Shown here: in pieces, positions 1 to 53,087 of the stretch | Layout of the letters: each line of letters starts with the position of its first letter | How positions within the stretch are numbered: position 1 is the first letter of the stretch | Source of the DNA: Candidatus Dadabacteria bacterium | Lineage (GTDB): Bacteria; J088 | Assembly: GCA_003695505.1 (NCBI GenBank) | Contig: RFIY01000119.1 | Span: 1 to 53,087 of the forward strand | Length of the DNA: 53,087 nt | Reading direction: 5' to 3' | Notes under the pieces: model-generated | Databases searched by the model: none | Seen by the model: only the letters and a program-made list of their open reading frames with translations | What the model was told of the DNA's origin: nothing | Program-made: the position numbers and the translations under genes

Positions 1-1
1 C

Positions 2-487
2 ACAGGCCTGGCAGATACCGGCATCATCGATCAACCGGGGGGATTTGGCAATCTGCCTGGCGGCGAAGCGTTCATCGCACCGCTCGAAGGCACCGCACAG
101 GGCGAGCTGTCGGTTGGCCCACCCGACGATCCGGCACGCTGGTGGTTCAGCTTCAGCGACGGCCGACTGTCTGGCATCCACGGCGACCCGCCGTTTCGCG
201 ACCGGCTAGAGCAGGCCATCGCGCAGCACGACGATGTGCGGAATGTGGCTGAGCTGGGCGTCGGGACGAACGAAAAGGCGTCTCACCCGGACAACATCCT
301 GGAGGCTGAAAAAATTCTCGGCACCGTTCACGTCGCACTCGGCGACAGTGCCGGATTCGGCGGCGCCGTCAGTGTGCCGTTCCACCAGGATTACGTCATC
401 TGGAGTCCTTCCCTGCGTTTGACGACGCCGGAGGACGAAGACGTGAACGTCCTCGACAACGGGCGGTTCCTCGTCGAACCGGACTGA
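2..487 (+). CDS. M29-family (AmpS/PepS-like) aminopeptidase, C-terminal fragment; 5' end lies outside the window
   Basis: Frame 2 is open from the window edge to the stop at 485-487. The translation reads ...NLPGGEAFIAP...VAELGVGTNEKAS...ILEAEKILGTVHVALGDS...FHQDYV, the conserved C-terminal pattern of thermophilic-metalloprotease (M29) aminopeptidases. Confidence 0.7.
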   Translation, partial: TGLADTGIIDQPGGFGNLPGGEAFIAPLEGTAQGELSVGPPDDPARWWFSFSDGRLSGIHGDPPFRDRLEQAIAQHDDVRNVAELGVGTNEKASHPDNILEAEKILGTVHVALGDSAGFGGAVSVPFHQDYVIWSPSLRLTTPEDEDVNVLDNGRFLVEPD

Positions 488-501
488 CGCGGCCAGCGTT
501 C

Positions 502-1254
502 TCAGATGATGCGCGCCGCCTTCAACGCGAGCCGCGGCGCCAGCGGCAGTGGATCGAGCTGAATGTCGCCGGCCCTGAACAGGGCTGCATAGCCCTGTCG
601 ATTCAGGCGACCTTCGAGCAATTCCCGGAACGCGTGTGCCGTGATGCGAATCCCGACATCGACGCTGCCGCCAAGCGACTCCAGACGCCGCATCGGCCCG
701 CCGGCCACGACCTGGTCGGGCCAGCCAGCCAGGCCGATGATCGTTTCCATCTGTCGACGCGCATTGAACAGCACATACAATCCGACCTGTCCGCCTTCGA
801 CGGCGGACTGAATCGCGATCGCGTGTCCCTTCGGCAAGAAACGGCCAAGCACATTGATGAGGCGCCGGGTATTTGCGGATGGCTCCATGTCATAACGGAT
901 ACCACGAACCTCCGGGTGCAAATCGCGCATGAACGGCGCAACGATGCCGGCAACGCGCATCAGGTCGACCGGACGATCGGCGACGTCGGGGAAGCGCGCC
1001 ATGAATTGCCGGGGGACGTCTGACGGCAACAGAATGCCAATCTGGTTACGTGCCGCGCAGAACTGCTCGGGATCGTCGACCGGCTCCACGGTACCATCCA
1101 GCGGCCAGACCGCCTTCAGGCCCTCTCCCCAGTCCCCAATCACCCAGCGAGACCCCGAACCGGGTCGGGTCACCCACTCGAGCAACCGATCGAGGTCCGC
1201 AGCCCCGAAATCGCGTACACACAGTCGTTCACTGACGATGCGCCGTACCGCCAT
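502..1254 (-). CDS. hypothetical protein (250 aa); the C-terminal ~60 aa are reminiscent of an SCP2-like fold
   Basis: This is the internal Met170 of the 502..1761 ORF. GGAGGA lies 4 nt upstream of that ATG (minus strand GGAGGATACGATG). The upstream 169 codons overlap ruvX antisense and look like shadow sequence. Function was not recognised. Confidence 0.5.
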   Translation of the reverse strand: MAVRRIVSERLCVRDFGAADLDRLLEWVTRPGSGSRWVIGDWGEGLKAVWPLDGTVEPVDDPEQFCAARNQIGILLPSDVPRQFMARFPDVADRPVDLMRVAGIVAPFMRDLHPEVRGIRYDMEPSANTRRLINVLGRFLPKGHAIAIQSAVEGGQVGLYVLFNARRQMETIIGLAGWPDQVVAGGPMRRLESLGGSVDVGIRITAHAFRELLEGRLNRQGYAALFRAGDIQLDPLPLAPRLALKAARII

Positions 1255-1365
1255 CGTATCCTCCACAACCGGCGACCGGCACGCGGCCCGCCCGGCAAGC
1301 TTCAATGCATGTTCTGGATCAATGTTATTGTACGCGACAGACTGTCCGCCGTATACAATGTGTGG

Positions 1366-1791
1366 ATGCAACGAATCCTTGGCATCGATTACGGCCGCGC
1401 CCGGCTCGGCGTGGCAATCAGCGACCCGACCGGGAGCATCGCGCTGCCGCTCGAGATTCTGCACGTCCCGCATCCCCGCGCCGCCGTGCCTGACCTGAAA
1501 CGACTGACGGCAGCGCACGCGGTCACACGCATTGTCGTCGGTCTGCCGCTCGATGCCAGCGGCGCAGAGAACGACCTGACCAGCGAAATCCGCGCCTGGT
1601 CGGAGACGATCATACGCGCGACCGGCTGCCCCGTCGAGTTCGTCGACGAACGCTTCACATCCCAGTTGGCCGATCGGGTCATCGACCTGCACAAACCCGG
1701 CCAGAAGCGACGCAAAGCACGCGAACATCGCGATCAGATCGCTGCCCAGGCGATCCTGCAAAGCTGGCTGGACCAGCAGCGTAACGGTTAA
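1366..1791 (+). CDS. ruvX: YqgF/RuvX putative pre-16S rRNA nuclease (Holliday-junction-resolvase-like)
   Basis: MQRILGIDYGRARLGVAISD...IVVGLPLDASG...FVDERFTS is the canonical YqgF signature. The start was chosen at the conserved N-terminus inside the 1309..1791 ORF. Confidence 0.9.
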   Translation: MQRILGIDYGRARLGVAISDPTGSIALPLEILHVPHPRAAVPDLKRLTAAHAVTRIVVGLPLDASGAENDLTSEIRAWSETIIRATGCPVEFVDERFTSQLADRVIDLHKPGQKRRKAREHRDQIAAQAILQSWLDQQRNG

Positions 1792-1794
1792 GTC

Positions 1795-2769
1795 ATGCGA
1801 CAGTGGTTACCCGCGATTCTGGCGCCTGCAATCGCGGCGATTGCGGCGATGCTGACGGCGCCCCTCTATCCCCATGACATTGCACCACCATCCCTGACGG
1901 TCGATCAGGGCGCCACGTTACGCCAGGTCTTGCGCGAGGGCGCGAAAGCGGGCGTCTTCCGCACACCGAGATTTACCGAGTGGCTGGCCCGTCTGACCGG
2001 CAACGACATCCCGCGCGCCGGCACCTATCGATTGCCTGACAACGGTTCCGACTTCGATGTGGTCCGCCTGTTGCACCGCGGCGCCATCGAGACGACAACC
2101 GTGACATTACTGGAAGGCTGGACGGCGCTCGAATATGCCAATGCGCTGAGTCGCGCCGGCATCGTTTCACGCGATGCATTTATCGACGCCACACGCAATC
2201 CGGATCTGCTGCAGCGCTACGGCATCAAGGCCACCGAAGCCGAGGGCTACCTTTTTCCCGAAACGTATCGGTTCGCACCGCGACTCGATGCGGATACCGT
2301 CGCGGACGTGCTCGTACGAACGTTCTTTTCGCGACTTCCCGCGACGTATGCCACGATGGCGGAGCGCGTCGGCTTGTCGCTGCACGACGCGGTCATCCTC
2401 GCCAGCATCATCCAGAAAGAAACGTACATTCCCGAGGAAATGCCGAAGGTCAGCGCCGTTTTCCACAATCGGCTGCGCCGCAGCATGCGTTTGCAGGCAG
2501 ATCCGACGGCCATCTATCGCATGCCGGGCTACAACGGCAACCTCACGCGCAAGCATTTGCGCACGCCGACCCCGTACAACACCTATGTGATTCGCGGCCT
2601 GCCGGCTGGACCGATCTGTAACCCGGGGCTGGATGCTCTGCTTGCCGCCGTTCGCCCGGCCAACAGTGATGCGCTCTATTTCGTGGCTACACAGGATGGC
2701 AAACACGTTTTTTCACGAACACTTCGTGAACACAACCGCGCCGTTCGCAAGCACCAACTCGGACGCTGA
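1795..2769 (+). CDS. mltG: endolytic murein transglycosylase MltG (YceG family)
   Basis: N-terminal TM segment, then LLEGWT, YLFPETYRF, ASIIQKET, NTYVIRGLPAGPICNPG and ALYFVA motifs. It lies 3 nt after ruvX, the usual ruvX-mltG pairing. Confidence 0.9.
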   Translation: MRQWLPAILAPAIAAIAAMLTAPLYPHDIAPPSLTVDQGATLRQVLREGAKAGVFRTPRFTEWLARLTGNDIPRAGTYRLPDNGSDFDVVRLLHRGAIETTTVTLLEGWTALEYANALSRAGIVSRDAFIDATRNPDLLQRYGIKATEAEGYLFPETYRFAPRLDADTVADVLVRTFFSRLPATYATMAERVGLSLHDAVILASIIQKETYIPEEMPKVSAVFHNRLRRSMRLQADPTAIYRMPGYNGNLTRKHLRTPTPYNTYVIRGLPAGPICNPGLDALLAAVRPANSDALYFVATQDGKHVFSRTLREHNRAVRKHQLGR

Positions 2770-2787
2770 CGCACACGGGATAGTGCG

Positions 2788-4134
2788 TCAGGAGATCCCG
2801 TACTCTTTCATCTTGTACAGCAGGGCGCGATGACTGATCTCGAGTAAGCGTGCCGCATGCGTGCGGTTCCCGCCCGTCTCTTCGAGCGCCTTGCGGATCA
2901 GAAGCTGTTCGAGGCGGCGCGTTTCCGCTTTGATCGACAGCGTCGCCGGTGCATAACCGGCTGCTGAAACCGCTTTACCGGAAGCACCGACCAGCCCCTG
3001 AATCGCTTCAGCCGTGATCATGTCGCGGTCGCTGAGAATGCTGGCGCGCTCCAGCACATTTTCCAGCTCGCGCACATTGCCCGGCCAGTCGTGCCGTGCG
3101 AGCAGGTCGAAGGCCGCGGCTTCAATACCACGAATGCGCGGCCCATACCGTTCATTGAGTGCCGCCAGCAGGTGACCCGCAAGCAGACGCAGATCATCGC
3201 GTCGCTCACGCAGCGGTGGCAGCCGGATCGTAAACACGTTGAGTCGAAAATAGAGATCCTGACGAAACGTCCCCTGCTCGACCGCCGCTTCGAGATCCTG
3301 TAGCGTTGCGGTCACCCAGCGTACATCCACATCCACCGGACGGGGCGCACCCAGTGGCTGCACCTGCCCTTCCTGAATCACGCGCAACAGCTTGACCTGC
3401 AACGGCAACGGCAGGTCGCCGATCTCGTCCAGAAACAGCGTCCCGCCCGAGGCCTGCTCGATCAGACCCGAACGATCCTGGTCCGCTCCAGTAAACGCGC
3501 CCTTCCGGTACCCGAACAGCTCCGCTTCGATCAGCGTATCCGGGATGGCGGCGCAATTGACCGGAACGAACGGTCCGTCGGCACGATCACTGCGGCGGTG
3601 AATCTCTCGCGCAACCAGCTCCTTGCCGGATCCGCTTTCGCCGAGAATCAGGACGGTCGTCGGGAACGGTGCGATTTTCTCAATCAGCCCGAATACGGTA
3701 CGCATCGGCGGACTCTGCCCGACCAGATCCCCGAACCGCGCGCGTTCCGGTGCGAACGCCGCCAGAACGTCGGCGTGTTGTGGACCAGCGGCACCTTGCA
3801 ACAGCTCTTCGAGCCGCTCCCGGCCAATGGGCTTGGTCAGAAAATCGTCGGCGCCGGCATCGATGGCCCGCTGCGCCGTATCCAGCGACCCGTAGGCCGA
3901 CATCAGCACGACGCGAGCCCGCGGGGCGGCCCGGCGCAGTTTCGGCAGCAGATCGAAACCGCCCTGCCGCGGCATGCGCACGTCGCAAAGAATCAGATCC
4001 GGAAGGGAATCAGAGATGTCACGCAGCGCGGCGGTGGCATCGTGCACAACGGACACGTCGGCCTGCATCTGGCCAACGAGACGTCCAAGGCTGTCGGCCA
4101 CATCGGGATCGTCGTCAATGATCAGGACGCGCAT
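2788..4134 (-). CDS. sigma-54-dependent response regulator (NtrC family: REC, AAA+, Fis-type HTH)
   Basis: Receiver domain MRVLIIDDD...LILCDVRMP...LTKP, Walker A GESGSGKE, the sigma-54 contact loop GAFTGA, and a C-terminal HTH GGNRTHAARLLEISHRALLYKMKEYGI. Confidence 0.9.
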   Translation of the reverse strand: MRVLIIDDDPDVADSLGRLVGQMQADVSVVHDATAALRDISDSLPDLILCDVRMPRQGGFDLLPKLRRAAPRARVVLMSAYGSLDTAQRAIDAGADDFLTKPIGRERLEELLQGAAGPQHADVLAAFAPERARFGDLVGQSPPMRTVFGLIEKIAPFPTTVLILGESGSGKELVAREIHRRSDRADGPFVPVNCAAIPDTLIEAELFGYRKGAFTGADQDRSGLIEQASGGTLFLDEIGDLPLPLQVKLLRVIQEGQVQPLGAPRPVDVDVRWVTATLQDLEAAVEQGTFRQDLYFRLNVFTIRLPPLRERRDDLRLLAGHLLAALNERYGPRIRGIEAAAFDLLARHDWPGNVRELENVLERASILSDRDMITAEAIQGLVGASGKAVSAAGYAPATLSIKAETRRLEQLLIRKALEETGGNRTHAARLLEISHRALLYKMKEYGIS

Positions 4135-4139
4135 GGCCC

Positions 4140-5948
4140 TCAGCTGTCGAAATCGGAGGTAACACGCAGCACTTCTTCGACTGTGGTCAGCCCGTCGCGT
4201 ACCAGATCAAGGCCGGCCTCGCGAAGCGAACGCATCCCCGCGCGCCGTCCGACGTCGCGCAATTCATCGACCGGCACGCCGGCTTCGATTGCCGTACGCA
4301 CATCCGCCCCGACTTCAAGCATCTCAACGACCGCCACGCGCCCCTTGTAGCCGGTCCCCCGGCAACTCGGGCACCCCACGGCGCGCATGACGCTGACCGC
4401 GTCCTCATCGGCGGGCGCACCACCGAGCGCCTCCCATTCTCCGGCCGGCAGCAATTGCGGTTCCGCGCAGGCCGTACAGAGCCGCCGTACGAGGCGCTGC
4501 GCCATAACGCCGGTCAACGAGCTGGCCAGCAAGAATGGCTCGACCCCAAGATCGACAAGGCGCGGAATGGCCGTCGCCGAATCATTGGTATGGAGAGTAC
4601 TGAAGACGAGGTGGCCAGTAATCGCAGCCTGTACCGCATGCTGCGCCGTGTCGCGATCCCGCACCTCACCAACCATGATCACGTCCGGGTCCTGTCGCAG
4701 GATCGTCCGTAACGCCGACGCAAAGGTCACCCCGGCCTGGGGCTGCACGGCGACCTGGTTGAACTGGTCAAAAATCATTTCGATCGGGTCTTCGATGGTG
4801 ACGATATTCAATTCATCGCTTGCGATGTTCAACAACGCGGTATACAGCGTCGTGCTTTTTCCTGATCCCGTCGGCCCCGTCACGAGGATGATCCCGTGAG
4901 GCTGGCGAATCCAGCGCCGAAACGCCGCCAGCTCCGCTTCACGAAACCCCAGTTGAGCCAGATCTCCATGCACCGTCTGTGGATCGAACAGGCGAATGAC
5001 CAGTTTCTCGCCGGTCGCGACGGGCATGGAGCTGACCCGCATTTCCACCTGGCGGTCTTCCTGCATCGTGCGAATGCGACCATCCTGTGGACGTCGTTTT
5101 TCGGCGATGTCCATACGGGCAAGCATCTTGATGCGGCTGATCAGCGCGAGGTGAACGTTCGGGGGAATCGTATACACCTGGTGCAGCACGCCATCGATGC
5201 GGTAGCGAATTCTGCTGTAATCCCGGCGCGGCTCGATGTGGATGTCGCTCGCGTTCAGCTCGAACGCGTAACGAAACAGATAGTCGACCGCATTGACAAT
5301 GTGCTGGTCCGAGGCCTCCAGCTCACGATCGCCCCGGATGCGCACGAGCTGCTCAAAACTCTGAATCCGTGCGCTCTGCGGCGCATCGATCTGCTTCTGC
5401 GCCCGCGTCACGCTGGCGCGAAAACCATAGAACTCCGTAAGCACGCGGTCGATCTCATTCGGCAACCCGACTACGAAGCGCAATGTCCGGTCCGTCGTAC
5501 GTTGAGCGATCTGCCGTGCCTCTTCGTCGAATGGCGCACCGCAGGCAACGACGACCTCGCCTTCTTCTTCGCGCAGCGGGATCATCAGATGGCGCTGCGC
5601 AAACGGTTTCGAAAACAGGCGGGTAACGAACTCGGGATCGAGTTTGAGCGAATCGATATGCTCGAATGGCAACCCCACATGCGCGGCCAGCGCTTGCGCG
5701 ATCGTCTCGTCATCCAGCGGCTCACGCGTATGGACATTGGCGACTTTGAGCGCAGCCAGCGTTTCGTACAGCGTCGGCGCCTGTCGATCGACGCGCCCAG
5801 CCTGCAAACGTGCCGCGGCCATCGGACCGTGATGAATGATTTCCTGCACAGCGGACTCGTCGATGAGTCCGGCGTGCAGCAGCGCTTCGGCCGCCTGCTG
5901 AAGCATTTGCACATCCAGCGGCCGGGCAGTCGTTCCGGGTCGATTCAT
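4140..5948 (-). CDS. GspE/PilB-family secretion or type IV pilus assembly ATPase with a T2SSE_N-type N-terminal domain
   Basis: Walker A GPTGSGKSTT, Walker B/Asp box DPDVIMVGEVRD, His box GHLVFSTLHTND, and the tetracysteine CTAC...CPSCRGTGYKGR. It ends 5 nt upstream of the NtrC-like gene. Confidence 0.9.
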   Translation of the reverse strand: MNRPGTTARPLDVQMLQQAAEALLHAGLIDESAVQEIIHHGPMAAARLQAGRVDRQAPTLYETLAALKVANVHTREPLDDETIAQALAAHVGLPFEHIDSLKLDPEFVTRLFSKPFAQRHLMIPLREEEGEVVVACGAPFDEEARQIAQRTTDRTLRFVVGLPNEIDRVLTEFYGFRASVTRAQKQIDAPQSARIQSFEQLVRIRGDRELEASDQHIVNAVDYLFRYAFELNASDIHIEPRRDYSRIRYRIDGVLHQVYTIPPNVHLALISRIKMLARMDIAEKRRPQDGRIRTMQEDRQVEMRVSSMPVATGEKLVIRLFDPQTVHGDLAQLGFREAELAAFRRWIRQPHGIILVTGPTGSGKSTTLYTALLNIASDELNIVTIEDPIEMIFDQFNQVAVQPQAGVTFASALRTILRQDPDVIMVGEVRDRDTAQHAVQAAITGHLVFSTLHTNDSATAIPRLVDLGVEPFLLASSLTGVMAQRLVRRLCTACAEPQLLPAGEWEALGGAPADEDAVSVMRAVGCPSCRGTGYKGRVAVVEMLEVGADVRTAIEAGVPVDELRDVGRRAGMRSLREAGLDLVRDGLTTVEEVLRVTSDFDS

Positions 5949-6006
5949 GCGATCATTCTACCGAAGGCAGAAAGTCGGGGCGCGAGCGCGTACAATGTGC
6001 AGGCAG

Positions 6007-6951
6007 ATGCCTCCCCAATGGAGCGGAACAAACGTGGCAGAAAAGCGCTACGGCACCATTCATCCGATTGCGCAGCAACCCGACGCTCCGATGTGGCTGT
6101 TTGCGCCGTCTGGCGCCGTCCGCGACCCCTGGCGAAGCCGCGGACTGGAATTGCTGCGTCGCACCGGTCGCCCACTGCTGACTGGCGAATCGCTCGACGC
6201 GCGCCCGTCGCCGTTTTCGGCCGGCTCCGCGGAGCTGCGGCTGCGGGACTGGCGCCAAGGTCTGGCCCACGGCGCGACCGCGATGCTGCCCGCACGCGGT
6301 GGTTACGGTGCCGTACATCTGCTCGAACAGGCACCTCTGGATGAAACCGCCGAGCGAGCCCCCTTGTGGATCGGCAGCAGCGACTGCACATTTTTGCAGA
6401 CAGCGCTGCTGCAACAGACTGGCCTGATCAACGTGTACAGCCCGATGCCATGTGGCCAGGCCGCCGACGGCGATGAAGTTTCTGCCGAGGCGCTGCTGGC
6501 GCTGCTGTCCGGGAAAGGCTGCCCCACGCATCTTTCGGCCAGCGAGCAGCCCGTTCCGGGGGCGACGGAGGGCGAGTTGCGCGGTGGTTGCCTGAGCATT
6601 CTCGCCGCATTATGCGGCACACGCTGGCAGCCTGACGGCCGCGATGCCGTGCTCCTGATCGAAGACGTCGCCGAGGCCCCCTATCGCGTGGAACGGATGC
6701 TCGAAACGCTACGACTGGCTGGCGTCATGGACGGCTGTCGCGGCATCGTCTTTGGCACCTTTCCCGGCTGTGTCGATCGCTCAGGAAATCCGGATCTCAT
6801 CCGCGACGTGCTGCGAACCTGGTCCCGGCGGCTCGGCATCCCAACGTTGCTCGGTGTACCGGTCGGACACGGACCGGGAGCGTTGCCCGTCCCCCTCGGT
6901 CTGCCCGTTCGAATCGAACACGCCACGTTGACGCTGCTGGAAGCACTGTGA
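6007..6951 (+). CDS. LD-carboxypeptidase (S66 family, LdcA-like)
   Basis: WLFAPSGAV, ARGGYGA, IGSSDCTF (nucleophile Ser context) and LLIEDVAEAPYRVERML...GIVFGTF are present. The start is ambiguous (5947, 6007 or 6091). 5947 would abut the divergent ATPase start, so an internal Met is preferred. Confidence 0.75.
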   Translation: MPPQWSGTNVAEKRYGTIHPIAQQPDAPMWLFAPSGAVRDPWRSRGLELLRRTGRPLLTGESLDARPSPFSAGSAELRLRDWRQGLAHGATAMLPARGGYGAVHLLEQAPLDETAERAPLWIGSSDCTFLQTALLQQTGLINVYSPMPCGQAADGDEVSAEALLALLSGKGCPTHLSASEQPVPGATEGELRGGCLSILAALCGTRWQPDGRDAVLLIEDVAEAPYRVERMLETLRLAGVMDGCRGIVFGTFPGCVDRSGNPDLIRDVLRTWSRRLGIPTLLGVPVGHGPGALPVPLGLPVRIEHATLTLLEAL

Positions 6952-7077
6952 TCCGGGTCACAGACACCCCACCACACGCCTGCTAGATTCAGCAGTCAGG
7001 ATAAACGATCATTCGGAACGGAGCTGCACGTTGCACACCTTCCCGCGCAATTGCGTTTTCGGCGTTCGGCTGCTAGT

Positions 7078-7112
7078 CTCCAAAGGAGCGATTTGTCGCC
7101 CTCCAAAGGAGC
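7078..7112 (+). repeat. tandem pair of the 12-nt element CTCCAAAGGAGC (7078-7089 and 7101-7112), each carrying an AGGAG Shine-Dalgarno-like core
   Basis: Two exact 12-nt copies sit 11 nt apart, directly upstream of the two candidate starts (TTG 7093, GTG 7123) of the TPR/beta-barrel gene. Each copy is also a small CTCC-AAA-GGAG hairpin. Confidence 0.8.
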
Positions 7113-8682
7113 CGTTCGCACCGTGAACACCTTCGTCGTCAGACGCCTCGCCCTGATCATTGCCGCAACGACCGCGCTTGTGGCAGCACCGGTGGGGGCG
7201 AATGAAACCTCAGTCCGCAAGACCAATGAAGGCATCATCCTGCTCGATCAGGGCAAGCTCAGCGAAGCTCGCGCGGCCTTTACCGCGGCACTGCGCGCGG
7301 ACACCTCGGACGAGGACGCACGTTACTACCTTGCACATACGATGATCCTCGGTTCCGACTTCGAGAAGGCGCTCAAGATTCTCGGCTCGCGCGACTTTGA
7401 GTTCTGGGATGCTGACTATCTTCGCGGGATCGCCTGGATGAATCTGGGTGAGAACGAGAAGGCCATTGCATCGTTTGAACGGTCCATCAGGCGACGCGAC
7501 AGCGACCGCGCCCGGTTCAATCTGGGCATGCTCTATTACCAGGCCGGAGACAACGCCAAAGCGCGGGCACAGCTTGAGGCGACGCGCGATGGAAATCTTT
7601 CGCACGAAGACCAGGCATACCGCCTCCTTTATCTCGGCCTGATCGACTACGCCGAAGGGCAACAGGATCGCGCGCGCGGCTATTTTCGGCAGGTCAGCGA
7701 AGACTATGCCGACACGGCGGCATCGGAGCTGGCACGGGACATGCTCGGAGAAGAGGGTGGCGCAGCCGCCCATGGTGAGGGCGAAGCGGCGTCCAGCCCA
7801 TTCAGCGCCGGTCTGCGCCTGATGGTGCAATATGACAACAACGTCGGTCTGGTCCAGGACAATGACAATGTCGCGCAGATCTACAACCGCGCGATGACAC
7901 AGTCGCCCGAGGCGCTTCGCCTTGGAGTGTTTGGCAACGCCGGAGTTCGGCTTGGAGAAGACGAAGGGCTGCAGGGCGGACTCGGCGCCTCCCTGTTTAT
8001 CGGAATGAACGGCGGCGATGCCGACAATGTCTCGGATTTCAATGTCGTGCAACCGCGCGTGCAGGCCGACATCGGCTGGTCGGCAGGCAACTGGGGAATC
8101 CGTGCACCGTTGCTGGCGTCGGTCACGATGCTTGGCCCGTTCGACGATATCTATCGCTACAGCACCAGTTACGGTGGCGGTCTTGGTGGGTGGTGGTCTC
8201 CGATCGACATGCTGAGCGTCAACAGTGACCTGCTGATCCAGGCACGAGTTTATCCCCGGGCCGGAGAACGGGATGGAACGGAAATCGGACTGGGTCTTGG
8301 CGCCACGGTCGTGCCGATTGATCGCCTGCGCATCCAGGGCGGCTGGCGACTGACCACGCTGGCCGAGAAACAGAGCAACAGTCCGTGGGGCTACCTCGAG
8401 AATGGGCTGCACCTGGGCGCAACCATTGCGGCCACCGAAAAATTTTCGGTCAGCACGGGGCTCCGCTACGCACATCGCGGTTTCGACGGGCCATTTACGT
8501 TTCCGGATGGTAGCGGTCCCGGCCGCACCGACGACGAGATCACGGCGTCCCTCGGCTTCCGCGTACAGGCCACGGATCTGATCGATGTCACGGCGGGCTA
8601 CGACTATTTCCACCAGAACAGCGTGCCGGCCTTTACTTACACCCGTCAGATCGTTACACTGTCGGTCGGGTTCACGTTCTGA
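7093..8682 (+). CDS. outer-membrane protein: signal peptide, N-terminal TPR domain and C-terminal beta-barrel
   Basis: Signal peptide VVRRLALIIAATTALVAAPVGA-NE. TPR-like repeats span roughly residues 40-230 (LDQGKLSEARAAFTAAL, YYLAHT, GIAWMNLGENEKAIASFERSI, LGMLYYQAGDNAKA). The C-terminal half has alternating-hydrophobicity strands rich in G, Y and N and ends in ...VTLSVGFTF, the aromatic terminal residue typical of OMP barrels. Alternative starts are 7051 and 7123. Confidence 0.6.
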   Translation: MSPSKGAVRTVNTFVVRRLALIIAATTALVAAPVGANETSVRKTNEGIILLDQGKLSEARAAFTAALRADTSDEDARYYLAHTMILGSDFEKALKILGSRDFEFWDADYLRGIAWMNLGENEKAIASFERSIRRRDSDRARFNLGMLYYQAGDNAKARAQLEATRDGNLSHEDQAYRLLYLGLIDYAEGQQDRARGYFRQVSEDYADTAASELARDMLGEEGGAAAHGEGEAASSPFSAGLRLMVQYDNNVGLVQDNDNVAQIYNRAMTQSPEALRLGVFGNAGVRLGEDEGLQGGLGASLFIGMNGGDADNVSDFNVVQPRVQADIGWSAGNWGIRAPLLASVTMLGPFDDIYRYSTSYGGGLGGWWSPIDMLSVNSDLLIQARVYPRAGERDGTEIGLGLGATVVPIDRLRIQGGWRLTTLAEKQSNSPWGYLENGLHLGATIAATEKFSVSTGLRYAHRGFDGPFTFPDGSGPGRTDDEITASLGFRVQATDLIDVTAGYDYFHQNSVPAFTYTRQIVTLSVGFTF

Positions 8683-8698
8683 GCACGGGGTGCGGGCG

Positions 8699-9565
8699 AT
8701 GAAAACATTCTCTGATCTGATTCGCGTCTGCTGGGTCGCTGCGGTGGTAGCGATCGTCGGCACGGCGCCGGTATACGCAGCCGATGCCGTCGGGCGTATC
8801 ATCGCGGTCGAAGGGAAGCCGCTGGTCGAGCGCTCATCCGGCGGCCGCGTCGAACTTCAGCGCGATGATCCGGTCTACATCGGAGACGTCGTGCGTACGG
8901 GCAGCGGACGCTGCAAGATCCTCTTCGAAGACAATTCGATCATGACGCTCGGGACGCAAACGGAGCTGAAGATCTCGGAGTTCCTGTTCGACAGCCAGAA
9001 ACAGGAACGCAGCAGCATGTTCGACCTGATTACCGGCAAGGTCAAGACGCTGGTCGGCAAGCTGTTCAGCTCGGCCACCGACTTCAAGGTGCGCACGCCC
9101 AGCGCGGTCGCCGGGGTGCGCGGAACCTTTTTCCGCATCGATGCCTCGGACAAGACCGACGTCACCGTATTCGACGGAGAGGTCGAAGTCAGCGACAAGA
9201 GCGGCAATGCGCTCCGGCTCACCCCCGGAACGCGACTCAGCGTGAGTGGGAGCGGGTTCCTTGGCGGCATCCAGCAACTCAGCCCGCAACAATTGTCGCG
9301 CCTGCAACACGAACTCGATGTACGCCTCGAAGACTCACTGAACAACCAGGCCGACCGGCAAATTCGCCGCCGCGACCTGACGCGACGTGCCGTTGAGTCG
9401 CTCGAGCCCCTGCCCACGGGCAAGGACGAAGGTGGAGCACCGGATGCCGGCGACAACGAACTTCCACCATCAGCCCCGGTCGAGGACCTCCAGTCTGTGG
9501 ATCCGGCGCGTACGGGCAACGCGAACATCCAGTTGCAGTTTGTCCCGGAACAGCAGGGAGAATGA
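8699..9565 (+). CDS. secreted FecR-domain protein
   Basis: Signal peptide MKTFSDLIRVCWVAAVVAIVGTAPVYA-AD. A FecR-like core follows (GRIIAVEGKPLVER...LQRDDPVYIGDVVRTGSGRCKILFEDNSIMTLGTQTELKISEF...VRGTFFRI), then a charged C-terminal tail. Confidence 0.75.
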   Translation: MKTFSDLIRVCWVAAVVAIVGTAPVYAADAVGRIIAVEGKPLVERSSGGRVELQRDDPVYIGDVVRTGSGRCKILFEDNSIMTLGTQTELKISEFLFDSQKQERSSMFDLITGKVKTLVGKLFSSATDFKVRTPSAVAGVRGTFFRIDASDKTDVTVFDGEVEVSDKSGNALRLTPGTRLSVSGSGFLGGIQQLSPQQLSRLQHELDVRLEDSLNNQADRQIRRRDLTRRAVESLEPLPTGKDEGGAPDAGDNELPPSAPVEDLQSVDPARTGNANIQLQFVPEQQGE

Positions 9566-9567
9566 CC

Positions 9568-10434
9568 ATGAAACGAATCCTCCCGTTTGTTGCGCTACTC
9601 GCATTGTCTGTGACCGCCTGTGGCCAGGGCGCCCGACCGGCGACGCTTTCGATCGGCTTTCAGCCTGCCGCCTTCGGCACGGACACTTTTTCCACCGGTC
9701 CGACGACCGTGACGGTTGCCAACGGATGCGTCGTCCCCGACAATCTCGCAACCCTGACCACACAGGTCTACGGCGATGCCGCAAGTGACGCAACGCCCGT
9801 TGGTTACAGCGTCGACGACCTCGACGCCGACTGCAAGCTCAATATGTTCCTGCCAACCGGCTCCGCCCTGCTCGTGATCGTTCGTGGTTACGACGCCGAC
9901 GGCCATCTGATCCGCAAGGGAATGGCGGAACTGGATGAAGTCGCCGAGGGGCAGCAGATTGACTTTCCGACGCCATTCTGGCCCGCATCGGGCATCGATG
10001 ACACGCCCGGTGATGGCAATGGTACGCCGGAGCTGCTGTTCGTCGAAGTCATGCGCCAGTTTGACCAGTTCGTGTTCGAATTGGGCTTTACCGGCGATAT
10101 TGCTCCCGCGACGGCACGCCAGCCGAACAGTGTCGGTGGCTACCTTGATCTGATTGCACCGGACGACACAGTCTACACCGTCCTGCTCGACGCATCCGAG
10201 CGCGGCCTGCCCCTGTCACGATCCGGATCGGTCGCGGTGGAACGGGTCGATTTCGATTTGACCCGCATTCCGGGATCGATGTTGCTGACCGTGCCGTATG
10301 CGTCGGTTGGCGCCCCGAACACGGCCACCGACGTGGTCAATGCCCCGAATCTCGACTACGCCGTGACGATTCTCGATCCAGATGACGCGGTGCGCGACGA
10401 AGCACCAAATTCCGGATTCGCGTCGGTCAAGTAA
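9568..10434 (+). CDS. lipoprotein of unknown function (288 aa)
   Basis: MKRILPFVALLALSVTAC has a canonical lipobox (VTAC). GGAG lies 9 nt upstream. The alternative ATG at 9562 overlaps the FecR stop as ATGA. Confidence 0.6.
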   Translation: MKRILPFVALLALSVTACGQGARPATLSIGFQPAAFGTDTFSTGPTTVTVANGCVVPDNLATLTTQVYGDAASDATPVGYSVDDLDADCKLNMFLPTGSALLVIVRGYDADGHLIRKGMAELDEVAEGQQIDFPTPFWPASGIDDTPGDGNGTPELLFVEVMRQFDQFVFELGFTGDIAPATARQPNSVGGYLDLIAPDDTVYTVLLDASERGLPLSRSGSVAVERVDFDLTRIPGSMLLTVPYASVGAPNTATDVVNAPNLDYAVTILDPDDAVRDEAPNSGFASVK

Positions 10435-10438
10435 CGCC

Positions 10439-11737
10439 TCAGGGAAGATTCTGTCGCACGAGCGCCTGCGCGGTAAAACCGGCCAACTCGTCGCGGTGCG
10501 GCCAGAAGCGCAGCACCTCGGTCTCTTCGCTTGTCAGCGGGTGTTGTACCCGCAGTCTGGCGAATTCTGGATGTTGCTCCAGAAATGCATCGACCACATC
10601 CTCATTCTCGCCGGGAAACAGTGAGCAGGTACTGTACCAGAGTACCCCTCCCGGTGCGACCCGCTCAGCCACCCGGGCAAGCCACCCGCACTGTTGCCGC
10701 TGCAACCGCACGACTGCATCTGGATCGCTGCGCAATGCGACCTCGGGATGCCGCCCGAGCGTGCCCGACGCCGAGCACGGCACATCGGCGAGAACCAGGT
10801 CGTAGGAGCCATCCGGCAGCGCTTCGTCGATATCGAGCTGCCCCAGTTCCGCGGAACAACCTGCCGATCGCAACGCGTTTTGCACCATCCGGAGCCGCGC
10901 CTCGCTACGATCCGTACCGAGCACGTCAAAGCCGGCCCGCGCCAGCGAACACAGTTTTCCTCCGGGCGCGCAGAACGCATCCCAGACGCGCCGACCCGGC
11001 GCCGTCGCCTGCACGGTGCAGAGCCATGCTGCGATACCGCCATCCTGAATCTGCAATGTCGGTGCTTTCTCTGCATCGTCCATCAGCGACCAGAACGTGG
11101 CAGGATTCCCCGTGATCCGCCACGCAGCGCCGCCAGCCACCGGTTCCAGATGCACGCCTTTTTCGAGCAGTTCGCGACGAACCTCATCGCTGACGACGAT
11201 GTGCGTCCCGGGCGACCGCCGCAACCCCGCCAGTGCCGCATCGACTGTCGCGCTGCCGCCGAGCGCCCGTTCCAGCTCCGCAAGCCAGAATGCGGGGACA
11301 CTCCAGCGCAGATCGGGCGACAATGTCCCATACCGCTCTCGCAACGCATCGCATTGCCCTGCCGCACGTCGCAAAACTGCGTTGACAAACCCTCGAGCGT
11401 AGTGCCGACGCGGCAGCGCAGAGACCGTCTCGTCGACAACAGCGAACGCCGGTGCCTCCGTAAACAGAAGCCTCGCCAGTCCAAGCAACAGCAGTACCTC
11501 GACGCGCGGCTGCACTCGCCGGTCGGGCCGCTTCAGCAGTCCGCGAAGCAAAACGCGCAGACCTCGCTCGTGCTCAAGCACTGTCCGGCAATAGTATTCG
11601 CAACGCCGTCGCACCGAAGCCGATATGCCGCGCCGCCGCTGCGCCCGCAACAACGGATCGAGCCAGGCCTCCTGAAACAGAATCCGTTCGAGGATATCCG
11701 CGGCGCTACAAAGCTCCGGTGGAGCCTTGTCCGTCAT
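10439..11737 (-). CDS. rsmB: 16S rRNA (cytosine967-C5)-methyltransferase RsmB (Sun/NOL1/NOP2 family)
   Basis: N-terminal NusB-like region, then the SAM motif DAFCAPGGK and the catalytic DVPCSASGTLGRHPE. ATGA overlap with fmt. Confidence 0.9.
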   Translation of the reverse strand: MTDKAPPELCSAADILERILFQEAWLDPLLRAQRRRGISASVRRRCEYYCRTVLEHERGLRVLLRGLLKRPDRRVQPRVEVLLLLGLARLLFTEAPAFAVVDETVSALPRRHYARGFVNAVLRRAAGQCDALRERYGTLSPDLRWSVPAFWLAELERALGGSATVDAALAGLRRSPGTHIVVSDEVRRELLEKGVHLEPVAGGAAWRITGNPATFWSLMDDAEKAPTLQIQDGGIAAWLCTVQATAPGRRVWDAFCAPGGKLCSLARAGFDVLGTDRSEARLRMVQNALRSAGCSAELGQLDIDEALPDGSYDLVLADVPCSASGTLGRHPEVALRSDPDAVVRLQRQQCGWLARVAERVAPGGVLWYSTCSLFPGENEDVVDAFLEQHPEFARLRVQHPLTSEETEVLRFWPHRDELAGFTAQALVRQNLP

Positions 11738-12714
11738 TCTCCAAGCCGCGCGCCCGGGCGAAGCGCATGCCCGCGCAGCCAGTCACCGACGGAAAGCGGC
11801 CGCCCTCCGGCGCTCTGGAGGCGACGCACCCGATACACGCCATCACCTGTCGCAACTGCGATGCCATCTGGATCCACGGCAACAATCTGTCCGGGTGCGA
11901 GTTGTTCTGCCGCGACGGAGGGCGCCACGGTCCCGGCGAGGATCTTCAGCGGTTGCCCCGCCAGGGTCGTACTGGCGCCGGGGCGGGGCGAAAACGCCCG
12001 CACCTGCCGTGCAATCTCGACGGCCGGACGAGACCAGTCGATCCGGCGATCCGCCGGCGTGAGTTTGCGGCAGTATGTGGCGGCTTCATCATCCTGCGGG
12101 CAGGCCTGCAGCGTCCCGGCGACCAGCCGGGCGGACGCCTCGGGCCACATTTCGGCGGCAAGCCTGGCGATGGCATCGTGCAGACGCCCGGCGTCGTCGT
12201 CATCGGTGATGGGGATCGACCGGGTACACAATACTGGACCTGCATCCATCTCGGGCGTCATCGCCATCAGAGACACCCCCGTTTGCTCGTCACCAGCCAG
12301 TATGGCGCTTTGAATCGGGGATGCGCCGCGATGGCGCGGCAACAGGCTGGCATGAACGTTCAGCGGGGCGATCCTCGGCAGGTCGAGCAACCAGCCGGGC
12401 AGGATCTTGCCGTACGCCATCACGACGAGCAGGTCGGGCTGGAGTTCCTCAAGCTCAGAACGTACGTCGCGCAGCCGTTCTGGCTGATGAACCGGAATCT
12501 GATCCGATCGCGCCGCCTGAACGACCGCCGGCGCCGTCATCCGTCGGCCTCTGCCTGCCGGCCGGTCGGGCTGGGACACCACCGCATCGACCGTGATCAA
12601 CTCGTCCTGAATCAGCGCCTCAAAGAGTGGGACTGCAATTTCTGGCGTCCCCATAAATATCGTTCGCAACGGCGGCGTCGCTCCCGCTGCGAGTCGTGCA
12701 TTCAGGTCGTCCAT
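11734..12714 (-). CDS. fmt: methionyl-tRNA formyltransferase
   Basis: LRTIFMGTPEIAVP, PDLLVVMAYGKILP, NVHASLLPRHRGASPIQ. The start was chosen at Met15 of the ORF, 11 nt after the def stop. Confidence 0.9.
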   Translation of the reverse strand: MDDLNARLAAGATPPLRTIFMGTPEIAVPLFEALIQDELITVDAVVSQPDRPAGRGRRMTAPAVVQAARSDQIPVHQPERLRDVRSELEELQPDLLVVMAYGKILPGWLLDLPRIAPLNVHASLLPRHRGASPIQSAILAGDEQTGVSLMAMTPEMDAGPVLCTRSIPITDDDDAGRLHDAIARLAAEMWPEASARLVAGTLQACPQDDEAATYCRKLTPADRRIDWSRPAVEIARQVRAFSPRPGASTTLAGQPLKILAGTVAPSVAAEQLAPGQIVAVDPDGIAVATGDGVYRVRRLQSAGGRPLSVGDWLRGHALRPGARLGE

Positions 12715-12725
12715 GGTTGTATCGC

Positions 12726-13244
12726 TCAACGTCGGGACCGGAACTTCCATCTCCACGGGTCGCGCCCGTAGTCCCGCTCAAACAGGCGATGGCGTGTTCG
12801 CGACAAATAGTCCACGAACAGAATGCCGTCGAGGTGGTCGAATTCATGCTGAAACACGAATGCGGGAAAGTCCGAAAGTGTGCGTTCGACCGGATTGCCA
12901 TGCGCATCGAGAAACTGGACATGGATGGTTTTAGCCCGTGGCACCTCGGCATAGTAACCCGGAATGCTCAGGCAGCCTTCTTCGGACGTCGCCTCTCCGA
13001 CGGACTCGATGATACGCGGATTGATGACGACGGCTGGTTGCCGTTTGTCCTCTTCTCCACCCGGATCCATAACGAACATCCGTAGCGACTGATTGACCTG
13101 AGGCGCGGCCAGACCCACACCCGGAGCCGCGTACATTGTTTCTATCATCGAACGCGCCAGCGCGGCGATCTCACCCGTGATCTCTGTAACCGGTTCCGCC
13201 GGGCGTCTGAGAACCTCGGCCGGATATTGAACGATGTCGAGCAT
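12726..13244 (-). CDS. def: peptide deformylase
   Basis: All three Def motifs are present: GVGLAAPQV, EGCLSIPG and QHEFDHLDG. Confidence 0.95.
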   Translation of the reverse strand: MLDIVQYPAEVLRRPAEPVTEITGEIAALARSMIETMYAAPGVGLAAPQVNQSLRMFVMDPGGEEDKRQPAVVINPRIIESVGEATSEEGCLSIPGYYAEVPRAKTIHVQFLDAHGNPVERTLSDFPAFVFQHEFDHLDGILFVDYLSRTRHRLFERDYGRDPWRWKFRSRR

Positions 13245-13253
13245 GGTCGTCCG

Positions 13254-14909
13254 TCAGGCGGCCTGATCGCGAAACCGCGACCAGGCATCTGGCGCGACAT
13301 CTGCATGCTGTTCGAGCCAGGCCTGCTCCTCGGCGAACGCGTCCTGCGCCCCGGCATACCGTGCGGCGACAGCACGGTAGTAGTGGGCATGCGGATCCTG
13401 CGGCGCGTAGTGTACGGCCTGGGAAAAGCTGCGGTAAGCGCTGGCAATCTCATCCGGATCGTCGTCATGGGCGGCCTGCTGAAGACCGAGCGCCAGCCAG
13501 GCTTGCGCATTGCTGTCGTCCCAGTTCAACGCCTCCTGCAGCGCCTTGCCGGCCTCGATCAGATCGCCTCCGCGCAACAGTGCCAGGCCCCGTTCATAGG
13601 CACGTCCGGCCATTTCTCGCGCAACGTAGCCAGCCGGATCCGGCTCATCGCCTCGGGATGCGACCCGCTCGTACCAGGTCAGTGCCTCGGCATTGTTCAG
13701 AATCCGGTAGGCGTGCAGCAATCCGCTACGCCACGCTTCCAGTACAGGATCCCCGGGGTTCTCTGCCAACAGCTTCTGTACGCGCCGGTAGCGCTTCGAA
13801 TAGGCCTGCAAGACGCCCTGCCCCGCAGCCCCGGGCGGCACACCGAGTCGCTTGTGTATGTCTGCTGGAACAGCAACTTCGTAGAAGCGTTTTCTGACTG
13901 GCTCGGCCTCGACGACCGGCGCTGGCTCGGGTTCAACGATGGGCGCAGGCTCGATCAACGGCTCTTCCACCGCCTCCACGGACGCCTCCGCGACAACCGG
14001 CTCGTTGTCGGCGGCGACGACGGCTTCCGCCTCTGGCAAGACATCCACGTCTGGAGATTCGGACGCTTCGCTCGCGTCGAGTAACACATCGACCTCTGCG
14101 ATCTCCTGATTATCATCCAGCACGACGAAGTCGTCCGTATCCGCCTGCTCCACCGGCTCGACCTCAATCATCGCTTCCAGTTCCGGTGTGTCCATCGCCG
14201 TGGCCGATGTTTCAGCGCCGGACGCATCCTCCGCGTCGCCCGTACCAGCGGGACTGAGCCATCCGGCGTTGCGAGCGATCGCACACCATGCCAGTGTCAG
14301 TCTCGGGGATTCAACAGGTTCCCGAAGCAGGTCTTTCAACGGCCGTGGCTCCGTCAAACCCGCAAGCCACGATGCGGCATCACGATCGATATCCTCGACC
14401 TGAGCCATATTGGCAACGAACACGAGATCGTTGAGCGGCGCCCCCCAGCGACCAAGTTGCACCGAATCTGCAGATGCCAGCGCCCGCGCCAGCGCATCCA
14501 GTACAGAAACCCCCTGGCCGGCGTCATCGATCGGCAGTTCGCGCCACTCCCACGGACCGTCGGCAAGGACGATCGCACGGAAGATTGCCACGGCGGCCCA
14601 ACCCTCGACCGTCGCCTCGTCCGCCAGCCCAAGTTCAGCCAGCAAACGTGCGGGGGCGACCCGCGCGATCTGCGCCATCGCAATGGCACGCTCAACCGTT
14701 GCGTCGGCCAGTGTGCTGGCGGCGGCCAGGCTCACGCCCCAGTCATCCGCAGGAAGATCGCCCTCTGTACCGACGATGCAGCCTTCGCGAACGCGGCACA
14801 GCAGACCATGCGGCGCGCCCGCGGCAATCAGACCCGACTTGCGATCCCGGCCGATTTCGACCAGCAGAGACCACAGGTCGGCAGGCGTATCGATTTTGAC
14901 TGAACTCAT
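13254..14909 (-). CDS. multidomain protein: DUF4388-like N-terminus, acidic V/E/A/P-rich linker, degenerate J-like segment and C-terminal TPR
   Basis: N-terminus is ADLWSLLVEIGRDRKSGLI. The acidic linker is EVEPVEQADTDDFVVLDD...EPAPIVEPEPAPVVEAEP. The segment FYEVAVPADIHKRLGVPPGAAGQGVLQAYSKRYRRVQKLL-ENPGDP-...AYRILNNAEALTWYE is J-domain-like but lacks HPD. TPR-like repeats close the protein. The gene ends 9 nt upstream of def. Confidence 0.55.
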   Translation of the reverse strand: MSSVKIDTPADLWSLLVEIGRDRKSGLIAAGAPHGLLCRVREGCIVGTEGDLPADDWGVSLAAASTLADATVERAIAMAQIARVAPARLLAELGLADEATVEGWAAVAIFRAIVLADGPWEWRELPIDDAGQGVSVLDALARALASADSVQLGRWGAPLNDLVFVANMAQVEDIDRDAASWLAGLTEPRPLKDLLREPVESPRLTLAWCAIARNAGWLSPAGTGDAEDASGAETSATAMDTPELEAMIEVEPVEQADTDDFVVLDDNQEIAEVDVLLDASEASESPDVDVLPEAEAVVAADNEPVVAEASVEAVEEPLIEPAPIVEPEPAPVVEAEPVRKRFYEVAVPADIHKRLGVPPGAAGQGVLQAYSKRYRRVQKLLAENPGDPVLEAWRSGLLHAYRILNNAEALTWYERVASRGDEPDPAGYVAREMAGRAYERGLALLRGGDLIEAGKALQEALNWDDSNAQAWLALGLQQAAHDDDPDEIASAYRSFSQAVHYAPQDPHAHYYRAVAARYAGAQDAFAEEQAWLEQHADVAPDAWSRFRDQAA

Positions 14910-14976
14910 CGTAGGAATATTCTACCGCAGGCCACCTTCCTGGCGACGTGCGTCTGCTGCCGCGCGGGGATCCCGA

Positions 14977-15387
14977 TCAATTATCGGGCGCGCCGTCGGC
15001 AATCCAGGATCGAATGGCATCCACCTCAGCCTGGCAAAGCACCTGGCCGCCAATTGGCATGAGTGCCCCTTCACTGCCGCCAGCTGCGCTCGTCAACTTG
15101 ACAACCAGGAAACTGCCATCGGGATCGCCCGGCGCAACCCGCGGCAAGCCGGAACGCTGCGAACTCGCGCCGACGAGTCCCTGATAGGCATCTCCGGCCT
15201 CGAGACTCAGCCCGCCCTTTGCACTGCCATTCCCATGACAGCCGCTGAACGCGCAGCGTTTGTCGAAGATCTGCGCCTGAATGGCACTGAGGGTCGGCTC
15301 GGGAGCCGTACACGTCGGGTCGGCGCCACAACCTGAAACGGCGGCAACTCCGGCGATCATGGCCGCCCACATCAAACGTCTTCGCAT
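14977..15387 (-). CDS. small lipoprotein with a PSCyt1-like (planctomycete cytochrome c-like) domain
   Basis: MRRRLMWAAMIAGVAAVSGC carries the lipobox VSGC, and GGAGGA lies 6 nt upstream. The body IFDKRCAFSGCHG...GGLSLEAGDAY..L......VAPGDPDGSFLVVKL.....MP.....L...EVDAIRSWIADGA follows the PSCyt1 pattern. The Cys spacing is CX4CH rather than CXXCH. Confidence 0.55.
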   Translation of the reverse strand: MRRRLMWAAMIAGVAAVSGCGADPTCTAPEPTLSAIQAQIFDKRCAFSGCHGNGSAKGGLSLEAGDAYQGLVGASSQRSGLPRVAPGDPDGSFLVVKLTSAAGGSEGALMPIGGQVLCQAEVDAIRSWIADGAPDN

Positions 15388-15393
15388 CGAGAT

Positions 15394-15505
15394 CCTCCAG
15401 TATCCAACTTGCCACGGCACCCGCGACCAGGCGCGCGACGTCACTGACGAGCCTACCATGTTTCCCGATATGCGTACGACCAGCCACCGGCGGCTATACT
15501 GGAGG
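15394..15505. promoter_or_regulatory. 10-nt perfect inverted repeat (CCTCCAGTAT at 15394-15403, ATACTGGAGG at 15496-15505) bracketing the divergent intergenic region
   Basis: Both divergent genes (the lipoprotein on the minus strand, TetR on the plus strand) are preceded by the identical ATACTGGAGG, 6 and 8 nt before their ATGs. This extends beyond the 5-nt SD core. Confidence 0.4.
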
Positions 15506-15513
15506 CACGCACG

Positions 15514-16227
15514 ATGACTCGATATTCCGCCAGCTCCGCAGCGAATGACACGCCGACACGGCTGCTGCACACCGCCATCGCACTGTTTGCGGAACACGGC
15601 CTGCAAGCCGTGTCCCTGCGCGTCATCAACGAGCACGCCGGCAGCAAGAATGGTTCAGCCGTACAGTATCACTTCGGCAGCCGCGATGGCCTGCTCGAAG
15701 CGATCGTCGACTACCTCTGGACGGAGATCCTGCAACACACGATCGTGCGCCTCGATCGCCTTGAGACCTCGGACACGCCCCCGAGCGTTCGCGACATCGT
15801 CGAGGCCATTTTCGAACCCGCGCTGGCCTACAGTCTTCGCCCGGGCATCGGTCTGGCGGCGGCTCGATTGCTCCCTCGCGTGATCGAAGAAGCGCCACCA
15901 CAAATCCGGCACCGTTTCGCCGAGCGACTGACCGGCATACTCTCCCGTGCACAGATTCTGTTGATTCAGGCCGCTCCACAAGTGCCTGAATCGGTTCTGC
16001 GGCTGCGCCTTGCATTCGCGTTGATCAACGGACTTCATCTCGTAACCGATCTGCATGTGCTCTATGGTGCGGAAGATGTCGTGAACGATCCGGATACCCG
16101 CGTCCGTGTGTATGATCACTTCATTGCAACGATCGCGGCTGGACTGGCCGCGCCACCCGAAACGGATCCGCTCTTCCGTCGCCGACTGCACGCACAGACG
16201 CTGAGCGATCGAGACGCCATCCAGTGA
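15514..16227 (+). CDS. TetR/AcrR-family transcriptional regulator
   Basis: N-terminal HTH TRLLHTAIALFAEHGLQAVSLRVINEHAGSKNGSAVQYHFGSRDGLLEAIV. Confidence 0.85.
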   Translation: MTRYSASSAANDTPTRLLHTAIALFAEHGLQAVSLRVINEHAGSKNGSAVQYHFGSRDGLLEAIVDYLWTEILQHTIVRLDRLETSDTPPSVRDIVEAIFEPALAYSLRPGIGLAAARLLPRVIEEAPPQIRHRFAERLTGILSRAQILLIQAAPQVPESVLRLRLAFALINGLHLVTDLHVLYGAEDVVNDPDTRVRVYDHFIATIAAGLAAPPETDPLFRRRLHAQTLSDRDAIQ

Positions 16228-16248
16228 ATTCGAGTCAGGAGCAACATC

Positions 16249-16434
16249 ATGAGCAAGTCCATCCGCTGGACACCCGAAGCTGAAAAACGCCTCAAACGCG
16301 CCCCGTTCTTCGTGCGGCCCGTCATCCGCAAACGGGCGGAAGAAGCCGCACGCGAGCGCAACCTGGACGTCGTCGACGAAGCATTGCTCGATGAATTGAA
16401 ATCAGGCGCTCACAAAGGCGATTCGCCCGGCTGA
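16249..16434 (+). CDS. small stand-alone PCP_red-domain protein (61 aa; domain also found at the C-terminus of protochlorophyllide reductase subunit B)
   Basis: IRWTPEAEKRLKRAPFFVRPVIRKRAEEAARERNLDVVDEALLDELK matches the W..eAe..L..iP.FvR......E..A pattern. AGGAG lies 7 nt upstream. The gene starts 21 nt after the TetR stop. Confidence 0.55.
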   Translation: MSKSIRWTPEAEKRLKRAPFFVRPVIRKRAEEAARERNLDVVDEALLDELKSGAHKGDSPG

Positions 16435-16464
16435 ACCAATCTCGGCGCCGACCGCTCGGCCCCG

Positions 16465-17688
16465 TCAGGGAACGACGGGTTCCAGGGTCTTTTCATATTC
16501 GAAACACGCTGGTCCAGCCTCTGGCAGTGGTATGGGTTGCCCCGCTTCAGGCCAGGGACTCGACGCCGTCACCGGCTCACAACCGACAATCGCCCGATCG
16601 ATCAGCTCCTCGACCGGTATGCGCGAATTGAACGGATCCTCTGCAAGTTCGACGATGTCGCCAACCGTCAGCTCGCTGGGATATCCGACGCCCACAAAGA
16701 TACACATTTCATCGTCGGCGCTCGGACCGTCGGTCACCGTTCGATCTTCGCGATTACGGTAGTGACATGCCCAGTGAACGCCATCTCCGGCCCGCAATGT
16801 CCAGTCACCTGGTTCATAGAAGAGGATCGGTGGCGCATCCCAGTCAGGATTCACGAAAAACGGCGTCTCGCTTACCTCGCTGGTCGCCCGATCGTATTTG
16901 TTCATCGTAAAGCAGGCGCCTCGCGCATGTGAATGGCTCGAGATCGCGACCATTTCGATGTCGCGTTCGACCGCGCACGTCCACGACTCGATGCGCGCAG
17001 ATTGCCCAGGGATCTCGATCGGATCGCCAATCCCGTAGAAACCGGTCAGCACATGCTCTACTTCTGTTTGCGGTACCCGGTAAAAATTGACCGCGGCATT
17101 GACCAGGACATCTTTGTCGCCCGTATTGATGTAGTGGTGTTCCATGATCAGCGTCAGCGGCGCCACGGCCGGCACCGCAATACCATGCGGCAACCGGGCG
17201 ACCTGGTGCGTAATCTGGCTCGGATACACCGGATACGCCCCCTGCTCCATGATGTCGCCAAGCGCGGCGCAGTCCGTCTGCCCGAGTGGATGCCCGAGAT
17301 ACCTCGCACCGACATCCGTGCCGAAGTACGCATCAAGGACAGAAAACACGCCAACGTGAACGTTCATGTGATGGGTCCAGTCCGAGGTCCGACTTTCAAA
17401 ACCCCCAATCCAGACCAGTTTTTCGTCGCCCTGCGGTTCGAATCGAACGATATCGCACACCGTTGTTTCGCTGCCGGCCGGCACGACGTGCGGCGCCGAC
17501 GTGATCTGGTAGCCAAATTCGGGTTTCGGCAACGACACCCGCAAGTCTTCCGCGCCAGGTGGAACCGATGGATCGCGCGCTGTGTCATCGCGGCACCCCG
17601 CACCGGCACAAACGACCAGCAGAACAACCGCGACCGGAACCAGGTCTGCCCACACCGTCCGCCGGCTGTATTGATTAGCGCGTTTCAT
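16465..17688 (-). CDS. exported protein with a copper type II ascorbate-dependent monooxygenase (PHM/DBH)-like two-domain fold
   Basis: Start is Met112 of the 518-aa ORF, with signal/anchor MKRANQYSRRTVWADLVPVAVVLLVVCAGAGC. The ligand-like pattern is HH (106/107), H (184/185), HSH (252/254) and DEMC (Met328). Its spacing closely parallels PHM CuH (H107, H108, H172) and CuM (H242, H244, M314). Confidence 0.6.
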   Translation of the reverse strand: MKRANQYSRRTVWADLVPVAVVLLVVCAGAGCRDDTARDPSVPPGAEDLRVSLPKPEFGYQITSAPHVVPAGSETTVCDIVRFEPQGDEKLVWIGGFESRTSDWTHHMNVHVGVFSVLDAYFGTDVGARYLGHPLGQTDCAALGDIMEQGAYPVYPSQITHQVARLPHGIAVPAVAPLTLIMEHHYINTGDKDVLVNAAVNFYRVPQTEVEHVLTGFYGIGDPIEIPGQSARIESWTCAVERDIEMVAISSHSHARGACFTMNKYDRATSEVSETPFFVNPDWDAPPILFYEPGDWTLRAGDGVHWACHYRNREDRTVTDGPSADDEMCIFVGVGYPSELTVGDIVELAEDPFNSRIPVEELIDRAIVGCEPVTASSPWPEAGQPIPLPEAGPACFEYEKTLEPVVP

Positions 17689-17727
17689 CCCTAGACTCAA
17701 CCACAACGCACCAGCTGAGTCAAGTAC

Positions 17728-17745
17728 AACGAATGGCCGTTCGTT
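17728..17745. promoter_or_regulatory. inverted repeat AACGAA-N6-TTCGTT in the divergent region between the PHM-like gene and the KH-domain gene
   Basis: AACGAATGGCCGTTCGTT. The same AACGAA/TTCGTT arms recur at 33485-33498, and a half-site recurs at 32738-32747. Confidence 0.35.
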
Positions 17746-17775
17746 TAAACGCCGATTTGATTTTGGCCCGCGGAC

Positions 17776-17804
17776 TTGACATCGCCCCATGGTCGGACTA
17801 TGAT
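17776..17804 (+). promoter_or_regulatory. sigma-70-type promoter for the KH-domain gene
   Basis: TTGACA (17776-17781), a 17-nt spacer and TATGAT (17799-17804), about 65 nt upstream of the GTG start at 17869. Confidence 0.55.
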
Positions 17805-17868
17805 TGCACCTGACAGATGTCCTGGCCGGGGGCTGTGGCCCGGGACTTGTGCAGAGGAGGTGCGCACG

Positions 17869-18099
17869 GTGAAAGAGCTTGTGGAACTGATCGCGCGAAC
17901 GCTGGTTGACCACCCGGATCTGGTCGAGGTCAATGAAATCGACGGGGAAACCTCGAGCATCATCGAATTGCGCGTCGGCAAAGAGGACATTGGCAAGATC
18001 ATCGGACGACAGGGTGCACATGCCCGGGCCATCCGCACGCTCCTGGCTGCCGCCGGCGGCAAATACCGCAAACGATTTACCCTTGAGATCATCGACTGA
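17869..18099 (+). CDS. KH-domain RNA-binding protein (UPF0109, YlqC/KhpA family)
   Basis: [63 protein letters not shown] matches the family end to end, including the GxxG loop. The GTG start has GGAGG 8 nt upstream. Confidence 0.8.
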
Positions 18100-18187
18100 C
18101 GCGCAAGACGTGCGCCACCGGACCCGAATCTCTTAGAATAATACGCAGTTTCCGTCCGTTGTTCACTCCTGCCAGGGGACTTGCGCT

Positions 18188-18778
18188 GTGAGCCGACGAC
18201 TATATTGCCCCAGTTGCGGCGTCGACGTCGAGACATTCGTCATGGTTCAGGGGGGCCAGGAGGTGCCGCACTGCAGCATCTGTGGTCTCGTGCTGGACGA
18301 CGACGAAGCGCCATCTGAAACTGGCACACCAGGACGTGCGGCTCTGGCATACGTCCTGATTGCGGAAGACAGCCCGCTGATTTGCAATGCCGTTGCCGAT
18401 ATGCTCGAATCGCAGCACATTGCAATGGAAGTCGGCCGGGCCGCGAATGGCGTGGAATTCGTGTCACAGGCCACGGCACGGTTTCGCCAGCAGGGCAAGC
18501 TCAGCCTGGCGATTCTCGACGTCGAAATGCCCATCATGAATGGTGTTCAGGCCGCCCGCAGCCTGCGTGACCTTGAACGCCAGCTCCACGTTCCCCGCAA
18601 GACACCCGTCCTGTTTTTTACCAGCCGAAAGATTGACGAACGATTCAAACAGATTCTCCAGCAACTGCAACCCTCGTCCTTCGTCAACAAGGGAACGAGT
18701 ACCGATCCCGAGCATCTTGCCCAACGCGTGCGCAAGGTCCTGTCTGTTCTGCTTCCAGGCAAAGTTCCGGCAGCCTGA
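18188..18778 (+). CDS. single-domain response regulator with an N-terminal CxxC...CxxC zinc ribbon
   Basis: CPSCG-N17-CSICG is followed by a receiver domain: LIAEDS, phospho-acceptor context LAILDVEMP, FFTS and VNKG. No output domain is present. GTG start. Confidence 0.75.
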   Translation: MSRRLYCPSCGVDVETFVMVQGGQEVPHCSICGLVLDDDEAPSETGTPGRAALAYVLIAEDSPLICNAVADMLESQHIAMEVGRAANGVEFVSQATARFRQQGKLSLAILDVEMPIMNGVQAARSLRDLERQLHVPRKTPVLFFTSRKIDERFKQILQQLQPSSFVNKGTSTDPEHLAQRVRKVLSVLLPGKVPAA

Positions 18779-18792
18779 ATCCGTTACAGAAT

Positions 18793-19902
18793 ATGCCGCA
18801 AGGACGCTTTCCCATGCCGACGTGTTTGATCGCGCTGCTTCTGGTGCTGCTCAATGCGTGCGCCGGAGCTCCGCGTATCCCGGACACGCCGGAAGCACCA
18901 CCGGAGCACGGCGCGTTCGAGCGGGTATTGCGCATGGATCCCATCACGCTCAACAGCCCCCCGGACGGCATCCGCAACTGGGGACCTGCCGAATTTTTCG
19001 AGGCCGGCAATGACGCCTATGACGATGCCGACTGGCGGACGGCCGTCGCCTGGTATGACCGGATCATCCACGAGTACCCGGAACACGAACTGGTTCCGAG
19101 TGCACTGTTCAACGGCGGACTCGCACTCGAGCAACTCAACGACCTGGGACGCGCCGAGGCCTATTTCGCCGCGATCGTCGATCGGGCATCTGAGAGCGAA
19201 CTGGTGGCAAGCGCATTGTGGAATCTGGTCGAATTGCGGGAAAAGCGCGCGGCCTGGAGTGATGTTCTGCAGACCATCGCCCAGTTTCACGACCTCGACC
19301 TGAGCGATGACGAACGATTCGAACTTGAGGCGCGCGCCTGGATCGCCCGTGCCATCCTCAAGCCGACAGACGCCAACATCGACCGGCTCGAAGCGATCGC
19401 GGCGACATTTCAGGAACGTCTGCGCCGGGGTGCGCAGCTCGGACGGGATACGCTTGCGCGCCTGTACTGGACCGTCGGCGAAATCTGGCTGGGCCGCGCC
19501 CAGGCCGTAATCCCCGACCCGGACAGTCGGCACCTCGAGGACGACCTCGAAACCAAAGCGGCCGCGCTATTGCGTGCTCAGGACGCCTATTTGCGGACGG
19601 TTCGAGCTCTCGATCCGGTCTGGGCCACCGCCGCCGTATTCCGGATCGGCTTTGCCTATGAAAGTTTCTACGCGGACCTGATCAATTCACCAGCACCCTC
19701 CGCACTGAGTGAAGACGAACGAACCGTCTATCTCGAAGAAGTATACAAAACCCTCGCGCCAGTCAAGAAGAAAGCGGAAATGGCGTACGAACGCATCATT
19801 CGCTTCTCGCGGCAATACAGCATCATGAGCGACTGGGTACATCAGGCCGAGGAACGACTCAGTCGTCTGCAGGCCCTGGAACTGCCATCTCCCGGCGGAT
19901 AA
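18793..19902 (+). CDS. TPR-like lipoprotein (about 365 aa)
   Basis: Signal/lipobox CLIALLLVLLNAC, then helical-repeat sequence (FEAGNDAYDDADWRTAVAWYDRIIHEYPEHELVPSALFNGGLALEQLNDLGRAEAYF). It begins 14 nt after the response regulator. An alternative start at 18814 has AAGGA 8 nt upstream. Confidence 0.6.
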   Translation: MPQGRFPMPTCLIALLLVLLNACAGAPRIPDTPEAPPEHGAFERVLRMDPITLNSPPDGIRNWGPAEFFEAGNDAYDDADWRTAVAWYDRIIHEYPEHELVPSALFNGGLALEQLNDLGRAEAYFAAIVDRASESELVASALWNLVELREKRAAWSDVLQTIAQFHDLDLSDDERFELEARAWIARAILKPTDANIDRLEAIAATFQERLRRGAQLGRDTLARLYWTVGEIWLGRAQAVIPDPDSRHLEDDLETKAAALLRAQDAYLRTVRALDPVWATAAVFRIGFAYESFYADLINSPAPSALSEDERTVYLEEVYKTLAPVKKKAEMAYERIIRFSRQYSIMSDWVHQAEERLSRLQALELPSPGG

Positions 19903-20283
19903 CAGCCCGCCGAACCAGCCCCGGTGCCCCACCCGAGCGCCGGGTCCCGACGATAATTGGCACTCGCTACCCCGCCGCTCGACCGCGATGTTTTCCGCTG
20001 GCGGCGTGGTTACCCAGCCGCAATGACGATCACGACGGTGGGCGTGGCCACCACTTCGGCCCGCCCTGCGAATGGAGATTCCTGCGTTGCCTGTCGTGAC
20101 ATCGCTCAGGTTTGGCGCATTCGGCGGGTTTTTGATAGGATCGGTGTAGCGATATGCATCGCTCAGCGCCGCCTAAAACCTTGTTTTAGCGGCGTCTCCG
20201 GACGGGGAGTGCACCACTGTCCGGTTGACGGCGTTGCATAGGATCAACAACCGAGGTCACACCTGACAACCAGAGGAAACCGC

Positions 20284-21219
20284 ATGCCTGTTCAGATCGG
20301 CACCGTTACGCGGAACGCGCTTTTTCGGGCCCTGATCCCCACTCTTGTCGGCGTTGCCCTGTCGATACCCGTTACGATTCGGGCGCAAAATATCGATCTG
20401 GATCAGTTCGAGGAGATCGACACATCCGGGCAACCTCTTGCGCCGAAACCTCGAGCAAACAAGACAGGAAGCGGCACTTCAGCAGACCCAACGGCCGGCT
20501 GGGAAGAAGTCGCCCCGTCGGCAGCTCGACCCGCACGGCCTCCCGCAAACCGGATGGATACGGTTGACCTGAAGCCGTCCCCAACCGCGGCCGCGGCACC
20601 GAAGGCGACCCCTGTCGTGCCGCCCCAGGAACCGATCGCGACGCCGGCCGCGCGCTCCCGGGCAGGCGTCGATACGCGGGTGCGCACCCCTGCTGCAAAT
20701 ATTTCTCTCGACGCACGCTTTCAGGATCAGATTCGCGAACTGAACCGCGAAATCGCCACGCTCAAGGAGCGTGTCATCGAGGCGAAAAGCCGCCTGCTCT
20801 CCTACTCTCAAAAGGTCGCACAGGGCTTCGCATCGGGGACGCAACTGTACCTCAAGGTGGACAGCGGCCTGGGCAAGGACTTCATCATCGAGCGGCTCGA
20901 GTTCTATCTGGACGGACACCAGATCTATACACGCGAATTCGAACCGGGGGAAACGGTGGACGAGATCCTGGCATACAAGGGCAGCGTACTTCCCGGCCGC
21001 CACCGCATCGATGTTGAAGCGATTCTGCGCGGCGACGACGGTCTGCTCGACTTTGGACACAAGGCCCGGCTTCGGCTGGAATCTGGTGAATATTTCGCAG
21101 CCAACGAAGGCAAAGTCGTTGAGCTCGACCTCGTGCTGTTCGACCGCGGCGGGCTGTTCAAGGCCATCGAAACCCGGCCAGGCCTGAAGTTCGAGATCGT
21201 CGAACGCGACGTTTTCTGA
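20284..21219 (+). CDS. envelope protein with N-terminal hydrophobic segment, Pro/Ala-rich spacer, coiled coil and C-terminal beta-rich domain (TonB-like topology)
   Basis: ALFRALIPTLVGVALSIPVTIRAQ, then P/A-rich PSAARPARPPANR...PKATPVVPPQEPIATPAA, then the coiled coil QIRELNREIATLKERVIEAKSRLL, then a ~130-aa beta-rich C-terminus. GAGGAAA lies 6 nt before the ATG. Confidence 0.55.
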   Translation: MPVQIGTVTRNALFRALIPTLVGVALSIPVTIRAQNIDLDQFEEIDTSGQPLAPKPRANKTGSGTSADPTAGWEEVAPSAARPARPPANRMDTVDLKPSPTAAAAPKATPVVPPQEPIATPAARSRAGVDTRVRTPAANISLDARFQDQIRELNREIATLKERVIEAKSRLLSYSQKVAQGFASGTQLYLKVDSGLGKDFIIERLEFYLDGHQIYTREFEPGETVDEILAYKGSVLPGRHRIDVEAILRGDDGLLDFGHKARLRLESGEYFAANEGKVVELDLVLFDRGGLFKAIETRPGLKFEIVERDVF

Positions 21220-21221
21220 AC

Positions 21222-23696
21222 TTGATCCCGGGACACCGGCCAACTTCCTGTCAGCGCCTGGCGAACCGTGTTCGCCCGGATCGGCGTGTGCGCGCACAGG
21301 GTCAAAGGGTCGCCATAGCGAGCCTGACACTGCTGCTCCTCGCGACGGGTGTGTTCGGCGGTTTCGGATCAGGACCGCAACACGCCGAGGCGGCCATTTC
21401 GGAACAGCGGCTGCAACGCCTGAACTTTTTTTACCGGTTTCAGCTCGGACGAAACTACTTCAACAGCGGAAGCTACCTGGAGGCAGCGGCGCATTTTCAC
21501 AGCCTGCTAGGACAATACGCATCGCTTCCGAGACCCCTGCAGCTTCAGCTCGACTACTACCTTGGCATTTCCTATCACGAAGCCGGATTATCGGATCGCG
21601 CGCGGCCCCATCTGAAGAAGGTGATTGCAACCGCGTTCATTCCGCAATTCGTCGTCGATGCGGCTGTGGCACAAATGGCAATCGATGCCGCGCGCGGCCA
21701 TGCGGACGAGGTGCAGAAGACATATGACCGGATCGCGGCGCGCAATTTTCCGCCAGACCTGCGCGTCCAGCTCGACTACGGTGCAATCCAGGCCAGATAC
21801 CGGCTCAAGGATTACCGCGGCGTGCGCGATCTGGCGCTACGACTGCCCCCGGGCACGCCAGAATACCCCCGGGGCATATTGCTGTCCGCGCTGTCGATGA
21901 TGGCGACGAAGCAGTACTCGGCGGCAGAGGAAGACCTCATGCGGCTGCTCAACGCTCCTGCCGAACTTGAGTCTGCAGGCATCGACAACCAGATACCGCG
22001 GCTGCAACTGATGCTGGCACAGGTTCGGTTTGACCGCGGAGATTACCGCCGCTGCCTTCAGACCCTCGATCAGATTCAGGCGCCGGAACTTGCTGCGGAT
22101 GTGCTGTATACGCGCGGCTGGGCGCAACTGATGCAACAGCGTTACGACACCGGGCTTGAGACGTTCGAGCGCCTCGTGCGAGACCATCCCGAGGACGAGC
22201 GCAGCGTAGAGGCGACGTTGCTGGGCGGATACACGTTGCTGAACCTTGCACGCTTCCCCGAGGCGTACGCCTACTTCGCCACGCTCGAAACCGAATACAG
22301 AAAGGCCGCCCGGGAATTGTCGCGTTTTCGCGGCGGGTTCAACTCAATCCGCTCGCTTGATCAGTTGCTACAGAGCAATGCCCGACTTGCAAAGGCGCCG
22401 ATCCCGCCTCAGATTCGTGACTGGATCTATCAGAGTCGCGATGTCCGCCTGGCCACCGGAGCACGGGATGAGGTCGCCGCGCTGGGCCGACTGATCGGGG
22501 ATCTGCTTCGTGACCTGAAGCGCATGCGTGTCGTCAGTGCCGGCTTCGGCTCATCGTTCGAAAACCCGGCGACCCTCGAACGGCTGTTGCGCAACGAAAG
22601 CGCGCTGCGGCTGACCGAAATTCGCTCGCGGATTCTGGAATTGATGATCAAGCCGGTACGAGAAGGGCTGCTGGCCTCGCAGACTGGCGAATACAACCTG
22701 ATCAATCAGGCACAAAGCACACGCAAGGAGGCCATCAAGGCGATTCGCACGGTGGCCAATCCCGTCAAGGAACGCGCAACGGCAATCCAGCGATCGCTGC
22801 GCAAAATCCAGCACTACCTGTATCTTGTCGCCGACAAGGAATTGTCAGGAACGCCCGATCCTGCCAGCCGGGATATCAGCGCAACAGTCGAATTGTCCCG
22901 GCCGGCGCTCGACATCCTCGACCAGCTTATGACGGATGAAGAGCGCATCGCCTTCGTGTTGCTCAAGGTCATGGAAGAAGAAGAGCGCCTCTGGTCGGTC
23001 ATCGCCGAAACGATTTCCATTGAACGCGGCGCAGCGGAACGCATTCTTCGCAAGCTTGGCCTGTGGGACTCCCAGGCCTACATCGACCGTCTGGAACTGC
23101 TTTACCGCTCGACCAGTGGCATCGAATCCATCCTCAACGACAATGGCGAGCTGCTGCTGGCAATTCAAACGGGGATCCTCGACGGCGTCATGCGCTATAC
23201 CGACACGATGAATGAAGATCTCGCGGACTTGCGGCAACAGCAGGGTGCCCTCTTTGCCGCCGCAGAGCAGGTACGCCTGCAGCGCGTTGATGTGGCCTGG
23301 GACGGCGAAGTACAGCGCCTGCGTGAAGCCGAAGCCCGGATGGCTGGCGGCAAACTCGACCTGGGATGGCGCATCAAGGAAGTCGAACACGAACTGATGA
23401 ACGACGTCCTGCGCGAGGAGCAGGATCGGCTGCGTGAACTGAATGCCTACTACGACAAGGTTCGCGATCAGGCAGAGGCCGCCGCGCGCGCGATCGATGT
23501 ACTGGATGAACGAATCAGATCTCAAATTGCCGGCTCGGTCCAGGGCGACCGAACGGTTGACCTGTCGAAGTCGCTCGAAATGATCTCGCGCGAACTCGAA
23601 CAGATGGAACGATTTGTCAACGAACTCAGTCGCGGATCGAAATCGATCCTCGAACGCGACAAAGAGTTGCAGTGGGTACCGGAGTACCAGCGATGA
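21222..23696 (+). CDS. large exported TPR and coiled-coil protein (about 800-824 aa)
   Basis: Signal-like RVAIASLTLLLLATGVFGGFGSGPQHAEA. The N-terminal half is TPR-like (GRNYFNSGSYLEAAAHFHSLL, YYLGISYHEAGL...). The C-terminal half is heptad-rich and charged. A TTG start lies 2 nt after the upstream stop, and GTG 21288 is an alternative. Confidence 0.6.
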   Translation: MIPGHRPTSCQRLANRVRPDRRVRAQGQRVAIASLTLLLLATGVFGGFGSGPQHAEAAISEQRLQRLNFFYRFQLGRNYFNSGSYLEAAAHFHSLLGQYASLPRPLQLQLDYYLGISYHEAGLSDRARPHLKKVIATAFIPQFVVDAAVAQMAIDAARGHADEVQKTYDRIAARNFPPDLRVQLDYGAIQARYRLKDYRGVRDLALRLPPGTPEYPRGILLSALSMMATKQYSAAEEDLMRLLNAPAELESAGIDNQIPRLQLMLAQVRFDRGDYRRCLQTLDQIQAPELAADVLYTRGWAQLMQQRYDTGLETFERLVRDHPEDERSVEATLLGGYTLLNLARFPEAYAYFATLETEYRKAARELSRFRGGFNSIRSLDQLLQSNARLAKAPIPPQIRDWIYQSRDVRLATGARDEVAALGRLIGDLLRDLKRMRVVSAGFGSSFENPATLERLLRNESALRLTEIRSRILELMIKPVREGLLASQTGEYNLINQAQSTRKEAIKAIRTVANPVKERATAIQRSLRKIQHYLYLVADKELSGTPDPASRDISATVELSRPALDILDQLMTDEERIAFVLLKVMEEEERLWSVIAETISIERGAAERILRKLGLWDSQAYIDRLELLYRSTSGIESILNDNGELLLAIQTGILDGVMRYTDTMNEDLADLRQQQGALFAAAEQVRLQRVDVAWDGEVQRLREAEARMAGGKLDLGWRIKEVEHELMNDVLREEQDRLRELNAYYDKVRDQAEAAARAIDVLDERIRSQIAGSVQGDRTVDLSKSLEMISRELEQMERFVNELSRGSKSILERDKELQWVPEYQR

Positions 23697-26600
23697 TCCG
23701 CCCCGTCAGCATACGTCAGGCCGTTTGCGGCGGCGCCCTCGCCCTTGGGCTCAGCCTGTTACCCGGCATGGCGTTCCCGCAGACATCGGCCGCGGTAACC
23801 GACGAAACGCTCGGGTTCCAGTTGACCGAACGGGTTCGTCTGGCCACCGTCCAGTCGCGGATCCAGGCACAGCGCACACTGATGCAGTGGGTACGGGATC
23901 AGGCAGTCAGGATCGCAAATACCAAGCAGGAACTCGAACGCAAGCAACTCCGCAAGGCGTTCGACGAACTGGTCAAGACGATGCGCGGCAAGGGCAGTGA
24001 GCGGCGTCGCAAGCTGATCGACGAGATGCAGACGTTCGTACAACGCTACGCGGACACGCAGGCGTCGGGCGACCTGCTGCTGCGACTGGCCGAGCTTTAT
24101 TACGAGGAAGCCAACTTTCAGTACATCCTCGCGATGGATGAGTACGAACGGCAATATATCGCCTTCGAGAAGGGGGAGGCCGACAACCCGCCGGAACAGC
24201 CAGAACCCGACTATGGTCCCGCGCTCGAGCTGTACCGCGAATTCACGGAAGCCTACAAAAATCACCGGTATTACCGTGACGGGCTGTATCTGTATGCCTA
24301 TCTGCTCGAAGAATCCGGTTTCGAAGATCAGGCGGTCGAGATTTATGAGCGGCTGCTCGAAACCGACCCCGATGGTCCACTCGCCCCCGAAGTCTCGTTC
24401 CGGGTCGGCCAGTACTATTTTCTGACCGGAGACCTGGATCTGGCGGCAGAACGCTACCGCCATACGCTCAAATTGCGTGATCAGACGTTCTACGACAAGG
24501 CGCTGTACAAACTGGCGTGGACGTACTACCGAATGGACGACCTCGACCGCGCCCTGCTTGGCTTCGTCGAATTGATCGATTACGGCGAAAAGGTGCCGGT
24601 CGGCGCGGAAATGCGCAGCGAAAGTCTCCAGTACATGGCAATCATTTTCTCGGATCGGGGCGGCCTCAAGGATCTCGAAGCGTTCTTCGCGCAGATTGGG
24701 CCGCGTTCATACAAACTGGAAGTCATTGAGCGGCTGGCAGATCTCTATTTTGAGACCGCGGACTATCGCAATGCACTGACCGTGTATCGCGACCTGCTCG
24801 ATCTGCAACCCTATGCCGCGACTGCGCCGGTTCTTGTGCGCAAGATTGAAGATTCCTGGACGAAGCTCGAGAACGAGCGCCAGGTCGTCGAATCCTGGCG
24901 CGAATTCGCAGAGCGCTTCGGTAACGGCACGACGTGGCAAACACGTTGGAAGGAAGCGGACCCACGCCTGGCCTGGGATGTACAGAAAGAAGCTGAAAAG
25001 AAGGGCTTCGACTACGCGGCCTGGTGGCATGGCAAAGGCCAGGCGACGTCGGATCCCGCCAAACGTAAACAGTATTACCTGCGTGCTCTGAAGGCGTATG
25101 AAGCCTTCGAGAAACAGTTCGACGACAGTGTTCGTCTGGCCGAGGCGGTATTCAATCAGGCCGAAATCCATTACGACCTGGGCAACTGGAACAAGGCGGG
25201 TGAATTGTATGCCCGCGTCCCGGAGATTGCCGTCGATCCGACCAACGAACTGTTCTCGGAGTCGGCCTGGAACATGATCCTTGCGCGGCGCAAGGCGCTG
25301 GAAGTCTGGGAGCGCACACCCAAAGCGCAGGCGATGCTGAAAGCCATCGCCGCCGAGCGGGCAAAGCTCGAAGCCACAGCGGAAAAGGCGCAGAAGGAAG
25401 GCTCACTCGCGCGCGCCACCCGCTCGGTCACCGGCCCTGCCGCAACGACTGCCGCCACGCCGACAACCGCAGTCGCCCCACAGGCGCCGGTTGAGGCACC
25501 GACCCGAAAGCGCGTCGGCGCGGACGGCAAGACGGTCAAGAAAAAACGCACCCTTCCGAAGGCCGCGATGAACCTCATTCGTGCGAGTCTGTACTATGTG
25601 CGCCTGTACCCACTGGGCGAACGCTCGCCGGCCGTCTACTACAACACCGGCGACATCCTGATGACCTATGGCCTGTACGGTCAGGCGCGCAAACAATACA
25701 TTTCGTTCGTGGAACGGTTCCCGGACAACGCGTTCGTCCTCGATGCGATCAAACAGGTCGTCCGCACGTTTTTGCTCGAACAGAAGTTTGGCGATCTCGT
25801 CGAATGGGGCTACAGCATCTACGAGTCACCGCTCGCCAACAACCCCGAGATCCGGGACTATTTCACGACGATCCTGTCCGGCGCGATGTTCAAGGACGCA
25901 CAACAACTGGAAAAAGACGAAAAGCTGCGCGAAGCGGCGGACGCCTATCTGACGCTCGTCGATCGCTTCCCGGAATCAGAGTTTGTCGACGAAGCCCTGA
26001 TCAACGCTGCCGCCGCATTGCAGCGCCAGGGAGACTGGGAGCGCTCGACCCAGGTCTTTCTGCGCTTCTACGAACAGTTCCCGGATCACCCATTCGCATC
26101 CGAAGCGCTGTTCCAGACGGCCTGGAACGCCGAGCGTGTCCTCGATTTCAATGCCGCCGTTTCGCGCTACACCGAGCTGCTGGACCGTTTCCCGAAACAT
26201 CAGAAAACGAAAGACGCCCTGTTCAACTCGGCGAATATTCTGGCCAAACTCGGACAATCGCGTCGCGCGGCCGAGCTGTTCCTGCTCTACATCGAGCGGT
26301 TCCCGAATGAGCCGGATGAGGCCGACAACATCTTTTTCGCGGCACGGGCCTATTACGACGATGGCGACCTCGAAAAGGCGGAACAACTTTTCAATCGCTA
26401 CATCAAACACAAGAAGCGTACAGAACGCGAGGTCGAAGCACTTTGGTACCTGTCGCAGATTGCGCTGGAACGTAACGACGCGAAGGGCTATGACAAACTG
26501 CTGGACCGAATCCTCGAAGCCTACAAGCGGTATACCGCGGAAGGAAAAATCGTCGATCCGCGATTCGCGGCCGAAGCCGCATTCCGCAAGGCGGAAAAAG

Positions 26601-27292
26601 TCGATCGCGCCTATCGCAATATCAAACTGCGATTGCCCATGGATCGCATGGCGAAGCTGCTCGAACAGAAGGCTGCGTCCCTCAAGAAGGCGGTGGAAAC
26701 CTGGACGGGCGTCGTGCAATACAAGGATCCGTACTGGTCAAGCGCCGCACTGCACATGATTGGCGAGGCGTACCAGCATTTTGCGGACACCCTGTTCGAA
26801 GCACCGGTGCCGCCCGATCTGGACGAAGAAGAAGCCGAATTTTACAAAATGGAACTCGAAGACCAGGCCTTCCCGATCGAGGAAAAAGCGATGCAGGGCT
26901 GGCAGAAGAACCTCGAACTGGCCGTGCGCCTTGGCATCGACAATGAATGGGTCGAAAAGAGCCGCAACAAGCTGCTCGAACTGTATCCAGATGTCGCGCG
27001 CGTCAAAGGCAAGGAACGGCAATTGCTGGCCGACAACGAATTTTTCTATCGTTTCCCGGCCAGCTCCGAAGGCGGCGACAAGCTGAAATTCGATGGCCCG
27101 CGCGTCGTTTATCTGCAAACGCCATACCGGATCGAGAATCTCGAGCAGCGCTACGCAATCACGCTCGGCTGGACGGACCGGCAGAAGCGCGTGCTGTTCA
27201 ACGTCAGCGTGCCTGCACCAGCCGTTCTGGAAGACGGGCAGATCGTTGAACTCGACGGCATCCGCGACCTCTGGAAGAAGCACTTCCAATGA
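23693..27292 (+). CDS. giant periplasmic TPR-repeat protein (1199 aa), similar in size and architecture to GltD/NfsD (AgmU)
   Basis: ATGA overlap with the upstream stop. Signal peptide MIRPVSIRQAVCGGALALGLSLLPGMAFPQ. Numerous YbgF/BamD-style TPR units run along the whole length (e.g. DKALYKLAWTYYRMDDLDRALLGFVELIDY, EALFQTAWNAERVLDFNAAVSRYTELLDRFP). A low-complexity A/T/P linker lies mid-protein. Confidence 0.7.
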   Translation: MIRPVSIRQAVCGGALALGLSLLPGMAFPQTSAAVTDETLGFQLTERVRLATVQSRIQAQRTLMQWVRDQAVRIANTKQELERKQLRKAFDELVKTMRGKGSERRRKLIDEMQTFVQRYADTQASGDLLLRLAELYYEEANFQYILAMDEYERQYIAFEKGEADNPPEQPEPDYGPALELYREFTEAYKNHRYYRDGLYLYAYLLEESGFEDQAVEIYERLLETDPDGPLAPEVSFRVGQYYFLTGDLDLAAERYRHTLKLRDQTFYDKALYKLAWTYYRMDDLDRALLGFVELIDYGEKVPVGAEMRSESLQYMAIIFSDRGGLKDLEAFFAQIGPRSYKLEVIERLADLYFETADYRNALTVYRDLLDLQPYAATAPVLVRKIEDSWTKLENERQVVESWREFAERFGNGTTWQTRWKEADPRLAWDVQKEAEKKGFDYAAWWHGKGQATSDPAKRKQYYLRALKAYEAFEKQFDDSVRLAEAVFNQAEIHYDLGNWNKAGELYARVPEIAVDPTNELFSESAWNMILARRKALEVWERTPKAQAMLKAIAAERAKLEATAEKAQKEGSLARATRSVTGPAATTAATPTTAVAPQAPVEAPTRKRVGADGKTVKKKRTLPKAAMNLIRASLYYVRLYPLGERSPAVYYNTGDILMTYGLYGQARKQYISFVERFPDNAFVLDAIKQVVRTFLLEQKFGDLVEWGYSIYESPLANNPEIRDYFTTILSGAMFKDAQQLEKDEKLREAADAYLTLVDRFPESEFVDEALINAAAALQRQGDWERSTQVFLRFYEQFPDHPFASEALFQTAWNAERVLDFNAAVSRYTELLDRFPKHQKTKDALFNSANILAKLGQSRRAAELFLLYIERFPNEPDEADNIFFAARAYYDDGDLEKAEQLFNRYIKHKKRTEREVEALWYLSQIALERNDAKGYDKLLDRILEAYKRYTAEGKIVDPRFAAEAAFRKAEKVDRAYRNIKLRLPMDRMAKLLEQKAASLKKAVETWTGVVQYKDPYWSSAALHMIGEAYQHFADTLFEAPVPPDLDEEEAEFYKMELEDQAFPIEEKAMQGWQKNLELAVRLGIDNEWVEKSRNKLLELYPDVARVKGKERQLLADNEFFYRFPASSEGGDKLKFDGPRVVYLQTPYRIENLEQRYAITLGWTDRQKRVLFNVSVPAPAVLEDGQIVELDGIRDLWKKHFQ

Positions 27293-28767
27293 TCCGCTTC
27301 CGCTCGCCATATCGCTTCATCCCCGCCTTCCTGGCCGGACTGCTTGCTGTCGGCTGTGCGTCGACGACGCCATACACGCAGAAACTCGAAACGTCCACCG
27401 CAACCGACGCCGGCACGTCGAGTACGGACACGGCCGCCGAGCGGGCATTGCGCGAACGCATCGCGCGTGACCCAGGTGATTTCAATGCCTGGTACGATCT
27501 GGGCGTTCTCTATGAGCGCCGCGGCGCCATCGACCAGGCCGAGCAGGCCTGGCGCAAGGTACAACTGCTCGAACCGCGCCACATCCCCGCCGCGGTCAAC
27601 CTCGCGGCACTCTACAAGGCCCGCGGCCAGATCCGCGAAGCAATTGTGACGCTCAACGACCTGTTCGACACCGGCATGGACGATCCGCAGGCGCGCACCG
27701 ACCTGGCGATCCTTTACCGCCTCAGCGGCAACGCCGACCGAAGCCTGTACGAGTCGAGCGAGGTACTCAAACGATTCGGGCTGGTCTATGGCGCGATGCT
27801 CAATGCCGGCCTGGTCTATCTCGACACAGGCCGAACCGAAATGGCGTTGACGCTGTTTCTCGAGCTGAAGAACCAGTACCCCGACGACGCAGGGCTGCAC
27901 TTCAGCATCGGCAAAGCCTACCAGGCGCTCGGCAACCCGATCGCGGCCGAAAAAGAATACCAGCAGGCTATCAGTCTCGATACCAACGCATACGAAGCGT
28001 ATAACAACATCGGCGTCCTGCGCCTGCTCAAGAAAGAATACGCCGCGGCATTGACCCAGTTTGAACGGGCCGTTTCGGCCAACGTCAACTTTGCGACCGG
28101 CTGGCTCAACCGCGGTATCGCACTGCGCGGTCTGGAGCGCTATCGCGAGGCAGAGCAATCCTGGAAGCGGGCGCTGAGCATCCGCCCTGACTTTCCCGAG
28201 GCCGAATATAATCTGGCCCTGCTCTACGACGACTACTGGAACCGCCCGGACAACGCCATTACCGCCTGGCGTGCGTACCTGAAGCGATACGGAAAAACAC
28301 TGCCGGAAGACGAAGTCAAACGCATCGAGGATCGGATCGCGGCGCTGCTCGAGCGCAAGGAAAAACTCCGCGCCGAGGCCGAGCAGGAACCAGAGCCTGA
28401 GCCGGAACCGGAGCCGGCGCCTGAACCTGCGACGACGCCCGCTGCTCCGGCGGCAATGACCACCCCGGATGCGGCCACCGCAACGACCCCACCTGCGCCC
28501 GTCTCCACGCCCGCCGAGGCATCCGCGCCCGAGGAACAACCCGAACCTGCTGCAACGACCAGCTCGGAACCCGACTACGCCGAGATTGCCGAGGCCTTCA
28601 ACCAGGCGCGTCAGGATGCGGGACTCCCGCCCGTTGAACCAACGCGTCTGATCGAACAACTCGCCAACAAGGCCGCCGAATTGCAACAGAAGAGCGGCAA
28701 AGCCTGGACGTTCGAAGTCCAGACCGATGGGGACAAGCCCAAACTGGTGCCAAAGGCGCTTGAATAG
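27289..28767 (+). CDS. TPR lipoprotein (492 aa) with an (EP)n/T/A/P-rich linker, similar in size and architecture to GltE/NfsE (AglT)
   Basis: ATGA overlap with the upstream gene. Signal peptide FIPAFLAGLLAVGC-AST. Classical TPRs (NAWYDLGVLYERRGAIDQAEQAWRKVQLLEPRH, HFSIGKAYQALGNPIAAEKEYQQAISLD, AYNNIGVL...). Linker EQEPEPEPEPEPAPEPATTPAAPAA.... Confidence 0.7.
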   Translation: MIRFRSPYRFIPAFLAGLLAVGCASTTPYTQKLETSTATDAGTSSTDTAAERALRERIARDPGDFNAWYDLGVLYERRGAIDQAEQAWRKVQLLEPRHIPAAVNLAALYKARGQIREAIVTLNDLFDTGMDDPQARTDLAILYRLSGNADRSLYESSEVLKRFGLVYGAMLNAGLVYLDTGRTEMALTLFLELKNQYPDDAGLHFSIGKAYQALGNPIAAEKEYQQAISLDTNAYEAYNNIGVLRLLKKEYAAALTQFERAVSANVNFATGWLNRGIALRGLERYREAEQSWKRALSIRPDFPEAEYNLALLYDDYWNRPDNAITAWRAYLKRYGKTLPEDEVKRIEDRIAALLERKEKLRAEAEQEPEPEPEPEPAPEPATTPAAPAAMTTPDAATATTPPAPVSTPAEASAPEEQPEPAATTSSEPDYAEIAEAFNQARQDAGLPPVEPTRLIEQLANKAAELQQKSGKAWTFEVQTDGDKPKLVPKALE

Positions 28768-28853
28768 CCCCAAGAATCAGAACGCCGTTCCGATTGCACC
28801 ACTTTCTTGCTTATGCATCGAAAAGACGTTAAAATACCTTGACTCGTTTCGAC

Positions 28854-28867
28854 CTGGCATATGCCAG
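28854..28867. promoter_or_regulatory. perfect 14-bp palindrome CTGGCATATGCCAG in the AT-richer gap upstream of the terminal lipoprotein gene, with TTGACT at 28839-28844
   Basis: Read directly from the sequence. It sits about 30 nt upstream of the GTG start at 28898 and just downstream of a -35-like TTGACT, so it could be an operator overlapping an internal promoter. Confidence 0.4.
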
Positions 28868-28897
28868 CAACACACAACAACAGAGGAGAAGGAACCC

Positions 28898-29659
28898 GTG
28901 TTTCTCAAACGTTTCGTTATGCTTTCTTCCATCGCCCTTCTGTCCGGCGGCATGGCCTGTGGCCTCGTCGATGATGCGCTGAACAACCTCGCGGCCCAGC
29001 TCGAGGAAGAGGCGGCTTCAGCCGGCATCGATGTCAACGCAACCATTCCTGATCAGCAGCAGGCTGAAGAAATTTTCGGGGCGACCGTCAATGCGATCAT
29101 GGGCAGCGCAATGGAAGTGGCAATGCAGGCCGCGCAAGAATCGGCCGGCGGCGCCGCTCCAATGCAGGACGCTCAGACGATTACGGTCAACAAGACAATT
29201 GATGTCGAAGGCGGCGGTACGCTGACCGTTGACGGTACCGTGACGCAGGAGCAGACCGAAACCAGCATCACCATGACCCAGGACATTACCGTGACCTGGT
29301 CGGGCGTGAATGTTCCGACAGAAAATGGTGCGGTCGAAACCTCCGGAAAATTGGTGCAAGTCACGACGCTCGAAATCGACCCGCAAGCACAAAGCCCCGA
29401 GCCCAGCTCGGTCGAAAGCGATCTGGTTGGTCAGATCACCACGCCGGCCGGAGCGTTCGCATTCGACGTCCATATTTCTCTCGCCAGCAACACCCTGACC
29501 ATCGAAGGGACGCTGAATGGCAAGGACTACAGCCAGACGATCGACCTGTCTCAGCTCGAAGATGACATGGGGGGTGCACCGGACGGTACGACTGATACCG
29601 TAACCGGCCCCACCGATGGCGTGACCGACTCGTCCTTGCCTGGTACGACAACGCCGTGA
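28898..29659 (+). CDS. probable lipoprotein, Thr/Gln/Glu-rich (253 aa)
   Basis: The GTG start has GAGGAG 9 nt upstream. Signal peptide VFLKRFVMLSSIALLSGGMAC. The extended ORF start at 28727 would overlap the preceding gene. Confidence 0.55.
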   Translation: MFLKRFVMLSSIALLSGGMACGLVDDALNNLAAQLEEEAASAGIDVNATIPDQQQAEEIFGATVNAIMGSAMEVAMQAAQESAGGAAPMQDAQTITVNKTIDVEGGGTLTVDGTVTQEQTETSITMTQDITVTWSGVNVPTENGAVETSGKLVQVTTLEIDPQAQSPEPSSVESDLVGQITTPAGAFAFDVHISLASNTLTIEGTLNGKDYSQTIDLSQLEDDMGGAPDGTTDTVTGPTDGVTDSSLPGTTTP

Positions 29660-29689
29660 TACAGATCTGACTGCAAACAGCAGAGAAAA

Positions 29690-29717
29690 GCCGCCCGCTT
29701 GCGGGCGGCTTTTTTTT
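29690..29717. terminator. rho-independent terminator closing the 18.2-29.7 kb plus-strand cluster
   Basis: GCCGCCCGC-TT-GCGGGCGGC forms a 9-bp GC stem followed by T8 (29710-29717). It lies between convergent genes. AAAA precedes the stem, so weak bidirectional activity is possible. Confidence 0.8.
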
Positions 29718-29746
29718 CTGTCAATGTCTTCAGGTGCGCCGGAGCC

Positions 29747-30163
29747 TCAGATCGGCCCGGAGTCCAGCCCGTGCTGCGCGGCGATGCCACGCAGCCAGTC
29801 GCGTGCCGACGACTCGTCGTTGAAGACGCGGACGTCGTTGGGCAGGCGCATCAGCTTGAGAATCGGGTTGATCACGGCTTTGAGCAGATGGCTGCGAATC
29901 AGGATCGCGGAGGCCGGGCTACAGCGGTGCATGGCGTCACGATGATCCCGCGCCCACTGCCCCAGGTAGCGATGCACGGCCAGTGACGCCTTGAGTTTGC
30001 AGTCACGGTAGTCGATGATGGCCACATAGCGTGCGTCGTCCGCCATCAGGCGCTCGAAACCGCCGCACTGCTGCTTGCATTCATCCATCGCCAGCGTGCC
30101 GTGTCCCTTGACCACGACCAGTGGCAGATTGGCGTCGTTGAATTCGATCGATCCAGAAGCCAT
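29747..30163 (-). CDS. hypothetical protein (138 aa)
   Basis: GAGGAG lies 6 nt upstream of the ATG, and codon usage matches the neighbours. No confident family assignment (possibly a STAS/SpoIIAA-like fold). Confidence 0.45.
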   Translation of the reverse strand: MASGSIEFNDANLPLVVVKGHGTLAMDECKQQCGGFERLMADDARYVAIIDYRDCKLKASLAVHRYLGQWARDHRDAMHRCSPASAILIRSHLLKAVINPILKLMRLPNDVRVFNDESSARDWLRGIAAQHGLDSGPI

Positions 30164-30244
30164 GTCATTCTCCTCTTCGAGTCATCGGTCCAGAATCAAT
30201 GTCGCACGAAATGCGCCACGTCGCACCGTGCCGCGATCCGTGGA

Positions 30245-30865
30245 TCAAAGCGAGACGCCCCAGTCGCAGACCGGCAGATCGTCCTGCAGCATCGACGCCG
30301 CGCGTACGGCGAGGATCTCCGGCAACTGTTCCGGAAAGGTGCTTCGCCCGCTCACGAGAAACTGCAACACCGCTGGCGTGACGAGGCCGTGCATCACCAC
30401 GGCCACGAACTGACGTCGCTGCGGTTCGATCTCCGGCGCGACCCGGTCCAGGCGATCCGACAGGATGCCGCGCGAACGCGACAGCCGCTGCACGAGTTCG
30501 CTGCGCGGGATGTCCTGCTGCGGACCAAACATGATGCTGAACACGAATTTCGCCGTTACCGGAACCCGCTGCATCCGGCTCAGCACATACTCGGCATATG
30601 CCTGAAACACCGCTTTCGCGTCGTCGGCCTCGGCCAGGGTTTGTTCGAGCTCGTCACAATAGGTGCCGAAGCGGTCCTCGATCAATGTCCAGAGCAGCTT
30701 TTCCTTGCTGCCAAAAAAGTGGTACAGACTGGGCTGCGTCACACCCGCGGCCTGACAGATGTCGCGCACGCTCGTGGCCGAATAGCCGCGATCGGCAAAC
30801 AGCGCCTCGGCCGCTTCGAGCAGACTGGCCTTTCCATCACGCATGGCTGAGCTCCGTCGTGTCAC
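30245..30865 (-). CDS. TetR/AcrR-family transcriptional regulator
   Basis: HTH LLEAAEALFADRGYSATSVRDICQAAGVTQPSLYHFFGSKEKL. It overlaps the end of the upstream LLM gene. An alternative start is 30844. Confidence 0.85.
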   Translation of the reverse strand: MTRRSSAMRDGKASLLEAAEALFADRGYSATSVRDICQAAGVTQPSLYHFFGSKEKLLWTLIEDRFGTYCDELEQTLAEADDAKAVFQAYAEYVLSRMQRVPVTAKFVFSIMFGPQQDIPRSELVQRLSRSRGILSDRLDRVAPEIEPQRRQFVAVVMHGLVTPAVLQFLVSGRSTFPEQLPEILAVRAASMLQDDLPVCDWGVSL

Positions 30866-31871
30866 GCCACGACGCGACCAGCCGTGACAATGCGTCGAGA
30901 TCAGGCGCGTCCAGAAGCATCAGCGATATGTCGTCGGCCCACGCGAGCCTTTCGTGCAGCTTGCGGGCCACCTGCTTCGGCGGCCCGAGAACGGCGAACG
31001 CGTCGACAACGTCATCGAATACGGCGTCGGCCAGCGCCTGCCAGCGCTGCTGGCGAACGAGCTGGGCACACGCGTCGCAGAGATCCTCCAGGCCTGATGC
31101 CGCGAAAATCGGCGCATAGGCGGGCGTCGATGCATAAAAGCCAATCTGGGCGCGTATCCGCTGCCGACCCTGTTCGAGAACCTCCTCGCGATCGGACACG
31201 CAAACGATCGCCTGCGCGATCAGCTCCAGCGGCGCAGCGCTGTCATCGCGCCGCGCACGTCCTTCCGCGAGTGCGGACCGCGTTACCGTGTCGAAATACG
31301 GCCCGGTCGCCAGCGGAAAGACCACAAACCCGTCGGCGCACTCCGCCGCGAGCGCGGTCATCGCGGGTCCGACCGCCGCGAGCCAGACCGGTGGCGGCCC
31401 AGCGTCACATCTCGCTGGTCGAAACATTGGCTGCATCCGCGTATGGCGGACGAAACGTCCTTCGACGTGCAGCGGGACATCGTGATACCAGTTGTCGAAA
31501 ATGGCGCGGATCGCCTGGATATACTCGCGCATGCGCGAGACAGGCGGTGCCCAGGGCATCCCGTATCGCTCTTCGACATTCTCCCGAATCTGCGCACCTA
31601 GTCCGAGCGCGAATCGGCCGCCCGTAAGCAGTTGCAGGTCATTCGCCGCATACGCCAGCGTCATCGGATTCCGCGCGAACGCGACGGCAATCTGCGTGGA
31701 CAGCCGCGCGTCTCCGAGACCCTGAGCGACTGCGGCGGCCTGTACGAAGACATCTCCCGCCCCCTCGAACAGGAACATTCCGTCACAACCCGTCGCCCGA
31801 ACGTCCCGGGCCAACGCCGCGAGCGCCCGTGGATCAGCCGCGGCCAGCGGCAGATGGAGTCGTGGTGGCAT
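30837..31871 (-). CDS. luciferase-like monooxygenase (LLM) class flavin/F420-dependent oxidoreductase
   Basis: Length and sequence are typical of the LLM TIM-barrel family (RFALGLGAQIRENVEERYGMPWAPPVSRMREYIQAIRAIF...). Confidence 0.8.
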   Translation of the reverse strand: MPPRLHLPLAAADPRALAALARDVRATGCDGMFLFEGAGDVFVQAAAVAQGLGDARLSTQIAVAFARNPMTLAYAANDLQLLTGGRFALGLGAQIRENVEERYGMPWAPPVSRMREYIQAIRAIFDNWYHDVPLHVEGRFVRHTRMQPMFRPARCDAGPPPVWLAAVGPAMTALAAECADGFVVFPLATGPYFDTVTRSALAEGRARRDDSAAPLELIAQAIVCVSDREEVLEQGRQRIRAQIGFYASTPAYAPIFAASGLEDLCDACAQLVRQQRWQALADAVFDDVVDAFAVLGPPKQVARKLHERLAWADDISLMLLDAPDLDALSRLVASWRDTTELSHA

Positions 31872-31882
31872 CCGCCGTCGTC

Positions 31883-32683
31883 TTATTCCCCGGTGAACCG
31901 GGGTTCACGCTTCTCCATGAAGGCCGTCGGTCCTTCGCGGGCATCCTTCGAACGAAAGACCGGTTCACCAATCTCCAGCGACTTCGCGATCGCGTCCTCG
32001 GCAGGTACGCCATCGGTCTCGACCAGGGCGCGCTTGACGGCCTGGACCGCCACCGGACCGCACTTCGCGATGCGCTCGGCGACCTCCATCGCCTTGTCCA
32101 GTGCCTTGCCATCGTCGACCACGTAATTGATCAGGCCGTAGTGGAGCGCTTCGTCGGCCGTCAGACGGCGTCCACTGAGCAGCATCTCGGCTGCGATCGC
32201 ATACGGGAGTTGCCGGCGCAGGCGCACCGTGCTGCCACCAAGCGGAAACAGGCCAAGCTGTACTTCGGTGACGCCAAACACGGCGCTCCGGCCCGCGACG
32301 CGAATATCGGTTCCCTGCAGGATTTCGGTACCTCCTGCCAGCGCGAAGCCCTCGACCGCGGCAATCAGCGGTTTCTTTGTCAGGTACTTGAGCAGCAGCG
32401 CTTTCCAGTGCAACTCGGGATCTTCCTGCATCCGCTGCATCCAGACATCGCCTGCGTCCCATTTGCCGCTCGACATCGCGCCAAGGTCGCTTCCGGCGCA
32501 GAAAACACCGCCCTTGCCCGTCAGCACGATGGCGCGTACATCCCGGTCGTTGTCGGCCTCTTCCCAGGCGTCGGCCATGCGCACCAGCATTTCGATGCTC
32601 AGCGCGTTGCGCTTGTCTGGCCGGTTGAACGTACACAGGGCGACGTGGCCCCGTTTCTCGTACAGAAAATGTGCTTCGGACAT
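31883..32683 (-). CDS. enoyl-CoA hydratase/isomerase (crotonase) family protein
   Basis: RPDKRNALS, VLTGKGGVFCAGSDL, PLIAAVEGFALAGGTE, GLFPLGGSTVRL. Confidence 0.9.
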   Translation of the reverse strand: MSEAHFLYEKRGHVALCTFNRPDKRNALSIEMLVRMADAWEEADNDRDVRAIVLTGKGGVFCAGSDLGAMSSGKWDAGDVWMQRMQEDPELHWKALLLKYLTKKPLIAAVEGFALAGGTEILQGTDIRVAGRSAVFGVTEVQLGLFPLGGSTVRLRRQLPYAIAAEMLLSGRRLTADEALHYGLINYVVDDGKALDKAMEVAERIAKCGPVAVQAVKRALVETDGVPAEDAIAKSLEIGEPVFRSKDAREGPTAFMEKREPRFTGE

Positions 32684-32737
32684 CGATGGTCCTCCCGGAC
32701 TGCTATCGTATTGTATGTTGCCTTGCTACAGGCTATA

Positions 32738-32747
32738 ACGAACGTTA
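32738..32747. promoter_or_regulatory. AACGAACGTT half-palindrome in the divergent region between the crotonase operon and the PAP2 gene
   Basis: It shares the 10-nt core with the full palindrome at 33485-33498 and lies 24 nt upstream of the PAP2 ATG. Confidence 0.35.
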
Positions 32748-32770
32748 GATTCGCGCAAGCACGTCACCGG

Positions 32771-33439
32771 ATGCTGTCCACCTGCGGAAGTACACCATTG
32801 ACTTCGACGACGACTGAAACTCTGGAACCACGCATCCTCCTGCTCCGCTGGGCGACGGCCTTTCTGATCGCGGCCGCTCAGACCTGGGTGTATATTCTGC
32901 TCAACGTCTGGAACATCTCGCGTTTCGACAGTGGCGCGTGGTCCGCGATCAGCCTGCACACGCCGCTGGACGATCTGATCCCGTTCGTTCCCGAGGCCAT
33001 CTGGACGTACCAGTTGTACTATCCGCTCGTGCTGCTACCCGTGTTTCTGATCCACAATCAACGCGTCCTGCGCGAAACCGCGGCAGCGTACATTCTGATG
33101 CTTGGCATTGGCGCCCTGTCCTGGATCCTGATCCCGGTGCGCATGGTCTATCCAGAGATCGGCTGCCATTCCGTCAGTTGCGAATGGCTCGCCCACCTCT
33201 ACACGATCGACCAGGGCGTCAACGTCTTTCCGAGCGAACACACGTCTCTCAGCCTCTATGTCGCCATCCGCTACGTCGAGTCGCGGCATCCGTTCGCCAT
33301 TCCGGTCGCGATCGCCGCAGCGGCGGTGATTGCGTCCACGGTCCTGATCCGCCAGCACTACCTGCTGGATCTGCCGGCGGGCGCGCTCGTCGCCTGGATC
33401 TCGTGGCGCGTTTCGCGCCACTATTTTCGCGGCAAATAG
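32771..33439 (+). CDS. PAP2_C/sphingomyelin-synthase-like integral membrane phosphotransferase
   Basis: Start is Met315 of the 31829..33439 ORF; the upstream part is antisense to the crotonase gene. About six hydrophobic segments. FPSEHTS (SGHT-like) and IRQHYLLDLPAG (HYxxD) motifs. Confidence 0.65.
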   Translation: MLSTCGSTPLTSTTTETLEPRILLLRWATAFLIAAAQTWVYILLNVWNISRFDSGAWSAISLHTPLDDLIPFVPEAIWTYQLYYPLVLLPVFLIHNQRVLRETAAAYILMLGIGALSWILIPVRMVYPEIGCHSVSCEWLAHLYTIDQGVNVFPSEHTSLSLYVAIRYVESRHPFAIPVAIAAAAVIASTVLIRQHYLLDLPAGALVAWISWRVSRHYFRGK

Positions 33440-33484
33440 GTACCATTCGCCACCCAGGCACACGCTCAGACGGCAACAAAAGGC

Positions 33485-33498
33485 AACGAACGTTCGTT
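33485..33498. promoter_or_regulatory. perfect 14-bp palindrome AACGAACGTTCGTT upstream of the sulfotransferase gene (operator candidate)
   Basis: Read directly. It sits in a visibly AT-richer 130-nt intergenic region, 72 nt upstream of the TTG start at 33570. Confidence 0.45.
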
Positions 33499-33569
33499 AG
33501 GTCAATTTGGCAAAACCTTTTTGTTTCGTTATGATTCTTTACAGCAGAACCTGTTGAGCGGACATTCAT

Positions 33570-34727
33570 TTGTATACTTACTGGCCGACGTTGTTGCGGA
33601 TTTTCCGCTACAGCTTCTCACGACGATACTGCACCTGGCGCTACCTGCTGTTTCCGGTACCGATCACGCTGCTGATCCTGTCGGTGCGCGTCATCGTCTT
33701 CGTTTGCCAGGGCCTGGATTACATCCTGTTCCCGCGCTTCGTTCAGCAGGAAGTTCGCGAACCGATTTTCATCATGGCCAATCCGCGCAGCGGTACAACC
33801 TTCTTGCACCGGCTGCTTGCCGAGGACGAGCAGTTCACCTGGCTCAAACTCTGGCATACACTGCTGCCATCGATCACGCTATACCGCCTCGTTGGTGCGC
33901 TCACATGTGTCGATCGCGTCATCGGACGGCCACTCGGACGGCTGTTCGATGGGATCAATCGACTCGCATTTGGCGGCTGGGACGGGATTCACAAGACCGG
34001 CCTCGATCAGTCGGAAGAAGATGAGCAGCTCTGGGTGTATCTGTTCCTGACGCCCGGGATCATGATTTTTTATCCATTCATCGACAAACTGCCCGAGGCA
34101 TTGACGCCAGACGAGCTGCCGGAGCGTATGCGACGACGTCTGGTGCGCTACATGCGCCGCGCGATGCAGCGCCACGTCTACGCCACCGGCGGCAAGCGGT
34201 TGCTGGCCAAGAACGCGCTCGCGGGGGGGCGCCTTGGCATCTATCGAGAAGCCTTCCCCGACATGGTATTGATTCACACCGTGCGGCACCCCTGCGAAAC
34301 GATACCGTCGGCGATCAGCATGTTCAGCAAGCCATGGCGGACTCATTCGCCTCAGTGCCTTGATCCGGACGCAGAGCTGCGCAATCTGGTCGATATCGTC
34401 GTCCTCAACTACCATCAGCTCATGCAACATCGCGCGACATTCGACCCGGAGCGCTATATCGAATTTCGCTACGACGCACTCGTGTCCGACCCGTGGTCGG
34501 TCGTCCAGGCGGTCTACGACAAGTTCGAACTCGAGTGCGACGACGCAAGCCGCACGCGCCTGCACATGCTCTGCGAACAGGCACGCACCTATCGCAGTAC
34601 CCACGAATATGATCTCGCCGACTTCGGTTTGACCGCTCAGGAAATCGCCCAACTGGTTCCGGAAGTGTTTGCGGCCTGGGATTTTCCACTCGAACCGTCA
34701 GATCCGCAGCGCGCGGCCGCGGGATGA
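33570..34727 (+). CDS. PAPS-dependent sulfotransferase-family protein with an N-terminal hydrophobic segment
   Basis: 5'-PSB loop IFIMANPRSGTTFLHRLL and 3'-PB-like TVRHPCETIPSAIS. Possible TM segment YLLFPVPITLLILSVRVIVFV. The start codon is uncertain (TTG). Confidence 0.7.
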   Translation: MYTYWPTLLRIFRYSFSRRYCTWRYLLFPVPITLLILSVRVIVFVCQGLDYILFPRFVQQEVREPIFIMANPRSGTTFLHRLLAEDEQFTWLKLWHTLLPSITLYRLVGALTCVDRVIGRPLGRLFDGINRLAFGGWDGIHKTGLDQSEEDEQLWVYLFLTPGIMIFYPFIDKLPEALTPDELPERMRRRLVRYMRRAMQRHVYATGGKRLLAKNALAGGRLGIYREAFPDMVLIHTVRHPCETIPSAISMFSKPWRTHSPQCLDPDAELRNLVDIVVLNYHQLMQHRATFDPERYIEFRYDALVSDPWSVVQAVYDKFELECDDASRTRLHMLCEQARTYRSTHEYDLADFGLTAQEIAQLVPEVFAAWDFPLEPSDPQRAAAG

Positions 34728-34765
34728 GCGTCCGCGCACCCGCGCGTACCGCGTACAATGTCGTC

Positions 34766-35227
34766 ATGACTGAACTCGAACAGGAACAGCCGCCCGCGCT
34801 GCCCGACCTGCTTGCCGATGCGCGCGAGCCGGAATCGGAAGATCCGCGCAAATGGACGCCGCCGGAAGTCGTCGGCCTCGCGCTGATGTACGCCTACGGC
34901 ATCGAAGTATTGACGCACCTGCACCACCCGCAATGGCGCGACATGCGTTATCTTGCCGAGGATCTGCTGTTCAACCGTGATCTGTTGCAGGACTGGATCG
35001 ATCTGCACGGCCCGGATGCGCTGGAATACCTGATCGAGCAGGAACTACCGGACCTGCCGCTCGTCGAGGAATCGGACGAACGACTGCAGGAACTCTATGT
35101 CGAGTCCGGCGATGTGCGGCAGTTCCTCGAAGCCGAGTACCGCCAGTTTCGTGAAGATATCGACCCGCCGCGTGCGCACCGCTGGTGGTGGCTCGATGCA
35201 GAACTCTACGGCCGCCAGATTCACTGA
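34766..35227 (+). CDS. acidic hypothetical protein (153 aa)
   Basis: The ORF is in the coding-strand series of its neighbours. No recognisable motif. The start could be 34724 or 34766. Confidence 0.4.
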   Translation: MTELEQEQPPALPDLLADAREPESEDPRKWTPPEVVGLALMYAYGIEVLTHLHHPQWRDMRYLAEDLLFNRDLLQDWIDLHGPDALEYLIEQELPDLPLVEESDERLQELYVESGDVRQFLEAEYRQFREDIDPPRAHRWWWLDAELYGRQIH

Positions 35228-35336
35228 GTGCGCCCGGGTACACACACCGCGATCGCCGTTCGAGACTCTCGTCGGTACCCGCTACAATAATCCCCGAACC
35301 TGATGAACCGTTGCTCAGTCGCGACAGGAGTCCGAC

Positions 35337-36878
35337 ATGACTGCTCCCGGTCACGAACTCGAAACCATCGCTGCCGACGGGCGCATCAACGTCGTTTCGC
35401 CGCTGGACGGACGCGTCCTCGAACGGATCCCCATGACGCCACCAGAGGACGTTCCCGCGCTGTTCGAACGCGCGCGGCAAGCGCAACGGCAATGGCAGAA
35501 GCGCTCCGTGGCCGCACGCGCCCGCGCGCTGAAGCCGCTGGCACGCGGTATCGCCGATGCCGCGGACGAGCTGGTCGAATTGCTGCGCGAGGAAATCGGG
35601 CGACACCCGGCCGAATCCTGGTTCGCGGAGATCGTTCCGAACATCGACCTGATTCACTGGTGGGTCAGGCAGGGACGCAAGCACCTCGAACCGCAGCGGG
35701 TCAAACTGAATCCCATCAACTTCCCCGGCAAGAAGGCGTGGATCGAACTGGTTCCGCGTGGCGTGCTCGGCCTGATCACTCCGTGGAACTATCCGGTCTC
35801 CATTCCGCTGCGCGCGCTGATTCCGGCGCTGCTGGCCGGCAACGCCGTCGTCTGGAAGCCGAGCGAATATGCGGCGCTTGTGTCGAAGCGGCTAGACGCG
35901 CTGTTTTCGGAGTTCCTTGATCCCGACCTGGTCGTACTGGCACAGGGCGCGGGCCCGACCGGCGCGGCCGTTGTCGAACACTGCGATGGCATCGGCTTCA
36001 CCGGCAGCTACGCGGTCGGCCAGCAGATTGCCGTACGTGCCGCCGAACGGCTGATCCCGTCCTCGCTCGAACTGGGGGGCAAGGACTTCGCCGTTGTCTG
36101 CCCGGATGCGAATCTGCCGCGGGCAGCAGCTGGTATCGCCTGGGCCGGGCTGACCAATGCCGGCCAGAACTGCGCCAGCATCGAGGTCGTCTGCGTCCAC
36201 GAATCGGTCGCAGCAGAGTTCACATCGCTGCTGCGCGACGAGGTGCAGAAGATGGCGCCGTTCGTCGGGCCGATGATCAACGCCCGCCAGAAGCAGAAAG
36301 TCGCCGCGCAACTCGATGACGCGATTCGCAGCGGTGGCCTCGTCCTGATCGGTGGCGAGGGAGACGCAGACGGCCTGCGCATCGACCCGGCCGTGATCGA
36401 ACACCCCGACTGGAACAGCGCCCTGATGTGCGAAGAAACCTTTGGCCCGGTGCTCCCAGTGGTCACCTGGCGCGATCTGGCCGAAGTCAGTGAACAGCTC
36501 GCGCGCAGCGCGTACGGCCTGACGTTGAGCGTCTGGTCGGCAGACGTGGACAGCGCGGTGGCCTGGGCCCGGCAGCAGCCAGCCGGGGTATTGACCGTCA
36601 ACAACCACAGCTTTACCGCCGGCATCGCCGAAATGCCGTGGACGGGTGTGCGCCAGAGCGGACTCGGCGTCACCAACAGCGTCTACGCGCTGGAGTGGAT
36701 GACCCGCCCCCGCGGCGTGCTGATCGACCGCAACAAGCAACGCGAGCCGTGGTGGCACCCGTACAACGACGCGGCCGTCACGATGGCGCGCGGCATCAGC
36801 GATCTCAATACGGGTCGCCGCCCGTTCTGGCGGGCGCTTCCCGACCTGCTCAAGGGGTTCCTGACACGATGGAAGTGA
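35337..36878 (+). CDS. NAD(P)-dependent aldehyde dehydrogenase family protein
   Basis: ITPWNYP, WKPSE, ELGGKD (catalytic Glu) and AGQNCASIE (catalytic Cys), EETFGPV. Confidence 0.9.
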   Translation: MTAPGHELETIAADGRINVVSPLDGRVLERIPMTPPEDVPALFERARQAQRQWQKRSVAARARALKPLARGIADAADELVELLREEIGRHPAESWFAEIVPNIDLIHWWVRQGRKHLEPQRVKLNPINFPGKKAWIELVPRGVLGLITPWNYPVSIPLRALIPALLAGNAVVWKPSEYAALVSKRLDALFSEFLDPDLVVLAQGAGPTGAAVVEHCDGIGFTGSYAVGQQIAVRAAERLIPSSLELGGKDFAVVCPDANLPRAAAGIAWAGLTNAGQNCASIEVVCVHESVAAEFTSLLRDEVQKMAPFVGPMINARQKQKVAAQLDDAIRSGGLVLIGGEGDADGLRIDPAVIEHPDWNSALMCEETFGPVLPVVTWRDLAEVSEQLARSAYGLTLSVWSADVDSAVAWARQQPAGVLTVNNHSFTAGIAEMPWTGVRQSGLGVTNSVYALEWMTRPRGVLIDRNKQREPWWHPYNDAAVTMARGISDLNTGRRPFWRALPDLLKGFLTRWK

Positions 36879-38206
36879 CGCCACTCAGTCCAGATGTCGT
36901 TCAGGGATCGGTCGAAACCTTTCGCACGCTGCTGCGCTTCAATACGGTCAACCCACCCGGTAACGAACGACCCCTGATCGACTGGGTCGCCGACCAGCTC
37001 ACCGCTGCCGGGATCGAGTCGACGATTCTCGAGTCCGCGCCCGGCCGGGCCAATCTCGTCGCCCGTCTCAAGGGCGGTTCCGAACCCGCTATTGTGCTGA
37101 CCGGACACGTCGATGTCGTCGCGGTCGAACCGGAGCACTGGAGTGTCGACCCGTTCGCGGCGGAGGAAAAGGACGGCTGGATCTACGGACGCGGCGCGGT
37201 CGACATGAAACACCACGTCGCGATGTGCATCACCGTGTTCCTTGAATTGGCACGACGCAGGAACGCGCTGAACCGCGACGTGATCCTGCTGCTCGTCGCT
37301 GACGAAGAAGCAGGCTCACGCTATGGGATGCGCTGGATGGTCGAGAACCACGCGGATCTGTTCGAGGCCGGCTACGGCCTCAACGAGTTCGGCGGCTTCA
37401 ATATCCCGCTGCCCGGTAACCGTCGCGCCTGGCTGGTCCAGACCGCCGAACGCGGCTTCTGCTGGTTCAGACTGCGTGCCCACGGCCAGCCGGGACACGG
37501 GTCGTTGCCACCCGCCGACAGTGCGGTCGAAAAACTGACCGCAGCCATTCAACGACTTTGCCACGCGGACCTGCCCTACCACCTGACACCCGCCGCACAA
37601 GCGTATCTGGATGGTCTCGCGCGCGCAATGGGGCCGCTCGGATTCGTTCCGAAGTTACTCAAGAACCGATGGACCGAAGGATTTGCACTGCGCCTGTTCC
37701 CCGACCCGGAACAGGCCAACGCCGTGCGCGCCTCGCTGCATAACACCGCCGTGCCCACAGTGATTCGCTCCGGTGAGAAAACCAACGTCGTCCCGGGGAC
37801 GGCCGAAGTCGAAATCGACGGGCGCTATCTGCCTGGTTTTACCGAAGAGCAATTCCTCGACGAAGTGCGCCAGGTCGTTGGCGACGGGTTCGACATCGAC
37901 GTCATCGAATCAGGACCGCCCGCGGAAACGACGCTGCACACACCGCTGCTCGACCAGATCCACGAAGTCATGAACGAGCGAACGGGCGGCGAACCCGTGG
38001 TCCCGTGGATGCTGATCGGATTTTCGGACACCAAGTGGCTGCAAACCGTCGGCATCCAGACATATGGTTTCTCGCCGATCCGCTTTCCTGACGACACCCG
38101 TTTCACCCGTCTGCCGCATGGCCACGACGAACGGGCGCCGCGCGACGGCTACGAATGGGGAGTGGAAACGCTCTGGCAGACCGTCGCCCGATTTTGCACG
38201 CGATGA
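36869..38206 (+). CDS. M20-family metallopeptidase/deacylase (ArgE/DapE/ACY1 type)
   Basis: LTGHVDVV, GRGAVDMKHH, LLVADEEAGS. The ATG at 36869 overlaps the ALDH stop by 10 nt. Confidence 0.85.
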   Translation: MEVTPLSPDVVQGSVETFRTLLRFNTVNPPGNERPLIDWVADQLTAAGIESTILESAPGRANLVARLKGGSEPAIVLTGHVDVVAVEPEHWSVDPFAAEEKDGWIYGRGAVDMKHHVAMCITVFLELARRRNALNRDVILLLVADEEAGSRYGMRWMVENHADLFEAGYGLNEFGGFNIPLPGNRRAWLVQTAERGFCWFRLRAHGQPGHGSLPPADSAVEKLTAAIQRLCHADLPYHLTPAAQAYLDGLARAMGPLGFVPKLLKNRWTEGFALRLFPDPEQANAVRASLHNTAVPTVIRSGEKTNVVPGTAEVEIDGRYLPGFTEEQFLDEVRQVVGDGFDIDVIESGPPAETTLHTPLLDQIHEVMNERTGGEPVVPWMLIGFSDTKWLQTVGIQTYGFSPIRFPDDTRFTRLPHGHDERAPRDGYEWGVETLWQTVARFCTR

Positions 38207-38832
38207 ACGAACTTGCTCTGCGGCGGGCGGAAGCGGCGTTTCTGAGTCGCTACCCCGGCGGCTTCGCGCACCCGGAGCTTGTCGAGATCGGCCAGAAGAA
38301 ACACAAGATGGACAAGATGGAAGCCCTCACGCGCGAGTCTTTCGCCAAAAAGCGCTTCGACGACCCAGCGCGACTCGCCGAAGATGCCATTCGTGTCGTG
38401 TCGCGGTCGAGCATGGTCTCCGTGTTCGAGAAGCCAAAATTTCGCGACTACGTCCGGCAACTGGGCCGTGACGACCGGGCCGCCTTCGTGGCGGCGCTGC
38501 AGGAATGGATCCACGGAGCGGAAGCGCGCGGTTTCGAGGCGCTGTTTGCCGCGCTCGCGCCCGGCAAACTGACGAAGTGGACGCTGATGTCGGTGTTCAA
38601 GGCATATTACCGCCCGCGACACGATGTGTTCATCAAACCGACCACCGCGAAGCTGATCATCGCGCGTCTCGAACTCGGCCTCGAATACCATCCCACGCCG
38701 ACCTGGGGATTCTACCGCGACTTCCGCAACGCGATCAACGACATGAAACAGCTCGTCGCGCCCGAACTCGCCATCAACAATCCGGCATTCTGCGGATTCC
38801 TTATGATGACCCTTTCGGGCGATCTGAACTGA
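38203..38832 (+). CDS. conserved-looking hypothetical protein (209 aa)
   Basis: ATGA overlap with the M20 gene (translational coupling). No recognisable domain. Confidence 0.5.
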   Translation: MNELALRRAEAAFLSRYPGGFAHPELVEIGQKKHKMDKMEALTRESFAKKRFDDPARLAEDAIRVVSRSSMVSVFEKPKFRDYVRQLGRDDRAAFVAALQEWIHGAEARGFEALFAALAPGKLTKWTLMSVFKAYYRPRHDVFIKPTTAKLIIARLELGLEYHPTPTWGFYRDFRNAINDMKQLVAPELAINNPAFCGFLMMTLSGDLN

Positions 38833-38877
38833 AGCCGAACACCACTGTCTCAGTCTCCGTGACAAGGAGTCCGAAAG

Positions 38878-39786
38878 ATGCGCCGTTTCCCTGCTCTGCT
38901 TGCTCTGCTCCCCTTCACGCTCGCAACGGCACCGGCCGCCGCCGATGACGCGGCGACCATCGAATGGATGCACGAGGTTGCCCCATTCCGCGAGTTGCGC
39001 GACCGCAAGGACGCACCGGTTCCGACGGACGCAGAGATCCGCGCCGCGCTCGGCGGAGAGATCGTTGCGCGGCGCGGCGAGATTCCGGGCACATCGCTCG
39101 ACTATGTCTGGGCTGCGCGCGTGCTCGATGTCGACCCGAAGCTGTTCTGGCTTGCCATCATCGACCGCGAACACTACGAGCAGCTCAGCGACAACATCGT
39201 CGAATCGATCATCACCGAACAGCAGCCGGACCGATTCTTCAGCTACAACGTCCTCGAAGCCCCGCTCGTCAGCACCCGACACCAGGTGCTGGAGTGCTTC
39301 GCGAACCGCGAATTGTACGAAGCGTCGGACGGAAAGATCTGGGAGCACTACTGGCACCGGGCCAGCGATGTCGAGAAGCGCATCGCGGAAGCCCTGCAAA
39401 GCCCAAAGCTGGAGCGAATCGGTCCTGAAGATGTAGAGAAGGCCGTCATCGTCGCCCACAACGATGGCTCGTGGATGCTGATCCCGCTTCCGGACGGTCG
39501 CCTCTGGGCCGAGACCTACAGCGCCAACGATCCTGGCGGCAGTATTCCGGACTTCATCGTCCGCAAAGTCGCCGCCAGCAGTACCGAAAAAACGCTGAAG
39601 TCGTACGAAGCCTGGACCCGCCGCCAGGCCCGGATCCACTTTGGTGCCGCCCACCCAGACGTTCTCGCGCCCGACGGGACATGGGTCAAACCCGCAGCCT
39701 TCATCAACGGCAGTCCGGCTTTCGCGCCACAGCCAACCACCGGGGGCCAGGCCGGTTCCGGAACGGGCGCCCACGGGGACCAGTAG
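38878..39786 (+). CDS. secreted START/SRPBCC-like lipid-binding-fold protein
   Basis: Signal peptide MRRFPALLALLPFTLATAPAAA-DD. The C-terminal NDPGGSIPDFIVRKVAASSTEKTLKSYEAW resembles the START D.kG.iP..l.n motif. The antisense 541-aa ORF was rejected. Confidence 0.5.
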   Translation: MRRFPALLALLPFTLATAPAAADDAATIEWMHEVAPFRELRDRKDAPVPTDAEIRAALGGEIVARRGEIPGTSLDYVWAARVLDVDPKLFWLAIIDREHYEQLSDNIVESIITEQQPDRFFSYNVLEAPLVSTRHQVLECFANRELYEASDGKIWEHYWHRASDVEKRIAEALQSPKLERIGPEDVEKAVIVAHNDGSWMLIPLPDGRLWAETYSANDPGGSIPDFIVRKVAASSTEKTLKSYEAWTRRQARIHFGAAHPDVLAPDGTWVKPAAFINGSPAFAPQPTTGGQAGSGTGAHGDQ

Positions 39787-39820
39787 GCCGTACTGCGATC
39801 AGGGCCGCCGCAGGCGGCGT

Positions 39821-39830
39821 TCAAGAATCG
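39821..39830. repeat. left copy of the 10-bp direct repeat TCAAGAATCG flanking the higBA cassette (right copy at 40627-40636)
   Basis: Exact 10-mers occur in both intergenic flanks of the TA module, 806 bp apart. Confidence 0.5.
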
Positions 39831-39954
39831 TTGCGGCGAACGAAAACCGAAGGTGCCGCACTACGACAGACCGAGGCTACGGCACCAGCGGGAAAGTTGT
39901 TGCCCAGCGACGCCGTTGCCGTTTCCGGCATCCCGATGGCGCCGCGATTCCGCT

Positions 39955-40266
39955 TCAAGCCGCAGACGTCAACGGCTGAATACGCTCAAGGTGCAGTCGA
40001 TCCGAGCGCTGCCTGGCGTGCCACAAATCCCAATCCATCTGCAGACCGAGCCAAAACTGCGCATCCATACCGGTTGCCTGTTCGAGCTTCAGCGCCATCT
40101 CGGGACTGACGGCCCGTTTCCGGTTGCAAAGTTCGTTTATCGCGCGCGGCGAACGCAAACCCAGACGTCGCGAGAATTCCGATTGCGATATCCCCAGCGG
40201 CGCAAGAAACTCCCTGGCCAGCATCTCGCCCGGATGCGTCGGCGGGCGGTTCTTCGGTAACGGCAT
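39955..40266 (-). CDS. higA: HigA-family antitoxin (XRE-type HTH)
   Basis: HPGEMLAREFLAPLGISQSEFSRRLGLRSPRAINELCNRKRAVSPEMALKLEQATGMDAQFWLGLQ. GGAGG lies 5 nt upstream of the ATG, 10 nt after the higB stop. Confidence 0.85.
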   Translation of the reverse strand: MPLPKNRPPTHPGEMLAREFLAPLGISQSEFSRRLGLRSPRAINELCNRKRAVSPEMALKLEQATGMDAQFWLGLQMDWDLWHARQRSDRLHLERIQPLTSAA

Positions 40267-40276
40267 CCTGACCTCC

Positions 40277-40576
40277 TTATTCATCGTGGTAATCAACGAT
40301 CTCAACATCACGCGCATCCGTACCCGTCCACCGAAAGACAAGTCTGTGTGAAGCCGTGATCCACACCGCCCATTGCCCCGCGCGGCTACCCTTGAGTTTA
40401 TGCAGGCGGTTATTTGGTGGAATATTCATCATTTCCAACCGGGTCACCCGGTTCAACTGATCGAGCAGACGCTGCGCCTTCGGCCAAGAATCCGGATGCA
40501 ACCGTTTGATCGCTCGCTTTGACCGCACGCCGTCATAAATGTCGCGCGTCTCTTTGTCGGCGAAATCTACGATCAT
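40277..40576 (-). CDS. higB: HigB-type toxin (RelE/ParE superfamily, plasmid-maintenance killer family)
   Basis: Typical HigB pattern: MIVDFADKETRDIY...LHKLKGSRAGQWAVWITASHRLVFRW...VEIVDYHDE. The toxin-first gene order is the hig arrangement. Confidence 0.85.
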   Translation of the reverse strand: MIVDFADKETRDIYDGVRSKRAIKRLHPDSWPKAQRLLDQLNRVTRLEMMNIPPNNRLHKLKGSRAGQWAVWITASHRLVFRWTGTDARDVEIVDYHDE

Positions 40577-40582
40577 TTACAC

Positions 40583-40588
40583 ATTATA
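40583..40588 (-). promoter_or_regulatory. perfect -10 hexamer TATAAT 6 nt upstream of the higB ATG (implies a leaderless or near-leaderless transcript)
   Basis: The minus strand reads GGCGGTATAATGTGTAAATG. There is no SD between the hexamer and the start, and no good -35 element was found. Confidence 0.4.
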
Positions 40589-40626
40589 CCGCCTGGCGTA
40601 ATAGAAGGTATCCAGGCTCGTCGCGA

Positions 40627-40636
40627 TCAAGAATCG
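40627..40636. repeat. right copy of the 10-bp direct repeat TCAAGAATCG flanking higBA
   Basis: See the left copy at 39821-39830. Confidence 0.5.
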
Positions 40637-40707
40637 CGCTGCAAAGGAAACTTGTAACAATGGCCGCAGGCTGTACCGCACGGCGCGCCTTCTCTGCTCT
40701 CTCCCGC

Positions 40708-41796
40708 TCAGAACATCCTTCTGTGCTGCCGCACGCTGAACGCCAGGCCCAGCGCGATCGAGTTGGCCAGGATCGCGCTGCCGCCATAGGTCATCCACGG
40801 CAACGGCAGACCGACGACCGGCGCCCAGCCGGCGACCATCGCCAGATTCATGCCTACATGCAGGGCCAGATGCAACAGCACACCCGCGGTCAGCAACCTT
40901 CCAGCCGTGTCACGTGCTTCGATCGCGGTGCGCGCCAGCCACCAGAACAGCCACGCAAACAGCGCTAGTACGACACAGACGCCGAAAAAACCCCACTCCT
41001 CTGCCCAGACCGCGAAAATAAAGTCGGTATGCTGCTCCGGCAGAAAACGCAATTGTGTCTGTGTGCCGTGCCCAAACCCGAGTCCGCGTACCCCGCCCAC
41101 GCCAACGGCGATCTTGCTCTGGATGATGTGATATCCCGCGCCGAGCGGATCGGATTCGGGATCGAGAAAGCCGACAATCCGCTTCTTCTGATACGGCTTG
41201 AGGACGTAGAACCACGCGAGTACCACCGACACCAGCCCTGAAACGATCAGCCCGAACTGCAGTCGCCGCTCGATGCCGGCGACCCAGAATACGCCGACGC
41301 CAATCACCAGAATGGCGACCGCCGTTCCCAGATCGGGCTGGCGCGCGGTCAGGACGACCGGAACGAGCAGGACAAATGTCGGCGCCAGCAGATCCCGTAT
41401 GGTGTAGCCACCGGGCTTGGGTCGCTTCGCGCACCAGTGCACGCTCCACAGCAGAACCGCGACCTTGGCGAACTCACTCGGCTGCAATCGCAGTGGCCCC
41501 ACGCCCAGCCAGCGCTGGCTGCCCCCGCCGCTTTGTCCGACAAACAGCACACCGACCAGCAGGAGCACGACAATTGCGAACACCGGACCCGCCAGCGTAA
41601 CCACCCAGCGATAATCGATCTGTGCCAGTCCCACCATCAGAACCATACCGATGCCGTACCACGCGAGCTGGCGTACAAAAATCCCTGTCTGCTCGAGTAC
41701 GGCGCTGTGTACGCTGAGCGCACCAGCGCACATGATCAGCACCATGACCCCCAGCGCTACGGCGACGTCGCGATCGATCTGAAACTTTCGGCTCAC
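40708..41796 (-). CDS. rodA: peptidoglycan glycosyltransferase RodA (SEDS family)
   Basis: Multi-TM FtsW/RodA/SpoVE pattern (QPSEFAKV, PDLGTA, GAGYHIIQSKIAVG, LPEQHTDFIFA). The GTG start forms a GTGA overlap with the mrdA stop. The longer ORF N-terminus was rejected. Confidence 0.9.
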   Translation of the reverse strand: MSRKFQIDRDVAVALGVMVLIMCAGALSVHSAVLEQTGIFVRQLAWYGIGMVLMVGLAQIDYRWVVTLAGPVFAIVVLLLVGVLFVGQSGGGSQRWLGVGPLRLQPSEFAKVAVLLWSVHWCAKRPKPGGYTIRDLLAPTFVLLVPVVLTARQPDLGTAVAILVIGVGVFWVAGIERRLQFGLIVSGLVSVVLAWFYVLKPYQKKRIVGFLDPESDPLGAGYHIIQSKIAVGVGGVRGLGFGHGTQTQLRFLPEQHTDFIFAVWAEEWGFFGVCVVLALFAWLFWWLARTAIEARDTAGRLLTAGVLLHLALHVGMNLAMVAGWAPVVGLPLPWMTYGGSAILANSIALGLAFSVRQHRRMF

Positions 41797-43625
41797 CGCA
41801 GCCCCACTTTGTCGAGCCACGCCTCGATCACTTTCCGCGCAACCGGCGCAGCGGCAGAGCCGCCGTGTCCGCCGTTTTCGACGATCACCGCGACCGCGAT
41901 CCGCGGGTTGTCCACGGGCGCCCAGGCCGCAAACCACGCGTGGTCTCGCAAATGCGTGTCGAGCTCCTGGTCTCGGGTATGTTGCCGAACGACCTGCGCC
42001 GTGCCCGTCTTCCCGGCGACGCGGACCCCACGGATCCGCGCCCAACCGCCCGTCCCGTGCCGTGCCGACACGACGTCTTCGAGTGCCTCGACCACGGGTG
42101 CGTACAGCGACTCGGGATAATCGACGGTTCGCCCGCCAGCAAGCGGCGGCGGGTCAATGACGGCCGGACGTCCCTTGTCCTCAAAATGGTGCCGCACATG
42201 CGCCGCGGGCAACTGACCGTGCGTTGCGAGCGCACCGTAGAACCGCGCGAGTTGCAGGGGCGTGACGAGCAGACTGCCCTGCCCGATTGCCACGTTCAGC
42301 GTGTCGCCCTCTTGCCACGGACCACGGCCGGTACGTTCATGCCAGTCTGGATCCGGCACCAGACCGTGTTTTTCGACATCCAGGTCGAGCCCCGTCGACG
42401 ATCCAAAACCGAACAGCCGCGCATAGGCCGCGATTCGCTCGATCCCGAGACGGCGTCCGACTTCGTAGAAATAGGTATCACAGCTCTCAACCAGTGCGCG
42501 GTGCAAATCGACCTTGCCGTGTCCGCCTGGACGCCAGCAGCGAAACACCCGCCGCCCGAGACGATAGTAGCCCGGACAATAGATCGTCTCGTCCGGACGG
42601 ATAACTTCTTCTTTCAGCGCCGCGAGCGCGATCAATGGCTTGAATGTACTGCCCGGCGGGTACTGGCCGCGCACCGGGCGGTACTCGAGCGGATGGCCGG
42701 GGTCACTGCGCAGCCGTTCCCAGTTTTCATGACTGATGCCACCAATGAACAGATCGGGCCGATACGAGGGACGTGACACGATCGCAAGAATATCCCCACT
42801 GTTCGGCTCGATCGCGACGACGGCGCCGCGCCGCTCACCCAGTGCCGCTTCGGCGGCCTGTTGGACATCGAGATCGATCGTCAACACCAGGTTCCATCCG
42901 GGTCGCGCGGGATCTTCGTGGATGAGTTGCTGAATCCGGCCGCCTGCATCGACCCGAAATGTACGCTTCCCCTTCGTGCCGAACAGCAACGGATCGTATT
43001 GCCGCTCCAGCCCCAGCTTTCCGATGATATCGCCTGGCGCGTACAGATTCAGGTCGGCATACTGCTCCAGTTCGGTGTCGTTGATCTCGCCGAGGTAGCC
43101 AAGCAGATGGGCGGCGAGATCACCCCAGGGGTAACGACGCAGCGGCACCGTTTCAATCCGCAATTCCGGATATTCCCGCCCGTGAGCGGCGACGCGCGCA
43201 AGGTCATCGCGCGCGAGCAGATCCACCAGCGTCTCCGGACGGTAAGGCCGTCGCCGCACGGCGTACTCGAACCGCTCACGCAGATCCCGCGGGACACGCG
43301 TCAGATGGCGCTCGAGAAACTGCCAGGTCGCCGCGCTCGATGTGGCGAGATCGGGATAGAAACGTAGACGATACCCGGGCTGATTACCGACCACCAGCTC
43401 GCCGTTTCGGTCGACGATGAGTCCACGCTCGGGCAACAAGGTCACGGCGCGGCTGCTCTGCGCCAGCGCACGCTGCCGGTAGTCCCGCACATGCAATACC
43501 TGCAGGTCAAAAAAACGCGCCGCAAGCAACAACAGCACGACCAGCGCGGCGATACCTGCCCGGCGCACCCGCTCGGCCTGCTGAAACGCAACGCGCGGGT
43601 CGCTGAAGCCGCCTCCGACCGTCAT
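41793..43625 (-). CDS. mrdA: penicillin-binding protein 2 (elongasome transpeptidase)
   Basis: N-terminal TM, then the transpeptidase motifs STFKP, SCD(T) and KTGTA. Confidence 0.9.
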   Translation of the reverse strand: MTVGGGFSDPRVAFQQAERVRRAGIAALVVLLLLAARFFDLQVLHVRDYRQRALAQSSRAVTLLPERGLIVDRNGELVVGNQPGYRLRFYPDLATSSAATWQFLERHLTRVPRDLRERFEYAVRRRPYRPETLVDLLARDDLARVAAHGREYPELRIETVPLRRYPWGDLAAHLLGYLGEINDTELEQYADLNLYAPGDIIGKLGLERQYDPLLFGTKGKRTFRVDAGGRIQQLIHEDPARPGWNLVLTIDLDVQQAAEAALGERRGAVVAIEPNSGDILAIVSRPSYRPDLFIGGISHENWERLRSDPGHPLEYRPVRGQYPPGSTFKPLIALAALKEEVIRPDETIYCPGYYRLGRRVFRCWRPGGHGKVDLHRALVESCDTYFYEVGRRLGIERIAAYARLFGFGSSTGLDLDVEKHGLVPDPDWHERTGRGPWQEGDTLNVAIGQGSLLVTPLQLARFYGALATHGQLPAAHVRHHFEDKGRPAVIDPPPLAGGRTVDYPESLYAPVVEALEDVVSARHGTGGWARIRGVRVAGKTGTAQVVRQHTRDQELDTHLRDHAWFAAWAPVDNPRIAVAVIVENGGHGGSAAAPVARKVIEAWLDKVGLR

Positions 43626-44113
43626 GCCGGCCAGCGCCTCGACGATTCAGGCACGCGCCCGCGCATCCACGCAGTGACGGCCAGATGCATCAGCAGGCCT
43701 CCAGCCGCGAGCATGACCAGCCGCGGGATGGACAGCGCAGGCGGGGCGGCAATATCGTAGTTGGCCGCAAAGATCGCAATCCAGAAATGCCGCAGCAACT
43801 CGATGACAGGCAAGGACAATGCAGCAAAAAGGGGGCTCACCAGGTTGAAGTCATCGTGCATCAGAGACACGATCATCTCGACCGTGACAAGCAGACTGAG
43901 CGCCGCCAGCACGAGCGTGCGGTCGAGCAACACCTCGATCAGTAACAGCGCCGCCAGGGCGGTCAGCCGCGCCCGCCGGTCCCGCAGGTAGAGCGCCGGC
44001 AGCATCAACAGCGACAGCACATCCCCGGGAATGCGCGCGGCAAACACCCCCTCTGCCGCAACGAGTACCCAGGCCGCCAGGGCCGCGACGAGCCACGGTG
44101 TTGCCCTGCTCAC
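43622..44113 (-). CDS. mreD: rod shape-determining protein MreD
   Basis: Small polytopic membrane protein positioned between mreC and mrdA. The GTG start forms a GTGA overlap with the mreC stop, and the stop overlaps the mrdA start as ATGA. Confidence 0.8.
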   Translation of the reverse strand: MSRATPWLVAALAAWVLVAAEGVFAARIPGDVLSLLMLPALYLRDRRARLTALAALLLIEVLLDRTLVLAALSLLVTVEMIVSLMHDDFNLVSPLFAALSLPVIELLRHFWIAIFAANYDIAAPPALSIPRLVMLAAGGLLMHLAVTAWMRGRVPESSRRWPA

Positions 44114-44952
44114 TGGATCTTCTGCCCGAGGGACTGGAACACGCTGCCGGCGTCGACCGGGATCGTCCTGACCCACCGTGACTGATCGAGTGCCGCGACG
44201 AAGCGGACGTCCGAACGCAAATAGACCTGCTCCGGATCGCGTTCGACGGTCAGCACCGTTGCAACCGGGATCCCGGGCGGATAGGCGGCGTCTCTCCCGG
44301 TTGTCGTCAGCCGGTCGCCGGGCAGCAAAGGCTCATAACGCGGCACGAAATCGAGGCGCCCGTCAGCATGTCCGCTACCGCGCACGATCACCCGAATGCC
44401 ACTGTCCGTGATGGCGTCCACGGCGCTCTCCACGTCGCTGACGAGTAGCACTTCGGCATACGGCCCCGCCTGTCGTGTGATGCGGCCGACCAGCCCCGTC
44501 GCATCGACGACGGCATGCCCAACCACGTTCGCGCCATCAGGCACACGAATCCAGAGCGAACGGTAGCGGTCAGATGGATTCTGATACACGACCTGCCCGA
44601 GGACCCCCTGCCACGGCTCCCAGGGCCAGCCGAGCAATGCCTCGAACTGCTGCCGGTTCTCCAGCTCCCGGCGCAATTCGGCATGCGCAAAGGCCAGGGC
44701 ATCATAACGGCGCTGCAGATCCTCGAGGCGCCGCTGGGCATCGGCATTGGCAAAATAGCGGCGCACGATCTGGCCGCCGCCCTCGGCCGCGCTTTCGATT
44801 CCCTGAGACATGGAAAGAAACATGCGGACGAGCAGGTTGAAGGGCCCGACCGGTGCGATTCGCGCGGGCATGACCAGGTTGAGCACCTGTAACAGCAGCA
44901 GTGCGCCCACGGTACCCACGATGACACGTCGCCAGGATCGGTTACGCCTCAT
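44110..44952 (-). CDS. mreC: rod shape-determining protein MreC
   Basis: N-terminal TM, the coiled coil ENRQ..., then the beta-domain GLVGRITRQAGPYAEVLLVSDVESAVD...G..TTG....YPPGIPVA. Confidence 0.9.
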   Translation of the reverse strand: MRRNRSWRRVIVGTVGALLLLQVLNLVMPARIAPVGPFNLLVRMFLSMSQGIESAAEGGGQIVRRYFANADAQRRLEDLQRRYDALAFAHAELRRELENRQQFEALLGWPWEPWQGVLGQVVYQNPSDRYRSLWIRVPDGANVVGHAVVDATGLVGRITRQAGPYAEVLLVSDVESAVDAITDSGIRVIVRGSGHADGRLDFVPRYEPLLPGDRLTTTGRDAAYPPGIPVATVLTVERDPEQVYLRSDVRFVAALDQSRWVRTIPVDAGSVFQSLGQKIQ

Positions 44953-45030
44953 GACGGATCAGGGCTTTCTGGTTGCAGAACGCAGCCCGACGCCAACGCC
45001 CTGCGTTCCAATGCGCGTACGTCCGGCGCG

Positions 45031-46173
<1,143 letters not shown>

Positions 46174-46217
46174 TCAGTGTTGCTATTACTATACTTGAAA
46201 CCGCCCGCAAACGCGGC

Positions 46218-46263
46218 AAAAACGACGATGCCGGACCATCCTGAACAGGATTGGCCCGGCATC
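46218..46263 (-). terminator. probable rho-independent terminator downstream of the EF-hand gene
   Basis: The plus strand reads GATGCCGG-ACC-ATCCT-GAAC-AGGAT-TGGC-CCGGCATC (46227-46263), a compound hairpin. On the minus strand it is followed by GTCGTTTTTG. Confidence 0.5.
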
Positions 46264-46291
46264 GTGGCTGTATTCGGTTTCGCGGATGCGC

Positions 46292-46681
46292 TCAGTCGTC
46301 GTCCCGGTCACCGCGGCGACGTTTTTCGGGATGTTGCCCTTCTCCCTTTTCGTGCATCATATGGCGCTTGTTTTTCATCTGTTCGTGATGCAGCTTCAGC
46401 TCGGTCTTCGACACCTTGCCGTCGCCATCGTCGTCGATGCGCGCAAACTTCTTGCGCAACATGTCCTCGTGATACGCGATGAACTCATCCGCCGAAATAT
46501 CGCCGCTTCCATCCCTGTCCATTTCGGCAAAGACGCTTTCTGGGTCGTGGTGTCTGCCCTTCGCGTAGGGACACGGCTTTTCGGTATCGTCGCGAAGCTC
46601 ATCCGCACCGGCGCTGGACGCGTCGATCAGCAAACCAGAGCCGATAAACATCGCTGCAAGAAGAAGCAATCTGAACATCAT
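46292..46681 (-). CDS. secreted EF-hand calcium-binding protein (two canonical loops)
   Basis: Signal peptide MMFRLLLLAAMFIGSGLLIDA. EF loops DRDGSGDISADE and DDDGDGKVSKTE. The tail is rich in His, Lys and Arg. Confidence 0.75.
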   Translation of the reverse strand: MMFRLLLLAAMFIGSGLLIDASSAGADELRDDTEKPCPYAKGRHHDPESVFAEMDRDGSGDISADEFIAYHEDMLRKKFARIDDDGDGKVSKTELKLHHEQMKNKRHMMHEKGEGQHPEKRRRGDRDDD

Positions 46682-46784
46682 CGAGGCACTCCCGTTCAAC
46701 AAAAATCGCGATTCCGCGGCACGGATCAGAATGGCCGTCCATCTATCCGTTGCGACCGCCGCGCGACGACTCTGGTTCCCGGCA

Positions 46785-47390
46785 TCATCGCCGTCGCAAC
46801 GACGGCACAATCGTTCGGATACCGGTCAGCAGCCGTTCGACGACGTCGTCGATCTCCTTGCCCGGCGGCAGGCCATTGGCAATACCAATGCAGACACCGG
46901 CGAGGCCGTGTGTCACGAGATAGGCATCGAGCGAAAGGTCCTCGACGACTTCGGCCGCCATCTGCTGAAGCAGGAAACGTACCAGCATTTCCGCCTGCGC
47001 AAAAAAGCGTGAAACGGCCGGCACATCCGACTGCCCGTGAATCTGTCCGGCGATCAGCCGCAGCAGTTCCGCGTGCGCCGTCACCTCGGTCAGCAGGAAG
47101 CGGAGAAACCTGCGCAAGCCCTCCTCGTCGGGGTCGGCCAGGACCTGCTGCACCTCCTGCTGCAGGTGCCGCATGACTTCGTCGATCTCATGCTCGATGA
47201 CCGCGACAAGGATATCGTCCTTGTTTTCGAAGTATTCATAGATCGATCCGACGGGCACCCCCGCCTCGCGCGCGAGGCGATTCGTACTCAGCCCGCCGTA
47301 GCCATCGCGGGCAATGATCTGAGCGGCCGCTCGGATTATCGCCTGCACACGACGGCGCGAGCGCTGCTGTACGGGCTTTCTTCTCTTCAT
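46785..47390 (-). CDS. TetR/AcrR-family transcriptional regulator
   Basis: HTH RVQAIIRAAAQIIARDGYGGLSTNRLAREAGVPVGSIYEYFENKDDIL. Divergent from the diiron gene. Confidence 0.85.
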   Translation of the reverse strand: MKRRKPVQQRSRRRVQAIIRAAAQIIARDGYGGLSTNRLAREAGVPVGSIYEYFENKDDILVAVIEHEIDEVMRHLQQEVQQVLADPDEEGLRRFLRFLLTEVTAHAELLRLIAGQIHGQSDVPAVSRFFAQAEMLVRFLLQQMAAEVVEDLSLDAYLVTHGLAGVCIGIANGLPPGKEIDDVVERLLTGIRTIVPSLRRR

Positions 47391-47513
47391 ATCAACATGT
47401 TATCAATTCCACGCCAGGACAGACACTGCAATGTGCGCCGCACTTGAATCTGAGCATTTTTCGGTATTAGCATGTACTCAGTTGAAACCAACCCGGATCA
47501 AGGAGCCCAATCT

Positions 47514-48689
47514 ATGCCGGCACGCCAGCCACTGCCCTACAATGCGACGGCCGCGCGCATCAACGAAACCCTGGAGCGCACGGTCAATGCCGCCATCCGC
47601 ACCTGGGACAAAGTCGCCCGCCCGCTGGGGCTGGGCATTCGCATCAGCAATTACGACGACCTCAACTATGCGTTCGAAGGCGGCGTCGGAGACAAACTGC
47701 GCAAGAAACATTACGACAAGAGCCTGCGCCTGCTCTGGAAAGCCGAGCAGCACGCCTCGTTCACGACATTCCGTGACTGCACGCGCGACGAACGGGCGAT
47801 GATGCAGCTTGCCGAACAGGGCATGACGAAACTCGAAAAACGCGAACTCAAGCGCGTTCGCAGCGACGAATATCGCCAGCAGCTCAAGGAACTCTATACA
47901 CCAGAGCAGCGGCAGGCCATCGTCAACATCCTGTCGCTGATCGGCCACGGTGAAGCCTATGCGTGGATCATCTCGAATCAGTTGCTTGGGCAGGTCAAAA
48001 GCACCGGCGGCCGCGCGGCCCTGACGATGCAGGTGCTGGAAGAGGCCAAGCATTTCGTCGTGCTGCGCGAAGTGCTGGAGGCGTTCGACTGCGAAATACC
48101 GCGCATGCAGGCGTGGGAATACATCCTGCTCGAAAACATCGTCCGCGCAAAGGGCCTCGAAAAATTCTTCGGCATGAACGTCGTCGTCGAGGGCGTTGCG
48201 CTGAGTCTGTTCGGGCTGATGGGGCATTCGTTCCCGGGCCTCGAATTCCTGAAGATGTTCCACCTCGACGAATCGCGCCACACCGGCCTGCCGCACAGCT
48301 ATTTCGAAGAATTCCCGATGACCACATGGGAAAAGATCAACCCGGTCGCAATGAACATCCGCATGCTGACCGTCGCGCCGCTGATCCCGCTGATCTTCAA
48401 TGTCGAGAAGGACTTCGCGGTACTCGGCCTCGATGTGTTCGAATTTGCGGGTTCGGTGCTGCGCAAAATCGCCCACCTGACCACGCGCGTCGGGTTCTAC
48501 CTGCCGGTACCGGCACCGATGTTGCTCTGGGAAATCAACCTGATGCTGAACGCCTACAGTTATCTGACCCGCCCTGGTCATAAGTTCCGCAATTTCATGA
48601 CCGCCGAGACGACGAGCGGCGAAGAAATGCTCAAGGTCGAAGCGGAGGCGTTCGCGCTGAAGAACCAGGCGCCCGCAGCCGCGTCCTGA
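47514..48689 (+). CDS. ferritin-like diiron-carboxylate oxygenase/desaturase-family protein
   Basis: Two E-X(26-29)-E-X2-H units: GEAY...EEAKH and VEGV...DESRH. AGGAG lies 8 nt upstream of the ATG at 47514. The antisense 585-aa ORF was rejected. Confidence 0.65.
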   Translation: MPARQPLPYNATAARINETLERTVNAAIRTWDKVARPLGLGIRISNYDDLNYAFEGGVGDKLRKKHYDKSLRLLWKAEQHASFTTFRDCTRDERAMMQLAEQGMTKLEKRELKRVRSDEYRQQLKELYTPEQRQAIVNILSLIGHGEAYAWIISNQLLGQVKSTGGRAALTMQVLEEAKHFVVLREVLEAFDCEIPRMQAWEYILLENIVRAKGLEKFFGMNVVVEGVALSLFGLMGHSFPGLEFLKMFHLDESRHTGLPHSYFEEFPMTTWEKINPVAMNIRMLTVAPLIPLIFNVEKDFAVLGLDVFEFAGSVLRKIAHLTTRVGFYLPVPAPMLLWEINLMLNAYSYLTRPGHKFRNFMTAETTSGEEMLKVEAEAFALKNQAPAAAS

Positions 48690-48759
48690 GCCCCACGTTC
48701 CACCTGTTCCCGCCCGCGGTGTTCGCGCGCCGCGGGCGTTTCTGCGAAGATATGCCGCC

Positions 48760-49515
48760 ATGGACCCGCGATTTCGACTCGATGGGCGCCGCGTCCTGAT
48801 TACCGGCGCCTCGTCCGGCTTTGGTCGGCACTTTGCTGATGTGCTGTCCGCGGCCGGCGCTGAAGTGGTGCTGGCCGCGCGGCGGCGCGAACGGCTCGCG
48901 GACGCTGTACGCGCACTGACCGAACGCGGCGCCACCGCAAAGGCAGTCGCACTCGACGTGACGGACCCGGCCTCGGTCCAGGAAGCGTTTGCGGCTGCGG
49001 GTCCGATCGATGTCCTGATCAACAATGCCGGGATCAGCCGGCCGGGCTCGACGCACACGATGGACGAAGCCGACTGGCAGGCGGTCATCGACACGAATCT
49101 GACCGGCGCCTGGCGCTGCGCGAAGACGGCCATCTCGGCGTGGCTCGAACGGAGCGCACCCGGTGTAATCGTCAATATCGCGTCGATCGTTGGACTGCGG
49201 GTCGCCCGCGAGCTGGGCGCATACGCCGCCAGCAAGGCTGCGGTCGTCCACCTGACCCGTAGTCTTGCGCTCGACTATGGACGTCTCGGGATCCGCACCA
49301 ACGCGATCTGCCCCGGCTATTTTGCCACCGAACTGACCGAAGACTACCTCGCCTCACCCGCCGGACAAAAGCAAATGCAGCGGGTCCCGCTCGGCCGCCA
49401 GGGGCGGCTCGAAGAACTGGACGGGGCGCTGTTGCTGCTCGCGTCCGAAATGTCGAGCTACATGAACGGCAGCATCATCGCCGTCGACGGCGGCCACCTC
49501 TGTTCAGGACTCTGA
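48760..49515 (+). CDS. short-chain dehydrogenase/reductase (SDR)
   Basis: ITGASSGFG, NNAG, S...YAASKAAV catalytic tetrad context. Confidence 0.9.
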   Translation: MDPRFRLDGRRVLITGASSGFGRHFADVLSAAGAEVVLAARRRERLADAVRALTERGATAKAVALDVTDPASVQEAFAAAGPIDVLINNAGISRPGSTHTMDEADWQAVIDTNLTGAWRCAKTAISAWLERSAPGVIVNIASIVGLRVARELGAYAASKAAVVHLTRSLALDYGRLGIRTNAICPGYFATELTEDYLASPAGQKQMQRVPLGRQGRLEELDGALLLLASEMSSYMNGSIIAVDGGHLCSGL

Positions 49516-50370
49516 GTACCCCACCAGCTCGCGAATGCGGCGAATCTCGTGCGCCCAGCGATCGGAATCGGGCGTCTCGAGAATCATCGGCAGCGACCGA
49601 AACGCCGGGTGGCCGGCTACCAGACCAAACGGTGCTTCGCCGATCTCGCCGTCACCGATCGGCGCGTGGCGATCGACCCGGCTGCCCAGTGGTTTGCGAC
49701 TGTCGTTGAGATGCCACGCACGTAGCCAGTCAAGCCCCACTTCTGCATCGAATGCCGCAACGAAAGATTCGAGATCGGCCGCCGTGCGCAGATCGAATCC
49801 GGCGGCGAACAGGTGACAGGTATCCAGGCAGACGCCAATCCGTTCTGAATCGGTGACACGGCGCACGATCCAGCCCAGATCGGCCAGCTCGTTGCCAACG
49901 CTGCTGCCCTGCCCGGCCGTGTTTTCGACGAGCACGGCAACGCGTTCGGACCGTTCCAGCACCCAGTCGATTCCTTCGACGATATGATCAAGACACGCCT
50001 GTCGCTCGATCTCCCCTTTGGTGCTGCCGGGATGAATATTGATCTGCACCAGACCGAGCTGCTGACAGCGGGTCACTTCATCGAGCAACGCCGTACGCGA
50101 GCGCTCGCGTTGCGCCGGATCGGGCGACCCCAGATTGAGCAGGTAGCTTGCGTGGGGCACGATATCGCCGGGGGAAAACCTGTGCTGCTCCAGCGCATCC
50201 CGAAACGCATCGACCTCTTCGGATGCCAGTGGCGGCGCCTGCCACTGGCGCTGGTTCTTGACGAACAAACCAAACGCCGTCGCGCCGAGTTCGGCGGCAC
50301 GTCCCGGCGCGTTGGATACGCCCCCGGCCGCACTGACGTGCGGTCCGATCCGCAGCCCGTCGCCACGCAC
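49504..50370 (-). CDS. nfo: deoxyribonuclease IV (endonuclease IV)
   Basis: IGPHVS, HASYLLNL, NIHPGS, ENTAGQG, VCLDTCH, HLNDS. A GTG start at 50370 is inferred from the conserved N-terminus, 4 nt after the upstream stop. Confidence 0.85.
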   Translation of the reverse strand: MRGDGLRIGPHVSAAGGVSNAPGRAAELGATAFGLFVKNQRQWQAPPLASEEVDAFRDALEQHRFSPGDIVPHASYLLNLGSPDPAQRERSRTALLDEVTRCQQLGLVQINIHPGSTKGEIERQACLDHIVEGIDWVLERSERVAVLVENTAGQGSSVGNELADLGWIVRRVTDSERIGVCLDTCHLFAAGFDLRTAADLESFVAAFDAEVGLDWLRAWHLNDSRKPLGSRVDRHAPIGDGEIGEAPFGLVAGHPAFRSLPMILETPDSDRWAHEIRRIRELVGYSES

Positions 50371-50374
50371 GGCG

Positions 50375-52096
50375 TCAGTCGATGAATCCGGACAGCGCTT
50401 CGCGGTAATGGACGCCAAGCGCGTTGATGATCTTGTTGAGTGAAAAGTGGTCGGCCGGGGCGATGTCCGCCAGCTCGTGTGGCGCAACCGGCGACTTCGA
50501 CAGGTCAAGCCACAGCAACCCGTGCAGCGTCGGATCCTGCAGTGCGAGATACGGGAATGGCGTGCGGAAGCGATAGTCCCCCGAAAACACCCCGTCCGCG
50601 GCGATGCGCAAATCTTCGATCCGCGCGGGATTCAGATCGACGGCGGTGCCGAACGTGATCACCGTCGGAAAGTGCGCGCTGTCTTCACCGGCAATCCACG
50701 GTTCGGCCGTCGTCGTGACTTCGCTTTCGCCTTCGATCAGAAACACGTCGGGCGTGGTCGGATCGCCGTCATCGTCGTACCAGTACGGCAACAGATCGCG
50801 AATCGGCACCGGATCCGTGAAATAGGCCGTCAGATCGAATTCGGCGACTTCGGGCACCGGTTCGAAATCTAGATCGAGGACCGCCTGAATCTGGTTGAAT
50901 TGCCCGATCGTCACGCGCTCGTGCGCGACGTCCGGTTGCTCGACGGCCTCGAGCGCGTTGCCGACGTTCTGCAGCATCTCGTGGACGAGGCGCATCGCTT
51001 CCCGCACGTCCCCCGCATCCTCCGGGATCCGATACTCGATGCCGGACGACAGATCACCCACCACGAACTGCCCCGACACGTCGGCCGCGCGCAGCCCGAG
51101 CAGTAACCCGTCGCCGACGCTGAGCTGCTGATCATGGTCGTAGTCGATGATCGCAACCACGTTGTCGCTGACATCGTCGCTGGCGTTGCGGGCAATCAAC
51201 GCCGGAACCAGCCCGGTCTCGTCGCCGGAAGGCGCGCGATAGAAGAGCGTTCTCGCCGCCGCCTCGAGATCGTCGTCAACCGCAGTCAGCCGCGTCTTGT
51301 TGCGTGCGCCGAAAAAGGCAGGGTCGACGTCAAACAGCACGCCCAGGGAGCGGGCAACGCTGATCCAGGTCTGCCGCTCCGTCTCATCGATCGCGCCGGC
51401 GGCCAGATCGTCCTGACTGTCAGCGAACGCGCCAAAAGTATCCATGATGTTTTCAAAAGCGTCCGCCACGTCGTCATTGAACGCGAAACGATGCGCGAGT
51501 ACGAAATCGAACAGCGCCTGTCCGCCCTCGATCCCCGCCAGCAGCATGCGTTCGAAACCTTCATCGAATTCGTATCCGATGCGAAGCCGCGCATCGATGA
51601 AGGAAAGGCCACCGGCGTCATCCGGCACCGGCACCGTCAGATTGATCGGCAGACCCGCCGGCACGTTCAGAGAACAGCCGCCGGCGATCGCCCGCTCCGC
51701 AGGTGTCCGGATGGCGGCAAACAGATCCTCGAACGGACCGAGAAACCCGTCGAGAAAACTGTCGACATCGAACCCGCCGGCCTGAGCCGGCGCAAACGAT
51801 CCGCTGCCAAGTTTCGCCACATTCATGACATCATCAACCTGCTCGATCAGCTCAAGCAGACTCGCCAGAGACAGGCCGATCGACGCCTCGCATTCGAGCT
51901 GCGGCTCCGCGTCGGCCAGCGCCCGGAATTGTTCCTTTGCCGTACGGAAGTTTCCATCGGAAAGTGACGCGGTCGCCTGATCGAACAGCTCCTGCGCCTG
52001 CCGGTCGAGTTTGTTCTGTTGCGTCGTCGCGTCCGGAAGACAGGCTGCCAGTGTGATAAACAGCCCGCACAACAAACCTTGCCTGAATCCGACCAT
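50375..52096 (-). CDS. large lipoprotein of unknown function (573 aa)
   Basis: MVGFRQGLLCGLFITLAAC has the canonical lipobox LAAC. The body is acidic and mixed alpha/beta with no recognised domain. Confidence 0.55.
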   Translation of the reverse strand: MVGFRQGLLCGLFITLAACLPDATTQQNKLDRQAQELFDQATASLSDGNFRTAKEQFRALADAEPQLECEASIGLSLASLLELIEQVDDVMNVAKLGSGSFAPAQAGGFDVDSFLDGFLGPFEDLFAAIRTPAERAIAGGCSLNVPAGLPINLTVPVPDDAGGLSFIDARLRIGYEFDEGFERMLLAGIEGGQALFDFVLAHRFAFNDDVADAFENIMDTFGAFADSQDDLAAGAIDETERQTWISVARSLGVLFDVDPAFFGARNKTRLTAVDDDLEAAARTLFYRAPSGDETGLVPALIARNASDDVSDNVVAIIDYDHDQQLSVGDGLLLGLRAADVSGQFVVGDLSSGIEYRIPEDAGDVREAMRLVHEMLQNVGNALEAVEQPDVAHERVTIGQFNQIQAVLDLDFEPVPEVAEFDLTAYFTDPVPIRDLLPYWYDDDGDPTTPDVFLIEGESEVTTTAEPWIAGEDSAHFPTVITFGTAVDLNPARIEDLRIAADGVFSGDYRFRTPFPYLALQDPTLHGLLWLDLSKSPVAPHELADIAPADHFSLNKIINALGVHYREALSGFID

Positions 52097-52222
52097 GGAG
52101 ACCTCCCACGAATCACCGAGCGTCTGATCGCCCACTCAACATGATAAAGCAGTGCCCGACACAATACAAGTACAAACATCGTTTACTGGACAATCGCCCC
52201 CGGCGCGGGTATACCAAAGGCC

Positions 52223-53038
52223 ATGAATTCACAAGAAACACCAGTTTCACTGATTACTGGCGGCGCATCAGGAATCGGCCTCGCGATCGCACGGCGGCTG
52301 GTCCAGCGCGGCGAACGCGTGGCCCTGTTCGACGTCAACGCCGAGGGACTGGCGGCCGCCCGCGCAGAACTGGGCGCCGACGCCTGCCTCGCCGTCACCG
52401 GAAGCGTGACCGACGCCGCCGCGCTCAACGATGCGGTGGCGCAGTCCATCGAACGCTTCGGCCGCTTCGACCGCATCATCAACAATGCCGGCATCGAAAT
52501 CTCTGGCGAATTGCGCGATCTGACGCTCGACCACTGGCGGCGCACGGTCGACATCAACCTGCTCGGCGTCGCCAACGGCGTTCATGCCGCCTATCCGCGG
52601 TTCATCGAGCAGGGTCACGGCACGATCGTCAACGTCGCCTCCGGAGCCGGACTGGTGATGTTTCCGACCAGCATCCCGTACACGGCGACGAAAGCCGCGG
52701 TCGTCGGCCTGACGCGCGCGCTGCGCGCCGAGGCGGAAGCCTACGGCGTGGATGTGGTCCTCGTCAACCCCGGCATGGTGCGCACGCCGATCTTCGAACG
52801 GTCGGAAGCGATCGGCCCGGCGATTCCCGACCTGATCGAACGCCTCCCTGGTCGGGTCATTTCGGCAGACAAGGCCGCCCGCATCATCGTGCGGGGCATC
52901 GATCGCAAACAGCCCGAAATCACCTTTCCGATCGAAAACGTCATCGGCGCGTGGATGGTCAACGTCCTGCCGGCCTTCGGCCGCCGCGCCCGCCGGCAGA
53001 TCGTCGAGCTGTTTCGCTCGCTGACGCGGGAAGCATAG
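52223..53038 (+). CDS. short-chain dehydrogenase/reductase (SDR)
   Basis: ITGGASGIGLA, NNAG, S...YTATKAAVVGL. Confidence 0.9.
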   Translation: MNSQETPVSLITGGASGIGLAIARRLVQRGERVALFDVNAEGLAAARAELGADACLAVTGSVTDAAALNDAVAQSIERFGRFDRIINNAGIEISGELRDLTLDHWRRTVDINLLGVANGVHAAYPRFIEQGHGTIVNVASGAGLVMFPTSIPYTATKAAVVGLTRALRAEAEAYGVDVVLVNPGMVRTPIFERSEAIGPAIPDLIERLPGRVISADKAARIIVRGIDRKQPEITFPIENVIGAWMVNVLPAFGRRARRQIVELFRSLTREA

Positions 53039-53087
53039 CGCCCCTCTGTCCCGCAGACAGGCTCCGCCGGGATTGCGGGCGTCGCGG

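Follow-up and report, generated by a model that had tools for sequence, protein, structure and literature searches.

The window analyzed here, a single stretch of 53,087 nucleotides, contains a run of seven plus-strand genes (18188-29659), in which a zinc-ribbon response regulator gene is followed by genes for six exported proteins. The features of the locus are the following:

17776..17804, plus strand: sigma-70-like promoter match upstream of the KH gene (TTGACA-17 nt-TATGAT, 11/12; a consensus match only)
17860..18099, plus strand: KhpA-type KH-domain gene (start approximate; PF13083, 70.7 bits)
18188..18778, plus strand: response regulator, N-terminal zinc ribbon and PF00072 receiver domain (52 bits)
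18793..19902, plus strand: 369-aa TPR lipoprotein with a lipobox and GltD-like similarity
19903..20283, plus strand: intergenic gap between genes 2 and 3 (381 nt)
20284..21219, plus strand: 311-aa exported protein with a Sec signal peptide
21222..23696, plus strand: GltC-like TPR/coiled-coil periplasmic protein, 824 aa from TTG 21222 or 802 aa from GTG 21288
23693..27292, plus strand: GltD-like TPR putative "pillar" protein, 1199 aa, all-alpha, with a signal peptide
27289..28767, plus strand: GltE-like TPR lipoprotein, 492 aa, with a low-complexity linker, a short C-terminal domain and a conserved lipobox
28898..29659, plus strand: 253-aa lipoprotein, GTG start after GGAGAAGGA
29690..29717, plus strand: intrinsic terminator (9-bp GC stem, 4-nt loop, T8)

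The seven open reading frames lie where a preliminary description of this DNA had placed them. The ATGA overlaps it named at 23693 and 27289 can be read straight from the sequence, and its strong terminator at 29690-29717 was confirmed (GCCGCCCGC-TTGC-GGGCGGC, then T8). Pfam and NCBIfam searches returned no enzyme domain for any of the seven proteins, in line with the statement that the cluster contains no enzymes. The 2-nt gap described before the 824-aa gene holds if translation starts at TTG 21222; from GTG 21288, where the signal peptide is more typical, the gap is 68 nt. The 381-nt gap contains no convincing ORF and matched nothing in Rfam, and its counterpart in relatives measures 91 to 139 nt (gene tables). 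The seventh gene is preceded by a gap of 130 nt.

The six genes from the response regulator to the GltE-like gene are complete in three related loci (L002, L003, and L084), with protein identities of ~45 to 60%. Two further loci have the same order up to the ends of their contigs, L085 stopping inside the GltC-like gene and L086 inside the GltD-like gene. The seventh position is occupied by a PMI-like cupin in L002 and L003 and by an unrelated 280-aa protein in L084. The 253-aa lipoprotein of the window had no family match in Pfam or NCBIfam. Judged by this comparison, its gene is lineage specific, transcribed in the same direction but outside the conserved cluster, to which it had originally been assigned. 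At the other end of the run, the KH gene, absent from the preliminary description, is the same-strand upstream neighbor; homologues hold this position in L002 and L003, and none was found there in L084 or L086.

Loci matching the window cluster show the gene order and sizes of Myxococcus xanthus MXAN_1923-1919 (809/1111/490/91/447 aa) and of Haliangium Hoch_6494-6498, both listed by Luciano et al. 2011 (PMC3169522) as GltC/D/E/F/G homologues. The former, the function-unknown G4 cluster (MXAN_1919-1923), has no known phenotype, an MXAN_1922 insertion mutant being motile. Sequence and profile searches with the 824-, 1199-, and 492-aa proteins found GltC/D/E-family homology. The 824-aa protein, which carries TPR matches (Pfam), aligned with the G4-type GltC-like family over 644 columns (hhalign; 99.6%, E 1.4e-23). 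A Myxococcus eversor member of that family matches NF033756 (gliding_GltC) at 67 bits; the window protein gave no match to the NCBIfam GltC model at E<0.01. Residues ~70 to 1100 of the 1199-aa protein aligned to the GltD-like genes of ~75 further loci, most labelled Myxococcota or Deltaproteobacteria, at 25 to 30% identity (mostly 26 to 28%). In its AF2 model, residues 37-118 form a long N-terminal helix, TPR-like helix pairs extend from 175 to ~1000, residues 983-1100 form long C-terminal helices, and 1-47, 570-615, and 1102-1199 are disordered. The model agrees with GltD of M. xanthus (PMC11761067) in its long N-terminal helix, central TPR region, C-terminal helical domain, and disordered tail from ~1102. 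The top NCBIfam match of the 492-aa protein was NF033758 (gliding_GltE) at 92.6 bits, under the 225-bit cutoff and level with the 101.9 bits of the M. eversor G4-type paralogue on the same model; phmmer matched it to the 383-aa protein of locus L001 with E 2.9e-23.

The block 311-824-1199-492 corresponds gene by gene to a block 287-852-1239-383, which shows by sequence that four consecutive genes are homologous to, and collinear with, those of G4-type clusters. The resemblance of the 824-, 1199-, and 492-aa proteins to GltC, GltD, and GltE, proposed earlier, was borne out by hhalign, NCBIfam, this four-gene block, and gene order and sizes. From these alignments the three are homologues of GltC, GltD, and GltE, their nearest relatives being the G4-type paralogues. 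G4-type paralogues, NCBIfam models, and published tables supply the tie to Glt, in place of a bona fide M. xanthus GltD or NfsD sequence. TPR proteins inflate similarity scores; synteny and non-TPR regions speak against such an artifact here. Signal peptides and lipoboxes of the cluster proteins are conserved among relatives, and all five scaffold proteins bear export signals.

In its AF2 model, whose beta domain has pLDDT >90, the 311-aa protein comprises a disordered Pro-rich linker, a long helix (144-179), and an eight-strand beta-sandwich (186-309). Foldseek with this model retrieved nothing beyond generic beta-sandwiches (TM <0.25). The protein had been described as having TonB topology, a likeness of layout and not of homology, and its candidacy as a TonB/GltG analogue was rejected: neither AF2 nor Foldseek gave any TonB likeness. 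It aligned instead with a Myxococcota 287-aa family (hhalign; 99.6%, E 8.7e-25), and the 311/287 family numbers 1,475 cluster representatives. Of 55 related loci, 54 have a homologue upstream of their GltC-like gene; the 311-aa protein is a conserved partner of GltC-like genes.

The first two genes of the run form a pair of their own. The response regulator is a single-domain, cytoplasmic protein whose zinc ribbon (CPSCG...HCSICG) presents four cysteines, C7, C10, C29, and C32. This ribbon is kept in four of five homologues, the fifth being a truncated ORF call, and the acidic pocket and Asp are conserved. Lipobox Cys23 of the 369-aa lipoprotein is invariant in five homologues. This protein matched residues 780-1097 of the 1199-aa protein (BLASTP, E 1e-17) and the GltD-like alignment over 303 columns (hhalign; 99.7%, E 1.7e-25), by which it is recognizable as a short paralogue of the GltD-like C-terminal third, a putative "mini-GltD." In L002, L003, L084, L085, and L086 the response regulator gene directly precedes the 369-like gene, with an overlap or a spacing of a few nucleotides. 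The translationally coupled response regulator and mini-GltD pair is a gain in the window lineage.

Searches for motor and adaptor genes were negative. Single-sequence phmmer against the window and Pfam on 30 further window ORFs gave no MotA/ExbB or ExbD, and profile HMMs detected no GltF, GltG, ExbB, or ExbD in the 53-kb window (E<=10); the reported absence of TolQ/TolR-like motor genes from the window thus stands. No GltG-like gene was present in the four loci of the lineage with downstream sequence (window, L002, L003, and L084). Among the best 80 genome matches of the 1199-aa protein were window-lineage fragments (L004, L007) and a reduced cluster (L005); all others were loci of G4-type architecture. 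In a neighbor-joining tree without support values, the window clade was nested beside lineages with the motor and GltG in cis, and the loss is therefore derived. GltF-like, GltG-like (TonB-C), and ExbB/ExbD genes have been lost in cis. Since no cluster gene encodes an integral inner-membrane protein, the term "trans-envelope" applied earlier to this complex is unsupported. Luciano et al. define their core complex as GltC, D, E, and G with AglR, Q, and S, together in one operon in Gamma- and Betaproteobacteria, Geobacter, and Fibrobacter (PMC3169522); the accompanying comparison with it is not supported either. Like that core, the window has homologues of GltC, GltD, and GltE, and its organism carries no Myxococcota label and is not among known gliders, but four of the seven defining genes (GltG and three motor genes) are missing from the window.

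Among known systems, G4 and Hoch_6494-6498 are most similar. They share the order of GltC-like (~800 aa), GltD-like (~1100 to 1200 aa), and GltE-like (~400 to 500 aa) genes with overlapping or abutting ORFs, and G4-type loci have a helix and beta-sandwich gene (~250 to 350 aa) directly upstream of the GltC-like gene. In contrast with G4-type clusters, the window lacks the GltF-like small protein, the GltG-like TonB-C protein, and a cis motor, adds the zinc-ribbon response regulator and mini-GltD lipoprotein, and retains protein identity of only about 25 to 30%. With the Agl-Glt machinery of M. xanthus (GltA-K, AglRQS, CglB) it shares the GltC, GltD, and GltE scaffold homologues, but outer-membrane barrels GltA/B/H, GltK/CglB, GltF/G/J/I, and AglRQS are absent, the GltE score is below the equivalog cutoff, the GltC model is unmatched, and there is no sign of motility. 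The Agl-Nfs spore-coat machinery, NfsA-H with AglRQS in trans (Wartel et al. 2013, PMC3858216), has the same C-D-E order and a motor outside its cluster, a precedent for supply in trans; unlike the window, Nfs retains the adaptor NfsG and outer-membrane barrels NfsA/B in cis. The family has a surface-glycan tie in locus L006, where Wza/Wzc-like genes adjoin the Glt-like cluster, whereas no polysaccharide export genes adjoin the window cluster.

On this evidence the six conserved genes probably constitute a derived branch of the Glt/Nfs superfamily, nearest to the G4 type, that forms an outer-membrane-tethered periplasmic scaffold; for the scaffold role itself, this is the most likely assignment. 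A scaffold is preferred to a self-contained trans-envelope motor machine because the cluster encodes no inner-membrane adaptor. The GltD-like protein would serve as a periplasmic TPR pillar. After the M. xanthus GltCDE model, its C-terminal helical domain would be bound by the GltE-like lipoprotein and its long N-terminal helix contacted by the GltC-like protein. The two lipoproteins would anchor the assembly to the outer membrane, with the helix and beta-sandwich protein joining on the GltC side as an extra stoichiometric component. Lacking a DNA-binding output domain, the response regulator would work by contacting other proteins, as a phosphorylation-controlled cytoplasmic switch. Glt acts on adhesin/slime and Nfs on spore-coat glycan; by analogy, the cluster would hold or organize an outer-membrane complex or a polymer of the surface or periplasm. 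Any proton-motive-force coupling would require a TolQR/ExbBD-type motor and adaptor with genes elsewhere. In this reading the cluster is stripped-down kin of the Myxococcus gliding and spore-coat machinery, with the scaffold kept, the motor and motor-coupling protein gone, and a response regulator and a short scaffold lipoprotein gained.

Less probably, and in keeping with the candidate trans-envelope complex of the preliminary description, these genes are the periplasmic and outer-membrane half of a full Glt/Nfs-type trans-envelope machine, whose GltG-like TonB-C adaptor and AglRQS-type motor act in trans. Motor-less Nfs itself uses AglRQS through NfsG, Myxococcaceae G4-type clusters have no cis motor (ExbB is in cis in only 11 of 57 G4-type loci), and one MAG carries L005, the reduced cluster, together with L006, a full one with ExbB and GltG, the two being sisters in the tree. 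Against this, all 61 related G4-type loci, as well as M. xanthus G1, G3, G4, and G5, have their own GltG in cis, and the window lineage has none in its four loci with downstream sequence. Non-exhaustive searches, one with a profile of 16 GltG-like proteins and one for GltD, yielded no GltG-like protein and no second GltD paralogue from this MAG, which may be incomplete. In the published model GltG wraps GltD; given this and its presence in 61 of 61 loci, a GltD-like protein without a GltG partner would be unprecedented, and such a partner may be encoded elsewhere.

That the proteins are generic TPR/CpoB-like periplasmic proteins (Tol-Pal accessory or Bat-like), resembling Glt through repeats and not common ancestry, is very improbable. 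They do share TPR_6-type repeats with CpoB/YbgF: TIGR02795 matches the 369-, 824-, and 1199-aa proteins, the last at 133 bits (cutoff, 90.1), JGI calls homologues "TolA-binding protein," and the 492-aa GltE score barely exceeds those for MamA (91.2) and PilW (87.8). However, the YbgF score sums five repeat stretches, and the Myxococcus G4 GltD-like protein scores higher still (157 bits). Size and architecture differ from those of CpoB/YbgF, the window has no tolQRAB-pal or vWA (BatA/B) genes, homology spans ~1000 residues including non-TPR helices, and the four collinear genes include one of a non-TPR family (311/287) and one of a mostly coiled-coil family (GltC-like). An equally slight chance attaches to a decaying, nonfunctional remnant of a G4-type machine after loss of the motor module: the GltF and GltG genes, universal otherwise, are gone, but a derived gene pair was gained, relatives keep intact long ORFs, export signals, and start/stop overlaps, with all six genes in three of them, and the alignments contain numerous invariant columns.

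The sequence, 53,087 bp long, makes up an entire contig in an NCBI metagenome-assembled genome (MAG) labeled "Candidatus Dadabacteria bacterium" (locus tags D6761_). The ORF list and translations bear out seven consecutive plus-strand genes at 18188 to 29659, encoding in order a response regulator, a 369-aa lipoprotein, 311-, 824-, 1199-, and 492-aa proteins, and a 253-aa lipoprotein. The first product is the zinc-ribbon response regulator of the preliminary description (CPSCG...HCSICG, followed by receiver domain PF00072). Each of the other six has a Sec signal peptide or a lipobox at its N terminus. The homologs keep these signals, and those of the 369-aa protein have its lipobox Cys without exception. 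As proposed, no cluster protein carries an enzyme domain, the Pfam and NCBIfam matches being of the TPR type only. Both ATGA overlaps (23693 and 27289) and the terminator (29690 to 29717) agree with the first description. The 2-nt gap before the 824-aa gene holds only with a TTG start; the GTG at 21288 would give a more typical signal peptide. The observation as a whole was confirmed, and its interpretation as a Glt/Nfs-type core trans-envelope complex was partly supported.

The 1199-aa protein (D6761_04825) is 51 to 59% identical to relatives on four metagenome contigs and has many relatives at 21 to 30% identity from Myxococcota, Bradymonadales, and "Deltaproteobacteria." Scanning a single genome of each species gave 505 relatives, and the best 80 of them comprised about 75 loci outside the window lineage, mostly with Myxococcota or Deltaproteobacteria labels and aligned over residues ~70 to 1100. 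These 80 loci were annotated with the window proteins and those of a complete reference locus, L001. Their gene order was constant: a 250- to 350-aa protein, a GltC-like protein of ~800 aa, a GltD-like protein of ~1100 to 1240 aa, a GltE-like TPR protein, a ~90-aa protein, sometimes ExbB-ExbD-ExbD, and a ~450-aa protein. The best NCBIfam matches of the Myxococcus eversor neighbors were gliding_GltC, gliding_GltE, and gliding_GltG plus the AgmX/PglI C-terminal domain, all below the equivalog cutoffs, and these proteins are therefore paralogs. In gene order and sizes, such loci match MXAN_1923-1919 (809/1111/490/91/447 aa) and Hoch_6494-6498 as they appear in Table S3 of Luciano et al. 2011 (PMC3169522). 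According to that paper, the M. xanthus set MXAN_1919-1923 is named G4, and an insertion in MXAN_1922 left motility unaffected.

The window 311-, 824-, 1199-, and 492-aa proteins pair one to one with the first four genes of the G4-type block (phmmer). A GltD homolog, i.e., an exported TPR protein of ~1100 to 1200 aa, is present, since the 1199-aa protein gave full-length matches to the GltD-like genes of G4-type clusters. In its AlphaFold2 model (mean pLDDT, 79), a TPR solenoid in the center is flanked by a long N-terminal helix and by long C-terminal helices, and the tail is disordered from residue 1102 on; this architecture closely follows the one described for M. xanthus GltD (Cambillau and Mignot 2025, PMC11761067). 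No NCBIfam GltD model was matched, even by the Myxococcus G4 paralog. Directly 3′ of the GltD-like gene, and overlapping it by the ATGA at 27289, lies that of a GltE homolog, the 492-aa TPR lipoprotein; its best NCBIfam match is gliding_GltE (92.6 bits, with 101.9 bits for the M. eversor G4 paralog), and it matches G4-type GltE-like proteins with a phmmer E value of 2.9e-23. The 824-aa protein is a GltC homolog that aligned with the G4-type GltC-like family over 644 columns (hhalign, 99.6%; E, 1.4e-23). The M. eversor member of this family matches gliding_GltC (NF033756), to which the 824-aa protein gave no match at E<0.01. The likeness to GltC, GltD, and GltE first recognized from gene order and sizes was substantiated as homology by phmmer, hhalign, best NCBIfam match, and AlphaFold2 architecture, and we assign the scaffold genes to the GltC/D/E family with high confidence. 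At the level of GltC/D/E homology, the cluster is a member of the Glt/Nfs superfamily, with the G4 type as its nearest relative. With scores below the equivalog cutoffs (92.6 versus 225 bits for gliding_GltE, NF033758; no match to NF033756, with its cutoff of 450 bits), the window GltC- and GltE-like proteins are paralogs of the motility proteins rather than their orthologs.

The preliminary description had also raised a conserved core. The "core complex" of Luciano et al. 2011 (Group B) is made up of GltC, GltD, GltE, GltG, and AglRQS. The first three have homologs in the cluster; because GltG and AglRQS are missing from the window, the cluster does not amount to the seven-gene complex. GltG, an inner-membrane protein with a TonB-like AgmX/PglI C-terminal domain, was unmatched in the six-frame translation of the window by phmmer and by a 66-sequence profile at E≤10. 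No AglR (MotA/ExbB type), AglQ, or AglS (both ExbD/TolR type) was found in the window by phmmer, profiles, or Pfam searches of flanking ORFs, and a 55-sequence profile found no GltF-like ~90-aa exported protein among window ORFs of at least 30 aa. Across all frames of the 53 kb, phmmer and profile HMMs built from 9 to 66 related sequences each detected no ExbB/MotA, ExbD, GltG-like, or GltF-like ORF. The 30 flanking ORFs searched with Pfam are housekeeping genes, including def-fmt-rsmB, mreBCD-pbp2-rodA, mltG, a PilB-like ATPase, TetR regulators, and an aldehyde dehydrogenase. The early remark that the window lacks TolQ/TolR-type motor genes was upheld by all three approaches. A 16-sequence GltG-like profile run against a 5.8-billion-protein database, with only 8,000 word-sharing candidates scored, gave 39 matches, with no protein of this MAG among them, and nonexhaustive database searches surfaced no second GltD-like protein of this MAG.

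The absence of an adaptor sets the window apart from G4-type clusters. G4-type loci with enough flank carried a GltG-like gene in 61 of 61 cases, a GltF-like gene in 59 of 61, a gene like that for the 287-aa protein of L001 in 54 of 55, and a motor in cis in 11 of 57. In G4-type clusters, the GltF-like gene follows the GltE-like gene and the ~450-aa GltG-like gene closes the cluster, whereas the window has no GltF, GltG, or motor and instead carries the response regulator and the 369-aa lipoprotein upstream. The window and the G4-type clusters share the helix-plus-beta-sandwich gene immediately upstream of the GltC-like gene. The 369-aa lipoprotein is a paralog of residues ~800 to 1100 of GltD-like proteins (BLASTP E, 1e-17; hhalign, 99.7%) and is here called mini-GltD. 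The order response regulator, 369-like, 311-like, GltC-like, GltD-like, and GltE-like is repeated in five other contigs at ~45 to 60% identity. It is complete in L002, L003, and L084; L085 ends within the GltC-like gene and L086 within the GltD-like gene. In all five (L002, L003, L084, L085, and L086), the regulator gene overlaps or abuts the 369-like gene. The window architecture defines a lineage, and a GltG-like gene is also missing downstream in L002, L003, and L084. Its seventh gene was rejected as a conserved member, with no counterpart in these three loci; the genes at position 7 are mutually unrelated, encoding a PMI-like cupin in L002 and L003, another protein in L084, and the 253-aa lipoprotein in the window.

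A neighbor-joining tree of the GltD-like sequences, which has no support values, puts L005/L006 next to the window lineage as its sister, with L055/L034/L044 as the next branch outward. Since ExbB and GltG are encoded in cis in L006, L055, and L044, absence of the motor looks like a derived state. One MAG (JALSQH01) is the source of both L005, which is reduced like the window, and L006, whose cluster is complete; the L005 GltD/E-like genes have no GltF, GltG, or motor downstream, and the two GltD-like proteins are sisters in the tree. In L006 (10497 to 14554), genes for three further proteins come directly after the GltD/E/F-like, ExbB, and GltG-like cluster: a BBP2_2 beta-barrel porin, a Wza-like protein (Poly_export/SLBB), and a Wzc-like one (Wzz/GNVR/AAA_31). 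This physical link of a Glt-like machine to polysaccharide export recalls Nfs/Exo. The NCBI label, Candidatus Dadabacteria, places the class in Thermodesulfobacteriota, and relatives of the GltD-like protein outside its own lineage are mostly labeled Myxococcota, Bradymonadales, or "Deltaproteobacteria"; the label of the MAG may need a marker-gene check.

The 311-aa protein (D6761_04815) had been credited with a TonB topology. Membership in the TonB family was not sustained: no TonB C-terminal domain (PF03544/TIGR01352) was matched in Pfam or NCBIfam, the homologs have cleavable Sec signal peptides in place of the uncleaved N-terminal anchor typical of TonB, and the predicted fold is a helix plus a beta-sandwich. 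The AlphaFold2 model, built with 24 homologs, starts with a signal-peptide helix; a disordered Pro-rich stretch and a helix of 36 residues then lead to an eight-strand beta-sandwich (pLDDT, >90). Foldseek against the PDB returned only generic beta-sandwiches at TM <0.25, so no function was assigned. The 311 and 287 families align with each other (hhalign, 99.6%; E, 8.7e-25). An exhaustive profile search of 50% identity clusters gave 1,475 representatives, 940 of them at E≤1e-10, mostly 210 to 390 aa long. The combined family is unmatched by the Pfam-A and NCBIfam models searched and does not appear in the examined parts of Table S3 of Luciano et al. 2011 (PMC3169522). It also has long members with 4 to 5 tandem domain copies (P0125, P0155, and P0159; 862, 1636, and 588 aa).

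In the published Glt model, the periplasmic pillar is GltD, with GltE on its C-terminal domain and a GltC helix in contact with its N-terminal helix; GltG, wrapped around GltD, provides the coupling to AglR, and the outer-membrane barrels are the docking site of GltC. By comparison, the conserved parts of the window cluster would build the periplasmic module, two lipoproteins would tether it to the outer membrane, and the force-transmitting part from the inner membrane is missing in cis. We regard this scaffold mechanism as somewhat favored. The scaffold may work without a motor, or a motor and adaptor may be supplied in trans. Supply in trans has a precedent in Nfs, which uses AglRQS through NfsG (Wartel et al. 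2013, PMC3858216), and is compatible with the presence of L005 and L006 in one MAG. We lean slightly toward the scaffold itself as the functional unit because the surveyed paralog sets all keep their own GltG in cis while the window lineage has none in four of four loci with downstream sequence, and because neither a further GltD-like protein nor a GltG-like one of this MAG came up in the nonexhaustive searches. A bolder version, a motor-independent, outer-membrane-tethered scaffold derived from the Glt/Nfs periplasmic transducer, in a genome lacking GltG, GltF, and a dedicated TolQR-type motor altogether, with mini-GltD replacing the inner-membrane anchor and the response regulator as sole cytoplasmic control, is conceivable and rather unlikely. 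If a motor-independent scaffold were true, the GltCDE module would have its own function, one that can be separated from force transduction. Cargo in the Glt/Nfs family is a surface adhesin or slime or a glycan coat. Relationship to Tol-Pal or Bat was rejected: relative to CpoB/YbgF (~260 aa, N-terminal coiled coil, one TPR domain, tol-pal operon), TIGR02795 was exceeded only via five summed repeats in the 1199-aa protein, and no tol-pal genes were found in the window by Pfam on flanking ORFs or profile HMMs, while for the Bat operon (vWA BatA/BatB plus TPR BatC) the VWA domain is missing and BatC gave only a weak TPR match (31 to 35 bits versus a cutoff of 175).

The role of Glt-like paralog or "core" clusters beyond gliding and sporulation has been a standing question since 2011, and in the papers searched we found nothing further about the G4 genes apart from those of 2011 and 2013. 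The window variant narrows the question: GltC, GltD, and GltE with a previously unremarked helix-plus-beta-sandwich partner form a unit able to endure when the GltG adaptor and the motor are missing in cis. The 311/287 family is an almost universal neighbor of G4-type GltC-like genes and is open to study in M. xanthus. As lineage-specific components, mini-GltD and the response regulator with its zinc ribbon are candidates for anchoring and control of the complex. The organism is uncultured, so the direct gain is comparative rather than experimental.

The response regulator has no DNA-binding output domain, and its role as a cytoplasmic control element is inferred only. Its four-Cys ribbon has the same CxxC-18/19-CxxC spacing as the GltJ ZnR domain (PDB 7ZOK), a resemblance that would be an analogy only. 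Sequence similarity to GltJ ZnR was not detected: PDB sequence searches gave, at E>0.01, rubredoxins and zinc ribbons of ribosomal proteins and nothing else.

Features in and around the cluster are as follows.

2788 to 10434: sigma-54 response regulator activator, PilB/GspE-type ATPase with MshEN, LD-carboxypeptidase, 543-aa TPR protein, FecR-domain protein, and conserved 290-aa protein
16465 to 18021, minus strand: 518-aa exported protein with a weak match (25.8 bits) to PF03712, the C-terminal domain of copper type II ascorbate-dependent monooxygenases
17776 to 18099, plus strand: KhpA-type KH-domain gene and promoter match, just upstream of the response regulator gene
19903 to 20283: intergenic gap of 381 nt between the 369- and 311-aa genes (91 to 139 nt in relatives)
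31829 to 34727, plus strand, downstream of the cluster: 536-aa membrane protein with a C-terminal PAP2 phosphatase domain, then a Sulfotransfer_3 family protein
40708 to 46167, minus strand: rod-shape cluster mreB-mreC-(mreD)-pbp2-rodA, ~11 kb downstream of the cluster

The first reading had overlooked the KH gene, the 381-nt gap after gene 2, and a 130-nt gap before gene 7. A sigma-70-like promoter match (TTGACA-17-TATGAT, 11/12) lies 5′ of the KH gene, which is syntenic in L002 and L003 and not in L084 or L086. The 381-nt gap has no credible ORF and no Rfam match and may hold an internal promoter or regulatory element. GltF was rejected there, the sole ORF (94 aa, TTG start) having no signal peptide and no profile match. 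Rfam and tRNA scans found no RNA genes in the window. The 518-aa gene diverges from the KH gene; domains of the PF03712 type are unusual in bacteria. L002 and L003 likewise have genes for the FecR-domain and 290-aa proteins, and def-fmt-rsmB, close to the cluster, in rearranged order. The mreB-mreC-(mreD)-pbp2-rodA set is complete, and the organism is therefore presumably rod shaped, with a classical elongasome. In Myxococcus, Agl-Glt has MreB as its cytoskeletal partner; the closeness of the mre genes to the cluster is probably coincidental. The PAP2 and Sulfotransfer_3 genes may form a lipid or glycan modification pair.
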